From: a virus
Strand: one strand, 5' to 3'
Length of the DNA stretch: 64,000 nucleotides
Virus record (IMG/VR): IMGVR_UViG_3300027763_000032
Span: 1-64,000 of that record
In this document: in pieces, positions 1 to 64,000 of the stretch
Layout: each line of letters opens with the position of its first letter
Position numbering within the stretch: the first letter of the stretch is position 1
Position numbers and translations under genes: made by a program
Notes under the pieces: generated by a model
Seen by the model: the letters and a program-made list of their open reading frames with translations, nothing else
Told to the model about the DNA's origin: nothing
The model's database searches: none

Positions 1-102
1 CCTGCATTTCTAAATCGTATTTTGAGTAATTTAACCGATGAACAAGCACCTGCAATTTTACCATTAATTGTTGCACAATTTCCAGGAGTAGAAATAAAAT
101 GA
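1..102 (+). CDS. 3' end of a hypothetical protein (partial)
   Basis: Open frame from base 1 (PAFLNRIL...GVEIK) ends in TGA that overlaps the next ATG (ATGA at 99-102). Confidence 0.6.
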   Translation, partial: PAFLNRILSNLTDEQAPAILPLIVAQFPGVEIK

Positions 103-329
103 AAGTAGTTAGCATATCAGATAAGAGTAAAGAAAAAAAGAAAGCGGATCTTTTAGAGATTCTTGATCATCTACGTGCCCAAGTAGAAGAAGGCACCATA
201 ACAGAGTTTGTGGCCGCAAGCATAGACGAAGACGGTGACGTACAAATACATGCGGCCTGTGCAGATTTTCCGGGTGCGGTTGGCCTGTTTGAAATTGGTA
301 AACACATTCTAATTACACAGGACGCATAA
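99..329 (+). CDS. hypothetical protein
   Basis: 76-aa ORF coupled to both neighbours (ATGA, TAATG overlaps); GGAG upstream. Confidence 0.75.
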   Translation: MKVVSISDKSKEKKKADLLEILDHLRAQVEEGTITEFVAASIDEDGDVQIHAACADFPGAVGLFEIGKHILITQDA

Positions 330-1027
330 TGGCCAGCTTGAAAGACATGCCATTTACAGTAGTAGAGGCATTGACCTTTGCCTGTTGTATCTATAGGGAA
401 AAAGGCTATACCAGCACCAGCAGTTATACAGCAGGGGATCAGCAGAGTTATACTAACAAGGACATGCTGACCTTTGAACTCTTGCCGCAATTGGCTGGTA
501 GTACATATCTCTTAAAGTTTACACCTACAGTAGAAGACATTGATCAAGCATTAGCCATTATCAAACACTTTCGCAAACTTAGCTTTGGCGTTATTGGTGA
601 CACACTTAATGACTATATGGGTAGAGTCTTTGGTGTTACTCAAAACGAAAATATTACTATGAAGGATTTTGGAGTATTGGCAAGCGTTCCCCAAGTCTAT
701 GATCGTGAGATTAACGAGAAACAGGTCAAGGCCGCAATTAAAGATACAGTAAAAGCCTATCTAGGACAGGAAGGGGATACCATTGTACTTAACATTCGGT
801 ATATACAAAGCAAGCCTGTGCCACAGATTGGATGTTTTAGCCATACTGCCATAACCGATGGCAACTATTTGGTGAGTTTTTTGAGCAAAGAATTGTTGGG
901 TATTGCAGGATCTAGCCAACAAATACGAGCCAAAGTAAAGAAACATTCGGTAAACTTTACCTCCAAAACACCCGAAACACAGTTAAATTATGTCAAAGTA
1001 CTTGACAGAGAGTTTGTTTGGCTGTAA
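329..1027 (+). CDS. conserved phage hypothetical protein
   Basis: 232-aa ORF, TAATG coupling; no recognisable motif. Confidence 0.75.
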   Translation: MASLKDMPFTVVEALTFACCIYREKGYTSTSSYTAGDQQSYTNKDMLTFELLPQLAGSTYLLKFTPTVEDIDQALAIIKHFRKLSFGVIGDTLNDYMGRVFGVTQNENITMKDFGVLASVPQVYDREINEKQVKAAIKDTVKAYLGQEGDTIVLNIRYIQSKPVPQIGCFSHTAITDGNYLVSFLSKELLGIAGSSQQIRAKVKKHSVNFTSKTPETQLNYVKVLDREFVWL

Positions 1028-1030
1028 AAT
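1002..1030 (+). promoter_or_regulatory. sigma70-type (early) promoter
   Basis: TTGACA(1002-1007)-17 nt-TAAAAT(1025-1030) upstream of the ligase. Confidence 0.75.
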
Positions 1031-1054
1031 ATAATTTTAAACAGAAGGAATATC

Positions 1055-2377
1055 ATGAGCGATCCTTGCTACACAGTTATTAGTACCTTAGAAGACCACC
1101 CTAGTCGTTTGAATAAAGAAGCCATTGTTTTGGCACAAGCTGAAATGGCCAATGATGAGTTTTTTCAAGGATGCCGATTAGCTTTGGATCCAATGATTAC
1201 TTTTGGGGTTAAACAAGTTCCGGAGAAAAAAGATGAAGACGGCCCTGGGTTCAATTGGGATAGTTTTATTGTGCTTGCTGGCAACCTACGCGATCGTAAC
1301 CTCACCGGCCACGATGCTCGCGATGCCATTGCTGAAGCTGTAAAGCTGTCAACTAAGAATGAATGGAATGGATGGTATCGACGAATCCTTATTAAGGACT
1401 TGCGCTGTGGTACTAGTGAAAAGACTATCAATAAAGTAGTGGAAAAGAAATATGCTAGTTACGCTATTCCTGTATTCGGTTGTCAGCTTGCTCACGATAG
1501 TGCTAATCATGAGTCTAAGGTATCGGGCAAAAAACTTATCGAAGTTAAACTCGACGGAGTTAGAGTCATTACTATTGTTCGTAGTGATGGTCGGGTGGAT
1601 ATGTTCAGTCGAAATGGTAAAGAACTTGCTAATTTTCCACACGTTATAGAACAGATTAGTTCAGTTGTTAAAAAAGCGCCACCTAAGTATGATCTAGTAT
1701 TAGATGGTGAAATTATGTCTAGCAGTTTTCAGGACTTGATGACACAGGTGCATCGCAAAAGTGATGTCAAAGCCAATGATGCAATTTTGAATCTATTTGA
1801 CATGTGCCCATTGAGTAACTTTGAACAAGGTAGTTGGGATAAAAGTCAGACAGTTCGCAGCCAAATGGTGCAGGCTTGGGTGGAGAAGAATCACTTAGAC
1901 TTGCCTAATGTCACGTGCCTTGCTAACGAACTAGTTGATTTAGATACTAGCGAAGGTCAATTACGTTACAAAGAAATTAATGCACAGGCAGTAGCAGGTG
2001 GCTACGAAGGCATTATGATCAAAGATCCAGAAGCTGGATACGAATGTAAGCGTAGTGTAGCCTGGCTCAAGTTAAAACCATTTATTGAAGTTTCATTGGA
2101 GGTTAAAGATGTTGAAGAAGGTACAGGAAAAAATATTGGACGTCTTGGCGCATTGGTATGTGAAGGCATCGATGACGGCAAGTCAATTCGGGTCAATGTT
2201 GGAAGTGGTTTTACTGACGACAATCGCATTGATTATTGGTGTAGTCGGGATCTTATTCCTGGTAACATCGTAGAAGTCCGTGCTGATGCAGTAACACAGA
2301 ATCAGGATGGCACTTACAGTTTGCGATTCCCACGTTTTAAGGGCTTCCGTGGTTTTGAAGTAGGAGAGAAAATATGA
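1055..2377 (+). CDS. lig: ATP-dependent DNA ligase (T4 gp30-like)
   Basis: Motif I EVKLDGVR, motif III VLDGEI, motif IV YEGIMIK, motif V WLKLKP, OB domain VGSGF...SLRFPRF. Confidence 0.95.
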   Translation: MSDPCYTVISTLEDHPSRLNKEAIVLAQAEMANDEFFQGCRLALDPMITFGVKQVPEKKDEDGPGFNWDSFIVLAGNLRDRNLTGHDARDAIAEAVKLSTKNEWNGWYRRILIKDLRCGTSEKTINKVVEKKYASYAIPVFGCQLAHDSANHESKVSGKKLIEVKLDGVRVITIVRSDGRVDMFSRNGKELANFPHVIEQISSVVKKAPPKYDLVLDGEIMSSSFQDLMTQVHRKSDVKANDAILNLFDMCPLSNFEQGSWDKSQTVRSQMVQAWVEKNHLDLPNVTCLANELVDLDTSEGQLRYKEINAQAVAGGYEGIMIKDPEAGYECKRSVAWLKLKPFIEVSLEVKDVEEGTGKNIGRLGALVCEGIDDGKSIRVNVGSGFTDDNRIDYWCSRDLIPGNIVEVRADAVTQNQDGTYSLRFPRFKGFRGFEVGEKI

Positions 2378-2574
2378 CAGAGATAAGCAGAGTCACTGCT
2401 CAAAATACAGAAATATATCGACAGACAGAAATTAAAAAGCTGGACAAGCGGCACGAAGAACTTCGCATAGAAGAACAGCGTGTTAGGCTCAATCTCAAAG
2501 CTAACGAAGAAGCAAGACTTGATATGAATCGCCGGATGAATCGCCCGGGACAAAACGTAGATAAAATGGCATGA
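2374..2574 (+). CDS. hypothetical protein
   Basis: 66-aa charged ORF with ATGA coupling and AGGAG RBS. Confidence 0.65.
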   Translation: MTEISRVTAQNTEIYRQTEIKKLDKRHEELRIEEQRVRLNLKANEEARLDMNRRMNRPGQNVDKMA

Positions 2575-2795
2575 ATATAACAGCTCATCAAAGTAACATT
2601 AAGACCATCCGACAAGGTGATCCTAAGTTTACACTCAAAGACAAGTTTGTTACCTGTCCACGAGCCGGTTTTGAGATTAACGAAAAGTGCCCAACCGAAT
2701 ATCGGCAGATGTTAATGACTGCTCTAGACCTTGGTTGGATTAAACCTGTAGCACATATGTATGGAAAAGAACTAACAATGGACGCCCTAAGATGA
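2571..2795 (+). CDS. hypothetical protein
   Basis: 74-aa ORF with ATGA coupling on both sides. Confidence 0.7.
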   Translation: MNITAHQSNIKTIRQGDPKFTLKDKFVTCPRAGFEINEKCPTEYRQMLMTALDLGWIKPVAHMYGKELTMDALR

Positions 2796-3382
2796 AACAA
2801 GAACTAGATAACCTGTTGTGCGAGAAATATCCAAAGATGATGGTGAACCGCAACAAGAACATGCAGGAAACTTGTATGTGTTGGGGCTTTGAATGTGGCG
2901 ATGGCTGGTTCAATATTTTAGATCAGCTAATGGGCAATATCCAACACCATATTGATTGGAAAGAGAAACAAAAAAAGTGGGCTATCGATTACAACGAAAT
3001 GGCCGCGCAGGCCAAGGCTGGTAACTTTGATCTGTTCGAAGAAACTATGAAGGCCTTGCCCAACGATGAATACAAAGAAAAGCGTCTAGCAGAAATCGTA
3101 GCTGATGATTTTAGAACTGTACCCGAGTCAATTCCACAAGTGACCTTGGATCAAGTCAAAGAAAAGTTTGGCACACTACGTTTCTACTACAGCGGCGGTG
3201 ACGATTATATCAGCGGTATGGTATCATTGGCAGAAAGCATGAGTGGGGTTACTTGCGAAGGCTGTGGCAACATTGGTGAACGCCGAGGTGGCGGTTGGGT
3301 GCATACCTATTGTACACCATGTGAAGAAAATCGCGAAGCCGAACGTGCTAGTTACGCAAAGCAAAATGGCTTTGAAGAATGA
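2792..3382 (+). CDS. conserved phage protein (QVKEKFGTLRFY motif, C-terminal CxxC...C)
   Basis: 196 aa; ECGDGW and QVKEKFGTLRFY motifs common in phage hypotheticals. Confidence 0.8.
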   Translation: MKQELDNLLCEKYPKMMVNRNKNMQETCMCWGFECGDGWFNILDQLMGNIQHHIDWKEKQKKWAIDYNEMAAQAKAGNFDLFEETMKALPNDEYKEKRLAEIVADDFRTVPESIPQVTLDQVKEKFGTLRFYYSGGDDYISGMVSLAESMSGVTCEGCGNIGERRGGGWVHTYCTPCEENREAERASYAKQNGFEE

Positions 3383-3719
3383 TGCACAGGGGCATTTAGG
3401 TGCCATACCAAAAGAGCCCACGTTTGAAGTAATGGTAATAGATGGATTTGCACATCGAATCCACAAAACTGTGGTACATAGATTCACAATGGGCGATGTT
3501 GAAGATCCAGACTTGTATGCGGCTGAACCATTACTGGCTTGGCAACATAGTGAAATGGGCAAATGGATTATGGCTAGAGCAGTTGACACGCCCGAATGGC
3601 ACAGAATGGCAGACATAATGAACTATGGTTACCAATATGCCGTTGTTGCCAAACTAAAAGAAAAAGATTACACCTATTGGGTCCTTAAGTGGGCCAATGA
3701 CATTGACAAGAAACGTTAA
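3366..3719 (+). CDS. hypothetical protein
   Basis: Likely start is ATG 3366 (MALKNDAQ) rather than 3243, which lies deep in the upstream gene. Confidence 0.65.
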   Translation: MALKNDAQGHLGAIPKEPTFEVMVIDGFAHRIHKTVVHRFTMGDVEDPDLYAAEPLLAWQHSEMGKWIMARAVDTPEWHRMADIMNYGYQYAVVAKLKEKDYTYWVLKWANDIDKKR

Positions 3720-3731
3720 ATGTAGTATAAT
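3703..3731 (+). promoter_or_regulatory. sigma70-type promoter (perfect consensus)
   Basis: TTGACA(3703-3708)-17 nt-TATAAT(3726-3731). Confidence 0.85.
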
Positions 3732-3737
3732 ACTAAT

Positions 3738-4598
3738 ATGAAAATCAAACTTGTATCAGACTTGCACTTGGAGTTTAGTGATATCAACATCACTAATGAC
3801 GACAACTGTGATGTCCTTATTCTAGGCGGCGACATTATGATCGCACAGGATCTACACGATCATCCAGAACCAAACAATACTGCCGATCAGGCCGCCATTG
3901 CCAACGGCACCGGTCTAGGTCGTAGACAGCAGGCCTCTCAAAGATATCGTGACTTCTTAAAGCGTTGTAGTTTTCAATTTTCGCATGTAATTTATATTGC
4001 CGGAAACCATGAATTTTACAATGGCAAGTTCTATGCTGGTATTGACTACCTGCGTGAAGAGTGCGCCAAATATCCTAATGTCTACTTTTTAGAATGTGAC
4101 ACTAAGGTCATTGATGATGTGACATTCATCGGTGGTACACTTTGGACTGACATGAATAAAGGTGATCCGTTGACCATGCATGCCATTGAAGGTATGATGA
4201 ATGACTTCCGTATCATTAAAAACGACAAGCGTAACTATGCTTCGATGAGTGCTAGAGACGTTGCAGGACGTCATGCTCGTACATTGGCTTACTTTAGAAG
4301 TGTACTTGCAGAACAACATGACAAAAAGTTTGTTGTGGTTGGGCATCACAGTCCTAGTTTCCAAAGTATGCATCCAAGCTATGCCCACGAAACACTGATG
4401 AATGGCGGCTATCACAGTGACTTGAGTGAATTCATTATGGATCATCCACAGATTAAACTGTGGACACATGGACATACTCATCATCCGTTTGATTATGTCA
4501 TAGGAGAAACTCGTGTGGTATGTAATCCGCGCGGTTATGAAAACGATGGTTACAGCGAAGACACAGGTTGGAACCCTAATATTGTATTGGAAGTATAA
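3738..4598 (+). CDS. calcineurin-like metallophosphoesterase
   Basis: SDLH, LGGD, AGNHE, GHH, HGHTH motifs. Confidence 0.92.
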   Translation: MKIKLVSDLHLEFSDINITNDDNCDVLILGGDIMIAQDLHDHPEPNNTADQAAIANGTGLGRRQQASQRYRDFLKRCSFQFSHVIYIAGNHEFYNGKFYAGIDYLREECAKYPNVYFLECDTKVIDDVTFIGGTLWTDMNKGDPLTMHAIEGMMNDFRIIKNDKRNYASMSARDVAGRHARTLAYFRSVLAEQHDKKFVVVGHHSPSFQSMHPSYAHETLMNGGYHSDLSEFIMDHPQIKLWTHGHTHHPFDYVIGETRVVCNPRGYENDGYSEDTGWNPNIVLEV

Positions 4599-5038
4599 TG
4601 AAAATTGGACTTAGTTATAGCCGTTGCGTTAGAGATATTGTCGACGGCAAAGTAGACATTGATGATGTACTAGTATTGATTACTCGTACAGATTTTGATC
4701 CGCATGATGATGAACAGTGGAGGGGTATATGGATTGGCTATGGCGGTGGTACAGAAAATGCTTACTCAAATGGATTCTTTAGTCACAGCAATCCAGAATG
4801 GGCTGGCTACGACGATGAGGATCTATTCCGCTCAGTGAGTATTGAACTTTGGGAAAGAGGCCTGTTGCATCAGCCACGCAAGTTTGGTGCTCACCCCAGA
4901 CGTCGTCCAGAAATTTGGCTAGAAGCCGTGTTGCCTAGCAGTGAGCTAGATCGTAACCCTGCGGCCAAGACTGCATGGGATAAATTTCAAATGATTGCAG
5001 GATTGACTAACGTAGAGTTAGACGACAAGTACAAATGA
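4598..5038 (+). CDS. conserved phage hypothetical protein
   Basis: 146-aa ORF, TAATG/ATGA coupling. Confidence 0.75.
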   Translation: MKIGLSYSRCVRDIVDGKVDIDDVLVLITRTDFDPHDDEQWRGIWIGYGGGTENAYSNGFFSHSNPEWAGYDDEDLFRSVSIELWERGLLHQPRKFGAHPRRRPEIWLEAVLPSSELDRNPAAKTAWDKFQMIAGLTNVELDDKYK

Positions 5039-5403
5039 TTAAAGGTTTAATGGGTACCACAGGTTTAACAGTAAGTGGCGGTGACACTAGCCTGCCTTAT
5101 GTTAATCAAAATCCTAACAACCCTATACAAGGTATGATACGTATTAACATGACAGCGTTGGAAGTGTTTAATGGTACCTCTTGGCAGTCATTGCCCAGCA
5201 GTTATGCCACTGTAAGTTTAGATCAAGAAGTTCTAGATGTTATCCAATGGGCTAGAACTCAACGTACTATGGCCATGAATCGTTTAACCCTTGCTCAAAA
5301 AAATCCTGCACTAATGAAAGCCCTCGAAGCTGTTAAACGTGCAGAAGATAATTTTGAGTTACTGTCAACTATTGCCGGAGAATACGAGCATGTCGAACGT
5401 TAA
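5035..5403 (+). CDS. hypothetical protein
   Basis: 122-aa coupled ORF; GMIRINMTALEVFNGTSW resembles the fibre GQIRFN...EGYNGSGW module. Confidence 0.7.
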   Translation: MIKGLMGTTGLTVSGGDTSLPYVNQNPNNPIQGMIRINMTALEVFNGTSWQSLPSSYATVSLDQEVLDVIQWARTQRTMAMNRLTLAQKNPALMKALEAVKRAEDNFELLSTIAGEYEHVER

Positions 5404-5626
5404 AATTAGATACGATGATCACTGTAGTGTTAAAAACGTTGCAAGTGGTAAAAGTGTAGAAGCTGAAATATTAGCCTTTAATGAAGGACGTAATCTAACA
5501 GTAGTTTTGAATAAGAGTGTAAAGGTTCTTATGAACTGGAATGGTCGTATGTACGAAGGTCGTATGGCTGGTATGGATTTTACAAGCAATGGTCCTAAGG
5601 GTCAACAATATTCGGAGGGAAGATGA
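5390..5626 (+). CDS. hypothetical protein
   Basis: Start at ATG 5390 (MSNVKIRY) with GGAG upstream; 78 aa. Confidence 0.7.
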   Translation: MSNVKIRYDDHCSVKNVASGKSVEAEILAFNEGRNLTVVLNKSVKVLMNWNGRMYEGRMAGMDFTSNGPKGQQYSEGR

Positions 5627-6330
5627 GTAACGTATTAGAAGTAACTGATTGGATTAAAGATTTTGAGTTAACAGCAACCTACGAAGAAAAGCCTGAGACG
5701 TATAAGTTTGATCTATTAGAAGCGGCTGTTGTTTTATATGATCATGCTCCTGCATTTTTGAGTATTGAAGAGTCCAGAGTATTAGACGCTATTGATCAAA
5801 AGATTAAAGACCGTGCAGAAGCCATTCGCAAATTCTATACCAAACAATGGTTTTGGAACTCGCTGTCTAGTAATAGAAGTCTTAGTCCATTTCGACAACG
5901 TGCTCACTATCTACTTGAAAGCCGGACTCGAGAAGTTACAAAGAGAGATATAGGTATATACGTAAAACTGCCGTGGTTCTACGAGGAAGATATGATCTAT
6001 AACGAATTTAAAAAGACGCTAAACACAACACGAGATATCCCTACTGTTAATCACAACAGGAATAAAGTACAGATTGCTCTTACATTTCTAAAGACAACAA
6101 ACGGATGGCAGGGTAAACGTCGATCAACTCGCTATTGGTTTAAAGACGATGCAGACTATTTGTATTGCATTGATTTGGAAATGACTAATCCTCTAATGAA
6201 TATGTTTGACGAAGCAGTCAAAGAACAAATCACTTGTTTATTCGAAACACTCATTCAAACTGATCGCATTGATCAATTGTATTTTTACAAACTTAATCAA
6301 TATAAACTCTTAAAGGAAAACAATGTCTAA
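5623..6330 (+). CDS. hypothetical protein
   Basis: 235-aa coupled ORF, GGAGG RBS. Confidence 0.75.
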
Positions 6331-6916
6331 TTTAGTACCAATGGTAGTTGAGTCTACTAGTAAAGGTGAACGTGCCTATGACATCTATAGTCGATTGCTG
6401 AAGGATCGCATTGTTATGTTAGATACGGATGTCAATGAACACTCTGCTAGTCTAGTAGTTGCACAGATGCTGTTTTTAGAAAGTGAAGATCCTAACAAGG
6501 ACATCAGTTTCTTTATTAATAGTCCAGGTGGCATTATTACTGCCGGTATGGCCATCTATGATACAATGCAGTTTATCAAATGTGATGTTCAGACCATTGT
6601 AATGGGACAGGCCTGTAGCATGGGATCATTCCTAGCACAAGCGGGTGCGGCAGGCAAGCGTAAAATACTTCCCTATGCTCGTCACATGATACATCAGCCT
6701 AGTGGCGGTGCTCGTGGTATGCAGAGCGACATCGAAATCCAATACAAAGAGATTACCAAGATGAAAACAATCTTAACTGAACTCTATGTCAAGCACAATA
6801 CTAAAGGCAAGACCTACGGGGACTTTGAACGTGATATGGATCGCGATACCTTTATGTCAGCACAAGAGTCACTAGACTACGGATTGTGTGACGAAATTAT
6901 TACCAAGCGTCCATGA
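6323..6916 (+). CDS. clpP: ATP-dependent Clp protease proteolytic subunit
   Basis: [24 protein letters not shown] (catalytic Ser), MIHQP (His), RDTFMSA (Asp). Confidence 0.96.
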
Positions 6917-7479
6917 CCATACTTTACCAGAATGGTTGGGAAACTGTAGAAACTTTTGACTTTAGCAGTTTAATCACTGCTAAGGATCAAAAGTTAGCTA
7001 TGGTTGATATTGAACAGGTCATTGCTAGCGGAAACTATTTTAAGAATAGTCCTCCCTATCAAACCAATATTAATATTTTTAATCACCCAGGCGAACATTG
7101 GCTAAAGTTTAGAATGAGCTTTACATTCAGTTGTTTCATGTATTTGAAGAAAGAAGTAAAAATTAATCAAATCCAGTCCTGGAGTTTTATGACTTCAAAT
7201 GCTGTTGTAGAGGATCGAGATAATCTATGGCATACTCATCAATACGGTACTGAACGAGCCCTGTCTGGAATTTGGTACTTGCACATTCCAGATGACGTTG
7301 AATCTCGTAGTCAATGCGGTACTGAGTTTGCCGTCAATGGTGTGGAGCAACCTGAACGCTGGGTTGCAGAACCACAGAACTTTAGTTGGTTAATATATCC
7401 GGGTAAACTTTGGCACAGACCAATGCCTCCACAATCAAGCAAGAATAGATTTATTATTGCCGCAGACATGATATTTTAA
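6913..7479 (+). CDS. putative 2OG-Fe(II) oxygenase
   Basis: WHTH...LSGIWYL...IYPGKLWHR...RFIIA pattern of the HxH-type 2OG-Fe(II) double-stranded beta-helix family. Confidence 0.75.
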
Positions 7480-7486
7480 GGAACAT

Positions 7487-7792
7487 ATGACAGATATTAC
7501 AGAATTAGCAGAGTTTAATGAAACATGGTATAGTACTGCCAATGAAGAAGAACGTAAACAGTTTCGTGAATGGCTTTTAGGTGTACTCAATATGCATGAA
7601 AATGTTGAAGTTACCTTTAAAAAGGCTGACGGAACTATTCGTGAAATGAAGTGTACACTCAAAGAAGGCATCCGTCCAGAAGTCAAGGACCCAAAAACTT
7701 CAGACTCACTCTGCACAGTTTGGGCAACAGATGTCACTGCATGGCGCAGTTTCAAGTTCGAAAACATCACCAAAATCAACTTTAGCCTCTAA
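7487..7792 (+). CDS. WYL-like / SH3-fold small protein
   Basis: VTFKKADGTIREMKCTL...VWATDVTAWRSFKFENI matches the phage WYL_2-type pattern. Confidence 0.7.
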   Translation: MTDITELAEFNETWYSTANEEERKQFREWLLGVLNMHENVEVTFKKADGTIREMKCTLKEGIRPEVKDPKTSDSLCTVWATDVTAWRSFKFENITKINFSL

Positions 7793-7809
7793 GTTGAGCC
7801 CAAAAGAGC

Positions 7810-7838
7810 TTGACAAAGTGGCCGTTTGACTATATAAT
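7810..7838 (+). promoter_or_regulatory. sigma70-type promoter (perfect consensus)
   Basis: TTGACA(7810-7815)-17 nt-TATAAT(7833-7838). Confidence 0.85.
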
Positions 7839-7870
7839 ATGTTTATTGTTTAGTTAACTTAGGAGCAAAA

Positions 7871-9076
7871 ATGGCAACAAAGACAGCAACAAAAACTCGT
7901 GTAACCAAAAAGCAAGTTACAGCCCACCGTACTCGTGCAGTTAAAGATCACAGTCCTGTTTGGGAAGGTTGCGAGACTTGGGATGACAATACATTCCATC
8001 GCCATTTTAAACGCTCAATGGACTACTATCGCTTAGAAAGCGAAATTAAAACTTACAAGCCCACTGTTATCAAGTGGATGGAAACTGTAGGGTGTACCAA
8101 AGCAGACATTGCGGCTTTCAAGAAAGTCAAAGACAATCGTATTAGTACCACAATGGGTGCTGTTGCCGCCTGCTTGAATCGCGGCATGACTCCACAACGT
8201 GCTGGATTCAATAGTGGACGTGATACTGCCGCTTGGATGAGAGCGGAGATCGTTAAAGTTCTTGCTGAAGGCAAAAATGATATTGACCCGGAAACACTAG
8301 CCGCTGAAAAAGAAGCCAACAAGAAAGAAGTCTACACACCTAGCATACAAGAACGTCTGCGTGAAGTTGCTCTAGGCATGACTGAAGAACTTGAAAATGC
8401 CTATCAGGCCTTTAATGATGACCCAGAAAACTTTGATCCAAAAGCATTTAAGGTGTTGAATTTGCTCAAAGGTAAAGGCGCTAAGGCCGCACACGCTCGT
8501 ATTATCCGTGACTTCTATGCTCGTGATTTGGCAGAGCTTGAAGAACTTGCCAGCGGTAAAGCAGACGAACAGTTACGTGAAGGTTACAGTCATCGTAGCA
8601 AAAAACAAGTCAAGGCATTTATTGCGTTCTTAACTGAGATTCAAAATGCCTGCGAAATGTTGGCACAAGAAGCCAAAGTTAATCGTGCGCCACGTGCTAA
8701 GAAAGCTGTACCAGCAGAAAAGATTGTGGGCAAGCTCAAGTATATGAAGACTAACGAGCCTCTAAAACTTGTTAGTATTAACCCTGCAGATATTTTGGGT
8801 GCAAAAGAACTGTGGGTTTACAACACTAAGAACCGTAAAATTGGTCGTTATGTGGCTAAAGAGTACGGCGACCTTAGTGTAAAAGGTACTAGTATTATTA
8901 ACTTTGATGAAAATCTCAGCATACAAAAGACTGTTCGCAAGCCAGAAGATAAACTCAAAGAGTTTAAAGCCGCTGGTAAGGTTGCATTGCGTAAGTTCTT
9001 AGATGACATTAATGCTACAGATACCAAGTTAAACGGCCGTCTTAACGAAGAAACAGTACTGCTTAAGGTACAATAA
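7871..9076 (+). CDS. conserved myophage hypothetical protein (basic, helical)
   Basis: 401 aa, AGGAG RBS; C-terminal LWVYNTKNRK...QKTVRKPE...GRLNEETVLL typical of T4-like phage hypotheticals. Confidence 0.8.
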   Translation: MATKTATKTRVTKKQVTAHRTRAVKDHSPVWEGCETWDDNTFHRHFKRSMDYYRLESEIKTYKPTVIKWMETVGCTKADIAAFKKVKDNRISTTMGAVAACLNRGMTPQRAGFNSGRDTAAWMRAEIVKVLAEGKNDIDPETLAAEKEANKKEVYTPSIQERLREVALGMTEELENAYQAFNDDPENFDPKAFKVLNLLKGKGAKAAHARIIRDFYARDLAELEELASGKADEQLREGYSHRSKKQVKAFIAFLTEIQNACEMLAQEAKVNRAPRAKKAVPAEKIVGKLKYMKTNEPLKLVSINPADILGAKELWVYNTKNRKIGRYVAKEYGDLSVKGTSIINFDENLSIQKTVRKPEDKLKEFKAAGKVALRKFLDDINATDTKLNGRLNEETVLLKVQ

Positions 9077-9116
9077 AGACTGTTTATGCGTTCGTAAAAC
9101 AAGTTTACAGGCATAG

Positions 9117-9123
9117 ATAAATA
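9117..9123 (+). promoter_or_regulatory. T4-like late promoter motif ATAAATA
   Basis: 20 nt upstream of the giant fibre gene; the same motif precedes many structural genes. Confidence 0.7.
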
Positions 9124-9143
9124 CTCTAAAGTGGAGTATTTCT

Positions 9144-12100
9144 ATGTCTGTGATTAGTGCTGACGCATTTAGAAGAATTGTTTTAGTTGATAACCTTGGT
9201 ACGACCCAACCCGTTTTACGAGCAGATGACCGTAATGACGTATTAACAATCCGTGCAGGCACTGGCATTTCAATTCAGAAAGATGAAGGAGATGTAAACG
9301 CCGGATTTACAATCTATAATACAGGTGAGCCGGGACCTACTAGTATTGACGATATACTAGAAATTCCAACAATTGGAGAACGTCCACAACCAGCGGGCGT
9401 AAGCTGGAAGCCAATGGAGCTTGGTAAGTTAACTGTTCAAGATTACTTGCCCGATAACCTAACAAAAACAACAAAGATGTTCTACACCGGACACGGTGTA
9501 CAGGCTCCTACTAACAGTAGTCTCTCCCTAACTGTTGCTGGTACAGGTACAGTTATTGTAGACGGCACTTCAGCATTGCGTTTGCCAGTTGGCGACATTG
9601 CTAGTCGTCCGGGAACTACAATCGGCACAGTACAAGCAGGTCAAATACGTTTCAATTCCGAGATACCAAGATTTGAAGGCTATGATGGTCGAGGTTGGAA
9701 CACTCTGGGTGGTGTAAGTAGTATTGATGGCGGTACAACTATTGCACCGGATCCTACATTACCCATACTAAACTTTAATGCTAACGGCTACCTAGTAGCC
9801 ACAATGAGTAGCTTAAACACAAAAATCTTTAGTCCGGGACTTGTAATCCCAACTGGAACTACTGCTGAACGTCCGCCTGCTATTGTTGGACAGATTCGTT
9901 TCAATACGCAAAACACTCAGTTTGAAGGATACAATGGTAGTGGTTGGTCAAGTCTAGGTGGGGTTCGAGACATTGATGGCAACACTTACATTGTTCCGGA
10001 ACTAGGCCCAGGTACAAATGAAAATACCCTATACTTTGTAACCAATGCTAATCTAGCTCTTACTCTAGACGGCAGTAGACTGTCTTTACAAAATGGTCGT
10101 TCTCTAATGTTTAGAGAAGGCATTGCCAGCGGCAATCAAACTGCAACTATTGCACCTCCAACAAATATTACATCAAGCTACACTCTTAAATTACCAACTA
10201 GTCTTGGATCAGCTGGTAGTGTATTAGGAGTTGATGGGTCAGGACAACTAGAATTTGTCAATGCTGATTCGAGTGCGGGTAGTAAGATTAACGTATCAGA
10301 ATTATTTGGTGATGACAACAATGATGGATTTAGTCGCCCTGTTAGAACATTAAAACGTGCTCTACAAATAGCATCAGGTTATGTTTATAGCCCAACATTT
10401 ATCTATGAAGAGGAAGTATGTCGACGTGACGCTGGACTTATTATTGACAGTTTGGGTTGGGACCTAGTAACAGATTCTAACTGGAGATCTTTAAAGAGCG
10501 GACTTACTTATTTTAATGCCACGGCATTGCCTGTTATAACAACTCAACGTCCCCAAACAATACAGGCTGTTTCTTTCTTAAAACGAAAAGTATTAGACCT
10601 AGTAACAAGTGAACCAACAGTTACTAGCACTCTTACAAGTTTATCAAATGAGATTATTGATATATTAACTAATGGTGTCGGCGCGGCCAATGCTGTATCA
10701 ATGCCTGCGCCTGCAGGTACACCTAGTGGTGTTGAAAACGCTAAGAACTTACTGTTAGCCAACACCAGTTTCTTAGTAGCAGAAACTATTGCATGGATCA
10801 ATTATCAAGCGGCAAATAATATTGCGCCATTTGACAAGAGCATTAGTTATGACGAGTCTAAATGTCGTAGAGATACCGGACTAATTTTAGATGCTGTTGG
10901 ATACGATCTAGCATTAGGTACAAACTATAATGCTGTAACTATCGGACTAGCATATCAAAGATATTCTTATACAACACTACCATCACAAAAAACAGTAACC
11001 CTTTCTGCTATACAATTTGCAAAAACTAATACTCTAGCACTTGCAGGAGTTAGTGCCGATGGAACTGCTACTACTAGGGCGGGTGCGGCATTTAATGAAA
11101 TTATTGACATTATAACCAATGGTGTAGTTCAAACTGCAACTGCCGCTGATGCATTAATATTCCCAACACCGACTGGAGCAAGCGCAAATAAAACTAATGC
11201 AAAAGATCAACTAATAGCCAATAAAGATTTCTTAAAAGCAGAAGTTATTGCATGGTTAAATTTAAACTACCCGTCTGTTGGTTTTGACCCTGCTTTATGC
11301 AGTCGAGATATGGGATACATTATTGATGCCCTATGCTATGATGTGTTGTATGGCGGCGATAGTGCAAGCATTCAAGTTGCTCAAACATATTTTACAGGCA
11401 GTGGCGCACAAGTATTACCATTGTTTCAAAGAGCCGCAACAGTTGCCGCATTTAATAGACTGTCAGAAATTGCTCAACAGGTTATTCTAAAAGACGAAGT
11501 AGTACCAACTGCTGGCAATACTGTCAGTCAAGATATTATTAACCCTGCAGGCACTACGACTGAATCAAATATTGTCTTTACACTAATTTCATATATTACT
11601 AGTTCTATTACTGGCAATACAACTGCGGGCCTACCTTCTCCAACATATCCATCAGTTACTTGGTCAGATGCCGGCCTACAAACTGCAAAGTCTGCTATTG
11701 CATCTGCTAGATCAACTATTATTAATGATACTATTATTAATATTAACGCTAGCAACCCGTTTACCTATGACAGTCCCAAGTGTGCTAGGGATACTGCCTT
11801 TATTGTCAACTCAGTCGCATACGATTTAATCTACGGTGGTAACAGTCAAAGTCGAGACGCTGGTTTAAAATATTATAGTAATGTAACTGGTCTAACTCTA
11901 ATTGGATCTCAAAATGCTCAAACAGCGGCGGCAATAGAAAGACTTAGAGCAGTTTCAATTCAAGTTGCACAAAATATTTCGATTGTTAAAACATCAGGTA
12001 ATGCACAAAATCAAGTATCGGGGTCTGCAGGCAGTAGCGGTGCGGCTGCAATTATTTCAGCAAGGCTATCAGAAATTATATCAGTTGTTAGTGCTGGAAC

Positions 12101-15100
12101 AAGTTATGCCCCAACATTGGTAGATCCAACAGTTGCAATAGATCCAGCATTAGGTCTCATACAAACAAAATTAGACAATGCTAAAGATCGTATTGCTGAT
12201 AACGTAGTTGCGTTTACTAGCAAATATAAACCAAATGGCAAGAAGATTGTTGTCCAAGTTGCGGCCGGTAACTATGTTGAAGACAATCCAGTTATCATTC
12301 CAGACAATACAAGCGTACTAGGCGCAAGTCTTCGTGCCTGTGACATTCGTCCGTTAAATGCTAACCAAGACATGTTCCGTTTACGTAACGGTGCATACTT
12401 TGGTGAGTTTACTTTCCGAGATGCAGTTGATGCGAGTGGCGTGCCAACATTCACTTTTGACTACGCTACTTCGTTTGATGATGCTACTGACATTTACACT
12501 AGTCGTCTTGGTTATACTAATATGCCTATTAGTAAACCTATTATTACTGTATCTCCATATATTCAAAACGTTTCCATCTTAAGTTTCTTAGGTGGTAACG
12601 GCGCAAAGGTTGACGGTAACCTAGTTGAAACTCCTAACATTCCGTTGATTAGAGAAACTGCTGAATTCCCATTAAGTGGTCCAGCACCTGAACAAGGTAA
12701 GTCATTTGTTGCTAACGCATTTACCACATTGAGCTTTGGCGGTACTGGCTGGCGTATTATTAACGATGCCTATGCTCAGATTGTGTCATGCTTCCAGATT
12801 TTCATGTTGAACGGTTCGTATGCTCAGTCAGGCGGATATCTATCTGTTACTAACTCTGCTACTAACTTTGGTATCTATGCGCTTCGTGCATCTGGTTACA
12901 GCCCAAATGCATTTGCCTTTGACAAAGGTTATATTGCATCAACTGGAACTAGCAACAGTAAACAGACTCTTACTACTCTAGGATTTGGTCGTGCGCCAAC
13001 ACAAGATTATGTTTTAAGATTTAGAAGCCCCGACTATAAGGTTGCCTATGACCTATTGTTAGCCAGCAAACTTGCAATACAGAACGCAACTATAACTTGG
13101 ATTAATTTAACATATCCAAGTTTAACATATAACAATGCAACTTGTTTTAGAGATGTTGGCCTGATCATTGATGCTGTAGCATATGATACATTCACAGGCG
13201 GTAATAGCAAGAGTGTAGAAGCCGCTACAAGTTACTATAAAGGCTCTACATCTAGTCAAATAGTTATAACTGGACAACTAACTGAAACCATTGCGGCAAT
13301 TAATTATGCTAGAAGTCTAGCGTTAACTGCTGTTTCTAATAGCGGACTAGGCACATATGTTGGCAGTAAGTTTGATATTATTACCAACGGCCTTGCAGAT
13401 CCGGCAGGAGTTCCTGTATCAGTTGGCTACGGTAATATTGGTGATATTACCAACAACTATAAACCAGCCGCAGTTAATGTATCATTTGATGCGGCAGTTA
13501 ATATAAATCCTGCTCTCGATACTATTACTGTTAATGCACACGGATTTACAAATGGTCAAGCAATTGTTTATCACGCAAATAACAATCCAGAAATTCCAGG
13601 ATTAAACAACGAACAAACTTACTATGTCAGTTATGTTGACCTTGATACCATTCGATTGACATTTGACGAAGGCGGAACTGTTCCTGTAGACATTAGAGCC
13701 ACAGGTGTTGGTACACATTTCTTCTTTAAAAATATTCAAGAGTTCTTTGTTGATGAAATACTTGAAAGTCATAACACCTATCAAGAACTAACTCTACAAG
13801 CTGGCTCATATAACTTTGTGCCAGGTAGTGAAATTACTGGCGTAACTGGCACTTCTAGTAACAATGCATTTGTGTATAGTTATGATCCAGTTAGCTATAA
13901 ACTAGTTGTTAGTCTAAACAAAGTTACTGTTGGTGCAAGTATTATTCGAAATGCCTTTGCGGCCAACAGTACTATTAATTCAGATAACGGTGCACCTGCT
14001 ACAACAAATATTGTAGTAAGTGATGTACTTGCTATCAATACATTATACTCTGCTAGATTTAGCGTACAGGGCACAACTGGAAACGGTCTACTAACTAACC
14101 TAGGTAATCTTCCAAATAAACAAATTTGGCTACATCGTCCAAGTATTGTTAACAGTTCTGGACACACTTGGGAATATGCTGGATCGGGGGTTGACTACAA
14201 TGCCCTACCACAAAACGGTGGACAAAGTATTTTCAAATATGAACAGTACAGTGATTTGCCAGGTCGAGTTTACTCTTCAGGTACTAACGAACTAGGTGAC
14301 TTTAAAGTTGGTGACTTCATTAAGGCTGAAAACAAAACTGGTAATGTTAGCTTTACCAACAAGGTATCAGTTGCACAGTTAGATGCACTACGTCTAGCGG
14401 TGGGTAATATTGTTATTGACTTTATCAGTGATGACGTTGACCTAGGTGATAATGAACCGGGTGGCGCAAGTAACAGTCGTCTAACAACACAGTTGGCTAT
14501 TCGTACATTCTTATCAAACAGACTAGGCGGATTCATTGACAAAGCTGTGAGTACTAACGCTGTTCCGGGTGCGGTTATTCAGCTGAACAGCTCTGGACAA
14601 ATTAATCCAGACTTGTTGCCTGCGGTACGTGCTTTCAACTCAGCTAAGAGCAAAGGCTTCTATAGTAGATTAAGTCTAGTTGAAGAAGTACCTGCTTACG
14701 ATTTCTTAAACGGTGACATTGTAACTGAAGAATATGCTACAGTACAGTTAACATTAAGTGCTCCTATCACTGCGCCTGTTGGCTCACTAGTTGTTCAAGC
14801 AACTACAGGTGCCAGTGGTTACCTAATTGGAGATGTGCTTGCTGAAACAGTTATCACAGTTGCCAGTGTAGGCGCATCTTTTAGTGCGGCATTTAATACA
14901 GTAGATAATTTAACAGTAGCTGGTGATGCTACACCTTCTACAGGCAACGGAGTCGTAAAGCCAAACTTGGTAGGTACCGTGGCTAGTAACGTGCCTGCAA
15001 ACTTTGTATTGTCAAATGCCAACGAAGGGCAATATTTAAATCTACGTGCAGATCAAAGTTACAGCTTTACCAACGGCACAATTGTTACCAGTGCTAATGA

Positions 15101-18100
15101 TAACGTACAAGGTAATGTTACATCTACAAGATTTGGAGTATTAGATACCGTAGACAACGGAAGCATTACTCCAGGAACATTGTATACTCCACTATCCGGA
15201 TCAGTTACATACTCTTATGTTACACTAACTAATATTTCAGGAACAGGTACTGGTGGTATTGCAGATATTACTGTAACCAATGGTGCTGTTAGCAGTGTTG
15301 ACTTACGTAGAGGCGGTACCGGTTATGCTGTAGGAGATGTTCTATCAGCGGCTAGCGGTACCATTGGCGGCACAGGTAGTGGCTTTAGAATCCCAGTAAC
15401 TGGTATCGAACAGCGTGTATACCTTAGCTTGCTAGGTGGCGAAAGATTTACTGCTACACTAGCAAGTCCAAACTTTATTGCTGATAATAATGCTCCAGTA
15501 AAAGCAATAACTGCTACCGGTACATCTACAAAAACATTTAGTGCTAATTCAATTGGTGGTAATGTAAACTATGTTACTAGTCGAATCACTATTACCGGCC
15601 ACACATATGCAGACGGCGATCCAGTAAAATATGTCAGCAGTCCAAACACTGCTATTGATCCGTTGGTCAATGCCGAAGTCTATTATGTAAATGTCTATGA
15701 TGCCAATACCATTGAACTGTACGAAGACTATGCATTGATACAAAAAGTTGTATTTACAAGTTCAAGTACTGGCAATCATACTCTAACAATCTTTAATGCC
15801 AACGTAATTGATAACTCATTCTATTATGCGGCACATGGATTAACTACAGGTGATCCATTAAGACTAACAGGATCAAGTTTACCATTAGTCGGCGGCTCTG
15901 CTATTGTTACTGGCACATTCTATTTTGCCGGTTCAATAACTGCAAACTCATTTACTATCCATGCATCAAGAAGCGAAGCATTGGCCAGTATTAACGGTCT
16001 TGTAACTAACAAGATTGTGTTCACTACTACTGGTAGCGGCACACTGACATTCACTAAACAAAACGTACAGGTATTTGGAACTGTAAACACTAGTTCTACA
16101 AACAAAGACAACTGGAGCTCATTGAGTGCTACCACTATTGATGCTTCAAGTATTACCGGTGGCGTTATCTCAACAAGTCGACTAGCTGGTACCGGTAGTG
16201 CTAATGATACTACATTCCTACGTGGTGATAGTTCATGGCGCACAGCAGTTCAAAGTATTAGAGAAGTCAGCACACCGTTGACATTTACTGGTTCTTATAA
16301 TACCGTCGGCGGTAACAATTATTACTATGGCGATGTACAATTAGACATTGAAAAAGTTGATAGCAACGGCGGTGACGACAACTACACTAATCTAGGTGTG
16401 TCTAAATTCCGTAAGACACAATTTGCTGTCGGAACTAGCGTTGCGGCAGGCGAAGTTTATATTAAAGACGGCGTAGTTGATGCAGGTACCTTAGACAGTT
16501 TAGACAGCGCATACTTCTTAAATCCTGCTAACCTAACTAGTAACGTGCCTGTTACACGTGGCGGAACTAATATTAGTTCGTATGCTGTGGGTGATTTATT
16601 GTATGCTAGTGCTACTAGTATTTTAAGTAAGGTAGCGATTGGGCCAGCTAATACCATATTAACCAGTGACGGCACTAAGCCTGCTTGGAGATCTAGTCTA
16701 ACAGTTGATGGTGCATTGACTATTGGCAGTCCGGCAGAACAAGCTCTTATTGTTACAACAGGCGGAGCTAACATTGGCGGCAACTTGTGGGTTGGTAAAA
16801 ATGGGTACATAACAGGCGATTTGAATGTTACTGGTAATGTAAACATTAAAGGTTCAATACTAACTATTAATTCAACTACAGTTAACGTTGACGATAAGAA
16901 TATTGAATTAGGCAGTGTATCTACACTATCAGATTTATCGGGTACTATTAGTGGAAACATAGTAGCAGGATTAATAGACACGTCCGGATTAACTAGCGGA
17001 ATGAGGTTGGTTAAAACTACTGGTACTGGTGCATTTGGCGGTACTACTGTCATTAATACTGTTGTTAACCCAACAACAATTACTGTAACTCCAACTACTG
17101 CAAACACAGATGGTACTATCACGTTTGATGTATTAACCGCAACTAATGCCACAGCAGACGGTGGCGGCATTACACTAAAAGGTACAACTGACAAAACATT
17201 CAATTGGGTCAACTCAACTAGCGCATGGACTTCGAGTGAGCACATGAATCTTGCCGCTGGTAAAGAATATCGAATTGGTGGAGTAACTGTACTAACAAGC
17301 ACAAGAGTATTAGGCAAGCTGCCTGGCGGAACTACTGCTGGCGATCTAGTTGACATTGATAGTACACAAACATTAACTAATAAAACTCTAACTAATCCTG
17401 TAATTAGTGGAACAACTACTAGCATCACTAACATCGGCACACTAGCAATAAGAGATGCCAGTGCGGCATATGATGTTACGCTTGCGGCCAACAGTTCAAC
17501 TGCCTTAACAGCAGGTCGTACATTGACTCTTGACATGGTCAATGCGGCAAGAACTATTAAGCTAGGTGGCAATTTAACTCTAGCCAATAACTTTACAACT
17601 GTTGGCAATGCTATAACATTAACAGTAAGTGGTGCAACTAACGTTACAGTACCAACTACAGGTACATTGGCTACCTTAGACGGTACAGAAACATTTACCA
17701 ATAAGACATTAACAAGCCCAGTGATTGGTACTATTGTTAATACAGGTACATTGACACTGCCAACAACTACAGATACTATTGTTGGTCGTGCTACTACTGA
17801 CACATTGTCCAACAAGACATTGACATTACCTAAGATTAATGACGCAAGTTCAGATCATACATATAATTTTGCGGTCAGCGAACTACCGGCTAATAGAACT
17901 ATAACATTGCCATTATTAACAGGTAATGATACATTTGCATTTACTGGACAAGCGCAGACATTTACTAATAAAACATTTACTGACGCTAGCACCTACTTCC
18001 AAGACGAAGCTGATAATCTTAAAAAATTACAGTTTCAACTAAGCGGAATTACTAGCGGAGTTACTCGTACATTAACTATTAATGATGTTAGCGGAACTAT

Positions 18101-19877
18101 TGTAACAACAGGCGACACTGGTTCTATTACCAGCACCATGATTGCCAATGACACTATTGTTAATGCTGATATTAACTCGGCTGCGGCCATTGCCTATAGT
18201 AAACTAAGTCTAGGCAATAGTATTGTCAATGCTGATGTAAGTAGCACAGCGGCAATTGCCTATAGCAAATTAAGTTTAGGTAATAGTATTGTCAATGCTG
18301 ATGTAAGTACTAGTGCGGCAATTGCCTATAGCAAATTAAATCTATCAGCAAGTATTGTCAATGCTGATATTAGCGCAACTGCCGCAATTGCAACAAGTAA
18401 AATTGCAGGCTTGGCAGCTTCAGCTACCACTGATACAACTAATGCTAGTAACATTACCAGTGGGTCGTTACCAAATGCACGCCTAACTAACAGTAGTATT
18501 ACTATTGGTACAACTCCAATTAGCTTAGGTAGTACAAGTACTACACTAGCAGGATTGACTAGTGTAACGGCAACAACATTTACTGGTTCGTTAAGTGGTA
18601 ATGCCAGTACAGTAACCAACGGTGTTGTTACTAGCGGCAGTTATAGTGATCCAAGTTGGTTGACCATCAGCAAGAGCAAAGTTGGGTTAGGCAACGTTGA
18701 CAACACCGCTGACGCTAATAAATCAGTTAACTATGCTACCAGCGCAGGTAGTGCGGGTAATGCAACCACAGCCGGCGGTCTAGCAGTAGCTACTGGCCGC
18801 AATAATAGTGCTAATCAAATTGTTCGTACAGATGGTAGTGGCTATTTACAAACAGGTTACATCAACTCTAGCAACGGTGACGAGGGCAACAACAGTAGTC
18901 CAAGTAGAGTCTGGGGTACAAATGGTAGTGATAGTTATCTACGTACATACTTAACTAGTGCGCTAAGTGTTAGCTATGCGGCATCTGCTGGTGCAGTAGC
19001 ATGGAGTGGCATAAGTGGCAAGCCGACCACAGTTAGTGGTTTTGGAATCACTGATGCAATTACTACAAGCAATATTGGTTCGCAATCAGTTAACTATGCT
19101 ACTAGTGCAGGTAGTGTAAGCGGTACGGTAGCTAACGCAACCAACGCTACCAACGCAACGTATGCAACCTATATTAATACAGATTCATATAATATGAAAC
19201 TGCATTGGAATGGACAAAGCGGGCAACCAACTTGGCTATGGGGTTCAAATAACGGAACAGATGCATATGTTTGGAACCCAAGTAACTTTAGTGTTAACTA
19301 TGCTACTACCGCAGGTAGTGCTCCGGCTAGTGACGTTTATAATTGGGCTAAACAACCTAATCCGCCTGCAAGTACATCTACCTTAGTAGGTGCTAGCGGA
19401 TATACTGCCGTATCAGGAACTGTTACCCTAGCAGGTGGCGGCGACACTAGTGTTACACAAAGTGGAAATACTATTACTATTAGCTCATTATCAACTGCGG
19501 TATACGCGGCTGACTTAGCTGAGAAATATCAGGCCGATGCAGACTACGAACCGGGTACTGTATTAATGTTTGGCGGTGAGTTTGAAGTTACAGTAGCAGA
19601 CGATGACACTATTCGCGTAGCTGGTATTGTATCCACAAACCCAGCTTACTTGATGAACAAGGGCCTAGATGGTGTTAATACTGTAGCGATTGCCCTACAA
19701 GGTCGTGTACCATGTAAGGTTAAGGGCAAGATCCGCAAGGGCGATATGCTAGTTGCCGCTGAAGGAGGGTATGCCCGTGCTACTGATAACCCACGATTGG
19801 GTGCTATTATTGGTAAAGCTCTAGAAAACTTTGACGGTGAAGAGGGTGTTATCGAAGTAGTTGTAGGAAGAATTTAA
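9144..19877 (+). CDS. giant tail-fibre-like virion protein (3577 aa): beta-helix core, helical repeats, C-terminal intramolecular chaperone
   Basis: GDDNNDG...TLKRA and VAAGNYVEDNPVIIP pectin-lyase-like elements; T/S/G/N-rich fibre repeats; C-terminal ADLAEKY...ALQGRVPCKV...IIGKAL chaperone-type domain. Confidence 0.85.
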   Translation: MSVISADAFRRIVLVDNLGTTQPVLRADDRNDVLTIRAGTGISIQKDEGDVNAGFTIYNTGEPGPTSIDDILEIPTIGERPQPAGVSWKPMELGKLTVQDYLPDNLTKTTKMFYTGHGVQAPTNSSLSLTVAGTGTVIVDGTSALRLPVGDIASRPGTTIGTVQAGQIRFNSEIPRFEGYDGRGWNTLGGVSSIDGGTTIAPDPTLPILNFNANGYLVATMSSLNTKIFSPGLVIPTGTTAERPPAIVGQIRFNTQNTQFEGYNGSGWSSLGGVRDIDGNTYIVPELGPGTNENTLYFVTNANLALTLDGSRLSLQNGRSLMFREGIASGNQTATIAPPTNITSSYTLKLPTSLGSAGSVLGVDGSGQLEFVNADSSAGSKINVSELFGDDNNDGFSRPVRTLKRALQIASGYVYSPTFIYEEEVCRRDAGLIIDSLGWDLVTDSNWRSLKSGLTYFNATALPVITTQRPQTIQAVSFLKRKVLDLVTSEPTVTSTLTSLSNEIIDILTNGVGAANAVSMPAPAGTPSGVENAKNLLLANTSFLVAETIAWINYQAANNIAPFDKSISYDESKCRRDTGLILDAVGYDLALGTNYNAVTIGLAYQRYSYTTLPSQKTVTLSAIQFAKTNTLALAGVSADGTATTRAGAAFNEIIDIITNGVVQTATAADALIFPTPTGASANKTNAKDQLIANKDFLKAEVIAWLNLNYPSVGFDPALCSRDMGYIIDALCYDVLYGGDSASIQVAQTYFTGSGAQVLPLFQRAATVAAFNRLSEIAQQVILKDEVVPTAGNTVSQDIINPAGTTTESNIVFTLISYITSSITGNTTAGLPSPTYPSVTWSDAGLQTAKSAIASARSTIINDTIININASNPFTYDSPKCARDTAFIVNSVAYDLIYGGNSQSRDAGLKYYSNVTGLTLIGSQNAQTAAAIERLRAVSIQVAQNISIVKTSGNAQNQVSGSAGSSGAAAIISARLSEIISVVSAGTSYAPTLVDPTVAIDPALGLIQTKLDNAKDRIADNVVAFTSKYKPNGKKIVVQVAAGNYVEDNPVIIPDNTSVLGASLRACDIRPLNANQDMFRLRNGAYFGEFTFRDAVDASGVPTFTFDYATSFDDATDIYTSRLGYTNMPISKPIITVSPYIQNVSILSFLGGNGAKVDGNLVETPNIPLIRETAEFPLSGPAPEQGKSFVANAFTTLSFGGTGWRIINDAYAQIVSCFQIFMLNGSYAQSGGYLSVTNSATNFGIYALRASGYSPNAFAFDKGYIASTGTSNSKQTLTTLGFGRAPTQDYVLRFRSPDYKVAYDLLLASKLAIQNATITWINLTYPSLTYNNATCFRDVGLIIDAVAYDTFTGGNSKSVEAATSYYKGSTSSQIVITGQLTETIAAINYARSLALTAVSNSGLGTYVGSKFDIITNGLADPAGVPVSVGYGNIGDITNNYKPAAVNVSFDAAVNINPALDTITVNAHGFTNGQAIVYHANNNPEIPGLNNEQTYYVSYVDLDTIRLTFDEGGTVPVDIRATGVGTHFFFKNIQEFFVDEILESHNTYQELTLQAGSYNFVPGSEITGVTGTSSNNAFVYSYDPVSYKLVVSLNKVTVGASIIRNAFAANSTINSDNGAPATTNIVVSDVLAINTLYSARFSVQGTTGNGLLTNLGNLPNKQIWLHRPSIVNSSGHTWEYAGSGVDYNALPQNGGQSIFKYEQYSDLPGRVYSSGTNELGDFKVGDFIKAENKTGNVSFTNKVSVAQLDALRLAVGNIVIDFISDDVDLGDNEPGGASNSRLTTQLAIRTFLSNRLGGFIDKAVSTNAVPGAVIQLNSSGQINPDLLPAVRAFNSAKSKGFYSRLSLVEEVPAYDFLNGDIVTEEYATVQLTLSAPITAPVGSLVVQATTGASGYLIGDVLAETVITVASVGASFSAAFNTVDNLTVAGDATPSTGNGVVKPNLVGTVASNVPANFVLSNANEGQYLNLRADQSYSFTNGTIVTSANDNVQGNVTSTRFGVLDTVDNGSITPGTLYTPLSGSVTYSYVTLTNISGTGTGGIADITVTNGAVSSVDLRRGGTGYAVGDVLSAASGTIGGTGSGFRIPVTGIEQRVYLSLLGGERFTATLASPNFIADNNAPVKAITATGTSTKTFSANSIGGNVNYVTSRITITGHTYADGDPVKYVSSPNTAIDPLVNAEVYYVNVYDANTIELYEDYALIQKVVFTSSSTGNHTLTIFNANVIDNSFYYAAHGLTTGDPLRLTGSSLPLVGGSAIVTGTFYFAGSITANSFTIHASRSEALASINGLVTNKIVFTTTGSGTLTFTKQNVQVFGTVNTSSTNKDNWSSLSATTIDASSITGGVISTSRLAGTGSANDTTFLRGDSSWRTAVQSIREVSTPLTFTGSYNTVGGNNYYYGDVQLDIEKVDSNGGDDNYTNLGVSKFRKTQFAVGTSVAAGEVYIKDGVVDAGTLDSLDSAYFLNPANLTSNVPVTRGGTNISSYAVGDLLYASATSILSKVAIGPANTILTSDGTKPAWRSSLTVDGALTIGSPAEQALIVTTGGANIGGNLWVGKNGYITGDLNVTGNVNIKGSILTINSTTVNVDDKNIELGSVSTLSDLSGTISGNIVAGLIDTSGLTSGMRLVKTTGTGAFGGTTVINTVVNPTTITVTPTTANTDGTITFDVLTATNATADGGGITLKGTTDKTFNWVNSTSAWTSSEHMNLAAGKEYRIGGVTVLTSTRVLGKLPGGTTAGDLVDIDSTQTLTNKTLTNPVISGTTTSITNIGTLAIRDASAAYDVTLAANSSTALTAGRTLTLDMVNAARTIKLGGNLTLANNFTTVGNAITLTVSGATNVTVPTTGTLATLDGTETFTNKTLTSPVIGTIVNTGTLTLPTTTDTIVGRATTDTLSNKTLTLPKINDASSDHTYNFAVSELPANRTITLPLLTGNDTFAFTGQAQTFTNKTFTDASTYFQDEADNLKKLQFQLSGITSGVTRTLTINDVSGTIVTTGDTGSITSTMIANDTIVNADINSAAAIAYSKLSLGNSIVNADVSSTAAIAYSKLSLGNSIVNADVSTSAAIAYSKLNLSASIVNADISATAAIATSKIAGLAASATTDTTNASNITSGSLPNARLTNSSITIGTTPISLGSTSTTLAGLTSVTATTFTGSLSGNASTVTNGVVTSGSYSDPSWLTISKSKVGLGNVDNTADANKSVNYATSAGSAGNATTAGGLAVATGRNNSANQIVRTDGSGYLQTGYINSSNGDEGNNSSPSRVWGTNGSDSYLRTYLTSALSVSYAASAGAVAWSGISGKPTTVSGFGITDAITTSNIGSQSVNYATSAGSVSGTVANATNATNATYATYINTDSYNMKLHWNGQSGQPTWLWGSNNGTDAYVWNPSNFSVNYATTAGSAPASDVYNWAKQPNPPASTSTLVGASGYTAVSGTVTLAGGGDTSVTQSGNTITISSLSTAVYAADLAEKYQADADYEPGTVLMFGGEFEVTVADDDTIRVAGIVSTNPAYLMNKGLDGVNTVAIALQGRVPCKVKGKIRKGDMLVAAEGGYARATDNPRLGAIIGKALENFDGEEGVIEVVVGRI
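10404..13420 (+). repeat. five ~150-aa helical repeats with C-x-R-D core (fibre 1)
   Basis: Units start at 10404, 10848, 11283, 11766 and 13128: VCRRDAGLIID, KCRRDTGLILD, LCSRDMGYIID, KCARDTAFIVN, TCFRDVGLIID. Confidence 0.85.
18156..18407 (+). repeat. tandem 66-nt / 22-aa repeat x4 (IVNADxSxxAAIAYSKLxLxxS)
   Basis: Units at 18156, 18222, 18288 and 18354. Confidence 0.9.
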
Positions 19878-19880
19878 ACG

Positions 19881-19887
19881 ATAAATA
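19881..19887 (+). promoter_or_regulatory. late promoter motif ATAAATA
   Basis: Upstream of 19906. Confidence 0.7.
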
Positions 19888-19905
19888 TTCTAAAGAGAAC
19901 TGATT

Positions 19906-21429
19906 ATGAGCCAATTGCTTTCCATTGTTGATGATAAAATTGTTATTGAAAAACTAAGTCTAAAATATCTAGACGGCAACACTACGCACGTCGGAACATT
20001 AGATATCAAAGGTGGCTTAAAAGTTGTTCAGAGCGTATCATTCGACACTGATCTTAGAGTACGAGGTACTTTAGACGTCGACACTATTAATGTTAAAAAT
20101 CTTAATAGAGGTGATGCAAGTCAACTAGATGCGTTTACCTTTTCAGCAGAAGCAGAGTCAGGATTAGACGGCCGAGGCGTAGTTTGGGGCATTGGCGATA
20201 CTTCATATCAATTGATATTTAAAGCACAGCCCCGTAGAATTTATTCAAGTGAATCTTTTGACATTGGTAAAAATTCCAAATATCAAATTGACGGTGTTGA
20301 CGTATTGCTACAAGATAGATTAGGCAATTCAATTAAACACTCAAAATTAACTGAAGTTGGTACACTCACCGGACTAGAAGTAGACGGCAATACTAACCTA
20401 GGCAATACAATAATTGTAAACAGCTACTTGAATCGTGTTGGCATTAATACTGAAATCCCAAATGCGGCATTTAGCGTTATGGAAAACGGTATTGAGATCG
20501 TTGTTGGTACAGAAGACAACCGTGCTGTTATTGGAACTTGGGGGAATCAAGCATTAGATATTATTACAGATAACACTTCTAGAATTAACATCCAAGGTAA
20601 TACAGTAACATTTGGCAGCGAGGCCAGTAAAAACGCACAGGTTAAAATTAACGGTACACTAACAGTAGATAGTATTGTCAGCGATGTTCGAGTTGAAAGA
20701 ACTGCACCTATTGAGTTTTTAGAAGATAATAATAGTGGAGTATACGGTAAAGGATTAATTTGGAGATCTAAAGGCAACAGTTCTAGACAGTTCTTTTTAA
20801 TGCCAAACCCAGATAGATTCTATAGCACCGAGTCTATTGACCTAGCTAGTGGAAATTATTTTAGCATTGCTAAGAATCTAGTTATTAGTGAAACAGCATT
20901 AGGTGCCGGTGTTAAAAATAGTAATTTAGAAACACTAGGCACATTATCAAATCTAACAGTTGGCGGTGATGTTAATCTAAATGACGCATTAAAAGTTGTT
21001 AACTCAGAAGCCGTTGCCAACAGATTATTTACTGTAGCGTCTGGAGATGTTAGTCTTAGATTAACTGCTGACAGCATCAATGCTAGCGACAGCATTAGAG
21101 TGTTTGTAAAAGAAACACAAGAACTAGCTATTACTGATAACGGTATTACTATTGGTAATAAAAACAATACTGCTAGAACTATTAACGCATATGGTAAACT
21201 AGCAGTAAACATTACTCATCCAGATCCAGACGCGGCATTTAGTGTCGACGGACCGGTGGTAATGAATGGCAAAAAGTTTGTAACCACAGACGCTATGCCA
21301 ACTACCGGCGAATGGAACGTTGGAGATATTGCTTGGAACTCTACACCACAGACATCTAGCTATATTGGTTGGGTATGTGTTACTAGCGGAAACCCGGGCA
21401 TTTGGAAACCGTTTGGGCAGATTGCCTAA
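19906..21429 (+). CDS. tail-fibre-like / beta-rich virion protein
   Basis: 507 aa with internal duplication (SNLETLGTLSNLTVGG / SKLTEVGTLTGLEVDG); C-terminal PTTGEWNVGDIAWN...GWVC...G.WKPFG motif; late promoter. Confidence 0.75.
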   Translation: MSQLLSIVDDKIVIEKLSLKYLDGNTTHVGTLDIKGGLKVVQSVSFDTDLRVRGTLDVDTINVKNLNRGDASQLDAFTFSAEAESGLDGRGVVWGIGDTSYQLIFKAQPRRIYSSESFDIGKNSKYQIDGVDVLLQDRLGNSIKHSKLTEVGTLTGLEVDGNTNLGNTIIVNSYLNRVGINTEIPNAAFSVMENGIEIVVGTEDNRAVIGTWGNQALDIITDNTSRINIQGNTVTFGSEASKNAQVKINGTLTVDSIVSDVRVERTAPIEFLEDNNSGVYGKGLIWRSKGNSSRQFFLMPNPDRFYSTESIDLASGNYFSIAKNLVISETALGAGVKNSNLETLGTLSNLTVGGDVNLNDALKVVNSEAVANRLFTVASGDVSLRLTADSINASDSIRVFVKETQELAITDNGITIGNKNNTARTINAYGKLAVNITHPDPDAAFSVDGPVVMNGKKFVTTDAMPTTGEWNVGDIAWNSTPQTSSYIGWVCVTSGNPGIWKPFGQIA

Positions 21430-21438
21430 CCATAATCA

Positions 21439-21466
21439 TTGACTTTGTCTAGTAAGAGTGTATAAT
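21439..21466 (+). promoter_or_regulatory. sigma70-type promoter for queD with 10-bp inverted repeat
   Basis: TTGACT-16 nt-TATAAT; TGTCTAGTAA(21446-21455)/TTACTAGACA(21466-21475). Confidence 0.75.
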
Positions 21467-21482
21467 TACTAGACACACACAA

Positions 21483-21527
21483 AGAGGACTCTATGGCATC
21501 ATCCCTCTATAAACACTCTGCAGTCAT
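21483..21527 (+). ncRNA. candidate preQ1-I-like riboswitch aptamer (variant)
   Basis: AGAGG...CCCUCU stem followed by AUAAACAC, as in preQ1-I; lies in the 5' UTR of queD; loop longer than canonical. Confidence 0.5.
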
Positions 21528-21559
21528 CAAACTTGCTACCTTAATAAAGGAGACTAGAG

Positions 21560-22075
21560 ATGGCAAAATTTTACTCAACAAAAACTTACGGCAACGATAG
21601 GGGTCTATCATGCTGTTTTAGACAGTGGAGAGCGACCCATAGTCACTGCTCAACACTTCACGGATACTCAATCGGTATTAAACTCGTATTCGAATGCGAT
21701 ACGCTAGATGACAAAAACTGGTGTATGGACTTTGGCGGTCTCAAGGAATTCAAAGCATGGGCAGACTACATGTTTGATCATACGCTAGTAATTGCGTTTG
21801 ATGACCCTATGATGCCTTTTTTCAAACAAATGGCCGCACAAATCAATATGGGCTCTGAAGATCCTCGTAGCGATATTCCACACAAGCGAGGTGCTATTTG
21901 CGATCTTAGAGTAGTAGATGGTGTAGGTTGTGAAATGTTTGCCAAAATGGCATACGATAAAATGGCTGAACTTTTGGCTAGTGGCGATATGCGCTATCCA
22001 ATTAATCCAACAGTTAGGATCAAATCAGTTGAAGTATTTGAACATGGTGCTAACTCAGCTACATACGAAGGCTAA
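21560..22075 (+). CDS. queD: 6-carboxy-5,6,7,8-tetrahydropterin synthase (QueD/PTPS family)
   Basis: HCSTLHGY, MDFGGLK, FDHT, VEVFEHGAN motifs; AAGGAG RBS. Confidence 0.92.
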   Translation: MAKFYSTKTYGNDRGLSCCFRQWRATHSHCSTLHGYSIGIKLVFECDTLDDKNWCMDFGGLKEFKAWADYMFDHTLVIAFDDPMMPFFKQMAAQINMGSEDPRSDIPHKRGAICDLRVVDGVGCEMFAKMAYDKMAELLASGDMRYPINPTVRIKSVEVFEHGANSATYEG

Positions 22076-22087
22076 CAACTTTTGGAC

Positions 22088-22116
22088 TTGACTTAAATAG
22101 ACATACATGCTATAAT
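22088..22116 (+). promoter_or_regulatory. sigma70-type promoter (extended -10) for uvsE
   Basis: TTGACT-17 nt-TATAAT preceded by TGC. Confidence 0.8.
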
Positions 22117-22135
22117 GCTGTATGTCTATTTTTTT
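22095..22135 (+). terminator. intrinsic terminator after queD, overlapping the uvsE promoter
   Basis: 13-bp arms AAATAGACATACA/TGTATGTCTATTT plus T-tract. Confidence 0.75.
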
Positions 22136-22146
22136 GATTGGTAGCT

Positions 22147-23175
22147 ATGATTAAGCGTATTGGATTTGCTTGTAAATGGATTGACGGGCCTAGCCAGATT
22201 AATGGCATTAAACAGACAGATACTGCCAAACAGTACAATACAAGTACCACAACAGTGGCATGGCTTAAAAGGCAAGACCGTGCAGTAGCAGAACAAAAGC
22301 TATGGGACCTAATGGTAGGTAACTTAGACGCTGTGCAAAAGCTCGTTGATCGAGTAGGAGAGTTAGATGAAAATCGTAGGATGGTGCGCCTTAGCAGTGA
22401 TATTCTCCCTGTTTATACCGAGCCCACTTTCAGTTATTTCTGGCGCAGGCCCGATGTTATTGATTATCTTGACCGGAACTTTATCCTTATCGGGGATAGT
22501 GCTCGTGCAAGCAATACCCGTCTTTCTTTTCATCCTGGCCAGTTTACTGTTCTTGCTAGCATTAATGAAGGTATTGTCCAAAGATCAATAGAGGAGTTTG
22601 AATATCATGCCGATATGGTCAGATACATGGGCTACGGTAAGGCCTTCCAGGATTTTAAAATCAACGTACACATCTCGGGTAAACAAGGTCCCCAAGGTAT
22701 TCGATCTGCCTACAAACGCCTTACCTCCGAAGCCCGGAATTGTATTACAATTGAAAACGAAGAAAACGCATGGGGGTTAAATGATTGTCTTGAGCTTGGT
22801 GATATCTTGCCTATTGTTATGGATATTCACCACCATTGGATCAGGGAAGGTGCATACATTACACCAGAAGATGATCGAGTACAACGTGTTATTGATAGTT
22901 GGCGGGGTGTTCGCCCTACTATGCATTACTCAGTTAGTCGTGAAGACATCTTAGTTGGTCACGATCCTTTTACGATGCCGGATCATGCTCTGCTACTAGA
23001 ACAAGGATACAAGAAACAAAAGATGCGGGCTCATTCAAACTTTTATTGGAATATGCCAGTCAATCAGTGGGCATTAAGTTTCTTAGAGCACTTTGACATC
23101 ATGTGCGAATCTAAAGCGAAAAACCTAGCAAGTGCTAGGCTATTCGAACAAGCTAAAGAACTAGATCTTATTTAG
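22147..23175 (+). CDS. uvsE: UV DNA damage endonuclease (UvsE/UVDE)
   Basis: RIGFAC, RLSSD, HPGQF, IHISG, ENEE, DIHHH, HYS, MCESKAK motifs; start taken at ATG 22147. Confidence 0.93.
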   Translation: MIKRIGFACKWIDGPSQINGIKQTDTAKQYNTSTTTVAWLKRQDRAVAEQKLWDLMVGNLDAVQKLVDRVGELDENRRMVRLSSDILPVYTEPTFSYFWRRPDVIDYLDRNFILIGDSARASNTRLSFHPGQFTVLASINEGIVQRSIEEFEYHADMVRYMGYGKAFQDFKINVHISGKQGPQGIRSAYKRLTSEARNCITIENEENAWGLNDCLELGDILPIVMDIHHHWIREGAYITPEDDRVQRVIDSWRGVRPTMHYSVSREDILVGHDPFTMPDHALLLEQGYKKQKMRAHSNFYWNMPVNQWALSFLEHFDIMCESKAKNLASARLFEQAKELDLI

Positions 23176-23422
23176 GTGCTTTTGGGGCACGTGGCTTCTT
23201 GACAGCAGGAGCCTTTTTAGCAGCCGGTGCTTTCTTAGCAGCCGGCTTTTTCTTAGCTGGTGCTTCAGCTACTACCGGGATTGCTTCTGCTATAGGAGCA
23301 ACTTCCACTGCTGGTGCTACTTCAACTACTGGTGCTACTTCAACTTTATACTCAGCTACTGGAGCTGGTGTCTCTACAACTGCTGGCTTGCCTGTAAAGA
23401 ACTCTTTGATTGCTTTGAACAT
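23168..23422 (-). CDS. small Ala/Pro/Lys-rich histone-H1-like protein
   Basis: Acidic APVVEV repeats then PAKKKPAAKKAPAAKKAPAVKKPR; GGAGG RBS and TATAAATA upstream on the minus strand. Confidence 0.8.
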   Translation of the reverse strand: MFKAIKEFFTGKPAVVETPAPVAEYKVEVAPVVEVAPAVEVAPIAEAIPVVAEAPAKKKPAAKKAPAAKKAPAVKKPRAPKAPK

Positions 23423-23444
23423 TTTAATGTCCTCCTTGTTAGTT

Positions 23445-23452
23445 TATTTATA
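23445..23452 (-). promoter_or_regulatory. canonical T4 late promoter TATAAATA
   Basis: TATTTATA on the + strand. Confidence 0.75.
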
Positions 23453-23735
23453 ATCTGCTAATATCATCTAGACTGCTAACGGGCGTATCCCATATATGTT
23501 TTCGTTCTACACCACGCTTTTGAGCAAAGCGTTTACTATCGCAGTTTTTACACACATGAAAGTAGTTATTACTAAGTCTAGCAGGATCCATTGATCCCTT
23601 TGACCTAGTAAAAATTTCTTTGCAGTTATCACAACGTAATACTACTATAGATTTTTTGCGTTCATACTCATGTTTATGCCCTAGCTTGCTAGTTCTTTCG
23701 TGTAGTGTTTTTTCTATATCAATTCTGATGAACAT
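23448..23735 (-). CDS. Zn-ribbon protein (CxxC...CxxC)
   Basis: RCDNC...VCKNC; GTAAATA motif at 23742-23748 (-). Confidence 0.75.
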   Translation of the reverse strand: MFIRIDIEKTLHERTSKLGHKHEYERKKSIVVLRCDNCKEIFTRSKGSMDPARLSNNYFHVCKNCDSKRFAQKRGVERKHIWDTPVSSLDDISRL

Positions 23736-23770
23736 ATAGTGTATTTACATTAAGGTTATAAAACGGAAAG

Positions 23771-23777
23771 ATAAATA
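23771..23777 (+). promoter_or_regulatory. late promoter motif ATAAATA
   Basis: Upstream of fibre 2; divergent from a minus-strand GTAAATA. Confidence 0.7.
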
Positions 23778-23806
23778 TCATATACAAAGACTTATTGGAG
23801 CATTCA

Positions 23807-26800
23807 ATGGCACGTAAAATAGTAGACATCGGCGTAGAAGGTAATGACGGTACTGGTGACAGTATTCGCGAAGGTTTTAGAAAAACCAACGAAAATTTTA
23901 AAGAAATCTATGCTGTATTTGGACAAGAAGGTACCTTATCATTCTTAAGTTTAGGTGACGTAGAAGCTGGACAGCGTGAAAATTATTCTGCTATAGCAAA
24001 TCAGTTACCGATTGTTAACAATCAAGGTAACGGAATAAAGTTCAAACCTCTAGTGGGCGCCGCTGGTTTGACTATTACATACCCAGATGATCCGGCTGAT
24101 CCCAACTATAACAAAATTGTTCTAACACAACAACGTGCAGTAGCAGAATTAGGCTCAGCTGATGCGGCTGGTAAATTTGGAAATTCCGTTGATGCCCAGG
24201 GATTTGTCTTTGGAAATATTGCAGATCCAACACAACAGAATGTGTTAAATTGGAATACTGCATTTGAACGCAGTGGACAGACTGTTATTGGGGCTGAAAA
24301 GTTTCCAGTTACATTAGGATTTGCAGACAACAGATACATCAATAAAGGTACAATACCTGGCGAAGTTGCGGATGCAATGGTAGGTTATCTTGCTGTTCCG
24401 GCAGGTGCGAGTGGAGATCAAGTACCACAGGCCGCGGAAACTGTATTGAAAGCTGGTGCAACAATGACCGGCAAACTGTTCCTAAACGATCATCCAGGTG
24501 ATCTAGCAGGTGCAGGTAACCCTATTGGCCTTGACGACAAACAAGCCGCTACCAAATACTACGTAGACACAACTGCATACTCAAGTAAAGTTAACTTGTA
24601 TGTTAGTACTAGTGGTGACGATTCACAACGTAAAACTCCCGTGGGTAAAGAAGGCCGAGCATTTGCATATGCTTATGCCAGCGTAGTTGCCGCGTGTTTA
24701 AAAGCCGAACAACTTATTGATGAGAGTCCATGGGAAACAGGTCCGTATCGTCAATTGATTGCATACGGCGGTGCCAAATATTATTCAGAAATTACGCCAG
24801 GTGGTATTATCATTGGTGGCGGTTTAAACGGAACTACACGTATTAAATTTACTAACGATAATGGTAGTCCAGTTGATCAAGGTATTGCAAACAATAGAGA
24901 TATTATTCCAGGTAAGCTAGTAGTTGGCCGAGAAAGTGGCGCAAGAGGTTTCATTGTAAAATATGGAACTATCGACGATACTGACTACGTTGACCTACGA
25001 GATGTAACTGGATCTTTTGCTGTTGGCGAAAACCTGTTCTTTGACCAAGCTGTTAAGCGTTTAGAAATTTCAATCTTCATCGAGTCAGGTAACTACTATG
25101 AAGACTATCCTATCCGTATTCCACGTAACTGTTCTATTCTAGGTGATGAATTCCGTCGTACAGTTATTCGTCCTGCTGATCGAGTAAGTAGAAGCCCGTG
25201 GGCAGGTACTTGGTTCTACCGTGATTTAGAATTCGATAACCTAAAGATTGCAGAAACAGAATGGGGTTATCATTATCTATCAGACCCAACTAACAAGGCA
25301 TCTACTCCAAAGAACAACAAAGACATAGATGTGTTCTTATGTAATGATGCTACTATTATTCGTCAGATCAGCTGTCAAGGTCACGGCGGATTTATGATGG
25401 TACTTGATCCTAACGGTCAAATTTTAACCAAGTCGCCCTACTGTCAACAGTCGGGCTGTTTCTCTGGATCTCTAAACAAACAAGCGTTCCGAGGCGGTCA
25501 ATATGTTGACGGACAAGCAGGAAGCATGCCTGTAACTTCAGTCAGTACTAACGTAGATAAAACTGAAATCACAGTCACTGATGCATTCCGTATACCACAA
25601 ACTCCTACAGCGTTCTTTGTTAAAGGTAAACGCTACAAGATTGACACCTTTACCGATAACGGTTTAGGATACCGCGGTGCTAGAGAACTACTGTTATTAA
25701 ACAAAGAATTTATTGTTGCTGAAACTATTGCTTACATTGACGATGTTATTACTCCAACATTTACATATGACTCTATTAAATTCAGCCAAGCTGTAGGTTC
25801 TATTATCAATGCAGTTGCATGGGATGTAGTATTTGACAGTAATGTACAGTCTATTCTAGTAGCTCAAGAATATTATGTAAGAAGTAATTATACAACTTTT
25901 GCTTCAGAGAAAACACAAACATTAGTTGCACTTGAATTTGTAAAAGATTCTCTAGTAGATCTGTTGTCTTCAAATGCAACAGCGGCAGCTCGTGCTAGTG
26001 CGAAGATGGACATAATATTACAAATTCTTACCAACGGCGTCAACGACCGTGCTATCTTAGATGCAAGCTCATGGAGCTATAATGGCACTACCATTACTGT
26101 GACTAAATCAAGCGGTCACGGTTTAGGTGCTGGCTGGTCTGTTAAGATCGTTGATGCTACTGCAACAACTAATGCACCTAACGGTACATTCAATGTTGCT
26201 TCTATTGTTAATGCTAATACCTTTACATATACAGTTACTAACGCACCAACTGGAACAGCCGGTGGCAACATTAGATTCACTAGCTCTCCAGTGCCAATTA
26301 GATCAATTCCAAATCCGCCAGTTGATCCACAGGCATTGCCTGCTACTACCCTAGGAATTCAAAATAGTCTTGCATTATTAATTGCCAACAGAGAGTTAAT
26401 CAAAGCAGAATATATTGCATATATTCAAACTTACTATTCTGATTTCCTATTCGGAACTATTGGCGTTACTGGCTATCTTAGAGATGCTGACAGAATTGTC
26501 AATGCGGTAATATATGATTCTATCTACGGCGGTACTAGTCAAACTGTACTAGTGTCTAAAAACTTCTTTGACCTTGAAGGCAAGTCAAAAATATCTACTG
26601 AAGTTACACAAATATATAATGCGTTAGAATGGATCAGAGATGTTGCCAAACAAGTAGTTACCAATACTCAAATTACAGGTCTGTTACAGGTATCAGTTCC
26701 CCAGGTAAGAGGAACTGCTGGAACTTTAGAAATTTCTACTATTATAGAAGATAATTTTGATTCTGTAGTCACTGCTGTTAGATTTGGAGAAGATACTCTT

Positions 26801-29800
26801 CCTGCTGTGTCATATCCAAGAATTGAAAACGTTGCTACAAGTTTACAGTCAGCAAAAAGTTTATTAGATATAAATGCAGGCAATATCCGTTCAAATACTA
26901 TTTCGTTTATCAATAACAAATATCTATATGACGTGGCGGCTGCACAACGAGACATTAGATTCCTAGTAGATGATCTAGCACATGACATTGTCTACACTGG
27001 TGATCTAAAAATGGTAGAGCACGGACTAGGCTACTTTGTCGGTGATGCAAAACTTGTTAGCGATCCTGAGCGTCCAAGAACACTGGCTATTCTTGATTAC
27101 ATACAAGATCTAGCATTAGCCATTGTTGACAACGTTTCTATTCCAAATCCACAATTAACTAAAGTTGGTAGTTTAATTGTTGGTCAAACTTATAAAATTA
27201 ATAATGCTGGATCGACTATCTGGACAGCATTAGGTTCTGCAGACAATTTACATAATACTGTCTTTACTGCAACTGCCACTGGAACCGTAAACGCTACACA
27301 AGTTGTTCTGGGTCGTGCATATACTATTGTATCTAGAGGAAGTCCAACTAATTTAACTAACTATATCAGCATGGGTTCTTCAAGCAATGCTATAGGAACT
27401 TCGTTTATTGCCACTGCCGTAGGTACCGGTACTGGCGTTCTTACACAGGGAACAGGAGATGCTAGACTTGCTAGTGGTAGTGATTTCTATAGAAGACAAT
27501 TTGGTATAAGTCAAACAATTCAATTAATATCAAGCGGAGCAGGTCCCGCTACTATTGTACCAAGTTTAACATGGGTCAATACTAACCTAGTAAATGCTTT
27601 CCAAAAATTACAAGACGACAAAGCAATAATTCAAGCGGCAGTCATTACTTGGATCAATGGCAACATAGTATCAAACGTTACTAATCCAAATAGCATATGG
27701 TATGGCTTTAGTTATAACAGTGGCACTTGTAGTCGAGACGTGGGATTCGTTATTGATGCTGTTGGTTACGACATGATGTTTAACAGCAACTTCCGTAGTA
27801 GTAAAGCTGGTATGGCCTACTACAGAGGAGTGGTCAGCGCCGCGCTAGTACGAAGTAATCAACTACCGCAGACTGTAGCTTCGTTCGTTTACTTAAAGAA
27901 TTATCTATTATCAACTGTTACGGCAGCGGCCTTTGGCGAGACAGCCAATACTAGAGTTGGCGATAAAATGGATGTTGTCATAGACATCGTTACAAATGGA
28001 TTAGGTGCAGTTCCTGCATTTACATTACCAAACCCAACAGGATTTAGTATTGACTATAGCAATGCTAGAAGATTAATCAGCGACAATAAGGCATTTATTA
28101 TTGATGAGATCACGCAATGGATTGCCGCACAGATTGTTGGAAATATTACACCGTTCACTACACAGTTCCAATACGATTCAGTAAAGTGTGCTCGTGATGT
28201 TGGATATATTATTGATGCTATCCTATATGATTTAACCTATGGTGGAAATTTAGAAACTATTGTTGCGGCCAATGCATACTTTGTAGGATCCAATACCACA
28301 TTAGGTGCAGACCAAAAAGATAAAACCATTGCCGCATATGCTCGATTAAAAGAAGTTATTGGTAAAGTTGCACAGGCTGTTCAAGTATTAGATAAAAATA
28401 CTGCCATTGCACAGACTACCGCAGTAAGTGGCGGCGGATTAACTACTTCGGTAGCATTTGCTCAAGCTCGTGTTCAAGATATTATTAAACAAATTAATAT
28501 CACAGCAGTTGACAGTAAACCTCAATTAGAGTCGTTAATTAGCACTACTAGAGAAATGGTTGCTAATACTAAACCAGAAGGATATGTATCTGCTAAAAAC
28601 TTATTAGTAGCCAACCGTGCATTTATTCAAGCTGAAGTGTACAATTATCTAACAAATACTTACACATTCACTATTACTCAAACAACAAATAATCAACTGG
28701 TGACAGCTAGTACTGCTAAGATGAGAGTCGGTATGCCGGTTAAGTTTCTTGGTACTGATCCGTTTGAACAAACAATTTTATCAGCATCAACTCCGTTGTT
28801 AGTAGACGGCAAATATGTAGTTACTTTTGAATTTGTAAGACAACGAGTTAGACCAGATTCAACAAAAGAATATGAGATTCAAGGAAATGCCAACGGCTTA
28901 TACAATTTAATTGTACCGGTTGCTATTGTACCTGATCAATCAACTACTGATACTTCAACTACTAGTATCACCGTAGTGTATCCGTTTAATCCCGGAGTGT
29001 TTGACTATGCTAATCAAACAACTATTCGCGTGTCAGGCGGAACATTTGGCGGTGTAAATCGTGATGCCAAGTATTATGTTAAACAAATTGTCAGCGGCAC
29101 TAATTTTACAATCTCAGAAACTATTAGTGGCGGAACTCCTGGATCGGTATTTTCATTAGACAGTGATACCGGAACAATGTATTGCTCGTTTGCATTTGAT
29201 GAAGCTACTTGCAGAAGAGATACTGGCTTCTTAGTTAGTAACATTTCAACTGACATATTATACGGCGGTCGTTATAATACTATTAAGTCTGGTAAGAGAT
29301 ACTTGGTTGCAAGTTCTGTATTAGTTGTAACAGAACAAAGTGTTGAGTGTCGAGCCGGTATTACTTATATTGATACTCTAGCACAGCGTATTATTAACAA
29401 TCAAGCACCATTAGTAAATTATCAATCATTAAACAATGTTAACCCTAATGATGTTGTTGCTCAAGTTATAGACACTGACTTTGCAGGTGGATCTGCGGCA
29501 GGCCCTACTATCACCGGATTAGTTCAACTAGTAAACAACATTATTCTAAACGGAAAAATATGGGCAGAAAGTTTTATTAATATTCCGGATGCAGTAGTAT
29601 ATCCAAAATATGTTTTACAATTAAATCAAGATACCCCGTATAGTACAGATGCATCTGGACCACTCCCAGACGAACTAGTTCTGCAGGCAGCTGGTAATAC
29701 AAGTATGTTGTCCAATGACTGGACACAGTTAAACGACTTGGCCTACGGTCTAGTTGCTACAAACAACGGATTGATTGAAACTGTTTCTGTGTTTACTTAC

Positions 29801-32800
29801 TATTGCTGGACTGCTTACTACTCACGCAACGGCGGACAAATTCGTTCAGTAGCAGGATCCAATGCACACGGAGAGTATGCTCTTGTTGCCGAAGGTAGTG
29901 ATCCTTTTGAAGTTCCAGACTCTTCTAACCTAGCAAATGACATGCCACAGGTGGCAAGAATTTACAAATCTGGACCTTTTGCCGCAGAGATGGCAAAAAC
30001 AAAAACAACTGTGTATATTGACACATACAGTTACTTGCCATATAACGTAAGTGAAATTGAAATCAATCACGGATATACTGTTGTTGATGGGGCTATCACT
30101 GATATCGGTATTACTAGATACGAAGTTGCAGGCATTGTTGATGCATCAGGAACATATTTCTCAACTAATCAACCAGTTGCCGCAGCCGCAACATTTAATA
30201 GCGGAACTGGAAAATATAGAGTAGAATTTAGTTTCCCTGCAAAAACTTACATTCCAGATGTTGGAAGATATTATACTATTACTGGAAACTCAAATTCTGC
30301 ATATAACAATAACTTTACAGGTTGGTTATGTGTAGCATCTACTACCAATACTATCACATTAGAATTTACTAGTGTTAATCCCGGAACATTTGGTACTGTT
30401 ACAGCTACTACTCTTAAACTAAAGAGCGGAACTATTCTTAGATTGAATTTAAACACTAGTGGTACTAACAATACTAGTTCTAGCGGGTTACAAGACGCAT
30501 TAGCAGACAACCAACTAGTTGTTATTAGACCAAATCAAAACTTTAAATTCTATAATGTTGATAACATCAGTCCAACACGACCAAGTACTGCATTAACGTT
30601 TAGAGGTGATCCATTAGATAATGCCAATGCTCCGGTATATCGTGTATTGGCATTTAATACTAAAGACCCATTAAGCAATCCAATGACGTTGACTTTCAAT
30701 ACTCTTGAAAGAGCATTTAGTGCAGGTAATGTAATCACTGTTGGTTCAACACTGCCAATTCGTCCTGGAATGAAGATTTCAATAGTAAGCGGAACAGGCA
30801 GTGTATCTGAATCAACTACTGTGGTTGCTGTTACTAGCGATACTACATTTACAGTTAGTCCTAGTCCAGCTCTTGCATTGTCAAATGCAACTATACAAGC
30901 AGTATCGCCAACACAAAATGATATCATCTTAACATTTGACTCTGGTTACAATTATATTGGACTAGTTATCGACCCTGATCATAATACATTGACCGAAGCA
31001 CAAGCAGGTATAGATGGCGGAAGTACTACTAGAACACTAGGATCTAGACAAGGCGATCAATTCTTATCTATTAGAAAAATTAATAGCGCAGACGAATTAC
31101 AACGTATACTAACCGGACAAATGTGTTTTGCATGGAACGGTCGTGTTCATAGAATTTCTAACTATCTTGTTAGGACCATTAGTAGCACCGAAGGTTACGG
31201 CATTGTACAACTTAACGAAGTCACTCTTGATGGTAGTAGATCATATCAAGACATTAGCGGATACGGTGGCACTGGTATTACCGCCCCAACAAGACCTGGT
31301 GAAGGTTACAACGTTTCTGCTGCCTTGTATAATATTGATGATCAGTTAATAACATATTCAATTAGTGGATTAGAAACTGCACCTAATGCGGCTAGATTCA
31401 CCGGTGTTATTTCTGCTACTACATTAACAGTTAGCAGTATTACGGCTGGTAGCATGTTGGTTGGGTCTACCATTACAGGTATTACTGGCACTAGTGTAAC
31501 TACTGATACTAGAATAACTGCACAACTAACTTGTTCGGCGGCGGCTATATATAGTTCAACTGCAACAGGTACTAGTGGATCATTTACTATAACATTGTCT
31601 GCAGGATCTGCTAATATTTTAGCTGGACAATTTGTTTCAGGTAATGCGGCAACTATTGCTGGACTACCAACCAATACATATGTAACCAATGTTAGTAGTA
31701 CTACTATTACATTAAGCAACGCATTAACAAGCAATATTTCTACAACTGTTTATTTCTTTACAGCAGGATTAGCAGGCACATATAGTGTAAACAACTCGCA
31801 ATCAGTTACAAGTCAATTGATGGGTGTTCATTATACTGTATATGGTAACAGCAATGCTAGTTACAATATTGCTGGGCCAATACTAAGTTCAACTTATTCG
31901 GCATTAACCATTGCGGCTGCAAAAGCAACTGTTGTTGGCTCTGTGTCAGGATTATTCTTAACTGTTAATTATCTAAGTGGTAATACAATACAACTTGGTC
32001 AAAATATTAGTGGAACTGGTTTAAGTGCAGGCACATATGTTGTAGCACAAAGTTCAGGTACACCCGGCGGTGTCGGAGTATATCAATTAAACACTGTTGC
32101 TAGTATTCTAACTCCCACATTTACCGCGGCTATTAATAACGGTAGTGGTAGTGCAGGCACTATATTAAATGTTAGCACGGTAGCTAGCGGTACAATTTTA
32201 GTTGGCGCAGATATTCAGAAAACTGGTGGGACTGGTGTAACTACTGGGACTACTATTACAGGACAGTTAACTGGTGTAACTGTAGCTACAACTACTGCTA
32301 CAGGTACTAGTGGTACTAATATTTTATCTGTAGCCTCAGTAGTAGGTATTATAGTGGGACAACTAGTAACTGGTACTGGCGTTCCTAGCGACACGTATGT
32401 TAAAGAAATTAACATGACCGGAATACAACTAGTAGGCAGTAACGGTGCAACTAGAGTATTAACACAGGCAGCAACCGGAGGTAGCTATATATTTGCCACT
32501 GCTGGGGGCCAAGGTACATACTCAGTAGATGTAAGCCAATTAGTTACATCGGGAGAGATGAAAGCATCGTTTGTAGCAATTCCAGGAATATTTGGACCTG
32601 CTAGTGCTACACGTATTTTCCCAACAGAAAAACTATATAACCCTACGTTGGTGCAAGATAATACAATTACTATCCGTACTGGTTTAAGTGCAGGCGAACC
32701 TGCAGACATTATTATTAATATTAGTACTTGCCGAGTTACCGGACATGACTTCAGTGATATCGGTACTGGTGGTTATAACCAAACTAACTATCCAAACAAA

Positions 32801-35800
32801 GTTTACGGAGTTGGCAAGGCAAAGAATCAAAAGAAAGAAGTTGCTGAACGTGGAACAGGTCGTGTATTCTGGGTTGCCACTGACCAAGACGGTTTCTTCC
32901 GTGTAGGTCGATTCTTTACAGTTGATCAGGGTACTGGTACAGTTACATTTGCGGCGTCATTGGCATTGAGTAACTTAGATGGTTTAGGATTTAAACGTGG
33001 TCGTGCTATTTCTGAGTTCTCAGACGATGATACTTTCCAAGATTTATCAGATACTAAAGTTCCAACAGAAAATGCCATTGACGGTTATATAAATCGTCGA
33101 CTAGGTATTGATCGTAACAACATTATTATCAGTGAGGGAACATTAGGAGCAGGATTCTTAGATCGTAATGGTATTCTAGAAATGAATGCCAACCTAAGAC
33201 TAGGTGGTCGCTATATTGAAAACTTAGGCGAAATTACATCAACTACCCCATTCAACTACGCTGTTACAAAACGATATGTCGATAATCAACAATTGTCAGA
33301 TGAATTTGTTGATGTCGATGGTCGTCTTAATAACGATCTATTAATATACAATAGTGATAGGATAACAGGGCCAGAATGGGTAAATGCTAGGAGTTCAAGT
33401 TTTAATAGTCAAATATATGTCGAACTGATTGCTGATAAAGAACTTGACATCCGTGTTAAACGTGAAACTATTAGTGATAGTCAAATTAAAGAAGATGCTA
33501 ATATATCACAGAATAAACTTGATCTTAATGTTGCTAATGAACAACGAGATCAAGGTGTATTGTTATCTAGCGTACAGTTGTCTAGTGGATATACAGTGGC
33601 CACTGCAGATGCACCTACAGGTAAATCGCCGCATTGGTTAGTTAAACTATCTGTAGGTGGGGACCCTACACTATTATCAAACAATATTTGGTATACAGTT
33701 TCTGGAAACAGTAACTTAAACTACAACGGTAAGTTCTTCTGTGTAAGCTCTAGTCTACGAGTTGGCGGCGCAAACGCCTATGTAATATTAGAGTATCCAG
33801 AGAATCCAGGAGTATTTGGTGGCACTACTACTACAGTAACTCCGTGGGAGACAACAATCACTAGTCAGCTAGACCATGGATTAGTTGCTGGTGATAATGT
33901 CTTAATAACTAATTCTGGTGTGGCGGCAGTCAGCGTAGATGCCAACGGTACTATCAATAGCCGTCAATTGACATTGACCGTACAAACTAGCGGCATTGGT
34001 ACAGGTCAATTGGTGACTGGTACTGGCGTACCGGCCAATACCTATGTAGCTTCTATTGATGGCGCTAATGTAACCTTAACTGAAAAGTTGACTACAACCG
34101 GTTCAGGTTCATACTCGTTCGCTAGTAACATTAATGGTAACTGGCTGGTAAAATCTGTTCCGACTACTAGTTCGTTTGTAATATCTCTCGATACAAGAAT
34201 ATCAGGCGTATTTACATTAACAACTGCACGGGCAACTAAGTTAGGCTTGTCAACATTTAACAACAGTCAATTTGCAGTTACAAATGGTTTTGCTTCTTTA
34301 GAAACGAGTTTAACTGACTCAGTAACAGCAACTATCAATGCTAACAGTAATATTGTAACTATTTCAAGTAGTGACATGACTAAAATTAACATTGGTTCTG
34401 TAATTACTATTAGATCAGGCGGTAGTTTAGTAACTGTACCAACAACTGCATTAGCTAACCCAACTGGCATCGACAACAGCGTTCAACCACGACCAATGAC
34501 TGTGACTGCCATTACTAGTGCTACTACATTTACTGTGTCAGTGGCATTTAGCGGAACTGGCTCGGCAGCAACTGCTATCTTAAATGTTATATTAGGCGTA
34601 CCACTATCTAGCATTCAACAAATTGAAACAGATAGCATTGTCGGTAATCTAAGCGGTACTAGAACTAGTCCTAATACAGTAACTACAGGACAGATTGTCA
34701 AAGCTGGTGATGGTATTAAGAACATACAGTTTAATGATGCGCTATTGGCCGATGTAGCTGTACGTGGTATTATGAGTGTGATGGCTATTGATACTAATAA
34801 CCCACACAAGAATACATATGGTGTTTGGAACGTAACTAAAACTGGTGCCGGCAATAGTGTTGTTCGTACAACCAATGAGGGTGCTATAGAAGCTACTCAA
34901 TATATCTTAGACGGACAACGAGCAATTGACAGTTCAAGTGGTGCTAATATTGATTTATATACTCCGGGACAAGCTAAATTCTTAACAGCATCAGGTAACA
35001 GTGGTGTGGCAGCACAACCAAATATTTCAATTGGTACATTTACAACTTCAGTTAATACATTTGCAACAAGAAACGATAGCGGAGCCATTCGTGTTGATTC
35101 AGTTGCTAACATGTATATAGGTCAAGAAATAGCATTAACCGGAACTCCGTTTGGTGGACTTACTGTTGGAACATACTATATTGTTTCTATAAATTCTCTT
35201 GACAGGACTTTAACGCTCAGCACTAGCGACACATTGTCTCCAGTGTTTGCAGGAACTACTGCGGCAGGATCAATGACTGTTAACGGTACTGCTATTAATC
35301 CAGGTGTACTAAATGGTCAAGTATATGTGCCAAAACTAAAAGCATACGGTACTGTAACCTTTAATCCTGTTAATGCAAATATTAGTTTACAACCTCGTTC
35401 AACAAACGGATCAGACGGTACTATTATCATTTACCCTGCTGTTAATGGTAGCATTAACAATATGGCTGTTGGTGCGTTATCAGAGTCGAGTGGTAAATTT
35501 ACCACTGTTGAAATTACCAGCGTAACTGATGCGGCAAATTCTACAACTGGTCCTTTAAAAGTTGCAGGTGGTGCGGCCATTGCCAAGAAACTATTTGTAG
35601 GAGGTAACTTTGAAGTTACGGGAGATGCGTTAGTAACTGGCAACTTAACCGTTAAGGGTGTAACTACTACTGTTAATTCAAATACAGTTAATATTGCTGA
35701 CAAGAATATTGTTCTAGCAGGCGTAACTACTTCACCAAAAATTGGCGGTGATATTGATGCTAGCGGTATTATAACAAATATGCTTGCTGAAAATGCATTG

Positions 35801-37936
35801 GCAATTACTGGTCTAATCCCAGGAATGATTGTTACTCAAGACGGAGCAACTGGTCCAACTAACAATGCATCAATAAGTGGCGGTGTTGCGACTATTGCTG
35901 AAGTGTTCAGCGCAACTAGTATACGAATTACACTATCAGCGGGAGCTATTGGTGCAGGTAAGATAATATTTACAGCGGCAGGCGGTAATGATACAACTGG
36001 TGACGGTGGTGGTATTACTGTCAAAGCGGCCGCTAATAAGACACTAATATGGGTTGCCGCAACTAACCGTTGGACAACTAATGTTGGATTTGAAACTCCG
36101 GACATTACTGTAACCAACGGGTTTGGTGCAGACACTGTTACTACTAAGATATTAAACGCAAACGATACAATAACATTAGGTAATAATACTTTTGAGATCA
36201 ATAATACTGATACGATTACTACCAATGCTTATTTTGTAGCAGGAAACCAATTAAAAACAGCCAAACTAAACGGTAATACACTATCAATGTCAGCGTGGGA
36301 CGTTGATGCAAATGGGTATGTAGATTTAGTTAAACTAACAGCGGCCAACTTGCCTAAGTTAACAATTACTTCAACAGATGTTGGTAACTTAGATAACATC
36401 GATGTCGGTATCAACACTAGAGGTAGTGGTAAGTTTACAACACTATTTGCTAACAATACTGCTACATTTGAAGCCGCAGTTACAATGACTGCTGTCAATA
36501 AAGATGTGACATTTAGCCCAACAGGTACTGGTCTTGTTAAATTAGAACCTGCGGCTTCATTAAGTTTAAAATCAACTGCATCAACTGTTACTATTTCTTC
36601 ATATAACACAGGTAATATGGATGGCGTTGCAATTGGTGTTAACAATGCCAAAGATGGTACATTTGTAAACTTAGTTGCTGGTACCTCAGCATCTTTTGGG
36701 TCTGGAGTAGGTACCGCAAGTACAAGCAAAATAACTGGTACTGTAAAAATTATAGGCGGACTTGGTGTAACTGGGGCTATCTGGGCAACAAGTATCAACG
36801 CGGCAATCACAGGTGACCTAGACGGTACTGCTGACAAGGCAAAGAAAGTACAAACTCGAGATTCAGCTGACTCAGCAAGTACTCATTATGTAACACTTGT
36901 TAATGCTAATAATCCTAATGGTACTCCAACAGACATGACTGTCTTTACTGATGGAGGAATGAGTTACGTTCCGAGTACTAATACCCTAACAGTTGACAAC
37001 GTTACAGGTACTGCTAGTAGGGCAACAAACTTAACAGGTGGCGTGTTAGGATCAATTCATTATCAATCAGCGGCAAACACATCAGCAATTTTAGCACCAA
37101 ATATCACTACAACTGCTAGATATTTAAAATCAGTCGGCGACGGTTCAAACGGCGTTGCTCCTTCTTGGACACAGATTGCATCAGCTGACATTTCAGATTT
37201 AAGTACTACTATTAGTAATGCTCTTGGATCCGGGCAAAATATTAGTGCTAATGCGGCAAGTGCTGACAAGTGGAAAACTGCACGTACAATTACATTTACT
37301 GGTGGTGCTACTGGCAGCGTATCGATAGATGGTAGTACTAACGTTAGTTGTGCATTGACATTAGGTGCGGCGGCGGCTGATACAGTAAAAGTTAAAGATG
37401 AGGGTGGTGCAAGCACTACAAGATATGTAACATTTACCAGTCAAGGCGCCGACGGTGCACAGGCTGCTATAGGCATTGACGGTGACTTAACATACAAGCC
37501 AAGTACAAATACATTAACGGCTAGTGTCTTTGCAGGTACTGCTACTACCGCCAACTATGGTGACTTAGCTGAAAAATATCTAGCAGATGCAGAATATGAA
37601 GAAGGAACAGTACTAGTGTTTGGTGGAGAACACGAAGTAACTCAAAGTACCATCTTTAACGATCGCAGAGTTGCTGGTGTTATATCGTTAAAAGCCGCAC
37701 ATACTATGAACAACTCGTTAGTAGGTGATCATGTAGCAGTTGTCGCTCTACAGGGGCGTGTGCCAGTTAAGGTCATTGGCCGTGTGCAAAAAGGCGACAT
37801 TCTAGTATCAAGTGGTAAACCAGGATATGCGATTGTTAACAACGATCCAAAAGTTGGTACCGTTATTGGTAAGTCATTAGCAGTAAAAACAACAGACGGC
37901 GAAGGCGTTGTCGAAGCTGTTGTAGGTAAACATTAA
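23807..37936 (+). CDS. giant baseplate-anchored fibre protein (~4709 aa), paralogue of 9144..19877
   Basis: Start ATG 23807 (GGAG RBS); N-terminal IGVEGNDGTGDSIREGFRKTNENF (T4 gp9/gp10-like anchor); ESGNYYEDYPIRIP beta-helix; C-terminal GDLAEKY...ALQGRVPVKV chaperone. Confidence 0.85.
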   Translation: MARKIVDIGVEGNDGTGDSIREGFRKTNENFKEIYAVFGQEGTLSFLSLGDVEAGQRENYSAIANQLPIVNNQGNGIKFKPLVGAAGLTITYPDDPADPNYNKIVLTQQRAVAELGSADAAGKFGNSVDAQGFVFGNIADPTQQNVLNWNTAFERSGQTVIGAEKFPVTLGFADNRYINKGTIPGEVADAMVGYLAVPAGASGDQVPQAAETVLKAGATMTGKLFLNDHPGDLAGAGNPIGLDDKQAATKYYVDTTAYSSKVNLYVSTSGDDSQRKTPVGKEGRAFAYAYASVVAACLKAEQLIDESPWETGPYRQLIAYGGAKYYSEITPGGIIIGGGLNGTTRIKFTNDNGSPVDQGIANNRDIIPGKLVVGRESGARGFIVKYGTIDDTDYVDLRDVTGSFAVGENLFFDQAVKRLEISIFIESGNYYEDYPIRIPRNCSILGDEFRRTVIRPADRVSRSPWAGTWFYRDLEFDNLKIAETEWGYHYLSDPTNKASTPKNNKDIDVFLCNDATIIRQISCQGHGGFMMVLDPNGQILTKSPYCQQSGCFSGSLNKQAFRGGQYVDGQAGSMPVTSVSTNVDKTEITVTDAFRIPQTPTAFFVKGKRYKIDTFTDNGLGYRGARELLLLNKEFIVAETIAYIDDVITPTFTYDSIKFSQAVGSIINAVAWDVVFDSNVQSILVAQEYYVRSNYTTFASEKTQTLVALEFVKDSLVDLLSSNATAAARASAKMDIILQILTNGVNDRAILDASSWSYNGTTITVTKSSGHGLGAGWSVKIVDATATTNAPNGTFNVASIVNANTFTYTVTNAPTGTAGGNIRFTSSPVPIRSIPNPPVDPQALPATTLGIQNSLALLIANRELIKAEYIAYIQTYYSDFLFGTIGVTGYLRDADRIVNAVIYDSIYGGTSQTVLVSKNFFDLEGKSKISTEVTQIYNALEWIRDVAKQVVTNTQITGLLQVSVPQVRGTAGTLEISTIIEDNFDSVVTAVRFGEDTLPAVSYPRIENVATSLQSAKSLLDINAGNIRSNTISFINNKYLYDVAAAQRDIRFLVDDLAHDIVYTGDLKMVEHGLGYFVGDAKLVSDPERPRTLAILDYIQDLALAIVDNVSIPNPQLTKVGSLIVGQTYKINNAGSTIWTALGSADNLHNTVFTATATGTVNATQVVLGRAYTIVSRGSPTNLTNYISMGSSSNAIGTSFIATAVGTGTGVLTQGTGDARLASGSDFYRRQFGISQTIQLISSGAGPATIVPSLTWVNTNLVNAFQKLQDDKAIIQAAVITWINGNIVSNVTNPNSIWYGFSYNSGTCSRDVGFVIDAVGYDMMFNSNFRSSKAGMAYYRGVVSAALVRSNQLPQTVASFVYLKNYLLSTVTAAAFGETANTRVGDKMDVVIDIVTNGLGAVPAFTLPNPTGFSIDYSNARRLISDNKAFIIDEITQWIAAQIVGNITPFTTQFQYDSVKCARDVGYIIDAILYDLTYGGNLETIVAANAYFVGSNTTLGADQKDKTIAAYARLKEVIGKVAQAVQVLDKNTAIAQTTAVSGGGLTTSVAFAQARVQDIIKQINITAVDSKPQLESLISTTREMVANTKPEGYVSAKNLLVANRAFIQAEVYNYLTNTYTFTITQTTNNQLVTASTAKMRVGMPVKFLGTDPFEQTILSASTPLLVDGKYVVTFEFVRQRVRPDSTKEYEIQGNANGLYNLIVPVAIVPDQSTTDTSTTSITVVYPFNPGVFDYANQTTIRVSGGTFGGVNRDAKYYVKQIVSGTNFTISETISGGTPGSVFSLDSDTGTMYCSFAFDEATCRRDTGFLVSNISTDILYGGRYNTIKSGKRYLVASSVLVVTEQSVECRAGITYIDTLAQRIINNQAPLVNYQSLNNVNPNDVVAQVIDTDFAGGSAAGPTITGLVQLVNNIILNGKIWAESFINIPDAVVYPKYVLQLNQDTPYSTDASGPLPDELVLQAAGNTSMLSNDWTQLNDLAYGLVATNNGLIETVSVFTYYCWTAYYSRNGGQIRSVAGSNAHGEYALVAEGSDPFEVPDSSNLANDMPQVARIYKSGPFAAEMAKTKTTVYIDTYSYLPYNVSEIEINHGYTVVDGAITDIGITRYEVAGIVDASGTYFSTNQPVAAAATFNSGTGKYRVEFSFPAKTYIPDVGRYYTITGNSNSAYNNNFTGWLCVASTTNTITLEFTSVNPGTFGTVTATTLKLKSGTILRLNLNTSGTNNTSSSGLQDALADNQLVVIRPNQNFKFYNVDNISPTRPSTALTFRGDPLDNANAPVYRVLAFNTKDPLSNPMTLTFNTLERAFSAGNVITVGSTLPIRPGMKISIVSGTGSVSESTTVVAVTSDTTFTVSPSPALALSNATIQAVSPTQNDIILTFDSGYNYIGLVIDPDHNTLTEAQAGIDGGSTTRTLGSRQGDQFLSIRKINSADELQRILTGQMCFAWNGRVHRISNYLVRTISSTEGYGIVQLNEVTLDGSRSYQDISGYGGTGITAPTRPGEGYNVSAALYNIDDQLITYSISGLETAPNAARFTGVISATTLTVSSITAGSMLVGSTITGITGTSVTTDTRITAQLTCSAAAIYSSTATGTSGSFTITLSAGSANILAGQFVSGNAATIAGLPTNTYVTNVSSTTITLSNALTSNISTTVYFFTAGLAGTYSVNNSQSVTSQLMGVHYTVYGNSNASYNIAGPILSSTYSALTIAAAKATVVGSVSGLFLTVNYLSGNTIQLGQNISGTGLSAGTYVVAQSSGTPGGVGVYQLNTVASILTPTFTAAINNGSGSAGTILNVSTVASGTILVGADIQKTGGTGVTTGTTITGQLTGVTVATTTATGTSGTNILSVASVVGIIVGQLVTGTGVPSDTYVKEINMTGIQLVGSNGATRVLTQAATGGSYIFATAGGQGTYSVDVSQLVTSGEMKASFVAIPGIFGPASATRIFPTEKLYNPTLVQDNTITIRTGLSAGEPADIIINISTCRVTGHDFSDIGTGGYNQTNYPNKVYGVGKAKNQKKEVAERGTGRVFWVATDQDGFFRVGRFFTVDQGTGTVTFAASLALSNLDGLGFKRGRAISEFSDDDTFQDLSDTKVPTENAIDGYINRRLGIDRNNIIISEGTLGAGFLDRNGILEMNANLRLGGRYIENLGEITSTTPFNYAVTKRYVDNQQLSDEFVDVDGRLNNDLLIYNSDRITGPEWVNARSSSFNSQIYVELIADKELDIRVKRETISDSQIKEDANISQNKLDLNVANEQRDQGVLLSSVQLSSGYTVATADAPTGKSPHWLVKLSVGGDPTLLSNNIWYTVSGNSNLNYNGKFFCVSSSLRVGGANAYVILEYPENPGVFGGTTTTVTPWETTITSQLDHGLVAGDNVLITNSGVAAVSVDANGTINSRQLTLTVQTSGIGTGQLVTGTGVPANTYVASIDGANVTLTEKLTTTGSGSYSFASNINGNWLVKSVPTTSSFVISLDTRISGVFTLTTARATKLGLSTFNNSQFAVTNGFASLETSLTDSVTATINANSNIVTISSSDMTKINIGSVITIRSGGSLVTVPTTALANPTGIDNSVQPRPMTVTAITSATTFTVSVAFSGTGSAATAILNVILGVPLSSIQQIETDSIVGNLSGTRTSPNTVTTGQIVKAGDGIKNIQFNDALLADVAVRGIMSVMAIDTNNPHKNTYGVWNVTKTGAGNSVVRTTNEGAIEATQYILDGQRAIDSSSGANIDLYTPGQAKFLTASGNSGVAAQPNISIGTFTTSVNTFATRNDSGAIRVDSVANMYIGQEIALTGTPFGGLTVGTYYIVSINSLDRTLTLSTSDTLSPVFAGTTAAGSMTVNGTAINPGVLNGQVYVPKLKAYGTVTFNPVNANISLQPRSTNGSDGTIIIYPAVNGSINNMAVGALSESSGKFTTVEITSVTDAANSTTGPLKVAGGAAIAKKLFVGGNFEVTGDALVTGNLTVKGVTTTVNSNTVNIADKNIVLAGVTTSPKIGGDIDASGIITNMLAENALAITGLIPGMIVTQDGATGPTNNASISGGVATIAEVFSATSIRITLSAGAIGAGKIIFTAAGGNDTTGDGGGITVKAAANKTLIWVAATNRWTTNVGFETPDITVTNGFGADTVTTKILNANDTITLGNNTFEINNTDTITTNAYFVAGNQLKTAKLNGNTLSMSAWDVDANGYVDLVKLTAANLPKLTITSTDVGNLDNIDVGINTRGSGKFTTLFANNTATFEAAVTMTAVNKDVTFSPTGTGLVKLEPAASLSLKSTASTVTISSYNTGNMDGVAIGVNNAKDGTFVNLVAGTSASFGSGVGTASTSKITGTVKIIGGLGVTGAIWATSINAAITGDLDGTADKAKKVQTRDSADSASTHYVTLVNANNPNGTPTDMTVFTDGGMSYVPSTNTLTVDNVTGTASRATNLTGGVLGSIHYQSAANTSAILAPNITTTARYLKSVGDGSNGVAPSWTQIASADISDLSTTISNALGSGQNISANAASADKWKTARTITFTGGATGSVSIDGSTNVSCALTLGAAAADTVKVKDEGGASTTRYVTFTSQGADGAQAAIGIDGDLTYKPSTNTLTASVFAGTATTANYGDLAEKYLADAEYEEGTVLVFGGEHEVTQSTIFNDRRVAGVISLKAAHTMNNSLVGDHVAVVALQGRVPVKVIGRVQKGDILVSSGKPGYAIVNNDPKVGTVIGKSLAVKTTDGEGVVEAVVGKH
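25766..29570 (+). repeat. six helical repeats, three with C-x-R-D (fibre 2)
   Basis: Units near 25766, 26471, 26927, 27713, 28172 and 29195; TCSRDVG, KCARDVG, TCRRDTG retain Cys; KFSQA, YLRD, AQRD do not. Confidence 0.8.
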
Positions 37937-37947
37937 AGGAAACAACT

Positions 37948-38742
37948 ATGCCAGTTCCATTTGAAATTCAAGACAATCTTGTTAACGTTGGGCAAGTTGC
38001 CAACGACGGTACAGGTGACGATCTTAGAGAAGCATTTTTAAAAATCAACGGAAACTTTCTATATCTAGGTAATAGATTGGGAACAGATCCCAGTGGTGCT
38101 AACGTAGGCACTACCGGAGAATCAGTTTTTAAAGAAGTTGTAGATTTTCAATATCGATTTAGAAAGATTGATGCTGACGGTAATCTACGTGTAAGACTTG
38201 TAGGCGATGTTGTTACCTTAGACTTTAGACCTAATGGTGCTGTTAACTTCCAGGGACAGGCTATTACTAATGCTGGCGCTGTAACTGCTACAAGTTTTAC
38301 AGGACCGTTAACTGGTAATGTTACAGGAACAGTAACCGGCAATGCTGGATCTGTTACAAACGGCGTTTACACTACGGGCGACCAAACAATAGGCGGGGTT
38401 AAGACATTTACTAGCACAATTACTGGAAGTGTTACTGGCAATGCAGGTACGGTTACTAATGGTGTTTATACCCAAGGCAATCAAACAATTGACGGATTTA
38501 AAACATTTACACAACCTATAACAGGGCTACTATCCGGTAACGTAACCGGTTTAATTAGAAGCCCTAACCAAACTGCTTACGTGGATGTAAGTAACCTAGA
38601 AAGACGAATAAATACATTCGACTACGGAGTTATCAATCCAGTGTTTGTGGATCCTATAAGCTACTATTTGTATGCAGTAGGAACAGATATGGGCACATTC
38701 AATAACCCTAGCGACTTTGGCATAGACGCTGGAACTATATAA
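37948..38742 (+). CDS. baseplate/fibre protein with gp9/gp10-like N-terminus
   Basis: VNVGQVANDGTGDDLREAFLKINGNF; duplicated TGNAG.VTNGVYT.G.QTI.G.KTFT. Confidence 0.8.
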   Translation: MPVPFEIQDNLVNVGQVANDGTGDDLREAFLKINGNFLYLGNRLGTDPSGANVGTTGESVFKEVVDFQYRFRKIDADGNLRVRLVGDVVTLDFRPNGAVNFQGQAITNAGAVTATSFTGPLTGNVTGTVTGNAGSVTNGVYTTGDQTIGGVKTFTSTITGSVTGNAGTVTNGVYTQGNQTIDGFKTFTQPITGLLSGNVTGLIRSPNQTAYVDVSNLERRINTFDYGVINPVFVDPISYYLYAVGTDMGTFNNPSDFGIDAGTI

Positions 38743-38753
38743 CGGAGAATAAA

Positions 38754-40457
38754 ATGGCATTACAAATTAGACGCGGACCAACAGCAGACAGAACAACTAA
38801 GAGATTTGTCGAAGGCGAGCTTGTTTACGATACACAAGAAAAAGCACTTTATGTTGGCGATAGTACCGATGGCGGTGTTACTGGAACATTAGGCGGAAAG
38901 GCTGCATCGTCTTATACTGACGAACGAGCAGTTGACGCAGTGGGTGCGGCTCTTGTTGCTGGTACTGGAAATGTTGTCTTTACCTATGGCACTACGCAAG
39001 ATAATGCAAATAGAATAGATGCAACTGTTACATTAGATGGTATTGGTTTGTTGAATGTTGTAGAAGATACAACACCACAACTAGGCGGTAACTTAGATTT
39101 AAATAGTCGCGATATTACAGGCACTGGAAATGTTAACATTACCGGAACAGTAACTGCCACAGGGTTTACAGGACCATTAACTGGTAATGCCTCAACAGTT
39201 ACTAACGGAATATATGCTGGACAGAAATTTTATGTTGGTACTACAGAAATTGATATTCAAAGATCTAGTGCAACTCAAACATTAACTGGAACTAGTATTG
39301 ACGGGAACGCTGGCGGTAATGCGGCAACAGCAACTAAACTTGCCGCTACTAAAAACATTAATGGTGTAGCATTTGATGGAAGTGCTGATGTTACAGTAAT
39401 AACACAAGGCACTGGAGTAACAGTAAGCGGAAGTACTATTAGTATTGGTCAAGCTGTTGCTACAACAAGTGATGTTACATTTAATAATCTAACAGTTAGT
39501 GGTGACTTAACGGTTAACGGAACTACTACTACACTTAATACTACTACATTAGATGTAGAAGATCTCAATATCAACATTGCTAAAAATGCTACAAGTGTTG
39601 GAGCGGCAGATGGTGCAGGTATTACTATTGGTAACTATGCAAATAGTCCAACCCTAACATATCTACAAAGCGGTGATAAAATTGTTATTAATAGACGAGT
39701 TGACGCTACAAGTTTTTATGGTGATGTAACTGGAAATGTTACTGGTAACATTACAGGAAACGTAACTGGTAACGTAACTAGTACAAGTGCTAATTCGTTT
39801 GGAACTGCAACTATTACCGGTGGTGATGGCAGCAACTCTAGTTTACGTCTTGCAGGTTATAATCAACGAGGCGGATTAGGATATCACGGATTTTTAGAAG
39901 TTACAAACACATATAGTTCTGCGGCCAACCCCAACCGATATTTCCGTTTAGACTCGGACGGTGTTTTAGAAATTGTTAATAGTGCATATGGCGCAACTTT
40001 ATTGACGTTAGACAACGATGGGAACATGACAGTTCTTGGAACATTTGAATCTACTGGTAGCATAACTGCTCCTGGATTTAGTGGGCCACTAACTGGTAAT
40101 GTTATTACTAATAGCATTACTAGTGTAACTGTCGGTGGGGCACTGATTATAGCACCAGAAACAACATTTAATGATTATGTTGACGTTGCATTAGATTTGC
40201 TAGTTCTTGGAAGTTCTATTTCAGTTGCAGGGTTTAAAGTTGTTAGTTCAGCTAGTCCTGGATTTACAACTGCGGCTGATTTGACTAATACTAGAGCAAC
40301 ATTTAATGTACCTGTACGTTTTGGCAGCTATACAACTACACAAAGAAACGCATTAACTCCAGGCAACGGTGATGTAATTTATTGTACAGACAGTGGTCCG
40401 GGCGGCATTGGTCAGTTCTTGGGCTATGCAAATGGTGCTTGGGTATCGCTAAGTTAA
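38754..40457 (+). CDS. tail fibre protein with Mtd-N/hyaluronidase-type N-terminus
   Basis: LQIRRG...EGELVYDT...LYVGD; VEDTTPQLGGNLDLN and TGNVTG fibre repeats. Confidence 0.8.
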   Translation: MALQIRRGPTADRTTKRFVEGELVYDTQEKALYVGDSTDGGVTGTLGGKAASSYTDERAVDAVGAALVAGTGNVVFTYGTTQDNANRIDATVTLDGIGLLNVVEDTTPQLGGNLDLNSRDITGTGNVNITGTVTATGFTGPLTGNASTVTNGIYAGQKFYVGTTEIDIQRSSATQTLTGTSIDGNAGGNAATATKLAATKNINGVAFDGSADVTVITQGTGVTVSGSTISIGQAVATTSDVTFNNLTVSGDLTVNGTTTTLNTTTLDVEDLNINIAKNATSVGAADGAGITIGNYANSPTLTYLQSGDKIVINRRVDATSFYGDVTGNVTGNITGNVTGNVTSTSANSFGTATITGGDGSNSSLRLAGYNQRGGLGYHGFLEVTNTYSSAANPNRYFRLDSDGVLEIVNSAYGATLLTLDNDGNMTVLGTFESTGSITAPGFSGPLTGNVITNSITSVTVGGALIIAPETTFNDYVDVALDLLVLGSSISVAGFKVVSSASPGFTTAADLTNTRATFNVPVRFGSYTTTQRNALTPGNGDVIYCTDSGPGGIGQFLGYANGAWVSLS

Positions 40458-40459
40458 CA

Positions 40460-40466
40460 ATAAATA
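40460..40466 (+). promoter_or_regulatory. late promoter motif ATAAATA
   Basis: Upstream of 40486. Confidence 0.7.
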
Positions 40467-40485
40467 CAGCATATAGGATAATAAT

Positions 40486-43400
40486 ATGCTGAATATATGG
40501 AGCGTAAAGTCTGGGCACTCACTTGGATCCCTACAAGAAGGTAGGGTATTTAAGGATATCCACGGGACGGACAATCGCATACCTCTACCGCTGATTAACG
40601 GCGCCGACTTATCTAATGTGACTTTTAGTTTGATCTCGGGTAAATTACCCCAAGGTCTTAGATTAATAGATCATTATATTTCAGGATCACCCTACGAAGT
40701 TGTTAGGTCAACTGTGTCAACATTTGTTATCCGAGCGCAAAACTTAGTTACTAAAGAAATATCAGATCGTACCTTGTCAATTACAGTTGAAGGTGCAGAT
40801 GCTCCAAGATGGGTTACTACAGAAGGCACATTGCCTGTTGGGGCATTGCCTTATAGAATAGCACGTATTATTAGTGCATCAAGATACAATAACATTGTTA
40901 CCCTTACAACTGATAAGGCGCATGATTTTGTTTTTGATAACATAATCTCAGTAACTAGTTCTTTGAATGATATCAACAATGATAAAATAAAAGTTTTACG
41001 TCCAGGATTTTCTGGAGTTGAAACTCCCGATGAATACATTTATAGAATATCACATACTATAACCTATAGAGACGTAGGTATTAATTTTGGCACTAGATCT
41101 GTAACAGGTACTGTGCAGTTATTAAAAGCGCCTCTGACATTTGTATTAGACGGATCCTACATTGATTTTCAATTACTAGCGACTGATACTGATCTACGAG
41201 CAGGGGATGAGTTAGAGTTTTTTATTGAAGACAAAAGCGGACAACTTCCACCTGGCCTAACATTAAGTAGAAGCGGACGCATTACTGGATTTATTGATCC
41301 TATTCTTGCACTAGACATCACAGCTCGAGACGGAACATTCGACGTTAACACCTTTGATGATTATCCGTATGATTTTGCTCCGTTGCCTAACATTGGTATT
41401 GCAGGATACGAACAAGTACTTACTCCTAAAAAATTAAATAGATTCTATGAATTTATTGTTAGTGTAAGTGACGGCGAAACTATTACCAAACGTACATTTA
41501 AAATATATGTAGTTGGAGATGACTTCTTACGCACAGATAATACCATAATGAAAATTGGTGGCGGTGCTTATATTTCCTATACTTCCGACAGCACCTATCT
41601 ACGTAGCCCAATTTGGTTAAGCGCGGCTAACCTAGGAACTAAACGTGCTAATAATTATGTTACTGTTATACTAGATACATTTGATCCTAATCCAGCAATT
41701 GGGCCAGTTGATTATCGTTTAGAAAAATTTAACCCCGATGGTACTCCAAGCGAGTTGCCGGCAGGTCTAGCACTTGATCCTAGCAACAGCGAAATTTTTG
41801 GTTTTGTTCCTTACCAACCAGCTGTTACAATAAATTATAAATTTACAGTTAGTGCAACAAAGTACGATAAAGAAAATCTTGAACAAATTGAAGTTGAAAT
41901 TGTCAATGCAGAATTAGCGCCAATTGGTCAAAATTATTTAAAAATTAACAAATTACCAACAAGTGATCAACAATTGATCACTAATGACAACATACGAATT
42001 GGTGCTTATACTTACAAGATTAACTCTTACGAAGTGCTGTCTAATCAAGCATATGACACTATTAAATTAGATAAGCCCCTAAAGAATGTAGTTATTAAAA
42101 GTTTTGTTATTGCCAATTCTTATTACAGAGTACTAAGTCAGCTGTATACAACACGTACAAGTTCAAAAACTTTTACCATGCAGGTGCTTGGAGAGATTGA
42201 CAGCGTTATTAGATTCTTAACTCCTGCTAACTTGGGGTCAGTTAGAGCAAACTTATCAAGTCAACTAGAAATACAAGCAGAAACTACAGTAGTTGGTGCG
42301 GTGCTTACTTATAGACAAGTTGGGGGTACATTGCCTCCAGGTGTTGAACTACGTGCCAACGGTGAACTAATTGGCAGGGTTACGCAGTTTGGAAATATTG
42401 TTTATAGGAGTTTTTGGAAGAGTGGAAAACAATATAAAATTAATGATGTTGTAAAATATCAAGATCAATTATATAAGGCCAACTTTGCACATACAAGTAG
42501 TAGTCCTTTTAATATATCTTATTGGGACAAGTATACCTTTAGAAATAATATTACAGGTCTTACAACATATGATAGTAGAACTACTACGTTTGACGGTCGT
42601 ATGGGAACCCAAGACCGATCATATTCATTTACTGTATTAGCACAAGATCAATTTAAGTACAGTGCAATATCCGGAACCTTTACAGTATTTGTAGAAGATC
42701 CCGATGTAAAATTGTTCAGTAATGTTTATGTCAAGCCGTTTCCAACATTGGCAAAAAGAGCAAAATTTTATACGTTTATCAACGACCTAGATATTTTTAC
42801 TGAAAGCAAAATATATCGATCAAGCGATCCAAATTATGGTGTGCAGAAAGAATTGAAAATGTTAATATATGCAGGTATTGAAACACTAGAAATTAAAAAC
42901 TATGTGCCTGCGCTAATTATGAACACCAAACGTAAACGCTTCCGCATTGGCAGTCCAAAGAAGGCCATTGCAAGGAACCAGGGTTCAAACGATACAATAT
43001 ATGAAGTAATATATCTTGAAATTTTTGACGAGTACGAAATTGGAAAACTTAGTCCTGCTCAGGCAATAAAGTTATCATACGGCTCCCGTTCTAAAGTTCA
43101 AGTTAATCAAACTGACATAAATCCAGTTAACGGACGTCTAGATCTTTCTAATAGCAAAATACGCGATAAGTTAAACGACGATACTGTAGATCGATTTCAG
43201 AAAACAGGAGATAGTCTAGGAGCAGACAATACTGTGGTCAAGGCCAGCGGTACAGACGTTGAATATATCTATCCGTCAAGCGTTAGTAACATTAGACGAA
43301 ATATAAAAACATTAGTTGTGGGTAACGGCAGTCCTAGACAAATTGACACAGAAAATAGCTTTTTGCCTCCCTGGATGGTAACTCCGCAAGATTCGAGAAC

Positions 43401-43602
43401 GCCCGCAACAGGCTATATAAAAGCAGTGCCCCTGTGCTACTGTAAGCCGGGTGAAGCAGACTATATTTTAGAAAATATAGCATATAGTGGATTTGATTTT
43501 ACTAGCTTAGACTTTGAAATTGATCGATTTATTATCGATGCAGTTTCGGGCAATAACGAAGATCAGTATTTGAAAATTCCTAATTACAAGTTTAACGTAT
43601 GA
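40486..43602 (+). CDS. large virion structural protein, probable baseplate wedge subunit with Ig-like (He_PIG-type) repeats
   Basis: Repeated LPxGLxLxxxGxIxG motifs; position in tail module; late promoter. Confidence 0.75.
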   Translation: MLNIWSVKSGHSLGSLQEGRVFKDIHGTDNRIPLPLINGADLSNVTFSLISGKLPQGLRLIDHYISGSPYEVVRSTVSTFVIRAQNLVTKEISDRTLSITVEGADAPRWVTTEGTLPVGALPYRIARIISASRYNNIVTLTTDKAHDFVFDNIISVTSSLNDINNDKIKVLRPGFSGVETPDEYIYRISHTITYRDVGINFGTRSVTGTVQLLKAPLTFVLDGSYIDFQLLATDTDLRAGDELEFFIEDKSGQLPPGLTLSRSGRITGFIDPILALDITARDGTFDVNTFDDYPYDFAPLPNIGIAGYEQVLTPKKLNRFYEFIVSVSDGETITKRTFKIYVVGDDFLRTDNTIMKIGGGAYISYTSDSTYLRSPIWLSAANLGTKRANNYVTVILDTFDPNPAIGPVDYRLEKFNPDGTPSELPAGLALDPSNSEIFGFVPYQPAVTINYKFTVSATKYDKENLEQIEVEIVNAELAPIGQNYLKINKLPTSDQQLITNDNIRIGAYTYKINSYEVLSNQAYDTIKLDKPLKNVVIKSFVIANSYYRVLSQLYTTRTSSKTFTMQVLGEIDSVIRFLTPANLGSVRANLSSQLEIQAETTVVGAVLTYRQVGGTLPPGVELRANGELIGRVTQFGNIVYRSFWKSGKQYKINDVVKYQDQLYKANFAHTSSSPFNISYWDKYTFRNNITGLTTYDSRTTTFDGRMGTQDRSYSFTVLAQDQFKYSAISGTFTVFVEDPDVKLFSNVYVKPFPTLAKRAKFYTFINDLDIFTESKIYRSSDPNYGVQKELKMLIYAGIETLEIKNYVPALIMNTKRKRFRIGSPKKAIARNQGSNDTIYEVIYLEIFDEYEIGKLSPAQAIKLSYGSRSKVQVNQTDINPVNGRLDLSNSKIRDKLNDDTVDRFQKTGDSLGADNTVVKASGTDVEYIYPSSVSNIRRNIKTLVVGNGSPRQIDTENSFLPPWMVTPQDSRTPATGYIKAVPLCYCKPGEADYILENIAYSGFDFTSLDFEIDRFIIDAVSGNNEDQYLKIPNYKFNV

Positions 43603-43608
43603 TAAATA
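43602..43608 (+). promoter_or_regulatory. late promoter motif ATAAATA
   Basis: Upstream of 43630. Confidence 0.7.
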
Positions 43609-43629
43609 CATAATCAAGGATACTATAAC

Positions 43630-44640
43630 ATGGCTACAATGAGAAATTTAGATATTGACCAGGATTTTCCAGTTGCTGGGCAAGATAACGAAAGTCAAGG
43701 CTTTAGAGATAATTTTAGTGCAATTAAAGATTCACTAACCTATCTTGACGAAGAACTTTTTAAAACTGGTGGACTAGCAGAAACTACTGTAAAGCTGGGC
43801 GAAAGAAACGAATTTGACATTAATGCCAGTTTAGAAACTGTTAAATTGCTAGGAACTTCGGAAGCTACTGTTAAAAGCGGACAAGCAATTGTATTGCCAA
43901 GCGGACAAGAATTAAATTATTCAGCAGGTTCCTATCATTCTATTTTATTATCATCTAGCACTAGTTTGGATGTTATTGGTTTTCCTCAGCCAGACGGCAC
44001 TGAAGATGGACGTTTTGCTAAACTGCGCCTTGATGCTACATTAAGCACATACAATGTAACTACAGCAGGAGCATTTGTTGTAGGCAATGTCTATACTATT
44101 TTTGCATTAGGCAATACTAATTTTACAGCTATTGGTGCTACTGCAAATACTGTAGGGGTTACATTTAAAGCTACCGGAGTTGGCAGTGGAACAGGAACTG
44201 CCAAGGAAGCTAGAACACTGAGTTTTACAAATTCAGTAGCTGGCGGTACTATTAAGTACGAAGGCAACTGGCCGGCACCATTATATGTTACTAGCGAAAC
44301 AAATCCAGTAGTTGTTGAATTTTGGTCCTATGATGGTGGCGAGACTGTTTACGCACAATATCTAGGACAGTTTGGACAAACTGTTAGAGATACCGCAGTG
44401 GTAAATTTAACAGTAACTGGTACTGCTACATTAGGTGATGCTGTTACTGATAGAATCATTTTTAATGGTATACCAAAACTACCATTAGTAGATGGAGTTA
44501 CCCTTTCTGGATTAACTCCGGAAGTAGGTATGATGATTTTTAATACTACTACTAAGCGTGTTCAATCCTATGTTCCAGACACAGGACTAGCACAGGGTAG
44601 CCCTGCATCCAATACTGCTGGTTGGATTAATATAAGCTAA
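43630..44640 (+). CDS. virion structural protein
   Basis: IDQDFPVAGQDNESQGFRDNF N-terminal anchor-like motif; late promoter. Confidence 0.75.
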   Translation: MATMRNLDIDQDFPVAGQDNESQGFRDNFSAIKDSLTYLDEELFKTGGLAETTVKLGERNEFDINASLETVKLLGTSEATVKSGQAIVLPSGQELNYSAGSYHSILLSSSTSLDVIGFPQPDGTEDGRFAKLRLDATLSTYNVTTAGAFVVGNVYTIFALGNTNFTAIGATANTVGVTFKATGVGSGTGTAKEARTLSFTNSVAGGTIKYEGNWPAPLYVTSETNPVVVEFWSYDGGETVYAQYLGQFGQTVRDTAVVNLTVTGTATLGDAVTDRIIFNGIPKLPLVDGVTLSGLTPEVGMMIFNTTTKRVQSYVPDTGLAQGSPASNTAGWINIS

Positions 44641-44873
44641 TGTTACATCCGCTATCTCCCGACTTGTCAAAGTTAAAAGATAACGAGCTCGAGAATAAAC
44701 TTCAAGAGCTCAGTAAGCGTTATTTTCAAACTAGCAATGCTAGTATTCAGCATCAGCTAATAATACTAATTGAAGGCTACAAAGAAGAATTGGCAAACCG
44801 CAGAGCCAAGATGTGGCAAGAACAATATCAAAAACGCGATACAGATCTTGACAGTTTAATAAAAGTCAGTTAA
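44640..44873 (+). CDS. small helical hypothetical protein
   Basis: 77 aa, TAATG coupling. Confidence 0.7.
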   Translation: MLHPLSPDLSKLKDNELENKLQELSKRYFQTSNASIQHQLIILIEGYKEELANRRAKMWQEQYQKRDTDLDSLIKVS

Positions 44874-44876
44874 AAT
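44848..44876 (+). promoter_or_regulatory. sigma70-type promoter
   Basis: TTGACA(44848)-17 nt-TAAAAT(44871). Confidence 0.75.
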
Positions 44877-44882
44877 AGCTGA

Positions 44883-45401
44883 ATGCATATTGACCTTTTA
44901 GGAATACCCGTCTACTCCAAATCTGACATACTTGATATTATCTATCAAGGAAAATTGGATATCTTAAAAACTACCCTAGTTGATATTGACGATGCAGAAT
45001 TTGATAAATTTAATTCTGCGGCAAAAGAAGCGGGTGTTGCAGAATTACAAAAATATTATCCACTAGACATTAGCGTAGAAGAATTTGATCAGTCGCTTCA
45101 AGAAAATTGGTTAATGCCCGATAGCTATAAAGAAATGGACATTGCCAAATGGGTATTAGATCAATGCACTACACAAGATCAATTACAGCGAGTTGGTGCA
45201 GAATTATTAGAATTTCAAAGACGAGATATGATGCCTTTATTAAAATGGATGAAATATTTTGTTGATACTTGTAGAACTAATAGAGTAGTTTGGGGTGTAG
45301 GAAGAGGTAGCTCTGTTGCTAGTTACGTGTTATACTTAATAGGCGTACATCGCATAGACAGTATGAAATATAATTTAGACTGGCAGGAATTTCTGAGATA
45401 A
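44883..45401 (+). CDS. dnaE: stand-alone fragment of DNA polymerase III alpha (C-family) palm region
   Basis: WGVGRGSSVASYVLYLIGVHRIDSMKYNLDWQEFLR matches the DnaE GxGRGS...L.I..lDP..y.L.FERFL segment; only 172 aa. Confidence 0.8.
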   Translation: MHIDLLGIPVYSKSDILDIIYQGKLDILKTTLVDIDDAEFDKFNSAAKEAGVAELQKYYPLDISVEEFDQSLQENWLMPDSYKEMDIAKWVLDQCTTQDQLQRVGAELLEFQRRDMMPLLKWMKYFVDTCRTNRVVWGVGRGSSVASYVLYLIGVHRIDSMKYNLDWQEFLR

Positions 45402-45428
45402 GTAATACTATAATAGGAGGCTAGTAAA

Positions 45429-45659
45429 ATGGCACAAAAACCGCAACCAAAAAAAGTGTACCGTACTTCAAACGGTAGAATAGTAGATATGGATCTATTA
45501 CGTCAAAAGAACGAATTAACGCCAGCAGTGGGCAATGTTCGAGTAAATGCTAGAGGCGATGAACTAGGACCAGGTGGACAAATTGTCCGCAGTCGTGAAG
45601 AAATTCTAAAAGACTTTTATGCTTCAGCTGAAGCGGCCGCTAAAGAAGCAAAGGAATAA
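45429..45659 (+). CDS. conserved phage hypothetical protein
   Basis: 76 aa, AGGAGG RBS; ATAAGTA late-like motif at 45398-45404. Confidence 0.75.
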   Translation: MAQKPQPKKVYRTSNGRIVDMDLLRQKNELTPAVGNVRVNARGDELGPGGQIVRSREEILKDFYASAEAAAKEAKE

Positions 45660-45661
45660 CT

Positions 45662-46063
45662 GTGAACGTTAATGCAGTAAAAGGTAAGATTATACCATTA
45701 GGTGATAAGGTATTTGTTAACAATATGAACTTTGGTGAGCAAACAACTGCCGGTGGTATTGTATTGATGAGCGATGATGCCAAGGATCACGGCATCCATC
45801 CTAGATGGGCACAGGTTTGGGCAGTAGGTAAAGACCATGCTGAAGAGTTTAATATTGGCGATTGGATCTTAATTGAACACGGTCGCTGGACTCGAGGTAT
45901 TCCGTATGAATACGAAGATGGTACAGAAACTACTATCCGTATGGTAGAGAACAAGTCTATTATCATGTGGGACACTGAACAGCCCAAAGATGCTATCATT
46001 GGTCACTTAGACGGTGGTGGTCCTCCCCCAACAGTTAGCCCAGATGAGTTTTTAAGAACATGA
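45662..46063 (+). CDS. groES: GroES/Cpn10-like co-chaperonin
   Basis: IPLGDKVFV...TTAGGIVL...VWAVG...IGDWIL; GTG start. Confidence 0.85.
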   Translation: MNVNAVKGKIIPLGDKVFVNNMNFGEQTTAGGIVLMSDDAKDHGIHPRWAQVWAVGKDHAEEFNIGDWILIEHGRWTRGIPYEYEDGTETTIRMVENKSIIMWDTEQPKDAIIGHLDGGGPPPTVSPDEFLRT

Positions 46064-46422
46064 CAAATCCATTCCGCGATCAAGAAAAATTTATGAAGGC
46101 CTGCGATCAAAGCGTTGACAGCTTTAATCAAGATCAGTTTAATCTATATCTTAACCTAATGGAAGAGGAATGGAAAGAACTTAAAGTTGCTATCGATAAT
46201 AGCGATAATGTAGAAACATTAGATGCACTATTGGATTTTATTGTTGTTACAGTTGGTGCTATTCATAGTGCAGGCTACGACGGCGAAGGTGGCTGGAAAG
46301 AAGTCATGCGTACAAATTTTGCCAAGATTGATAGTGAAACCGGCAAAGTGCGTAAGCGTGAAGATGGCAAAGTATTAAAACCCGTGGGATGGACTCCTCC
46401 AGATTTGAAACCGTTTGTTTAA
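46060..46422 (+). CDS. MazG-like / PRA-PH all-alpha NTP pyrophosphohydrolase
   Basis: EEEWKEL...DALLD...EVMRTNFAK...REDGKVLKP. Confidence 0.85.
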   Translation: MTNPFRDQEKFMKACDQSVDSFNQDQFNLYLNLMEEEWKELKVAIDNSDNVETLDALLDFIVVTVGAIHSAGYDGEGGWKEVMRTNFAKIDSETGKVRKREDGKVLKPVGWTPPDLKPFV

Positions 46423-46430
46423 GGAGCAGG

Positions 46431-46562
46431 ATGTACAGAGTTAAGTATTATACATATGAAGATCTACACACCAAATACTTTGAAACACTACACGATGCGA
46501 TAACGTTTGCGGTGTATCAAGTAAAGACTGGTAATGTTTATGCAGTCGATCTAATCAAATAG
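46431..46562 (+). CDS. small hypothetical protein (43 aa)
   Basis: MYRVKYYTYEDL...; AAGGAG RBS; fills the gap; below the ORF-track length cut-off. Confidence 0.6.
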   Translation: MYRVKYYTYEDLHTKYFETLHDAITFAVYQVKTGNVYAVDLIK

Positions 46563-46570
46563 ATAACACC

Positions 46571-46595
46571 AAAGGGTCTTGACAGACCCTTTTTT
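46571..46595 (+). terminator. intrinsic terminator whose loop carries the next -35 box
   Basis: AAAGGGTCT-TGAC-AGACCCTTT followed by TTT. Confidence 0.75.
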
Positions 46596-46607
46596 AATTG
46601 CTATACT
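46579..46607 (+). promoter_or_regulatory. sigma70-type promoter (extended -10)
   Basis: TTGACA-17 nt-TATACT preceded by TGC. Confidence 0.75.
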
Positions 46608-46632
46608 AACAGTATATGCCAAGAGGTCAACT

Positions 46633-46788
46633 ATGAAATGTAATACGTGTAATCAACAATACAGCATTACCTGCGATTGGAATCAGGGTCGATGCCCTCA
46701 TCACCCACCGATGATCAATCCATATAGCATGAGATTCTATAATCTTGTGCAGTTTATCAGAAACATCTTTAAAGGAAAAATATCATGA
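46633..46788 (+). CDS. small Cys-rich hypothetical protein
   Basis: Start ATG 46633 (MKCNTCNQ; AGAGG RBS); the longer TTG start coincides with the -35 box. Confidence 0.6.
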   Translation: MKCNTCNQQYSITCDWNQGRCPHHPPMINPYSMRFYNLVQFIRNIFKGKIS

Positions 46789-47036
46789 CAGACAACGAAC
46801 AAAATATAGAAATAATGAAAGACCTTAGAAATAGATTAGATAAGGTACTTGATAATACACCAACAGAAACATCAACAGTTAAACATCCGGATGCAACAAA
46901 ACACTTTTATGTTAGTGTTGTTAAGAGTGCAGTACGGATAGGAGCCGCATCTGCTCTTATTATGGGATCGTTTATGCTAGCAGGCGCATTGTTTATTCTA
47001 GCAGAGATTCTAGGCATTGTTGAGGAAATAGTATGA
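46785..47036 (+). CDS. small membrane protein
   Basis: Hydrophobic C-terminal hairpin; AAGGA RBS. Confidence 0.65.
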   Translation: MTDNEQNIEIMKDLRNRLDKVLDNTPTETSTVKHPDATKHFYVSVVKSAVRIGAASALIMGSFMLAGALFILAEILGIVEEIV

Positions 47037-47953
47037 AAGAGTTGTGGGTAGAAAAATATCGTCCTAAAACTGTAGAAGGTTATGTTTTTAAAGACGACGC
47101 CCTAAAAGAGCAAATTGCCAAGTGGATTAAAGACGGATCAATTCCTCATATCTTGTTAAGTGGCAATGCAGGTACTGGTAAGACTACATTAGCAAAGGTG
47201 TTGTTAAACGAAATTGGCGTCCAGGACACTGACATCCTGTTTGCTAACGGAAGTAAAGAAGGTCGCAAGATCGAATGGGTCGACAAGCTAATTGGCTTTT
47301 GTCAGACTATGCCGTTTGGTGACTTTAAGGTTGTTCTAATCGACGAAGCAGATTATATGAACAAAGATTCAGTACAACCAGCACTACGTAACCTAATGGA
47401 AGACTATTCAAATAGTGTTCGCTTTATTTTTACCTGTAACTACCCACACAGAATTATTACACCAGTAAAGAGTCGCTGTCAAGAGGTTAAAATTGAACGC
47501 ACTGACTTGACTGAGTTTACTGCTCGTGTTGCTACAATACTTGTTACAGAGGACATTGAATTTGACTTAGATACCCTGGATACCTTTGTACAAGGCACTT
47601 ATCCTGATCTGCGTAAATGTATTAACAATGTACAAATGCACAGTACCGGCGGTACATTAAAAGTTCCGGAAGTAGTTGACGGAGCAGGAGACTATCGTGT
47701 AGAGATGGTAGACTTGTTTAAGAAGGGCAAGATTAGCGAAGCACGTAAACTCTTATGTAGCCAAGCTCGTCCAGAAGAGATGGAAGAAATTTATCGCTGG
47801 ATGTATGACAATGTTGCTGTGTTTGGTGACAGTGAAGAGAAACAAGATAGTGCAATACTTATTATTAAACAGGGTCTTGTGGATAATGCATCAGTTGCAG
47901 ATCAAGAGATTAATCTAGCGGCAACGTTGATTAGACTTTCGAGACTGCAATGA
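47033..47953 (+). CDS. sliding-clamp loader AAA+ subunit (T4 gp44 / RFC small)
   Basis: [28 protein letters not shown] motifs. Confidence 0.93.
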
Positions 47954-48273
47954 CATATCTAGTAACAGAAAATTGTATCAAATGCAAGCACACTGATTGT
48001 GTAAGTGTTTGTCCCGTTGACTGTTTTTATGAAGGACCAAATTTTCTAGTAATTAATCCAGACGAATGTATCGATTGCGGAGTTTGTGTTACAGAATGTC
48101 CAGTAGATGCTATTGTAGCAGATAGTGATGCCACTGTTAATGTGCCATTTTGGTTAGAAATTAATACTAGACTAAGTAAAAAGTGGCCGGTTATTACAAA
48201 ACAAAAACATGCATTACCTGATGCGGACAATTGGAAAGATGTTCCGGACAAAATAAAACTATTAGAGGAATAA
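47950..48273 (+). CDS. fdxA: 7Fe-type ([3Fe-4S]/[4Fe-4S]) ferredoxin
   Basis: [17 protein letters not shown]...[16 protein letters not shown]. Confidence 0.93.
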
Positions 48274-48274
48274 C

Positions 48275-49069
48275 ATGGCGCAACGAATTTTAGTTATGGG
48301 ATTACCAGGTTCTGGTAAAACTTATCTAGCACAGCATATTGTAGATCATCTGCAGGCAGAAAAGAAAAAAGTCGGTTGGCTTAATGCAGACGATGTACGT
48401 AAAAAGTACAATGACTGGGATTTTAGTGAAGCTGGACGTATTCGTCAAAGTAAACGTATGCGTGATCTAGCAGATGCTATGACTGAATGTGATTATGTCA
48501 TCTGTGACTTTGTTGCACCATTACTCGAAATGCGTCATAACTTTAAAGCAGACTGGACCATTTGGGTTGACACTATACGTGAAGGTCGCTATGCAGATAC
48601 AAATGCGATGTTTGTTGAACCTGAAGTATATGATTTTAGAATCACAGAACAAAATGCAGGAAAGTGGGGTGAGTTTATTGCCGCACACATTATAGATAAT
48701 CGTAGGCGCCCCGTATTTGATTGGAAAAAAGAAACAGTGCAGATGTTAGGACGTTGGCAACCATGGCATGACGGTCACCGTGCCCTATTTGAAAGACTAC
48801 TTGCTAAAACAGGACAAGTCATTATTCAAGTACGTGATGTACAAGGTTGGCAAGGTAGTAATCCGTTCGAAGTGGCTAAAGTTAAAAGTTTTATCAAGCG
48901 TGATTTAGATCCATTGTATCAAGGTCAATATGAAATACAAGTAGTTCCTAACATTGTACATATTGGCTGGGGTAGAGGTGTAGGTTACACGTCAGGTGAA
49001 GAAACATTTGACGAAGCAGTCACTGACATCAGTGCTACAAAAATACGCAAAGAATTAGGACTAAAATGA
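48275..49069 (+). CDS. fusion of APS-kinase-like P-loop kinase and HxGH nucleotidyltransferase
   Basis: GLPGSGKT...NADDVR...DFVAP N-terminal domain; GRWQPWHDGH...NPF C-terminal domain. Confidence 0.8.
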   Translation: MAQRILVMGLPGSGKTYLAQHIVDHLQAEKKKVGWLNADDVRKKYNDWDFSEAGRIRQSKRMRDLADAMTECDYVICDFVAPLLEMRHNFKADWTIWVDTIREGRYADTNAMFVEPEVYDFRITEQNAGKWGEFIAAHIIDNRRRPVFDWKKETVQMLGRWQPWHDGHRALFERLLAKTGQVIIQVRDVQGWQGSNPFEVAKVKSFIKRDLDPLYQGQYEIQVVPNIVHIGWGRGVGYTSGEETFDEAVTDISATKIRKELGLK

Positions 49070-49251
49070 GAACAATATTAAAAACGTTATCCTGGAGAGT
49101 TATTGGCTCTAGTTCAACGTTTTTAATCAGCTATCTAATAACAGGGCAGGCATTTATTGCCACTAGCATCGCAATTACGCAAATGATAGTTAACACCGTG
49201 TTATATTACATACATGAATTACTTTGGAATAAAGTGAAAAAGGGCCAATAA
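49066..49251 (+). CDS. DUF2061-like small membrane protein
   Basis: KTLSWRVIG...YYIHELLW pattern. Confidence 0.75.
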   Translation: MRTILKTLSWRVIGSSSTFLISYLITGQAFIATSIAITQMIVNTVLYYIHELLWNKVKKGQ

Positions 49252-49262
49252 GGCCCTTTTTT
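49237..49262. terminator. bidirectional intrinsic terminator
   Basis: AAAAAGGGCC-AATAA-GGCCCTTTTTT between convergent genes. Confidence 0.85.
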
Positions 49263-50016
49263 ATTCGTCACCGTATAACGATAGTACCTCCTTAACAGCT
49301 TCGTGACGTTCGATATCTTTCATACCAAACTGGCACACGCTCAATAGATCTAACTGTTTACCGTGTAATCGCTCGCAGAAATCGATCAAGCCATTATCGT
49401 TCAAACGATCAGCTTGACGCAAATCTCCAGTTACGACCATTTTAGAACCTTCACCCAATCTCGTTAGCAACATCTTCATTTGGTTTGGCGTAGCATTTTG
49501 CATTTCGTCTGCAATAATGTATGCTTTCTTGAAGGTGCGACCTCTCATATAAGCTAACGGGCTAATTTCAATTACTCCCTCGCGGATCATGCTCTCGATA
49601 TCCTTAGCGTAATAGTACTCTGCTAACACATCCATAATAGGGCGTGTCCATGGAGCCATTTTTTGCTCAAGGGTTCCGGGAAGGAATCCGTGATCTTCAT
49701 CAACAGAAACAGCAGGGCGTGTAACCACGATTTTATCTACCAACCCTTCTTTGAAGAGTTTGATACCGACTTGGCAGGCGATTAATGTTTTGCCCGTGCC
49801 AGCGGGACCCAGTGCGAAAACTATGTTTTTCGATGGATCTAATAGTTGTAATAGATATTCTTCTTGATTTCGATTGCGTGGAACTACGTGTACGCTACGT
49901 TTTTTCTGTGGAAGATTTTGTGAAAGTGTGTGTTGAAAGGGTTGAAACTCAATCACGTTTGCACGTGGATCGTTAAATCCGTCGTTAAAACGCTTTTTGG
50001 CTCTTTTTGTCGTCAT
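49261..50016 (-). CDS. phoH: PhoH-like ATPase
   Basis: GPAGTGKT, VTRP, GFLPG, LAYMRGRTF, DEMQN, LTRLG, GDLRQ. Confidence 0.95.
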   Translation of the reverse strand: MTTKRAKKRFNDGFNDPRANVIEFQPFQHTLSQNLPQKKRSVHVVPRNRNQEEYLLQLLDPSKNIVFALGPAGTGKTLIACQVGIKLFKEGLVDKIVVTRPAVSVDEDHGFLPGTLEQKMAPWTRPIMDVLAEYYYAKDIESMIREGVIEISPLAYMRGRTFKKAYIIADEMQNATPNQMKMLLTRLGEGSKMVVTGDLRQADRLNDNGLIDFCERLHGKQLDLLSVCQFGMKDIERHEAVKEVLSLYGDE

Positions 50017-50094
50017 TAACTGCTCTCCTTTTGAGGCTGTAGGACGTCATTGTCACACTACTCTTTGTAGGACAACTGAGAGGTCCTACACTCA

Positions 50095-50153
50095 TATTTA
50101 AGACATAGATAAAAAACAGAAGTGATACTATATCAAAACAGTCAAGATAAATA
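50095..50153. promoter_or_regulatory. divergent late promoter motifs
   Basis: TTAAATA on - (50095-50101) towards phoH; ATAAATA on + (50147-50153). Confidence 0.65.
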
Positions 50154-50176
50154 CATTGACAAAGGATCATTCGAAC

Positions 50177-50737
50177 ATGGCAGACATTTTAGACATTATC
50201 GAGAATATTAGCACAATCTACGAAAGTAATAGTAGCTTGGCTATTCTCAAAGACTACGAACGTGTATTTGACGAGTTAGATCTCTACGTGTTTGAAAACT
50301 GGCAAGACGGCGAACTTATATCAGGTCCGCAAGTAGAACGTCATTGGGTCACTTGCAGTTTCATGTGGCCAAAAGATAAGATGCCTAATCCCGAAGCAGG
50401 CAAGCGACTAACAGAATATGGCTGTAATGTTAAATATAAGAAAGACACACTAATTAAAACTAGAAAAATTCAAAAGCCAGACGACATTCGTCCTGGAACT
50501 AAAAAAGGCAAACTTGACGAGCACCCAATATGGGTTGTTGAGGTTACTATGCCAAAGAAGTTGATGTTAGATATATTCCGTGGATACCACAATCAACTAA
50601 TGGACGATTTGGGTATTGATAAAAACATTACTGCTCCTGAGCTACAGCCGCCGCCTGCAGGAGAAGCGGTACAGGCACAAGAAACACCAGTGGCTCCGGG
50701 AACTGCCGCACCAGAAGGAGCACCAAATGTTGCTTAA
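50177..50737 (+). CDS. conserved late protein (unknown function)
   Basis: Start ATG 50177 (AAGGA RBS) or TTG 50156; P/A-rich tail. Confidence 0.75.
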   Translation: MADILDIIENISTIYESNSSLAILKDYERVFDELDLYVFENWQDGELISGPQVERHWVTCSFMWPKDKMPNPEAGKRLTEYGCNVKYKKDTLIKTRKIQKPDDIRPGTKKGKLDEHPIWVVEVTMPKKLMLDIFRGYHNQLMDDLGIDKNITAPELQPPPAGEAVQAQETPVAPGTAAPEGAPNVA

Positions 50738-51455
50738 TGAAGATAGTTTACAAGCAGGTGACCTACGAGATCTAGTAGATCATGTATTTGAAGTTGATAG
50801 TTATCGTTCAAAGATGGGCGATGACAAAGACGTAGTGGTATTAAGTTTTACAGTAGAAAGTAAAGATCCGGCAGATGATCTAGTTAACTTTATCGAAAAA
50901 GGTTATCAGTTTGTTTTAGACGCTGATGTAACGCCCGGAGAACTTGCTAACGGCAAATACAAAGTATTTGTTGAACTACAGCGTGATAGGCATGTTGCTG
51001 AACACATTAGCGATTTATTATATGGTGTTAAGAAACTTACTGGTGTAGAAGATTTTAAATTTCGTTACTACAAGAGTTTTGACAGCAAAGATGCTGTCAG
51101 AGAAATGTTAGAAGAAGTTATTCCTAACGATCCAACTACATACGAAGAAAGTATTAAAGAACATAAGATGGAAAGCTATGAGCACTTCTTTGCTAAAGGC
51201 CGTTTAGAAAAAGTTGTAATGGAAGGCAATCTATTGCGAGTCAAAAAGATCTATGCTGATCCTTTACAGTTTAAAGTTATTAGAGCAGGAACACCAGAAA
51301 GCATATTAGAATCTATAGAAGAAAAGATTAATGTCAACGAATGGGCAGAAGTTATCTTTTTGACTAAGTACTTTGGTGACTTTAATATTACCAAATTTGG
51401 TAACAAACTCATGTTCGAAGATAAAGGACATGCAGTATTAATGGAGAGACTATAA
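50727..51455 (+). CDS. conserved late protein (unknown function)
   Basis: Start ATG 50727 (MLLNEDSL; AAGGAG RBS). Confidence 0.75.
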   Translation: MLLNEDSLQAGDLRDLVDHVFEVDSYRSKMGDDKDVVVLSFTVESKDPADDLVNFIEKGYQFVLDADVTPGELANGKYKVFVELQRDRHVAEHISDLLYGVKKLTGVEDFKFRYYKSFDSKDAVREMLEEVIPNDPTTYEESIKEHKMESYEHFFAKGRLEKVVMEGNLLRVKKIYADPLQFKVIRAGTPESILESIEEKINVNEWAEVIFLTKYFGDFNITKFGNKLMFEDKGHAVLMERL

Positions 51456-52093
51456 TGAGCGGATTCGATTTTGATTTTACACAAGCTAAGTTTACAGAAA
51501 TTATTGGTAAGAACCCTTACGCAGACCACTGGTTTGGCGCACTGGCTCAAATATTACCAGACTACGATATTAATACAGTACCGCGTGTTGCGGCTTTCCT
51601 AGCGCAGACAGCACACGAGTCAGGCGGCTATCGTGCTATTAAAGAAAACTTAAACTATAAGGCAGCTACCTTACGTAAGATTTTTCCTAAGTATTTTCCA
51701 GACGATGCAACAGCTAACCACTATGCTAGTCTACCTAACAAACAAGAAGCAATTGCTAATAAAGTATATGGCGGACGTATGGGCAATGGTCCAGAAGAGT
51801 CAGGCGATGGCTATCGCTATTGTGGTCGTGGTCTTATCCAGTTAACTGGTAAGGACAACTACACACGTTACGCACAGAGTTTAGAGATTAGTGTAGAAGA
51901 AGCACAAGAACATTTAACAACTTTTGAAGGTTGTGTACAAAGTGCGGCTTGGTTCTGGGAAGCTAATAATTTAAACCAGTGGGCAGACAAAGGCGACATC
52001 CTAACATTAACAAAACGTATCAACGGCGGTACAATTGGATTAGAAGATCGTATCAAGCATTATAATCATGCTTGTCACGTTCTAGGACATTAA
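51455..52093 (+). CDS. glycoside hydrolase family 19 endolysin
   Basis: AAFLAQTAHESGG, YCGRGLIQLTGKDNY, SAAWFW, TKRINGG. Confidence 0.93.
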   Translation: MSGFDFDFTQAKFTEIIGKNPYADHWFGALAQILPDYDINTVPRVAAFLAQTAHESGGYRAIKENLNYKAATLRKIFPKYFPDDATANHYASLPNKQEAIANKVYGGRMGNGPEESGDGYRYCGRGLIQLTGKDNYTRYAQSLEISVEEAQEHLTTFEGCVQSAAWFWEANNLNQWADKGDILTLTKRINGGTIGLEDRIKHYNHACHVLGH

Positions 52094-52094
52094 T

Positions 52095-52559
52095 ATGTGG
52101 ATGATGAGCTTCGTACCTGATAGTGTTTTACTATATGTTATAAACACAGTATTACTAGTAGGTGCTGTTGGCTCATTCCTCACTTTCTTTGCATTGAATA
52201 GAATCCTTCGTTGGTTCCCTGCTATTTCTCCTTACTATCTTGTTTTACAAATAGTCAGTGCTGTGTTACTAGTAGGTGGCATTTATCTTAAGGGCGGCTA
52301 TGGTGTTGAGATGTCATGGCGTGAGAAAGTAAAAGAAGCAGAAGCCAAAGTGGCTGCTGTTGAAGAACAAAGTAAAGAGATTAATAAGCAGTTAGAGGCC
52401 GAGCGTAAGAAAAAGCAACAGGTAAAAGTTGAATATTACAATACTGTAAAAACTGAAATTAAAGAAGTTGAAAAACTTATCGATGGTAAGTGCGAACTTG
52501 ATCCCAAGGTAAACGAACTACATAACAAGGCAGCAACTAATCCGGAGAAGGCAAAATGA
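52095..52559 (+). CDS. probable i-spanin (Rz-like)
   Basis: N-terminal TM helices plus coiled-coil; between endolysin and lipoprotein. Confidence 0.7.
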   Translation: MWMMSFVPDSVLLYVINTVLLVGAVGSFLTFFALNRILRWFPAISPYYLVLQIVSAVLLVGGIYLKGGYGVEMSWREKVKEAEAKVAAVEEQSKEINKQLEAERKKKQQVKVEYYNTVKTEIKEVEKLIDGKCELDPKVNELHNKAATNPEKAK

Positions 52560-52825
52560 AAAGACTAGTATTGCTACTTCCAGTGATTTTATTAACAGGA
52601 TGTCTAGCAACTGTGCCAGTGGTACCAACTTGGCCTGATGTGCCTAAAGAATTATTAGAAGCATGTCCAGATTTAAAAACAGTAGATCCCACAAACAATA
52701 AACTAACCGCAGTGTTAGATGTTGTTGCAGATAACTACAGCGAGTATTATGGGTGTAAATCTAAAGTAGAAGACTGGATTACTTGGTATAACAGTCAACA
52801 AAAACTTTGGAAAACGCTTAAATAA
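52556..52825 (+). CDS. probable o-spanin (Rz1-like lipoprotein)
   Basis: Signal peptide with lipobox LLTGC, Pro-rich WPDVP. Confidence 0.8.
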   Translation: MKRLVLLLPVILLTGCLATVPVVPTWPDVPKELLEACPDLKTVDPTNNKLTAVLDVVADNYSEYYGCKSKVEDWITWYNSQQKLWKTLK

Positions 52826-52846
52826 AGTTAGTACATTAAGGAGCGA

Positions 52847-53146
52847 ATGATGGAAGATAAGAAGTTAGTAAAATGGTTAGCACTACTATTACTACTGCCC
52901 TTGTGTCTGGCAGTTTTTAGCGGTGACAGATATCGCTACCCTTGCCAAGACCCAAACAACTGGGATAAGGATTTTTGTAAAATGCCGGTTTGTGATGTAA
53001 ATAGAACATGCCCGGAACATATTTTTAAAGGGCAACGCGACCCAAGATTAGGACCCCCAAAAGATGGACAAACTCAAGCAACTACTACTCCAGCTCCGCA
53101 AGCGAGTTTTGGACCTACTACACAAGGAGCAAACTGTGGAAAATAA
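52847..53146 (+). CDS. exported/membrane Cys-rich protein
   Basis: N-terminal hydrophobic helix, RYPCQDP...C...C...CPE; AAGGAG RBS; TTAAATA at 52818-52824. Confidence 0.7.
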   Translation: MMEDKKLVKWLALLLLLPLCLAVFSGDRYRYPCQDPNNWDKDFCKMPVCDVNRTCPEHIFKGQRDPRLGPPKDGQTQATTTPAPQASFGPTTQGANCGK

Positions 53147-53666
53147 TAATGTACCTTTAATATATACTGAAGAGCAGTTAATGGCTCGACTAAAATTCTT
53201 TATCGGCATTTGTCTATCATTGACATTGTTTGGTATTGTATTTGTTGTGTTGTACTCATTGATATTTGTAACGCAACCGTTAAACGCTATCAGTCCAATT
53301 GACCAAAAGTTCTTTGAGTTAATTATTCCTATTGCTACATTCTTAACAGGTACACTAAGTGGTATCATGTTAGCAAGTCCAGGCGATAAAGAAGCACAGA
53401 AGCAGGCATTGACCGCGGCAAATGCAGGTTGGTCTAAGCCGCCGACACCAATTGCACCTACCCCAAGTACGCCAATGAGCGGTGGATTTGGTAGCGCACC
53501 GCTAGGCGGAAATAGTGCAAGTACATTTGGCGGCAACACAAATCAATTTACAGCACCCCCAGCAAGCACAAGTTTTGCGGCACCAGCAAGTTGGGGAACA
53601 ACCCCAATAGCAACAACAGCAAGTGGTAAAGCTATTGTTCCAGACTTACCACAACCAGAACTATAA
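53136..53666 (+). CDS. two-TM membrane protein (holin/antiholin candidate)
   Basis: GTG start after AAGGAG; two TM segments then P/S/T-rich tail. Confidence 0.65.
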   Translation: MENNNVPLIYTEEQLMARLKFFIGICLSLTLFGIVFVVLYSLIFVTQPLNAISPIDQKFFELIIPIATFLTGTLSGIMLASPGDKEAQKQALTAANAGWSKPPTPIAPTPSTPMSGGFGSAPLGGNSASTFGGNTNQFTAPPASTSFAAPASWGTTPIATTASGKAIVPDLPQPEL

Positions 53667-53678
53667 TAGGAGCGAGAC

Positions 53679-53822
53679 ATGTTAGAAACATTATTTTATA
53701 TTTTAATCGGAGCATTCATTGGTTGGAACTTTCCTCAACCACAATATGCAAAAGATATCCAGGCCAAATATTTACAAAAATATATTGATGGCTTAAAATC
53801 AATACTGTTCTTTTGGAAATAA
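53679..53822 (+). CDS. small membrane protein (47 aa)
   Basis: MLETLFYILIGAFIGWNFPQP...; AGGAG RBS; below the ORF-track cut-off. Confidence 0.65.
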   Translation: MLETLFYILIGAFIGWNFPQPQYAKDIQAKYLQKYIDGLKSILFFWK

Positions 53823-53824
53823 TT

Positions 53825-54052
53825 ATGAACTGGCTATCGAGTATGTTATCAGACGGCGACAACGGAAGCGTTAGTAGCAAACGAGTAGTTACTCTATTGG
53901 CGTTCATCATGTGCGGCATTGCTTTTATAGTGGACTTGTTCACTGTATACAAAGCAGATCCACATTTATTTGATGCTATGATGTACATAGCTATCGCAGG
54001 GTTAGGATTTACAGCAAGCGAAAAGTTTGCTTCAAAAACACAAGGAAAATAA
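53825..54052 (+). CDS. two-TM holin-like protein
   Basis: MNWLSSML...SSKRVV, two TM segments, basic C-terminus. Confidence 0.65.
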   Translation: MNWLSSMLSDGDNGSVSSKRVVTLLAFIMCGIAFIVDLFTVYKADPHLFDAMMYIAIAGLGFTASEKFASKTQGK

Positions 54053-54053
54053 A

Positions 54054-54257
54054 ATGAAAAAATTATTAGCATTATTAGCATTATGCGTGGCTAGTACAGC
54101 ATTTGCAGGCGGAGAAATGAAAGAAGTCTGTACAGATAAGAAAGACAAAGCCGGAAAAGTAGTAAACGGCAAGGATGGTAAACCTGTACAAGAGTGTAAA
54201 AAAATCAAAGTTCACAAGAAAGTGGAAGGTGAAAAAGTTCCAGACGGCAAGAAATAA
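54054..54257 (+). CDS. small secreted basic protein with two Cys
   Basis: Signal peptide MKKLLALLALCVASTAFA; KEVC...KDGKPVQECKKIK. Confidence 0.7.
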   Translation: MKKLLALLALCVASTAFAGGEMKEVCTDKKDKAGKVVNGKDGKPVQECKKIKVHKKVEGEKVPDGKK

Positions 54258-54265
54258 TATTTCTC

Positions 54266-54294
54266 TTGACATAAGTAAAAAGGTATAGTATAAT
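54266..54294 (+). promoter_or_regulatory. sigma70-type promoter (perfect consensus)
   Basis: TTGACA(54266)-17 nt-TATAAT(54289). Confidence 0.85.
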
Positions 54295-54312
54295 GACTAC
54301 TATGCCTTTTTT
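54277..54312. terminator. intrinsic terminator hairpin overlapping the dnaJ promoter
   Basis: AAAAAGGTATAGTA-TAATGAC-TACTATGCCTTTTT(T), one G-U pair. Confidence 0.7.
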
Positions 54313-54329
54313 CACCAATAAAATAAAAT

Positions 54330-55160
54330 ATGGACTATTATAATGTATTAGGCGTTCCTAGAGGTGCTAGCCCCGAGGACATTAAAAAAGCCTATAGAAA
54401 ACTAGCCGCCGTACATCATCCAGATAGAGGTGGTGATACACAACAGTTTCAACAACTGCAAGAAGCATACGCAACACTCAGTGACGATCAAAAACGTGCA
54501 GAGTACGACAACCCACAACCACAATTTGGCGGGCCTGGTGGATTCCACTTTAATACCGGAAATATGAATGATATTTTTGGAGGTATGTTTGGGGGACCGT
54601 TTGGAGGATTCCAGCAACAGAGAATGATGCGTAAAAATAAATCTATTAACATTACTGTGCAAATGACTCTTAAAGATATTTTACATGGTAAGGATGTTAT
54701 TGGCAGTATTCGATTGCCTTCCGGTAGAGAACAAGCACTTCAACTTAAAATCCCTCGCGGTGTTGCAATGGGAGATAGTATTAGATTCCACGAAATGGGA
54801 GATGATACTCATCCGCAATTACAGCGTGGAGACCTAATTGCTGTTATTCAAGAAATACCGCATCCACAATTTGAACGCAGGGGAGCAGACCTTTACACTA
54901 CTGCTCCAATATCTGTATTTGATACAATGCTAGGAACATCAATTAAGATTCAAACTATAGAAGATTCAACATTAGATATTACTATACCAGTAGGTATCAA
55001 TCCAGGTACTACTATGTCATGCCATCAATATGGATTGCCTATTGGTATGCACGAACATCGACGTGGTAATTTATATGTTAAAATTGATGTTGTTGTCCCA
55101 AAATCAATAGACTATGAAGATACCGAAACATTGAGGCAATTAAAAGCCAAGTACGGTTGA
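54330..55160 (+). CDS. dnaJ: DnaJ class B (CbpA-like) co-chaperone
   Basis: J-domain with HPD, G/F-rich linker, C-terminal peptide-binding domain, no Zn finger. Confidence 0.93.
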   Translation: MDYYNVLGVPRGASPEDIKKAYRKLAAVHHPDRGGDTQQFQQLQEAYATLSDDQKRAEYDNPQPQFGGPGGFHFNTGNMNDIFGGMFGGPFGGFQQQRMMRKNKSINITVQMTLKDILHGKDVIGSIRLPSGREQALQLKIPRGVAMGDSIRFHEMGDDTHPQLQRGDLIAVIQEIPHPQFERRGADLYTTAPISVFDTMLGTSIKIQTIEDSTLDITIPVGINPGTTMSCHQYGLPIGMHEHRRGNLYVKIDVVVPKSIDYEDTETLRQLKAKYG

Positions 55161-55184
55161 CAAGTATTTTAATTCGTGTATAAT
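55157..55184 (+). promoter_or_regulatory. sigma70-type promoter for clpA
   Basis: TTGACA-16 nt-TATAAT. Confidence 0.75.
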
Positions 55185-55211
55185 TAACTCATCATAACCC
55201 AAGGAAACGTA

Positions 55212-57464
55212 ATGGTAGAACCAAGTGATCAATTACAACAAGTATTTGAAAAAGCAGTTGAAGACTGTAAAAAACTTTCGCATGAATATGTAACACTAGA
55301 ACATTTAGTCTATGCTATGCTATGCGAAGAAAAGTTCTTTGAGCTATTGACAAACTTTGGTGCTGATACATCATATATCAAAACCAATTTAGAACACTAT
55401 TTGAAAAATAATCTTGACGAGATTAAAATTGAAAATGCTTCAAAGGGATTTAAACCCAAGAAAACGCAGACAGTTGAGCGTGTACTTAATCGTGCATTTA
55501 CACAGGTCCTGTTTAGCGGCCGTCAAAGCATAGAGCTAGTTGATGTATTCTTAAGCATCCTTAGTGAGAAGCGTAGCTATGCAGTCTACTATATTAATAA
55601 AGGCGGTATTGAGCGCGATAAGTTTGCTGACTTTGTCAACAACGAACTCAACGAAGAGGAAGAAGATACAGTAGTAGATGCACAAAGCGAAAAAGCTCTG
55701 CGAGCATTTACAACCAATCTTAACGATCAAGTTAAGAAAGCTAAAATTGATCCAGTTATCGGTCGAGTTGAAGAGCTTGAACAGATTGCTCTTGGCTTAG
55801 GTCGTCGTACTAAAAACAATGTATTGCTAGTTGGTGATCCTGGTGTTGGTAAGACTGCCATTGCCGAAGGACTGGCATTTAATATTATTCACGGTCAAGT
55901 TCCAGAATTCTTAAAAGAATATACAGTCTATAACTTAGACATCAGTGCTATGCTTGCTGGTAGCAAGTATCGCGGTGACTTTGAAGAACGTTTTAAACTA
56001 GTTCTCAAAGCATTGGGTACTAAAGGTAAAACTGTTTTGTTCATTGACGAAGCACACATGATCAGTGGTGCCGGTGCTGGCGGTAGTAATAGTAGCAATG
56101 ACCTTGCTAACATGATGAAGCCTGCACTAAGCAAAGGCAACATTAAAGTTGTAGCATCAACTACTTGGGAAGAATATCGCAAGTACTTTGAAAAGGATCG
56201 TGCATTGATGCGTCGATTCCAACGCATTACTATTGACGAGCCTACTCCAGAAATGGCTATTGAGATTCTCAAAGGTATTAAGAAGTACTATGAAAAGCAC
56301 CACAATGCTACTATTACCGATGCCGCAGTTGAGACCGCAGTTAAGTTAAGTGTTAAGTATCTAACTGATCGTAAGTTACCTGATAAAGCTATTGACTTGA
56401 TTGATGTTGCTTGCTCACGCTTTAACATTAAACAAGTCGACAACAGAAATGTTGACGTAGCTGAAATTCAGTTTGAGCTTGCTAAGATGGCCAACCTTCC
56501 TGAAGAAACTGTTAAGGAAAAAGAAAGCGAAAATCTTGCTAGCCTTGAAAAGAATCTTAAAGGCGAAGTATATGGTCAAGACGAAGCTATTACTGAAGTT
56601 GTTGACAAGATCCTTGTTGCACAGGCGGGCCTAAAAGCAGAAAACAAACCTATTGGATCATTTGTGTTTATGGGACCAACTGGTGTTGGTAAGACTGAAG
56701 CCGCAAAACAGTTAGCTAGACAGCTAGGTGTGCCGATGATCCGCTTTGATATGAGTGAGTATCAAGAGAAACATTCAGTAAGCAAGTTGATTGGTAGTCC
56801 TCCTGGCTATGTTGGCTTTGAAGAAAATGCAGGTCAATTGATTACCAAGCTACAAGAACAACCACATTGTGTTCTATTACTTGATGAGATTGAAAAGTCA
56901 CACCCAGATGTGTCAACTATCTTGTTACAGTTAATGGACAATGGTAAAGTTACAGGATCAAATGGTAAAGAAGCCGACTGCCGTAACGTAGTGCTTATCA
57001 TGACTACTAACTTAGGTGCGGCTGATGCTGATCGCAACATTATCGGTTTTGGTAGTCAAGAGAATGATTACGAAGATAAAGAACTTAAGAAGTTCTTTGC
57101 TCCAGAGTTCCGTAATCGTTTAGATGGTATTATTACATTCAGTAAGTTAAGCAAAGAAACAATGATCAAGATTGTTGGCAAGTTCCTAGTAGAACTTAAA
57201 GCACAGGTCAACGATAAGGGCATTACTGTTACTATTAGCAACGAAGCTATTGACTACTTGGTAGAAAAAGGCTTTGATAGCAAAATGGGTGCTAGACCTT
57301 TACAACGTGTTATTGACAAAGACGTTAAGCGTCCATTGTCACGTGAGATGTTGTTTGGTAATCTAAAAGACGGTGGTGCTGTTGAAATTGACGTTAATGA
57401 CTCTGGTATTATATTAAAAGTTAAACAGCATGTATCAGAAGAAAACTACCAAACTGTTCTTTAA
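55212..57464 (+). CDS. clpA: ATP-dependent Clp protease ATP-binding subunit ClpA
   Basis: Clp-N domain (HEYVTLEHL), two Walker A motifs (GDPGVGKT, GPTGVGKT), GYVG pore loop, IGF ClpP-docking loop, MGARPL. Confidence 0.95.
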   Translation: MVEPSDQLQQVFEKAVEDCKKLSHEYVTLEHLVYAMLCEEKFFELLTNFGADTSYIKTNLEHYLKNNLDEIKIENASKGFKPKKTQTVERVLNRAFTQVLFSGRQSIELVDVFLSILSEKRSYAVYYINKGGIERDKFADFVNNELNEEEEDTVVDAQSEKALRAFTTNLNDQVKKAKIDPVIGRVEELEQIALGLGRRTKNNVLLVGDPGVGKTAIAEGLAFNIIHGQVPEFLKEYTVYNLDISAMLAGSKYRGDFEERFKLVLKALGTKGKTVLFIDEAHMISGAGAGGSNSSNDLANMMKPALSKGNIKVVASTTWEEYRKYFEKDRALMRRFQRITIDEPTPEMAIEILKGIKKYYEKHHNATITDAAVETAVKLSVKYLTDRKLPDKAIDLIDVACSRFNIKQVDNRNVDVAEIQFELAKMANLPEETVKEKESENLASLEKNLKGEVYGQDEAITEVVDKILVAQAGLKAENKPIGSFVFMGPTGVGKTEAAKQLARQLGVPMIRFDMSEYQEKHSVSKLIGSPPGYVGFEENAGQLITKLQEQPHCVLLLDEIEKSHPDVSTILLQLMDNGKVTGSNGKEADCRNVVLIMTTNLGAADADRNIIGFGSQENDYEDKELKKFFAPEFRNRLDGIITFSKLSKETMIKIVGKFLVELKAQVNDKGITVTISNEAIDYLVEKGFDSKMGARPLQRVIDKDVKRPLSREMLFGNLKDGGAVEIDVNDSGIILKVKQHVSEENYQTVL

Positions 57465-58083
57465 CAAGTACATCTATAAGGTAGCAGTTCGTACCCCGTT
57501 GTCTACACTGTTTAGAGGTAAAAATCTACCAGTCACTAGACAACAGATCGAAGCATTATCTGAACGCTTTAGTAATGCAAGAGTAGCATCGACTAATATA
57601 ACCAACGGCTGGCGTACTAGGCAACAGGCTACATCAGCAGATGTCTTTATTGGTCTGATGCTATTAGATCAACTAGAGTCATTAAGTGATTTTACACTTA
57701 GAGTTGAAAATAGTACGTTAGGATTGTACTGCAATGATCAAGATTTTATTTCAAAAATCACTAATATTAACGATATTGATGTAGAAGAAATTGCAGAGCC
57801 AGAAACTGACGAGATTCGAGAGTATTTGTTATTGAATCCCAAGTCTATTATTCGCGGGGAATATACCCACAAGTATAAAGTAACTATTAATGCATTGTGG
57901 GAGTCTGCTGATAACTTTAAAGAATGGGCTATTAAACTACCTAAAATCAAGACTACTAACAACAGATACCGCTTTGGCGGGCACTTTTATGTAGCAGATG
58001 AGAAGACTTTAAGCCTTTGCCACATCTTTTTAGCTGATAAAATACGCAAAGTAGAACAGCTAGTCACTACAACGGAAATTTAA
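57430..58083 (+). CDS. hypothetical protein
   Basis: 217-aa ORF overlapping the clpA end. Confidence 0.7.
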   Translation: MYQKKTTKLFFNKYIYKVAVRTPLSTLFRGKNLPVTRQQIEALSERFSNARVASTNITNGWRTRQQATSADVFIGLMLLDQLESLSDFTLRVENSTLGLYCNDQDFISKITNINDIDVEEIAEPETDEIREYLLLNPKSIIRGEYTHKYKVTINALWESADNFKEWAIKLPKIKTTNNRYRFGGHFYVADEKTLSLCHIFLADKIRKVEQLVTTTEI

Positions 58084-58100
58084 CCTAACTTCAAAATAGC

Positions 58101-58107
58101 ATAAATA
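58101..58107 (+). promoter_or_regulatory. late promoter motif ATAAATA
   Basis: Heads the 58-62 kb cluster. Confidence 0.7.
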
Positions 58108-58130
58108 CTCTATAATAAGGTATTTGTGCT

Positions 58131-58475
58131 ATGAGAATGGATGAAGTTACAAACTCAGCGATCAATCTTGAAGAAGTAGACCTACACGACGATCTACACT
58201 TCTTCATGCATAACGATCCTAATTTTTACCGCAAGGTGTTTTTTCCTATGATCAGTAAGGTCAAAGCACACATCAAAGCAGGTAATCGTTGTCACGACGG
58301 AGTTTTTCGTCCCTGTGTAGATAGAGCCGCAGAAGCTTACTGTAAAAAGTTTAATATTCCCGATAATGAAAAGTCAGTGTTTACTGATGTTGACCGCGAC
58401 GAACTAGCCCGTAAGATTTTTGGGCAAGAGAAAGATCGCATTGAACAGGGTGACTATGATGGAGATGACAAATGA
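58131..58475 (+). CDS. conserved late protein (possible head-internal protein)
   Basis: 114 aa; first gene after the late promoter. Confidence 0.7.
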   Translation: MRMDEVTNSAINLEEVDLHDDLHFFMHNDPNFYRKVFFPMISKVKAHIKAGNRCHDGVFRPCVDRAAEAYCKKFNIPDNEKSVFTDVDRDELARKIFGQEKDRIEQGDYDGDDK

Positions 58476-59233
58476 TTTTATTAGAAGGCGGAAATGTATT
58501 TGCCAACGCAACTCCATTTGACCACAAAGATGTTCCTGCAATACTTAAAACTGTCAACGGAGCACTAGCCGGTACAGGTATTACTGCTATCCCCGTTGGT
58601 TCTGCGGCAACTCCCAAGCCAGGTAAAACTAGCGGAGACATGGACGTTATTGTTGACGAACAGGCAGTACTAAACTACTTCAAAGCCAAAGATGCTAAGG
58701 CAGGCCGTAAGGCACTAAACGATTATATCAGCAGTAAAGGATTAGAAACTGCACAAAGCGGTATTAATGTACACGTAAATGTTCCAGTCGGTGGAGAGTT
58801 TCATCAAGTAGATGTTATGGTATCAGCTAATGCTGAGAAAGTATCTAAGTTTCACACACATGCTATTCCTGATAACAGTCCGTACAAGGGTGTTAACAAA
58901 CAACTGATGATGGCTATACTAGCCAAACAGAAAAACTACATGTGGTCTGCATGGCAAGGATTGTTTAGTCGTACACCAGAAGGTAAGAAAGGCGACCTAG
59001 TTGCCGACAATTTAGATGATGTTGCTAAACACCTATTTGGACCAAATGGTAGTGCTAAAGATTTAGGTAGTGTAGAAAGTATACTTGCGGCTTTGCCAAA
59101 GCAAGAAGCAGATGCATTGTTAGCAAGAGCTAAAGAAGATGCCAACTGGAAAGAAGTGCCAGTCCGTCAAGAAAGTTATCGCATTGGAACTAACGAATGG
59201 TTCCGTCATATGTTGGATAAGGTACAGCTATGA
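58472..59233 (+). CDS. DNA polymerase-beta-superfamily nucleotidyltransferase
   Basis: hGS(x10)GDMD signature (VGSAATPKPGKTSGDMDVIV) and third Asp in HQVDVM. Confidence 0.8.
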   Translation: MILLEGGNVFANATPFDHKDVPAILKTVNGALAGTGITAIPVGSAATPKPGKTSGDMDVIVDEQAVLNYFKAKDAKAGRKALNDYISSKGLETAQSGINVHVNVPVGGEFHQVDVMVSANAEKVSKFHTHAIPDNSPYKGVNKQLMMAILAKQKNYMWSAWQGLFSRTPEGKKGDLVADNLDDVAKHLFGPNGSAKDLGSVESILAALPKQEADALLARAKEDANWKEVPVRQESYRIGTNEWFRHMLDKVQL

Positions 59234-60372
59234 GATTAAGACAACTGTTTAAAGAAGCAGAAGCACCTAAACAGTTAGGTCGCGCATTTAACCACCTAGA
59301 AGATCTAGTTTTCTTTCATGGTACTAAAGGCACACTTGAAGCACTAAGTCATATTAAAGACTTTGCTAGTCAAGAAGGAGCCAATAGTATTCGCATGAAG
59401 TGGGACGGCAATCCACAAATATATTGGGGTCGTGCAGAAGCCAACGGTCCTTTAATACTTGCAGGACATAATGGCTGGAGCAAAGGTGCTGTAACAGATA
59501 GTCCAGAAGCGGTACAAGATTTTATTGCCAACAAGTCGGGAAGTCCCAAGACTCCTGAAGAGAAAGAAGCAAGAGATAAATTTGCCAGCGAGTTTGCTAG
59601 TCTGTATCCCCTGTTTGACAAAGCTACTCCACGAGACTTTGTAGGCTTTGTGTATGCAGATGGTTTGTTCTTACAACAACCTCCAGCAGATAAAGAAGGC
59701 GTATATAACTTTTGTCCCAATAATAAAAGTCAAACGTGTTATCATGTAAGATCCAATAGCGGATTGGGTAAGCGTATTGCTAATGCACAAGTAATGGTAG
59801 TGGGACATGCGTTCTTTCCAGAGTTTGGTATGCCAGATGCTAGTCAAAAGCCTATCAGTGACTTCAGTCAGTTCAATAGTAATCCACAGTTAATTGTTCT
59901 TGGCCCAATATACAACAGCAAGCCTGTTAAAATTGATACTACAGCAGTCGATGCCATTGAGCAGTTTGCACAGGCGCACGGTGGTCAAATGGATGGATTC
60001 CTACAAGGGCTTCCGGGACTAAGCGACCTAAAAAATATTATCTACACTTATGTAAATCAAACTGCCAAAGCAAAACAGTTAGACAGTCTAAGCCCAAAAC
60101 ATTTTACAGATTGGTTAGCTGTATCAAAGACTAGTCCAGGAAAACAACAAAAGATTAATGATCTAGTTGCGGCAAATCCTACTGCACTGGCAACTATCTT
60201 TACATTGGTAAAAAGAATACAGGCAATGAAAGACGACATCATTGATCAAATTGAAGGCGAACAGGGTGAGATATGGGACACAAATGGCGAAGGTCGTGTT
60301 CGATATGCAGATCAAAATAAACAGCTAGGTCACGTTAAACTTGTACCTCGCAAGCGTTGGACGCCGACCTAA
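59230..60372 (+). CDS. DUF6267-like protein with ligase-type (covalent nucleotidyltransferase) motifs
   Basis: NHLED; motif I MKWDG; motif III-like VYADGL; motif IV GEGRV; motif V HVKLV; no OB domain. Confidence 0.65.
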   Translation: MRLRQLFKEAEAPKQLGRAFNHLEDLVFFHGTKGTLEALSHIKDFASQEGANSIRMKWDGNPQIYWGRAEANGPLILAGHNGWSKGAVTDSPEAVQDFIANKSGSPKTPEEKEARDKFASEFASLYPLFDKATPRDFVGFVYADGLFLQQPPADKEGVYNFCPNNKSQTCYHVRSNSGLGKRIANAQVMVVGHAFFPEFGMPDASQKPISDFSQFNSNPQLIVLGPIYNSKPVKIDTTAVDAIEQFAQAHGGQMDGFLQGLPGLSDLKNIIYTYVNQTAKAKQLDSLSPKHFTDWLAVSKTSPGKQQKINDLVAANPTALATIFTLVKRIQAMKDDIIDQIEGEQGEIWDTNGEGRVRYADQNKQLGHVKLVPRKRWTPT

Positions 60373-60381
60373 GGACTTATT

Positions 60382-61653
60382 ATGAAACTAAGACAGCTAT
60401 TTGAAGGACTAGGACAAGAAGTTGCCATTATATTTGGTCGCTTTAATCCCCCGCACAAGGGACATAGAGCCGCATGGGAACTTGCCGCTAAGAGTCCCGT
60501 TTGGTATGTAGGCACAAACGAAAGCACAGTAGGTCCAAAGGATCCATTACCATATGGTATTAAAGTAGAAGCAATGACTGCCATATGGCCAGAAGTTGAA
60601 GGACATATTATTGCAGAAACAAGTTGGCTAACACTAGCTAGTCTAGTATACGAAAAGCACGGTGATGTTACACTACTATGCCTAACTGATGAAGATTGGG
60701 TTACTAAAACTATTGTACAGTACAATGGTAAAGAAGGTGCCCACGGTTTCTATAATTTTAAAACTATTAAACAAAAACCAACACCACGTTTAAGTTCAGC
60801 TACTGCCCTACGTGATGCAGTTTCTAAAGGTGATCGTGAAGCCTTTGCCACTGCCGCAGGTGTAGATGCTGATACGCCTGTTGCTGGTAAACCGTTCTTT
60901 GATCTAGTAGCAGAATACCTGCTACCATACTCTAATGCACCTGTAAAGAAAACTGCAAAGAAAAAAGTTGCGGCTCCTGTGGAAGGCATAGATGAAGGCT
61001 GGAAGGATTTGGCAATAGGTGGAGCAATGGCTTTGGGCGCTCTAGGTGCAGGACACTCTCAGGCAGCAGACTTGAGTCATTTTAACACACAATATCTACA
61101 ACAAGTGGTCAAAGGAGAACATCCTCGTCCAATGGTTAGCATTGATGATGCTAAACAAGAATTACAGGATAGAGCAAACGGTAAGAAACAAGCTACAGCT
61201 CCTGCTAGAATTGATTTACCGAGCGGATCGAATGGTTTTAGTAAAGAATATCTACAAAAGGCGGCGGACCCAGATCGATTTGGTAGATACATGATTAGCG
61301 TAGAAAAGGCGCAAGAACTATTGAATAAAATAAACAAAGGTACGACAGAAGGTATTATGAGTTTTTTAAAAAGCGAGCCTCCTAAAAAGAAATGGAATCC
61401 TGCTAAAGATTCAATAGTAGTTAGTAACAAAAAAGACGACGAAGCATGGATCAAACTTTTATTAGATAAACATCGTAGAGGTATCGAACTTACAGATCGT
61501 GAATGGAATTCAATCCAGCAATGGAAACTAAAACGTAATATGAAAGGTGAGGATGCGGCAGGTGTAGGTATTATTACTAAACAGAATTCAACTGTGGATG
61601 TAAACAAAGGTACGCCCCGTAAAAATCTCAAAGCATTTAGACTAGTAAAATGA
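60382..61653 (+). CDS. HxGH nucleotidyltransferase (NMNAT/cytidylyltransferase-like) with C-terminal extension
   Basis: IFGRFNPPHKGH, KDPLP...K, RLSSATALR; C-terminal low-complexity and repeat region. Confidence 0.8.
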   Translation: MKLRQLFEGLGQEVAIIFGRFNPPHKGHRAAWELAAKSPVWYVGTNESTVGPKDPLPYGIKVEAMTAIWPEVEGHIIAETSWLTLASLVYEKHGDVTLLCLTDEDWVTKTIVQYNGKEGAHGFYNFKTIKQKPTPRLSSATALRDAVSKGDREAFATAAGVDADTPVAGKPFFDLVAEYLLPYSNAPVKKTAKKKVAAPVEGIDEGWKDLAIGGAMALGALGAGHSQAADLSHFNTQYLQQVVKGEHPRPMVSIDDAKQELQDRANGKKQATAPARIDLPSGSNGFSKEYLQKAADPDRFGRYMISVEKAQELLNKINKGTTEGIMSFLKSEPPKKKWNPAKDSIVVSNKKDDEAWIKLLLDKHRRGIELTDREWNSIQQWKLKRNMKGEDAAGVGIITKQNSTVDVNKGTPRKNLKAFRLVK

Positions 61654-61937
61654 AACAATATAAGATAACAAGTCAAGACTTAAATCAGGATAGCCCTGAT
61701 GATTGTTATCTTGCGCCTGATGATCCTGTACACGAACTAAAAATATTATCAGGCATGGGCGGACTAGGTGCCGAAGCTAGACTACATGAGTATCGTGCTA
61801 ATCAAGGCAGTAACATTAGTGTTACCGGCAACAGTAAGGGCGAGCTAATGAAGAAGCATAACATACAGCCAGGAACTCAAGAATGGTTTAAGCTATGGTT
61901 TAGTCTGCCTTATCTCACAGGGGAGCCACCTGTATGA
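61650..61937 (+). CDS. conserved late hypothetical protein
   Basis: 95 aa; ends IQPGTQEWFKLWF. Confidence 0.75.
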   Translation: MKQYKITSQDLNQDSPDDCYLAPDDPVHELKILSGMGGLGAEARLHEYRANQGSNISVTGNSKGELMKKHNIQPGTQEWFKLWFSLPYLTGEPPV

Positions 61938-62068
61938 GATTACGCGAACTGTTTGAACATAAAAAAGGCATTCGTGCCAAAAAATATAACAAAAAACCTA
62001 AGAAGTTTATTGAACCTATTAAACCTAAAAAAGCGGAGTCGCCGCAAACTACTAAGGAACCATCATGA
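61934..62068 (+). CDS. small basic protein (44 aa) with MRLRELFE N-terminus
   Basis: ATGA-coupled on both sides; shares the N-terminal motif of neighbours; below the ORF-track cut-off. Confidence 0.7.
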   Translation: MRLRELFEHKKGIRAKKYNKKPKKFIEPIKPKKAESPQTTKEPS

Positions 62069-62397
62069 AAATACGTGAACTATTAGAAGCAAAAACTAAA
62101 AAAGCCGAAGCACCTAAGCCTCGTAACTTTGTAGCTAAAAATGCTATTAATACAGGCGCTGGCGCACACAAAGACAAAAAGAAAGCCGCAAAGCAAGGTG
62201 ATGCTAAACACAAGAATAAAGACTATGAAATGGCTGAATCTGCTAGTGCAGGTGCAACTAGTGCGGCTAACGTAGGAGTTGGTCCAGTATACCCTAACAA
62301 AACAGGTAAAACTAATAAGAATAAAGACGGTACAACAAAAAATGCGCTGGATGTTAAGGGCACTAACTTACTCACCGGTGGCAGCTTAAAACGCTAA
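62065..62397 (+). CDS. basic low-complexity protein, probable head-internal protein
   Basis: MKIRELLEAK N-terminus, K/A-rich, EMAESASAG segment. Confidence 0.7.
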   Translation: MKIRELLEAKTKKAEAPKPRNFVAKNAINTGAGAHKDKKKAAKQGDAKHKNKDYEMAESASAGATSAANVGVGPVYPNKTGKTNKNKDGTTKNALDVKGTNLLTGGSLKR

Positions 62398-62400
62398 ATA
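62394..62400 (+). promoter_or_regulatory. late promoter motif CTAAATA
   Basis: Upstream of 62424. Confidence 0.6.
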
Positions 62401-62423
62401 TATAAAGATAACGGAGTTACCTC

Positions 62424-63482
62424 ATGCAACCACAAGTACAAATGCAAGGACCAGATGACGAAGGCGGAATGGCCCGTGCTGACCTATATAGAGCTGCCAA
62501 GCACTCTATGAAACTGTTTCAAATGATTCAGAATAACCAACAGTTAGAAGGTTGGGTACAAGCAAAGATTACTAAAGCGGCAGATTACTTAGACAGTATC
62601 TACCACTATATGGAATATCAAGTAAAGTTTGGACAAGGCGCTGTTGCGTCAAGTGTTGATGACATTACTGGAGATATGGAAACTGCCGCTCGTGCCGCAG
62701 AAGAAGCCGATGACGAAAAAACTGATATGGAAGAATCTATGAACTACGAACAAAAACTACAGGCACTATTAGAAAGTGCCGTTAAGAAAGCCAAGAAAGA
62801 TTATGATGGCGATGGCAAAGTTGAAACAAACAAAGATGAAGTTTGGGGATCACGTGCCAAGGCTGCGGCAAAAGCAGGCAAGCCATTCAAAGAAGGTTTC
62901 CCAACTGTCGATGATGCAAAGAAAAATGCACAGGGTACAGCAGGCATGAAGCCAGGCGAAAAGAAAAAGTCTAGCACTGGTGGTACTATTGAAAAGACAG
63001 CAACAGGTATCAAACATACTGCTGGTAAGAACTACAGCGGCAAAGGTGCTGAAGCTGATAAGAAAGTCAAAGAAGAAAAGTTTGATCCATTAAAGCACGT
63101 TAAGAATCCTACTCCAGGTGAGAAGAAAGCCGCTAAAGATGTCAAGCGCGGTAGCTATGCAGATCGTGCGGCAATGTTAAAGTCAGCTGAAAGAGACGGA
63201 CGTTTAAAAGAAGCTGATGCTAAATGTAATCACACTGAAAAGGGCGAGAAGTGTCCAGTACACGGTCTAAAAGAATGTGGTAGTACAATGGCATACGAAG
63301 CGGCAAAACCAAGTGCAGGCATGAGTAAAGGTGCTAAGTCAGCATTAGTTAAAAAAGCTAAAGCTGGCGGTGACGTTGGCAAGCCAGGCAAGAGTTTTGA
63401 CAAAGTAGCCAAGTCAGCAGGTGGTGGTGAGAAAGGCAAACGTATTGCCGCTGCCGCTATGTGGAAGAACGCTGCCAAATAA
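62424..63482 (+). CDS. probable prohead core / internal head protein
   Basis: LEGWVQAKITKAADYL helical domain then K/A/G-rich segments separated by xxE sites (LLE, FKE, VKE, LKE, AYE). Confidence 0.7.
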   Translation: MQPQVQMQGPDDEGGMARADLYRAAKHSMKLFQMIQNNQQLEGWVQAKITKAADYLDSIYHYMEYQVKFGQGAVASSVDDITGDMETAARAAEEADDEKTDMEESMNYEQKLQALLESAVKKAKKDYDGDGKVETNKDEVWGSRAKAAAKAGKPFKEGFPTVDDAKKNAQGTAGMKPGEKKKSSTGGTIEKTATGIKHTAGKNYSGKGAEADKKVKEEKFDPLKHVKNPTPGEKKAAKDVKRGSYADRAAMLKSAERDGRLKEADAKCNHTEKGEKCPVHGLKECGSTMAYEAAKPSAGMSKGAKSALVKKAKAGGDVGKPGKSFDKVAKSAGGGEKGKRIAAAAMWKNAAK

Positions 63483-63495
63483 GGAATAGACAAAA

Positions 63496-64000
63496 ATGGA
63501 TATGAAGAAAATATTACAAGCCTTTGACGGGGCAACTACAAAGAAGCCTGTTCAAGGTGCTAATGATATGAAGAAGTTTGTATCTATTGTTCGAGAAAGT
63601 ACGAATCCTTACACACCTGCACAAGAATCTGTTATTACAAGTTTTGAAGAAGGTTCAGTAGGCGGTGATGCTAATGCATTTTTATTGGCTGCGGATACTA
63701 TTCAAGACGAAGTAATGGCACAGGTCAACAAGATTAAAATCAACGCAGACGAAGCTAGTCTACGTGACATGATGGAAAAGTTTAATGCTTTCATGACTGC
63801 TTACCACAACGTCGGTAAAGGCATTCTACAACCAGACATGTTTAATGACAGCATGGGAGAAAGCGCAGAAGAACAAGTTGATGAAGCAGGTTCATATCGT
63901 CGTCCAGGTAGCTCATCTGCATACGATAGAGATTATGCATCAAGTGTAAGCGGCATGGGCAAGAAGGATTCATTAGCCTATCAACAAGACGGCGGAGCCA
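63496..64000 (+). CDS. probable internal head protein (partial, runs off the window)
   Basis: MDMKKILQAFD...DMKKFVSIVRES; open to 64000; AAGGA RBS. Confidence 0.7.
   Translation, partial: MDMKKILQAFDGATTKKPVQGANDMKKFVSIVRESTNPYTPAQESVITSFEEGSVGGDANAFLLAADTIQDEVMAQVNKIKINADEASLRDMMEKFNAFMTAYHNVGKGILQPDMFNDSMGESAEEQVDEAGSYRRPGSSSAYDRDYASSVSGMGKKDSLAYQQDGGA

Follow-up and report, generated by a model that had tools for sequence, protein, structure and literature searches.

The mRNA of a queD-like gene in a freshwater jumbo phage is best explained as carrying at its 5' end a cis-acting H-type pseudoknot aptamer with a core of 45 nt (21483-21527). We propose that this pseudoknot probably binds a small molecule and acts as a translational ON switch, in which the aptamer helix P2 competes with a hairpin, P3, at the ribosome-binding site (RBS). 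The chances seem to us roughly balanced that the motif represents either a riboswitch class of its own, new and confined to phages, or a fourth branch of the preQ1-I fold with reversed polarity; in both cases a heterocycle with the pairing face of guanine would turn on translation of QueD-type proteins. A conserved aptamer is combined here with variable expression platforms that share its bases, as is generally the case in riboswitches. An earlier note on this DNA had described P1, a pseudoknot between loop and tail and a hairpin over the RBS, and all three were recovered at the coordinates listed below.

The window analysed comprises 64,000 nt and is part of a 121-kb IMG/VR record (IMGVR_UViG_3300027763_000032) from a lake phage with about 40% G+C. 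As the record is rated 33% complete, it represents a fragment of a jumbo phage genome. The protein encoded at 21560-22075 matches Pfam PTPS with 55 bits and NCBIfam QueD with 35.7 bits, the latter lying under the family cutoff. A homologue of this protein is QueD-like according to PHROG, and the only hit of a PDB sequence search was a weak match to the uncharacterised PTPS-like protein 3JYG. The features of the region are as follows.

21439-21466, + strand: sigma-70-type promoter with TTGACT (21439-44), a 16-nt spacer and TATAAT (21461-66), agreeing with the consensus at 11 of 12 positions
21483-21487, + strand: 5' strand of P1, AGAGG, pairing with 21504-08
21488-21492, + strand: loop L1, ACUCU, from alignment column counts
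21493-21501, + strand: 5' strand of P2, AUGGCAUCA, pairing with 21519-27; outer pairs covary, inner pairs from targeted scans
21502-21503, + strand: L2, U21502 and C21503; the C is invariant, the U corresponds to 1-3 nt in relatives
21504-21508, + strand: 3' strand of P1, CCUCU, from the alignment
21509-21518, + strand: L3, AUAAACACUC, family consensus WUAYAAAYUC
21519-21527, + strand: 3' strand of P2, UGCAGUCAU, from covariation; 21523-27 are also used by the RBS-sequestering hairpin
21523-21564, + strand: platform hairpin P3, GUCAUC (21523-28) with GAUGGC (21559-64) and an inner CCUU/AAGG over the Shine-Dalgarno sequence; minimum free energy (MFE) structure, -11.2 kcal/mol
21547-21552, + strand: Shine-Dalgarno (SD) sequence AAGGAG, read directly in the sequence
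21560-22075, + strand: queD-like gene, PTPS fold, 171 aa (Pfam PTPS, NCBIfam QueD, PHROG)
22095-22131, + strand: perfect inverted repeat of 13 bp with a T run after it, the likely queD terminator

The -10 box of the queD promoter sits within an inverted repeat (21436-55/21466-85), and promoters of the form TTGAC-N17-TATAAT that end 7-16 nt 5' of P1 are common among the relatives. In the close relative L006, this first inverted repeat is maintained by paired changes (GTCTAATAA/TTATTAGAC). The repeat at 22095-22131 also encloses the -10 box of the following promoter (22088-22116), such that in both near-consensus promoters (21436-21485 and 22088-22131) the -10 box lies within an inverted repeat, and the stretch 22088-22131 that follows queD resembles a terminator and promoter in one, placed ahead of the next gene. 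That next gene (22138-23175), directly 3' of queD, encodes a UvdE-type UV-damage endonuclease (Pfam UvdE, 122 bits), and the gene directly 5' of queD (19906-21429) resembles tail-fibre or virion-structural genes. The queD region is flanked by giant ORFs (9144-19877 and 23795-37936; 3577 and 4713 aa) in which Pfam recognised no informative domain; a phycobilisome match was weak and probably spurious.

In one lake metatranscriptome, an error-free contig spans exactly 21484-22070, which corresponds to the aptamer plus queD. Another contig from the same metatranscriptome stops at 21420, and a DNA contig spans 20900-21522. The data are assembled contigs of a single study, in which 5' ends and expression levels are unreadable and uncovered stretches carry no meaning, and the RNA contigs give a weak hint of a monocistronic queD mRNA that starts at the aptamer. 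Taken by itself, the leader in the window has a fold z-score of -0.98 and folds no better than shuffled sequences. The case for the structure therefore rests on comparison with other phages.

Conservation and covariation of the pseudoknot

Used as a query against IMG/VR, the QueD protein identified 356 relatives, and 80 loci with 77-97% identity were retained. The leader motif is present at 74 of these queD loci, and in the remaining six queD lies directly 3' of another ORF. In a first alignment of 45 distinct aptamers, produced with MAFFT, P1 was paired in 100% of cells with both-sided changes in 4/5 pairs, and the pseudoknot helix P2 was paired in 82% of cells with both-sided changes in 6/6 pairs. 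The covariation score of this alignment was 0.553, compared with 0.172 for shuffled alignments (0/500) and 0.05-0.13 when partners were slid. A covariance model, R1, was built on the 45-aptamer alignment and then used to align 101 distinct copies. P1 was 99.8% paired in these sequences, with both-sided changes in 4/5 pairs and the pair variants AU/UA, GC/CG/UA and CG/AU/UA, and P2 showed both-sided changes at every pair. The score of the larger comparison was 0.446 versus 0.154 for shuffles (reached by 0/500) and 0.06-0.12 for slid partners. The covariation of P1 derives from 101 distinct sequences and that of P2 from 49, each with shuffle and slide controls; overall, the two helices covary over approximately 137 distinct aptamers from IMG/VR phage contigs. 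The riboswitch-like pseudoknot proposed in the earlier note is thus conserved and covarying, and the comparison of queD leaders that it had suggested was positive for both helices. Its non-canonical pairing of AUGGC (21493-97) with GUCAU (21523-27) is the real P2, as judged by covariation in the relatives. On the other hand, the identity of P1 and the A-rich tail to those of B. subtilis, which had been taken as unlikely to arise by chance, is not kept in the relatives. For P1 it proved coincidental, as the majority of the relatives have GCGG/CCGC and AGAGG/CCUCU of the window is a minority form.

Among the 101 sequences, the only one that reads UCCGC instead of UCUGC is also the only one in which a G replaces the A of the conserved UCAUC. 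This paired change suggested that P2 extends inward around a U.C mismatch. The inner pairs were predicted beforehand and then checked by targeted pattern scans of IMG/VR. The scan for UCCGC yielded 54 stretches with about 29 distinct true motifs, 23 of which were aligned, and three chance matches; all true motifs read UCGUC or UCGAC and therefore carry the compensating G. The scan for UCUAC yielded 12 stretches, and 5/5 distinct true motifs read UUAUC, which contains the compensating U. In the extended alignment the two inner pairs occur as A-U (25) or G-C (23) and as C-G (43) or U-A (5), with one unpaired cell each. They correspond to C21500-G21520 and A21501-U21519 in the window and extend P2 inward by two, so that P2 consists of nine positions including the conserved pyrimidine-pyrimidine U.C mismatch, a position that also occurs as U.U, U-A or a deletion.

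The family can be described by a P1 of 5 bp, an L1 of N-C-U plus 0-7 bases, a P2 of nine positions, an L2 of U (1-3) followed by C, and an L3 with the sequence WUAYAAAYUC. The second and third bases of L1 (C21489 and U21490) are invariant and the remainder of this loop differs in length. By family column counts, three A and the terminal U-C of the A-rich, 10-nt L3 are invariant as well. The G-C pair atop P1 was found in 101/101 sequences, and the C directly 5' of the P1 3' strand (21503) in 100/100; a pattern scan of IMG/VR for a base other than C at this site gave 0 matches. In total, 11 unpaired positions are invariant in the 100 sequences. By analogy, C21503 is a putative ligand-pairing base. 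Part of the loop conservation could stem from common descent, all sequences being from related uncultured phages. Which bases form the middle P1 pair (C-G or A-U/U-A) correlates with two L3 positions (A2 columns 5/30 with 36 and 38), and this could reflect minor-groove triples or shared ancestry, given the few lineages.

Relation to preQ1 riboswitches

The gathering scan of the window against Rfam 15 returned no family, including preQ1-I, -II and -III, and at E≤10 the matches in a 271-nt slice and eight relatives were chance snoRNA and PYLIS hits alone. The earlier note had named a search with the preQ1 model RF00522 (gathering score 39 bits) as a check. This model gave no match at E≤10 in the 271-nt slice, the 121-kb record or the eight relatives, nor did RF01054 (preQ1-II) or RF02680 (preQ1-III) match the window or the eight relatives. 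Literature searches revealed neither a preQ1-IV class nor a riboswitch described for queD, preQ0 or pterins.

The preQ1-I riboswitches, types I-III of which include those of B. subtilis queC, T. tengcongensis, C. antarcticum and E. coli (RF00522; PMC11625349), are H-type pseudoknots that hold the ligand between coaxial P1 and P2, with a conserved G-C pair as the floor of the pocket and an A-rich L3 along the minor groove of P1 (PMC11625349). A specificity C lies directly 5' of the P1 3' strand, in the context UC in type I and AC in types II and III, and UU is found atop P1 in types I and III (PMC11625349). The short P2 of 3-4 pairs buries SD bases, and the gene is off on binding (PMC11625349). 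The phage motif shares the H-type topology with a 5-bp P1 and a P2 formed from loop and 3' tail, the invariant G-C atop P1 that is the pocket floor in preQ1-I, the unpaired C 5' of the P1 3' strand with a U before it as in type I, the A-rich sequence of L3 after P1, and the position upstream of a gene of the 7-deazaguanine pathway.

These features, together with a conserved C in the 3' tail and the association with QueD, would be expected of a divergent but true preQ1-I subtype, a "type IV" that binds preQ1 or preQ0. Such an assignment bears on family membership and on the ligand but leaves the direction of the switch aside, and we regard it as possible but rather doubtful. In addition to the lack of a covariance-model match, L1 reads N-C-U plus 0-7 variable bases instead of UU, P2 has nine positions and a conserved U.C mismatch instead of 3-4 bp, and L3 comprises 10 nt and ends in an invariant U-C where preQ1-I has an adenine beside the ligand. 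Furthermore, QueC, a QueF route and DpdA are not recognisable in these phages, and the motif occurs almost solely in uncultured phages, unlike preQ1-I. P2 of the phage motif is also devoid of SD bases and its 3' strand is complementary to the RBS, from which ON rather than OFF control is predicted. Judged from sequence, the motif appears to work like a preQ1-I-type knot but is not filed as a preQ1-I member. The preQ1-I-like variant of the earlier note therefore stands with respect to architecture and falls with respect to membership in RF00522.

PreQ1-II (RF01054) and preQ1-III (RF02680) are HLout pseudoknots of 80-100 nt. The phage motif shares with them the pathway theme and, with class III, an RBS helix distant from the pocket, but it is not of the 80-100 nt HLout type and has no Rfam match.

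Expression platform and switch direction

The CCUU/AAGG pairing over the SD (21547-52) recognised in the earlier note is present, and in the MFE structure it forms the inner part of the larger GUCAUC/GAUGGC hairpin P3, which also covers the AUG. P3 shares nucleotides 21523-27 with the 3' strand of P2, and the two pairings are mutually exclusive. At least three platform designs occur behind the one aptamer.

CAUUG...CAAUG, occluding the AUG
GUCAUC...GAUGGC, occluding the AUG; the type present in the window
CCUAUG...CAUAGG, occluding the SD; with covarying variants such as CCUAUA/UAUAGG and CUCUAUU/AAUAGAG

The MFE structure of the platform uses P2 3' bases in 97/99 leaders, pairing them with the start-codon region in 57 and with the SD region in 40. 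When the P2 3' bases were blocked, the probability that the RBS is unpaired increased in 90/99 leaders, from a mean of 0.41 to 0.54-0.60, and in the window from 0.24 to 0.57. These computed shifts in accessibility are moderate, and the folding models lack pseudoknot geometry and coaxial stacking. P3 becomes about 4.5 kcal/mol less stable on blocking, and formation of the P2 duplex contributes about -5.4 kcal/mol with no pseudoknot penalty counted, indicating that the P2 and P3 states are poised and nearly iso-energetic. No SD bases are part of P2, and the SD lies 20-35 nt downstream. Since the 3' strand of P2 is the anti-RBS strand, stabilisation of the aptamer should open the RBS, and as modelled the leader layout is likely that of a translational ON switch. 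A control in which strands were swapped between leaders was uninformative because the P2 3' strands are alike across leaders.

In the mechanism that we propose, the P2 3' strand of the ligand-free RNA would be paired with the region of the start codon or the SD as part of P3, the more stable hairpin, and translation would be blocked. A small molecule at the P1/P2 junction, with a guanine-like face pairing with the invariant C, would lock P2, the base of P3 would be lost and the ribosome could load. An ON switch on a biosynthetic gene would be unusual if the ligand were the product of the pathway.

The same aptamer might instead be a feedback OFF switch, in which an end product (preQ0, preQ1 or CDG) would bind and the knot, stacked on the remainder of P3, would block the 30S subunit. 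Every preQ1 class known so far is an OFF switch on genes of the Q pathway (PMC11625349), and product feedback is the usual logic of biosynthetic genes. P2 and the remainder of P3 are moreover contiguous and could stack coaxially, in which case the ribosome might still be impeded by P2 sitting on a shortened P3. We nevertheless consider this improbable. P2 contains no SD base and is separated from the SD by the distance given above, it takes away the bases that close the RBS hairpin in nearly all leaders (97/99), and removal of its 3' bases opens the RBS in most of them (90/99). The feedback repression assumed in the earlier note is at odds with this wiring, in which the P2 3' strand is the anti-RBS strand.

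Translational ON riboswitches that sequester the anti-RBS strand are known, for example the V. vulnificus add adenine riboswitch and guanidine-III. In these as in the phage leaders, folding of the aptamer is in competition with a helix over the SD or the AUG. Fold and ligand are unrelated, and the add and guanidine-III riboswitches control salvage or detoxification genes whereas the phage motif controls a biosynthetic one.

Downstream genes, pathway context and candidate ligands

The motif pattern occurs in at least 120 IMG/VR stretches. In the 121-kb record and five large relatives, model R1 found at most one strong copy per genome; further matches with E values of 0.01-1 were rejected as short fragments. 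Among 185,579 species genomes the pattern matched once, at 5802-5824 of the GTDB MAG contig CAIJZG010000025.1 (L221), at the end of a 5.9-kb contig labelled Bacteroidetes. This contig may have been mis-binned and be of phage origin, or it may point to the host, and the sigma-70-type promoters of the motif-bearing phages argue against a Bacteroidetes host. In GenBank phages, megablast with the leader region gave no match, and blastn with two aptamers gave chance matches alone (E≥1).

QueD/PTPS-like proteins account for 76/80 downstream proteins (about 95%) and form a single BLAST cluster that covers several subfamilies with differing N-termini. The same aptamer also precedes a cupin gene (L135) and, on three contigs (L142, L268 and L300), a family of 233-243 aa that looks like a SAM methyltransferase, Atlas look-alikes being lead-level only. 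On two further contigs (L052 and L060), which carry two motif copies each, a radical SAM gene lies under the same aptamer. In the copy 5' of the radical SAM gene of L052 (1345-1396), P3 hardly overlaps P2 and no clear SD is present. In L052, a gene resembling xanthine/hypoxanthine-guanine phosphoribosyltransferases (776-1324) lies directly 5' of the motif-controlled radical SAM gene, queD and queE, and by analogy with toyocamycin-type pathways it hints at conversion of a base into a nucleotide. On L105 (1-5553), a degenerate motif copy (21.5 bits, UUCGC tail, weakened P2) is located 5' of a methyltransferase-like ORF. The strong copy and a QueD-like gene of this contig are followed by genes for a glycosyltransferase-like protein (weak, below the cut-off), a sugar epimerase/dehydratase and a DegT aminotransferase.

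This diversity bears on the question of whether the pseudoknot is a site for a phage or host protein, acting as repressor or activator, or a constitutive structural determinant of translation or mRNA stability. Protein-bound pseudoknots are known in phage leaders, the leader of T4 gene 32 being an example. Here, however, one aptamer stands before several divergent QueD subfamilies and unrelated enzymes, its expression platforms are interchangeable, and its junction contains an invariant unpaired C as is typical of small-molecule aptamers, making this explanation very unlikely. SAM, which the methyltransferase and radical SAM genes brought up as a ligand, was set aside, as SAM is not used by QueD and there was no match to SAM-II or SAM-V.

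In the 121-kb record, FolE is encoded at 81.2 kb and a QueE-like enzyme at 84.4 kb, both within the stretch 81.2-85.2 kb. Genes for FolE, QueD-like and QueE-like proteins are present in the record and in its five relatives, and each of these six genomes has 5-7 further weak radical-SAM-like matches. Searches with phrog_887, phrog_7068 and Pfam TGT detected no DpdA/TGT in the record or the five relatives, two of which are 91% and 95% complete. The positive control for phrog_7068 was Rhizobium phage RHEph04, whose protein was also matched directly by phrog_887. Candidates for QueC from Pfam and PHROG were rejected, being NAD synthetases or matches at the cut-off that cover about 60 residues. The presence of FolE, QueD and QueE without detected DpdA/TGT or a convincing QueC suggests that the route leads to a 7-deazapurine or a pterin and differs from the DNA-modification pathway known in phages.

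By analogy, any heterocycle with the pairing face of guanine would fit the invariant C, and candidates are 7-deazaguanines and the pterin substrate or product of QueD. Most plausibly, the ligand would be an intermediate of the FolE-QueD-QueE route, either a 7-deazaguanine or a pterin. It could be a pterin such as the substrate of QueD (dihydroneopterin triphosphate, CPH4), and sensing of a pterin would let the phage drain the folate precursor of the host at surplus alone. Alternatively, it could be a 7-deazapurine from a FolE-QueD-QueE route devoid of DpdA and QueC.

The present analysis contributes the two additional inner pairs of P2 and the targeted scans that bear them out, the check that the key C does not vary, and the comparison with the type-I-like UC. 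To our knowledge, few riboswitch classes occur in phages, and we know of none that is phage-specific. The motif occurs in hundreds of natural variants, its core measures 45 nt and its switching design is clear, which makes it directly suited to ligand screens and reporter assays. The identity of the ligand would tell which 7-deazapurine or pterin is made by these freshwater jumbo phages. Should the proposed ON control be correct, the smallest known riboswitch fold would gain its first relative of the ON type, useful for understanding how a fold can be rewired and as a compact part for synthetic biology.
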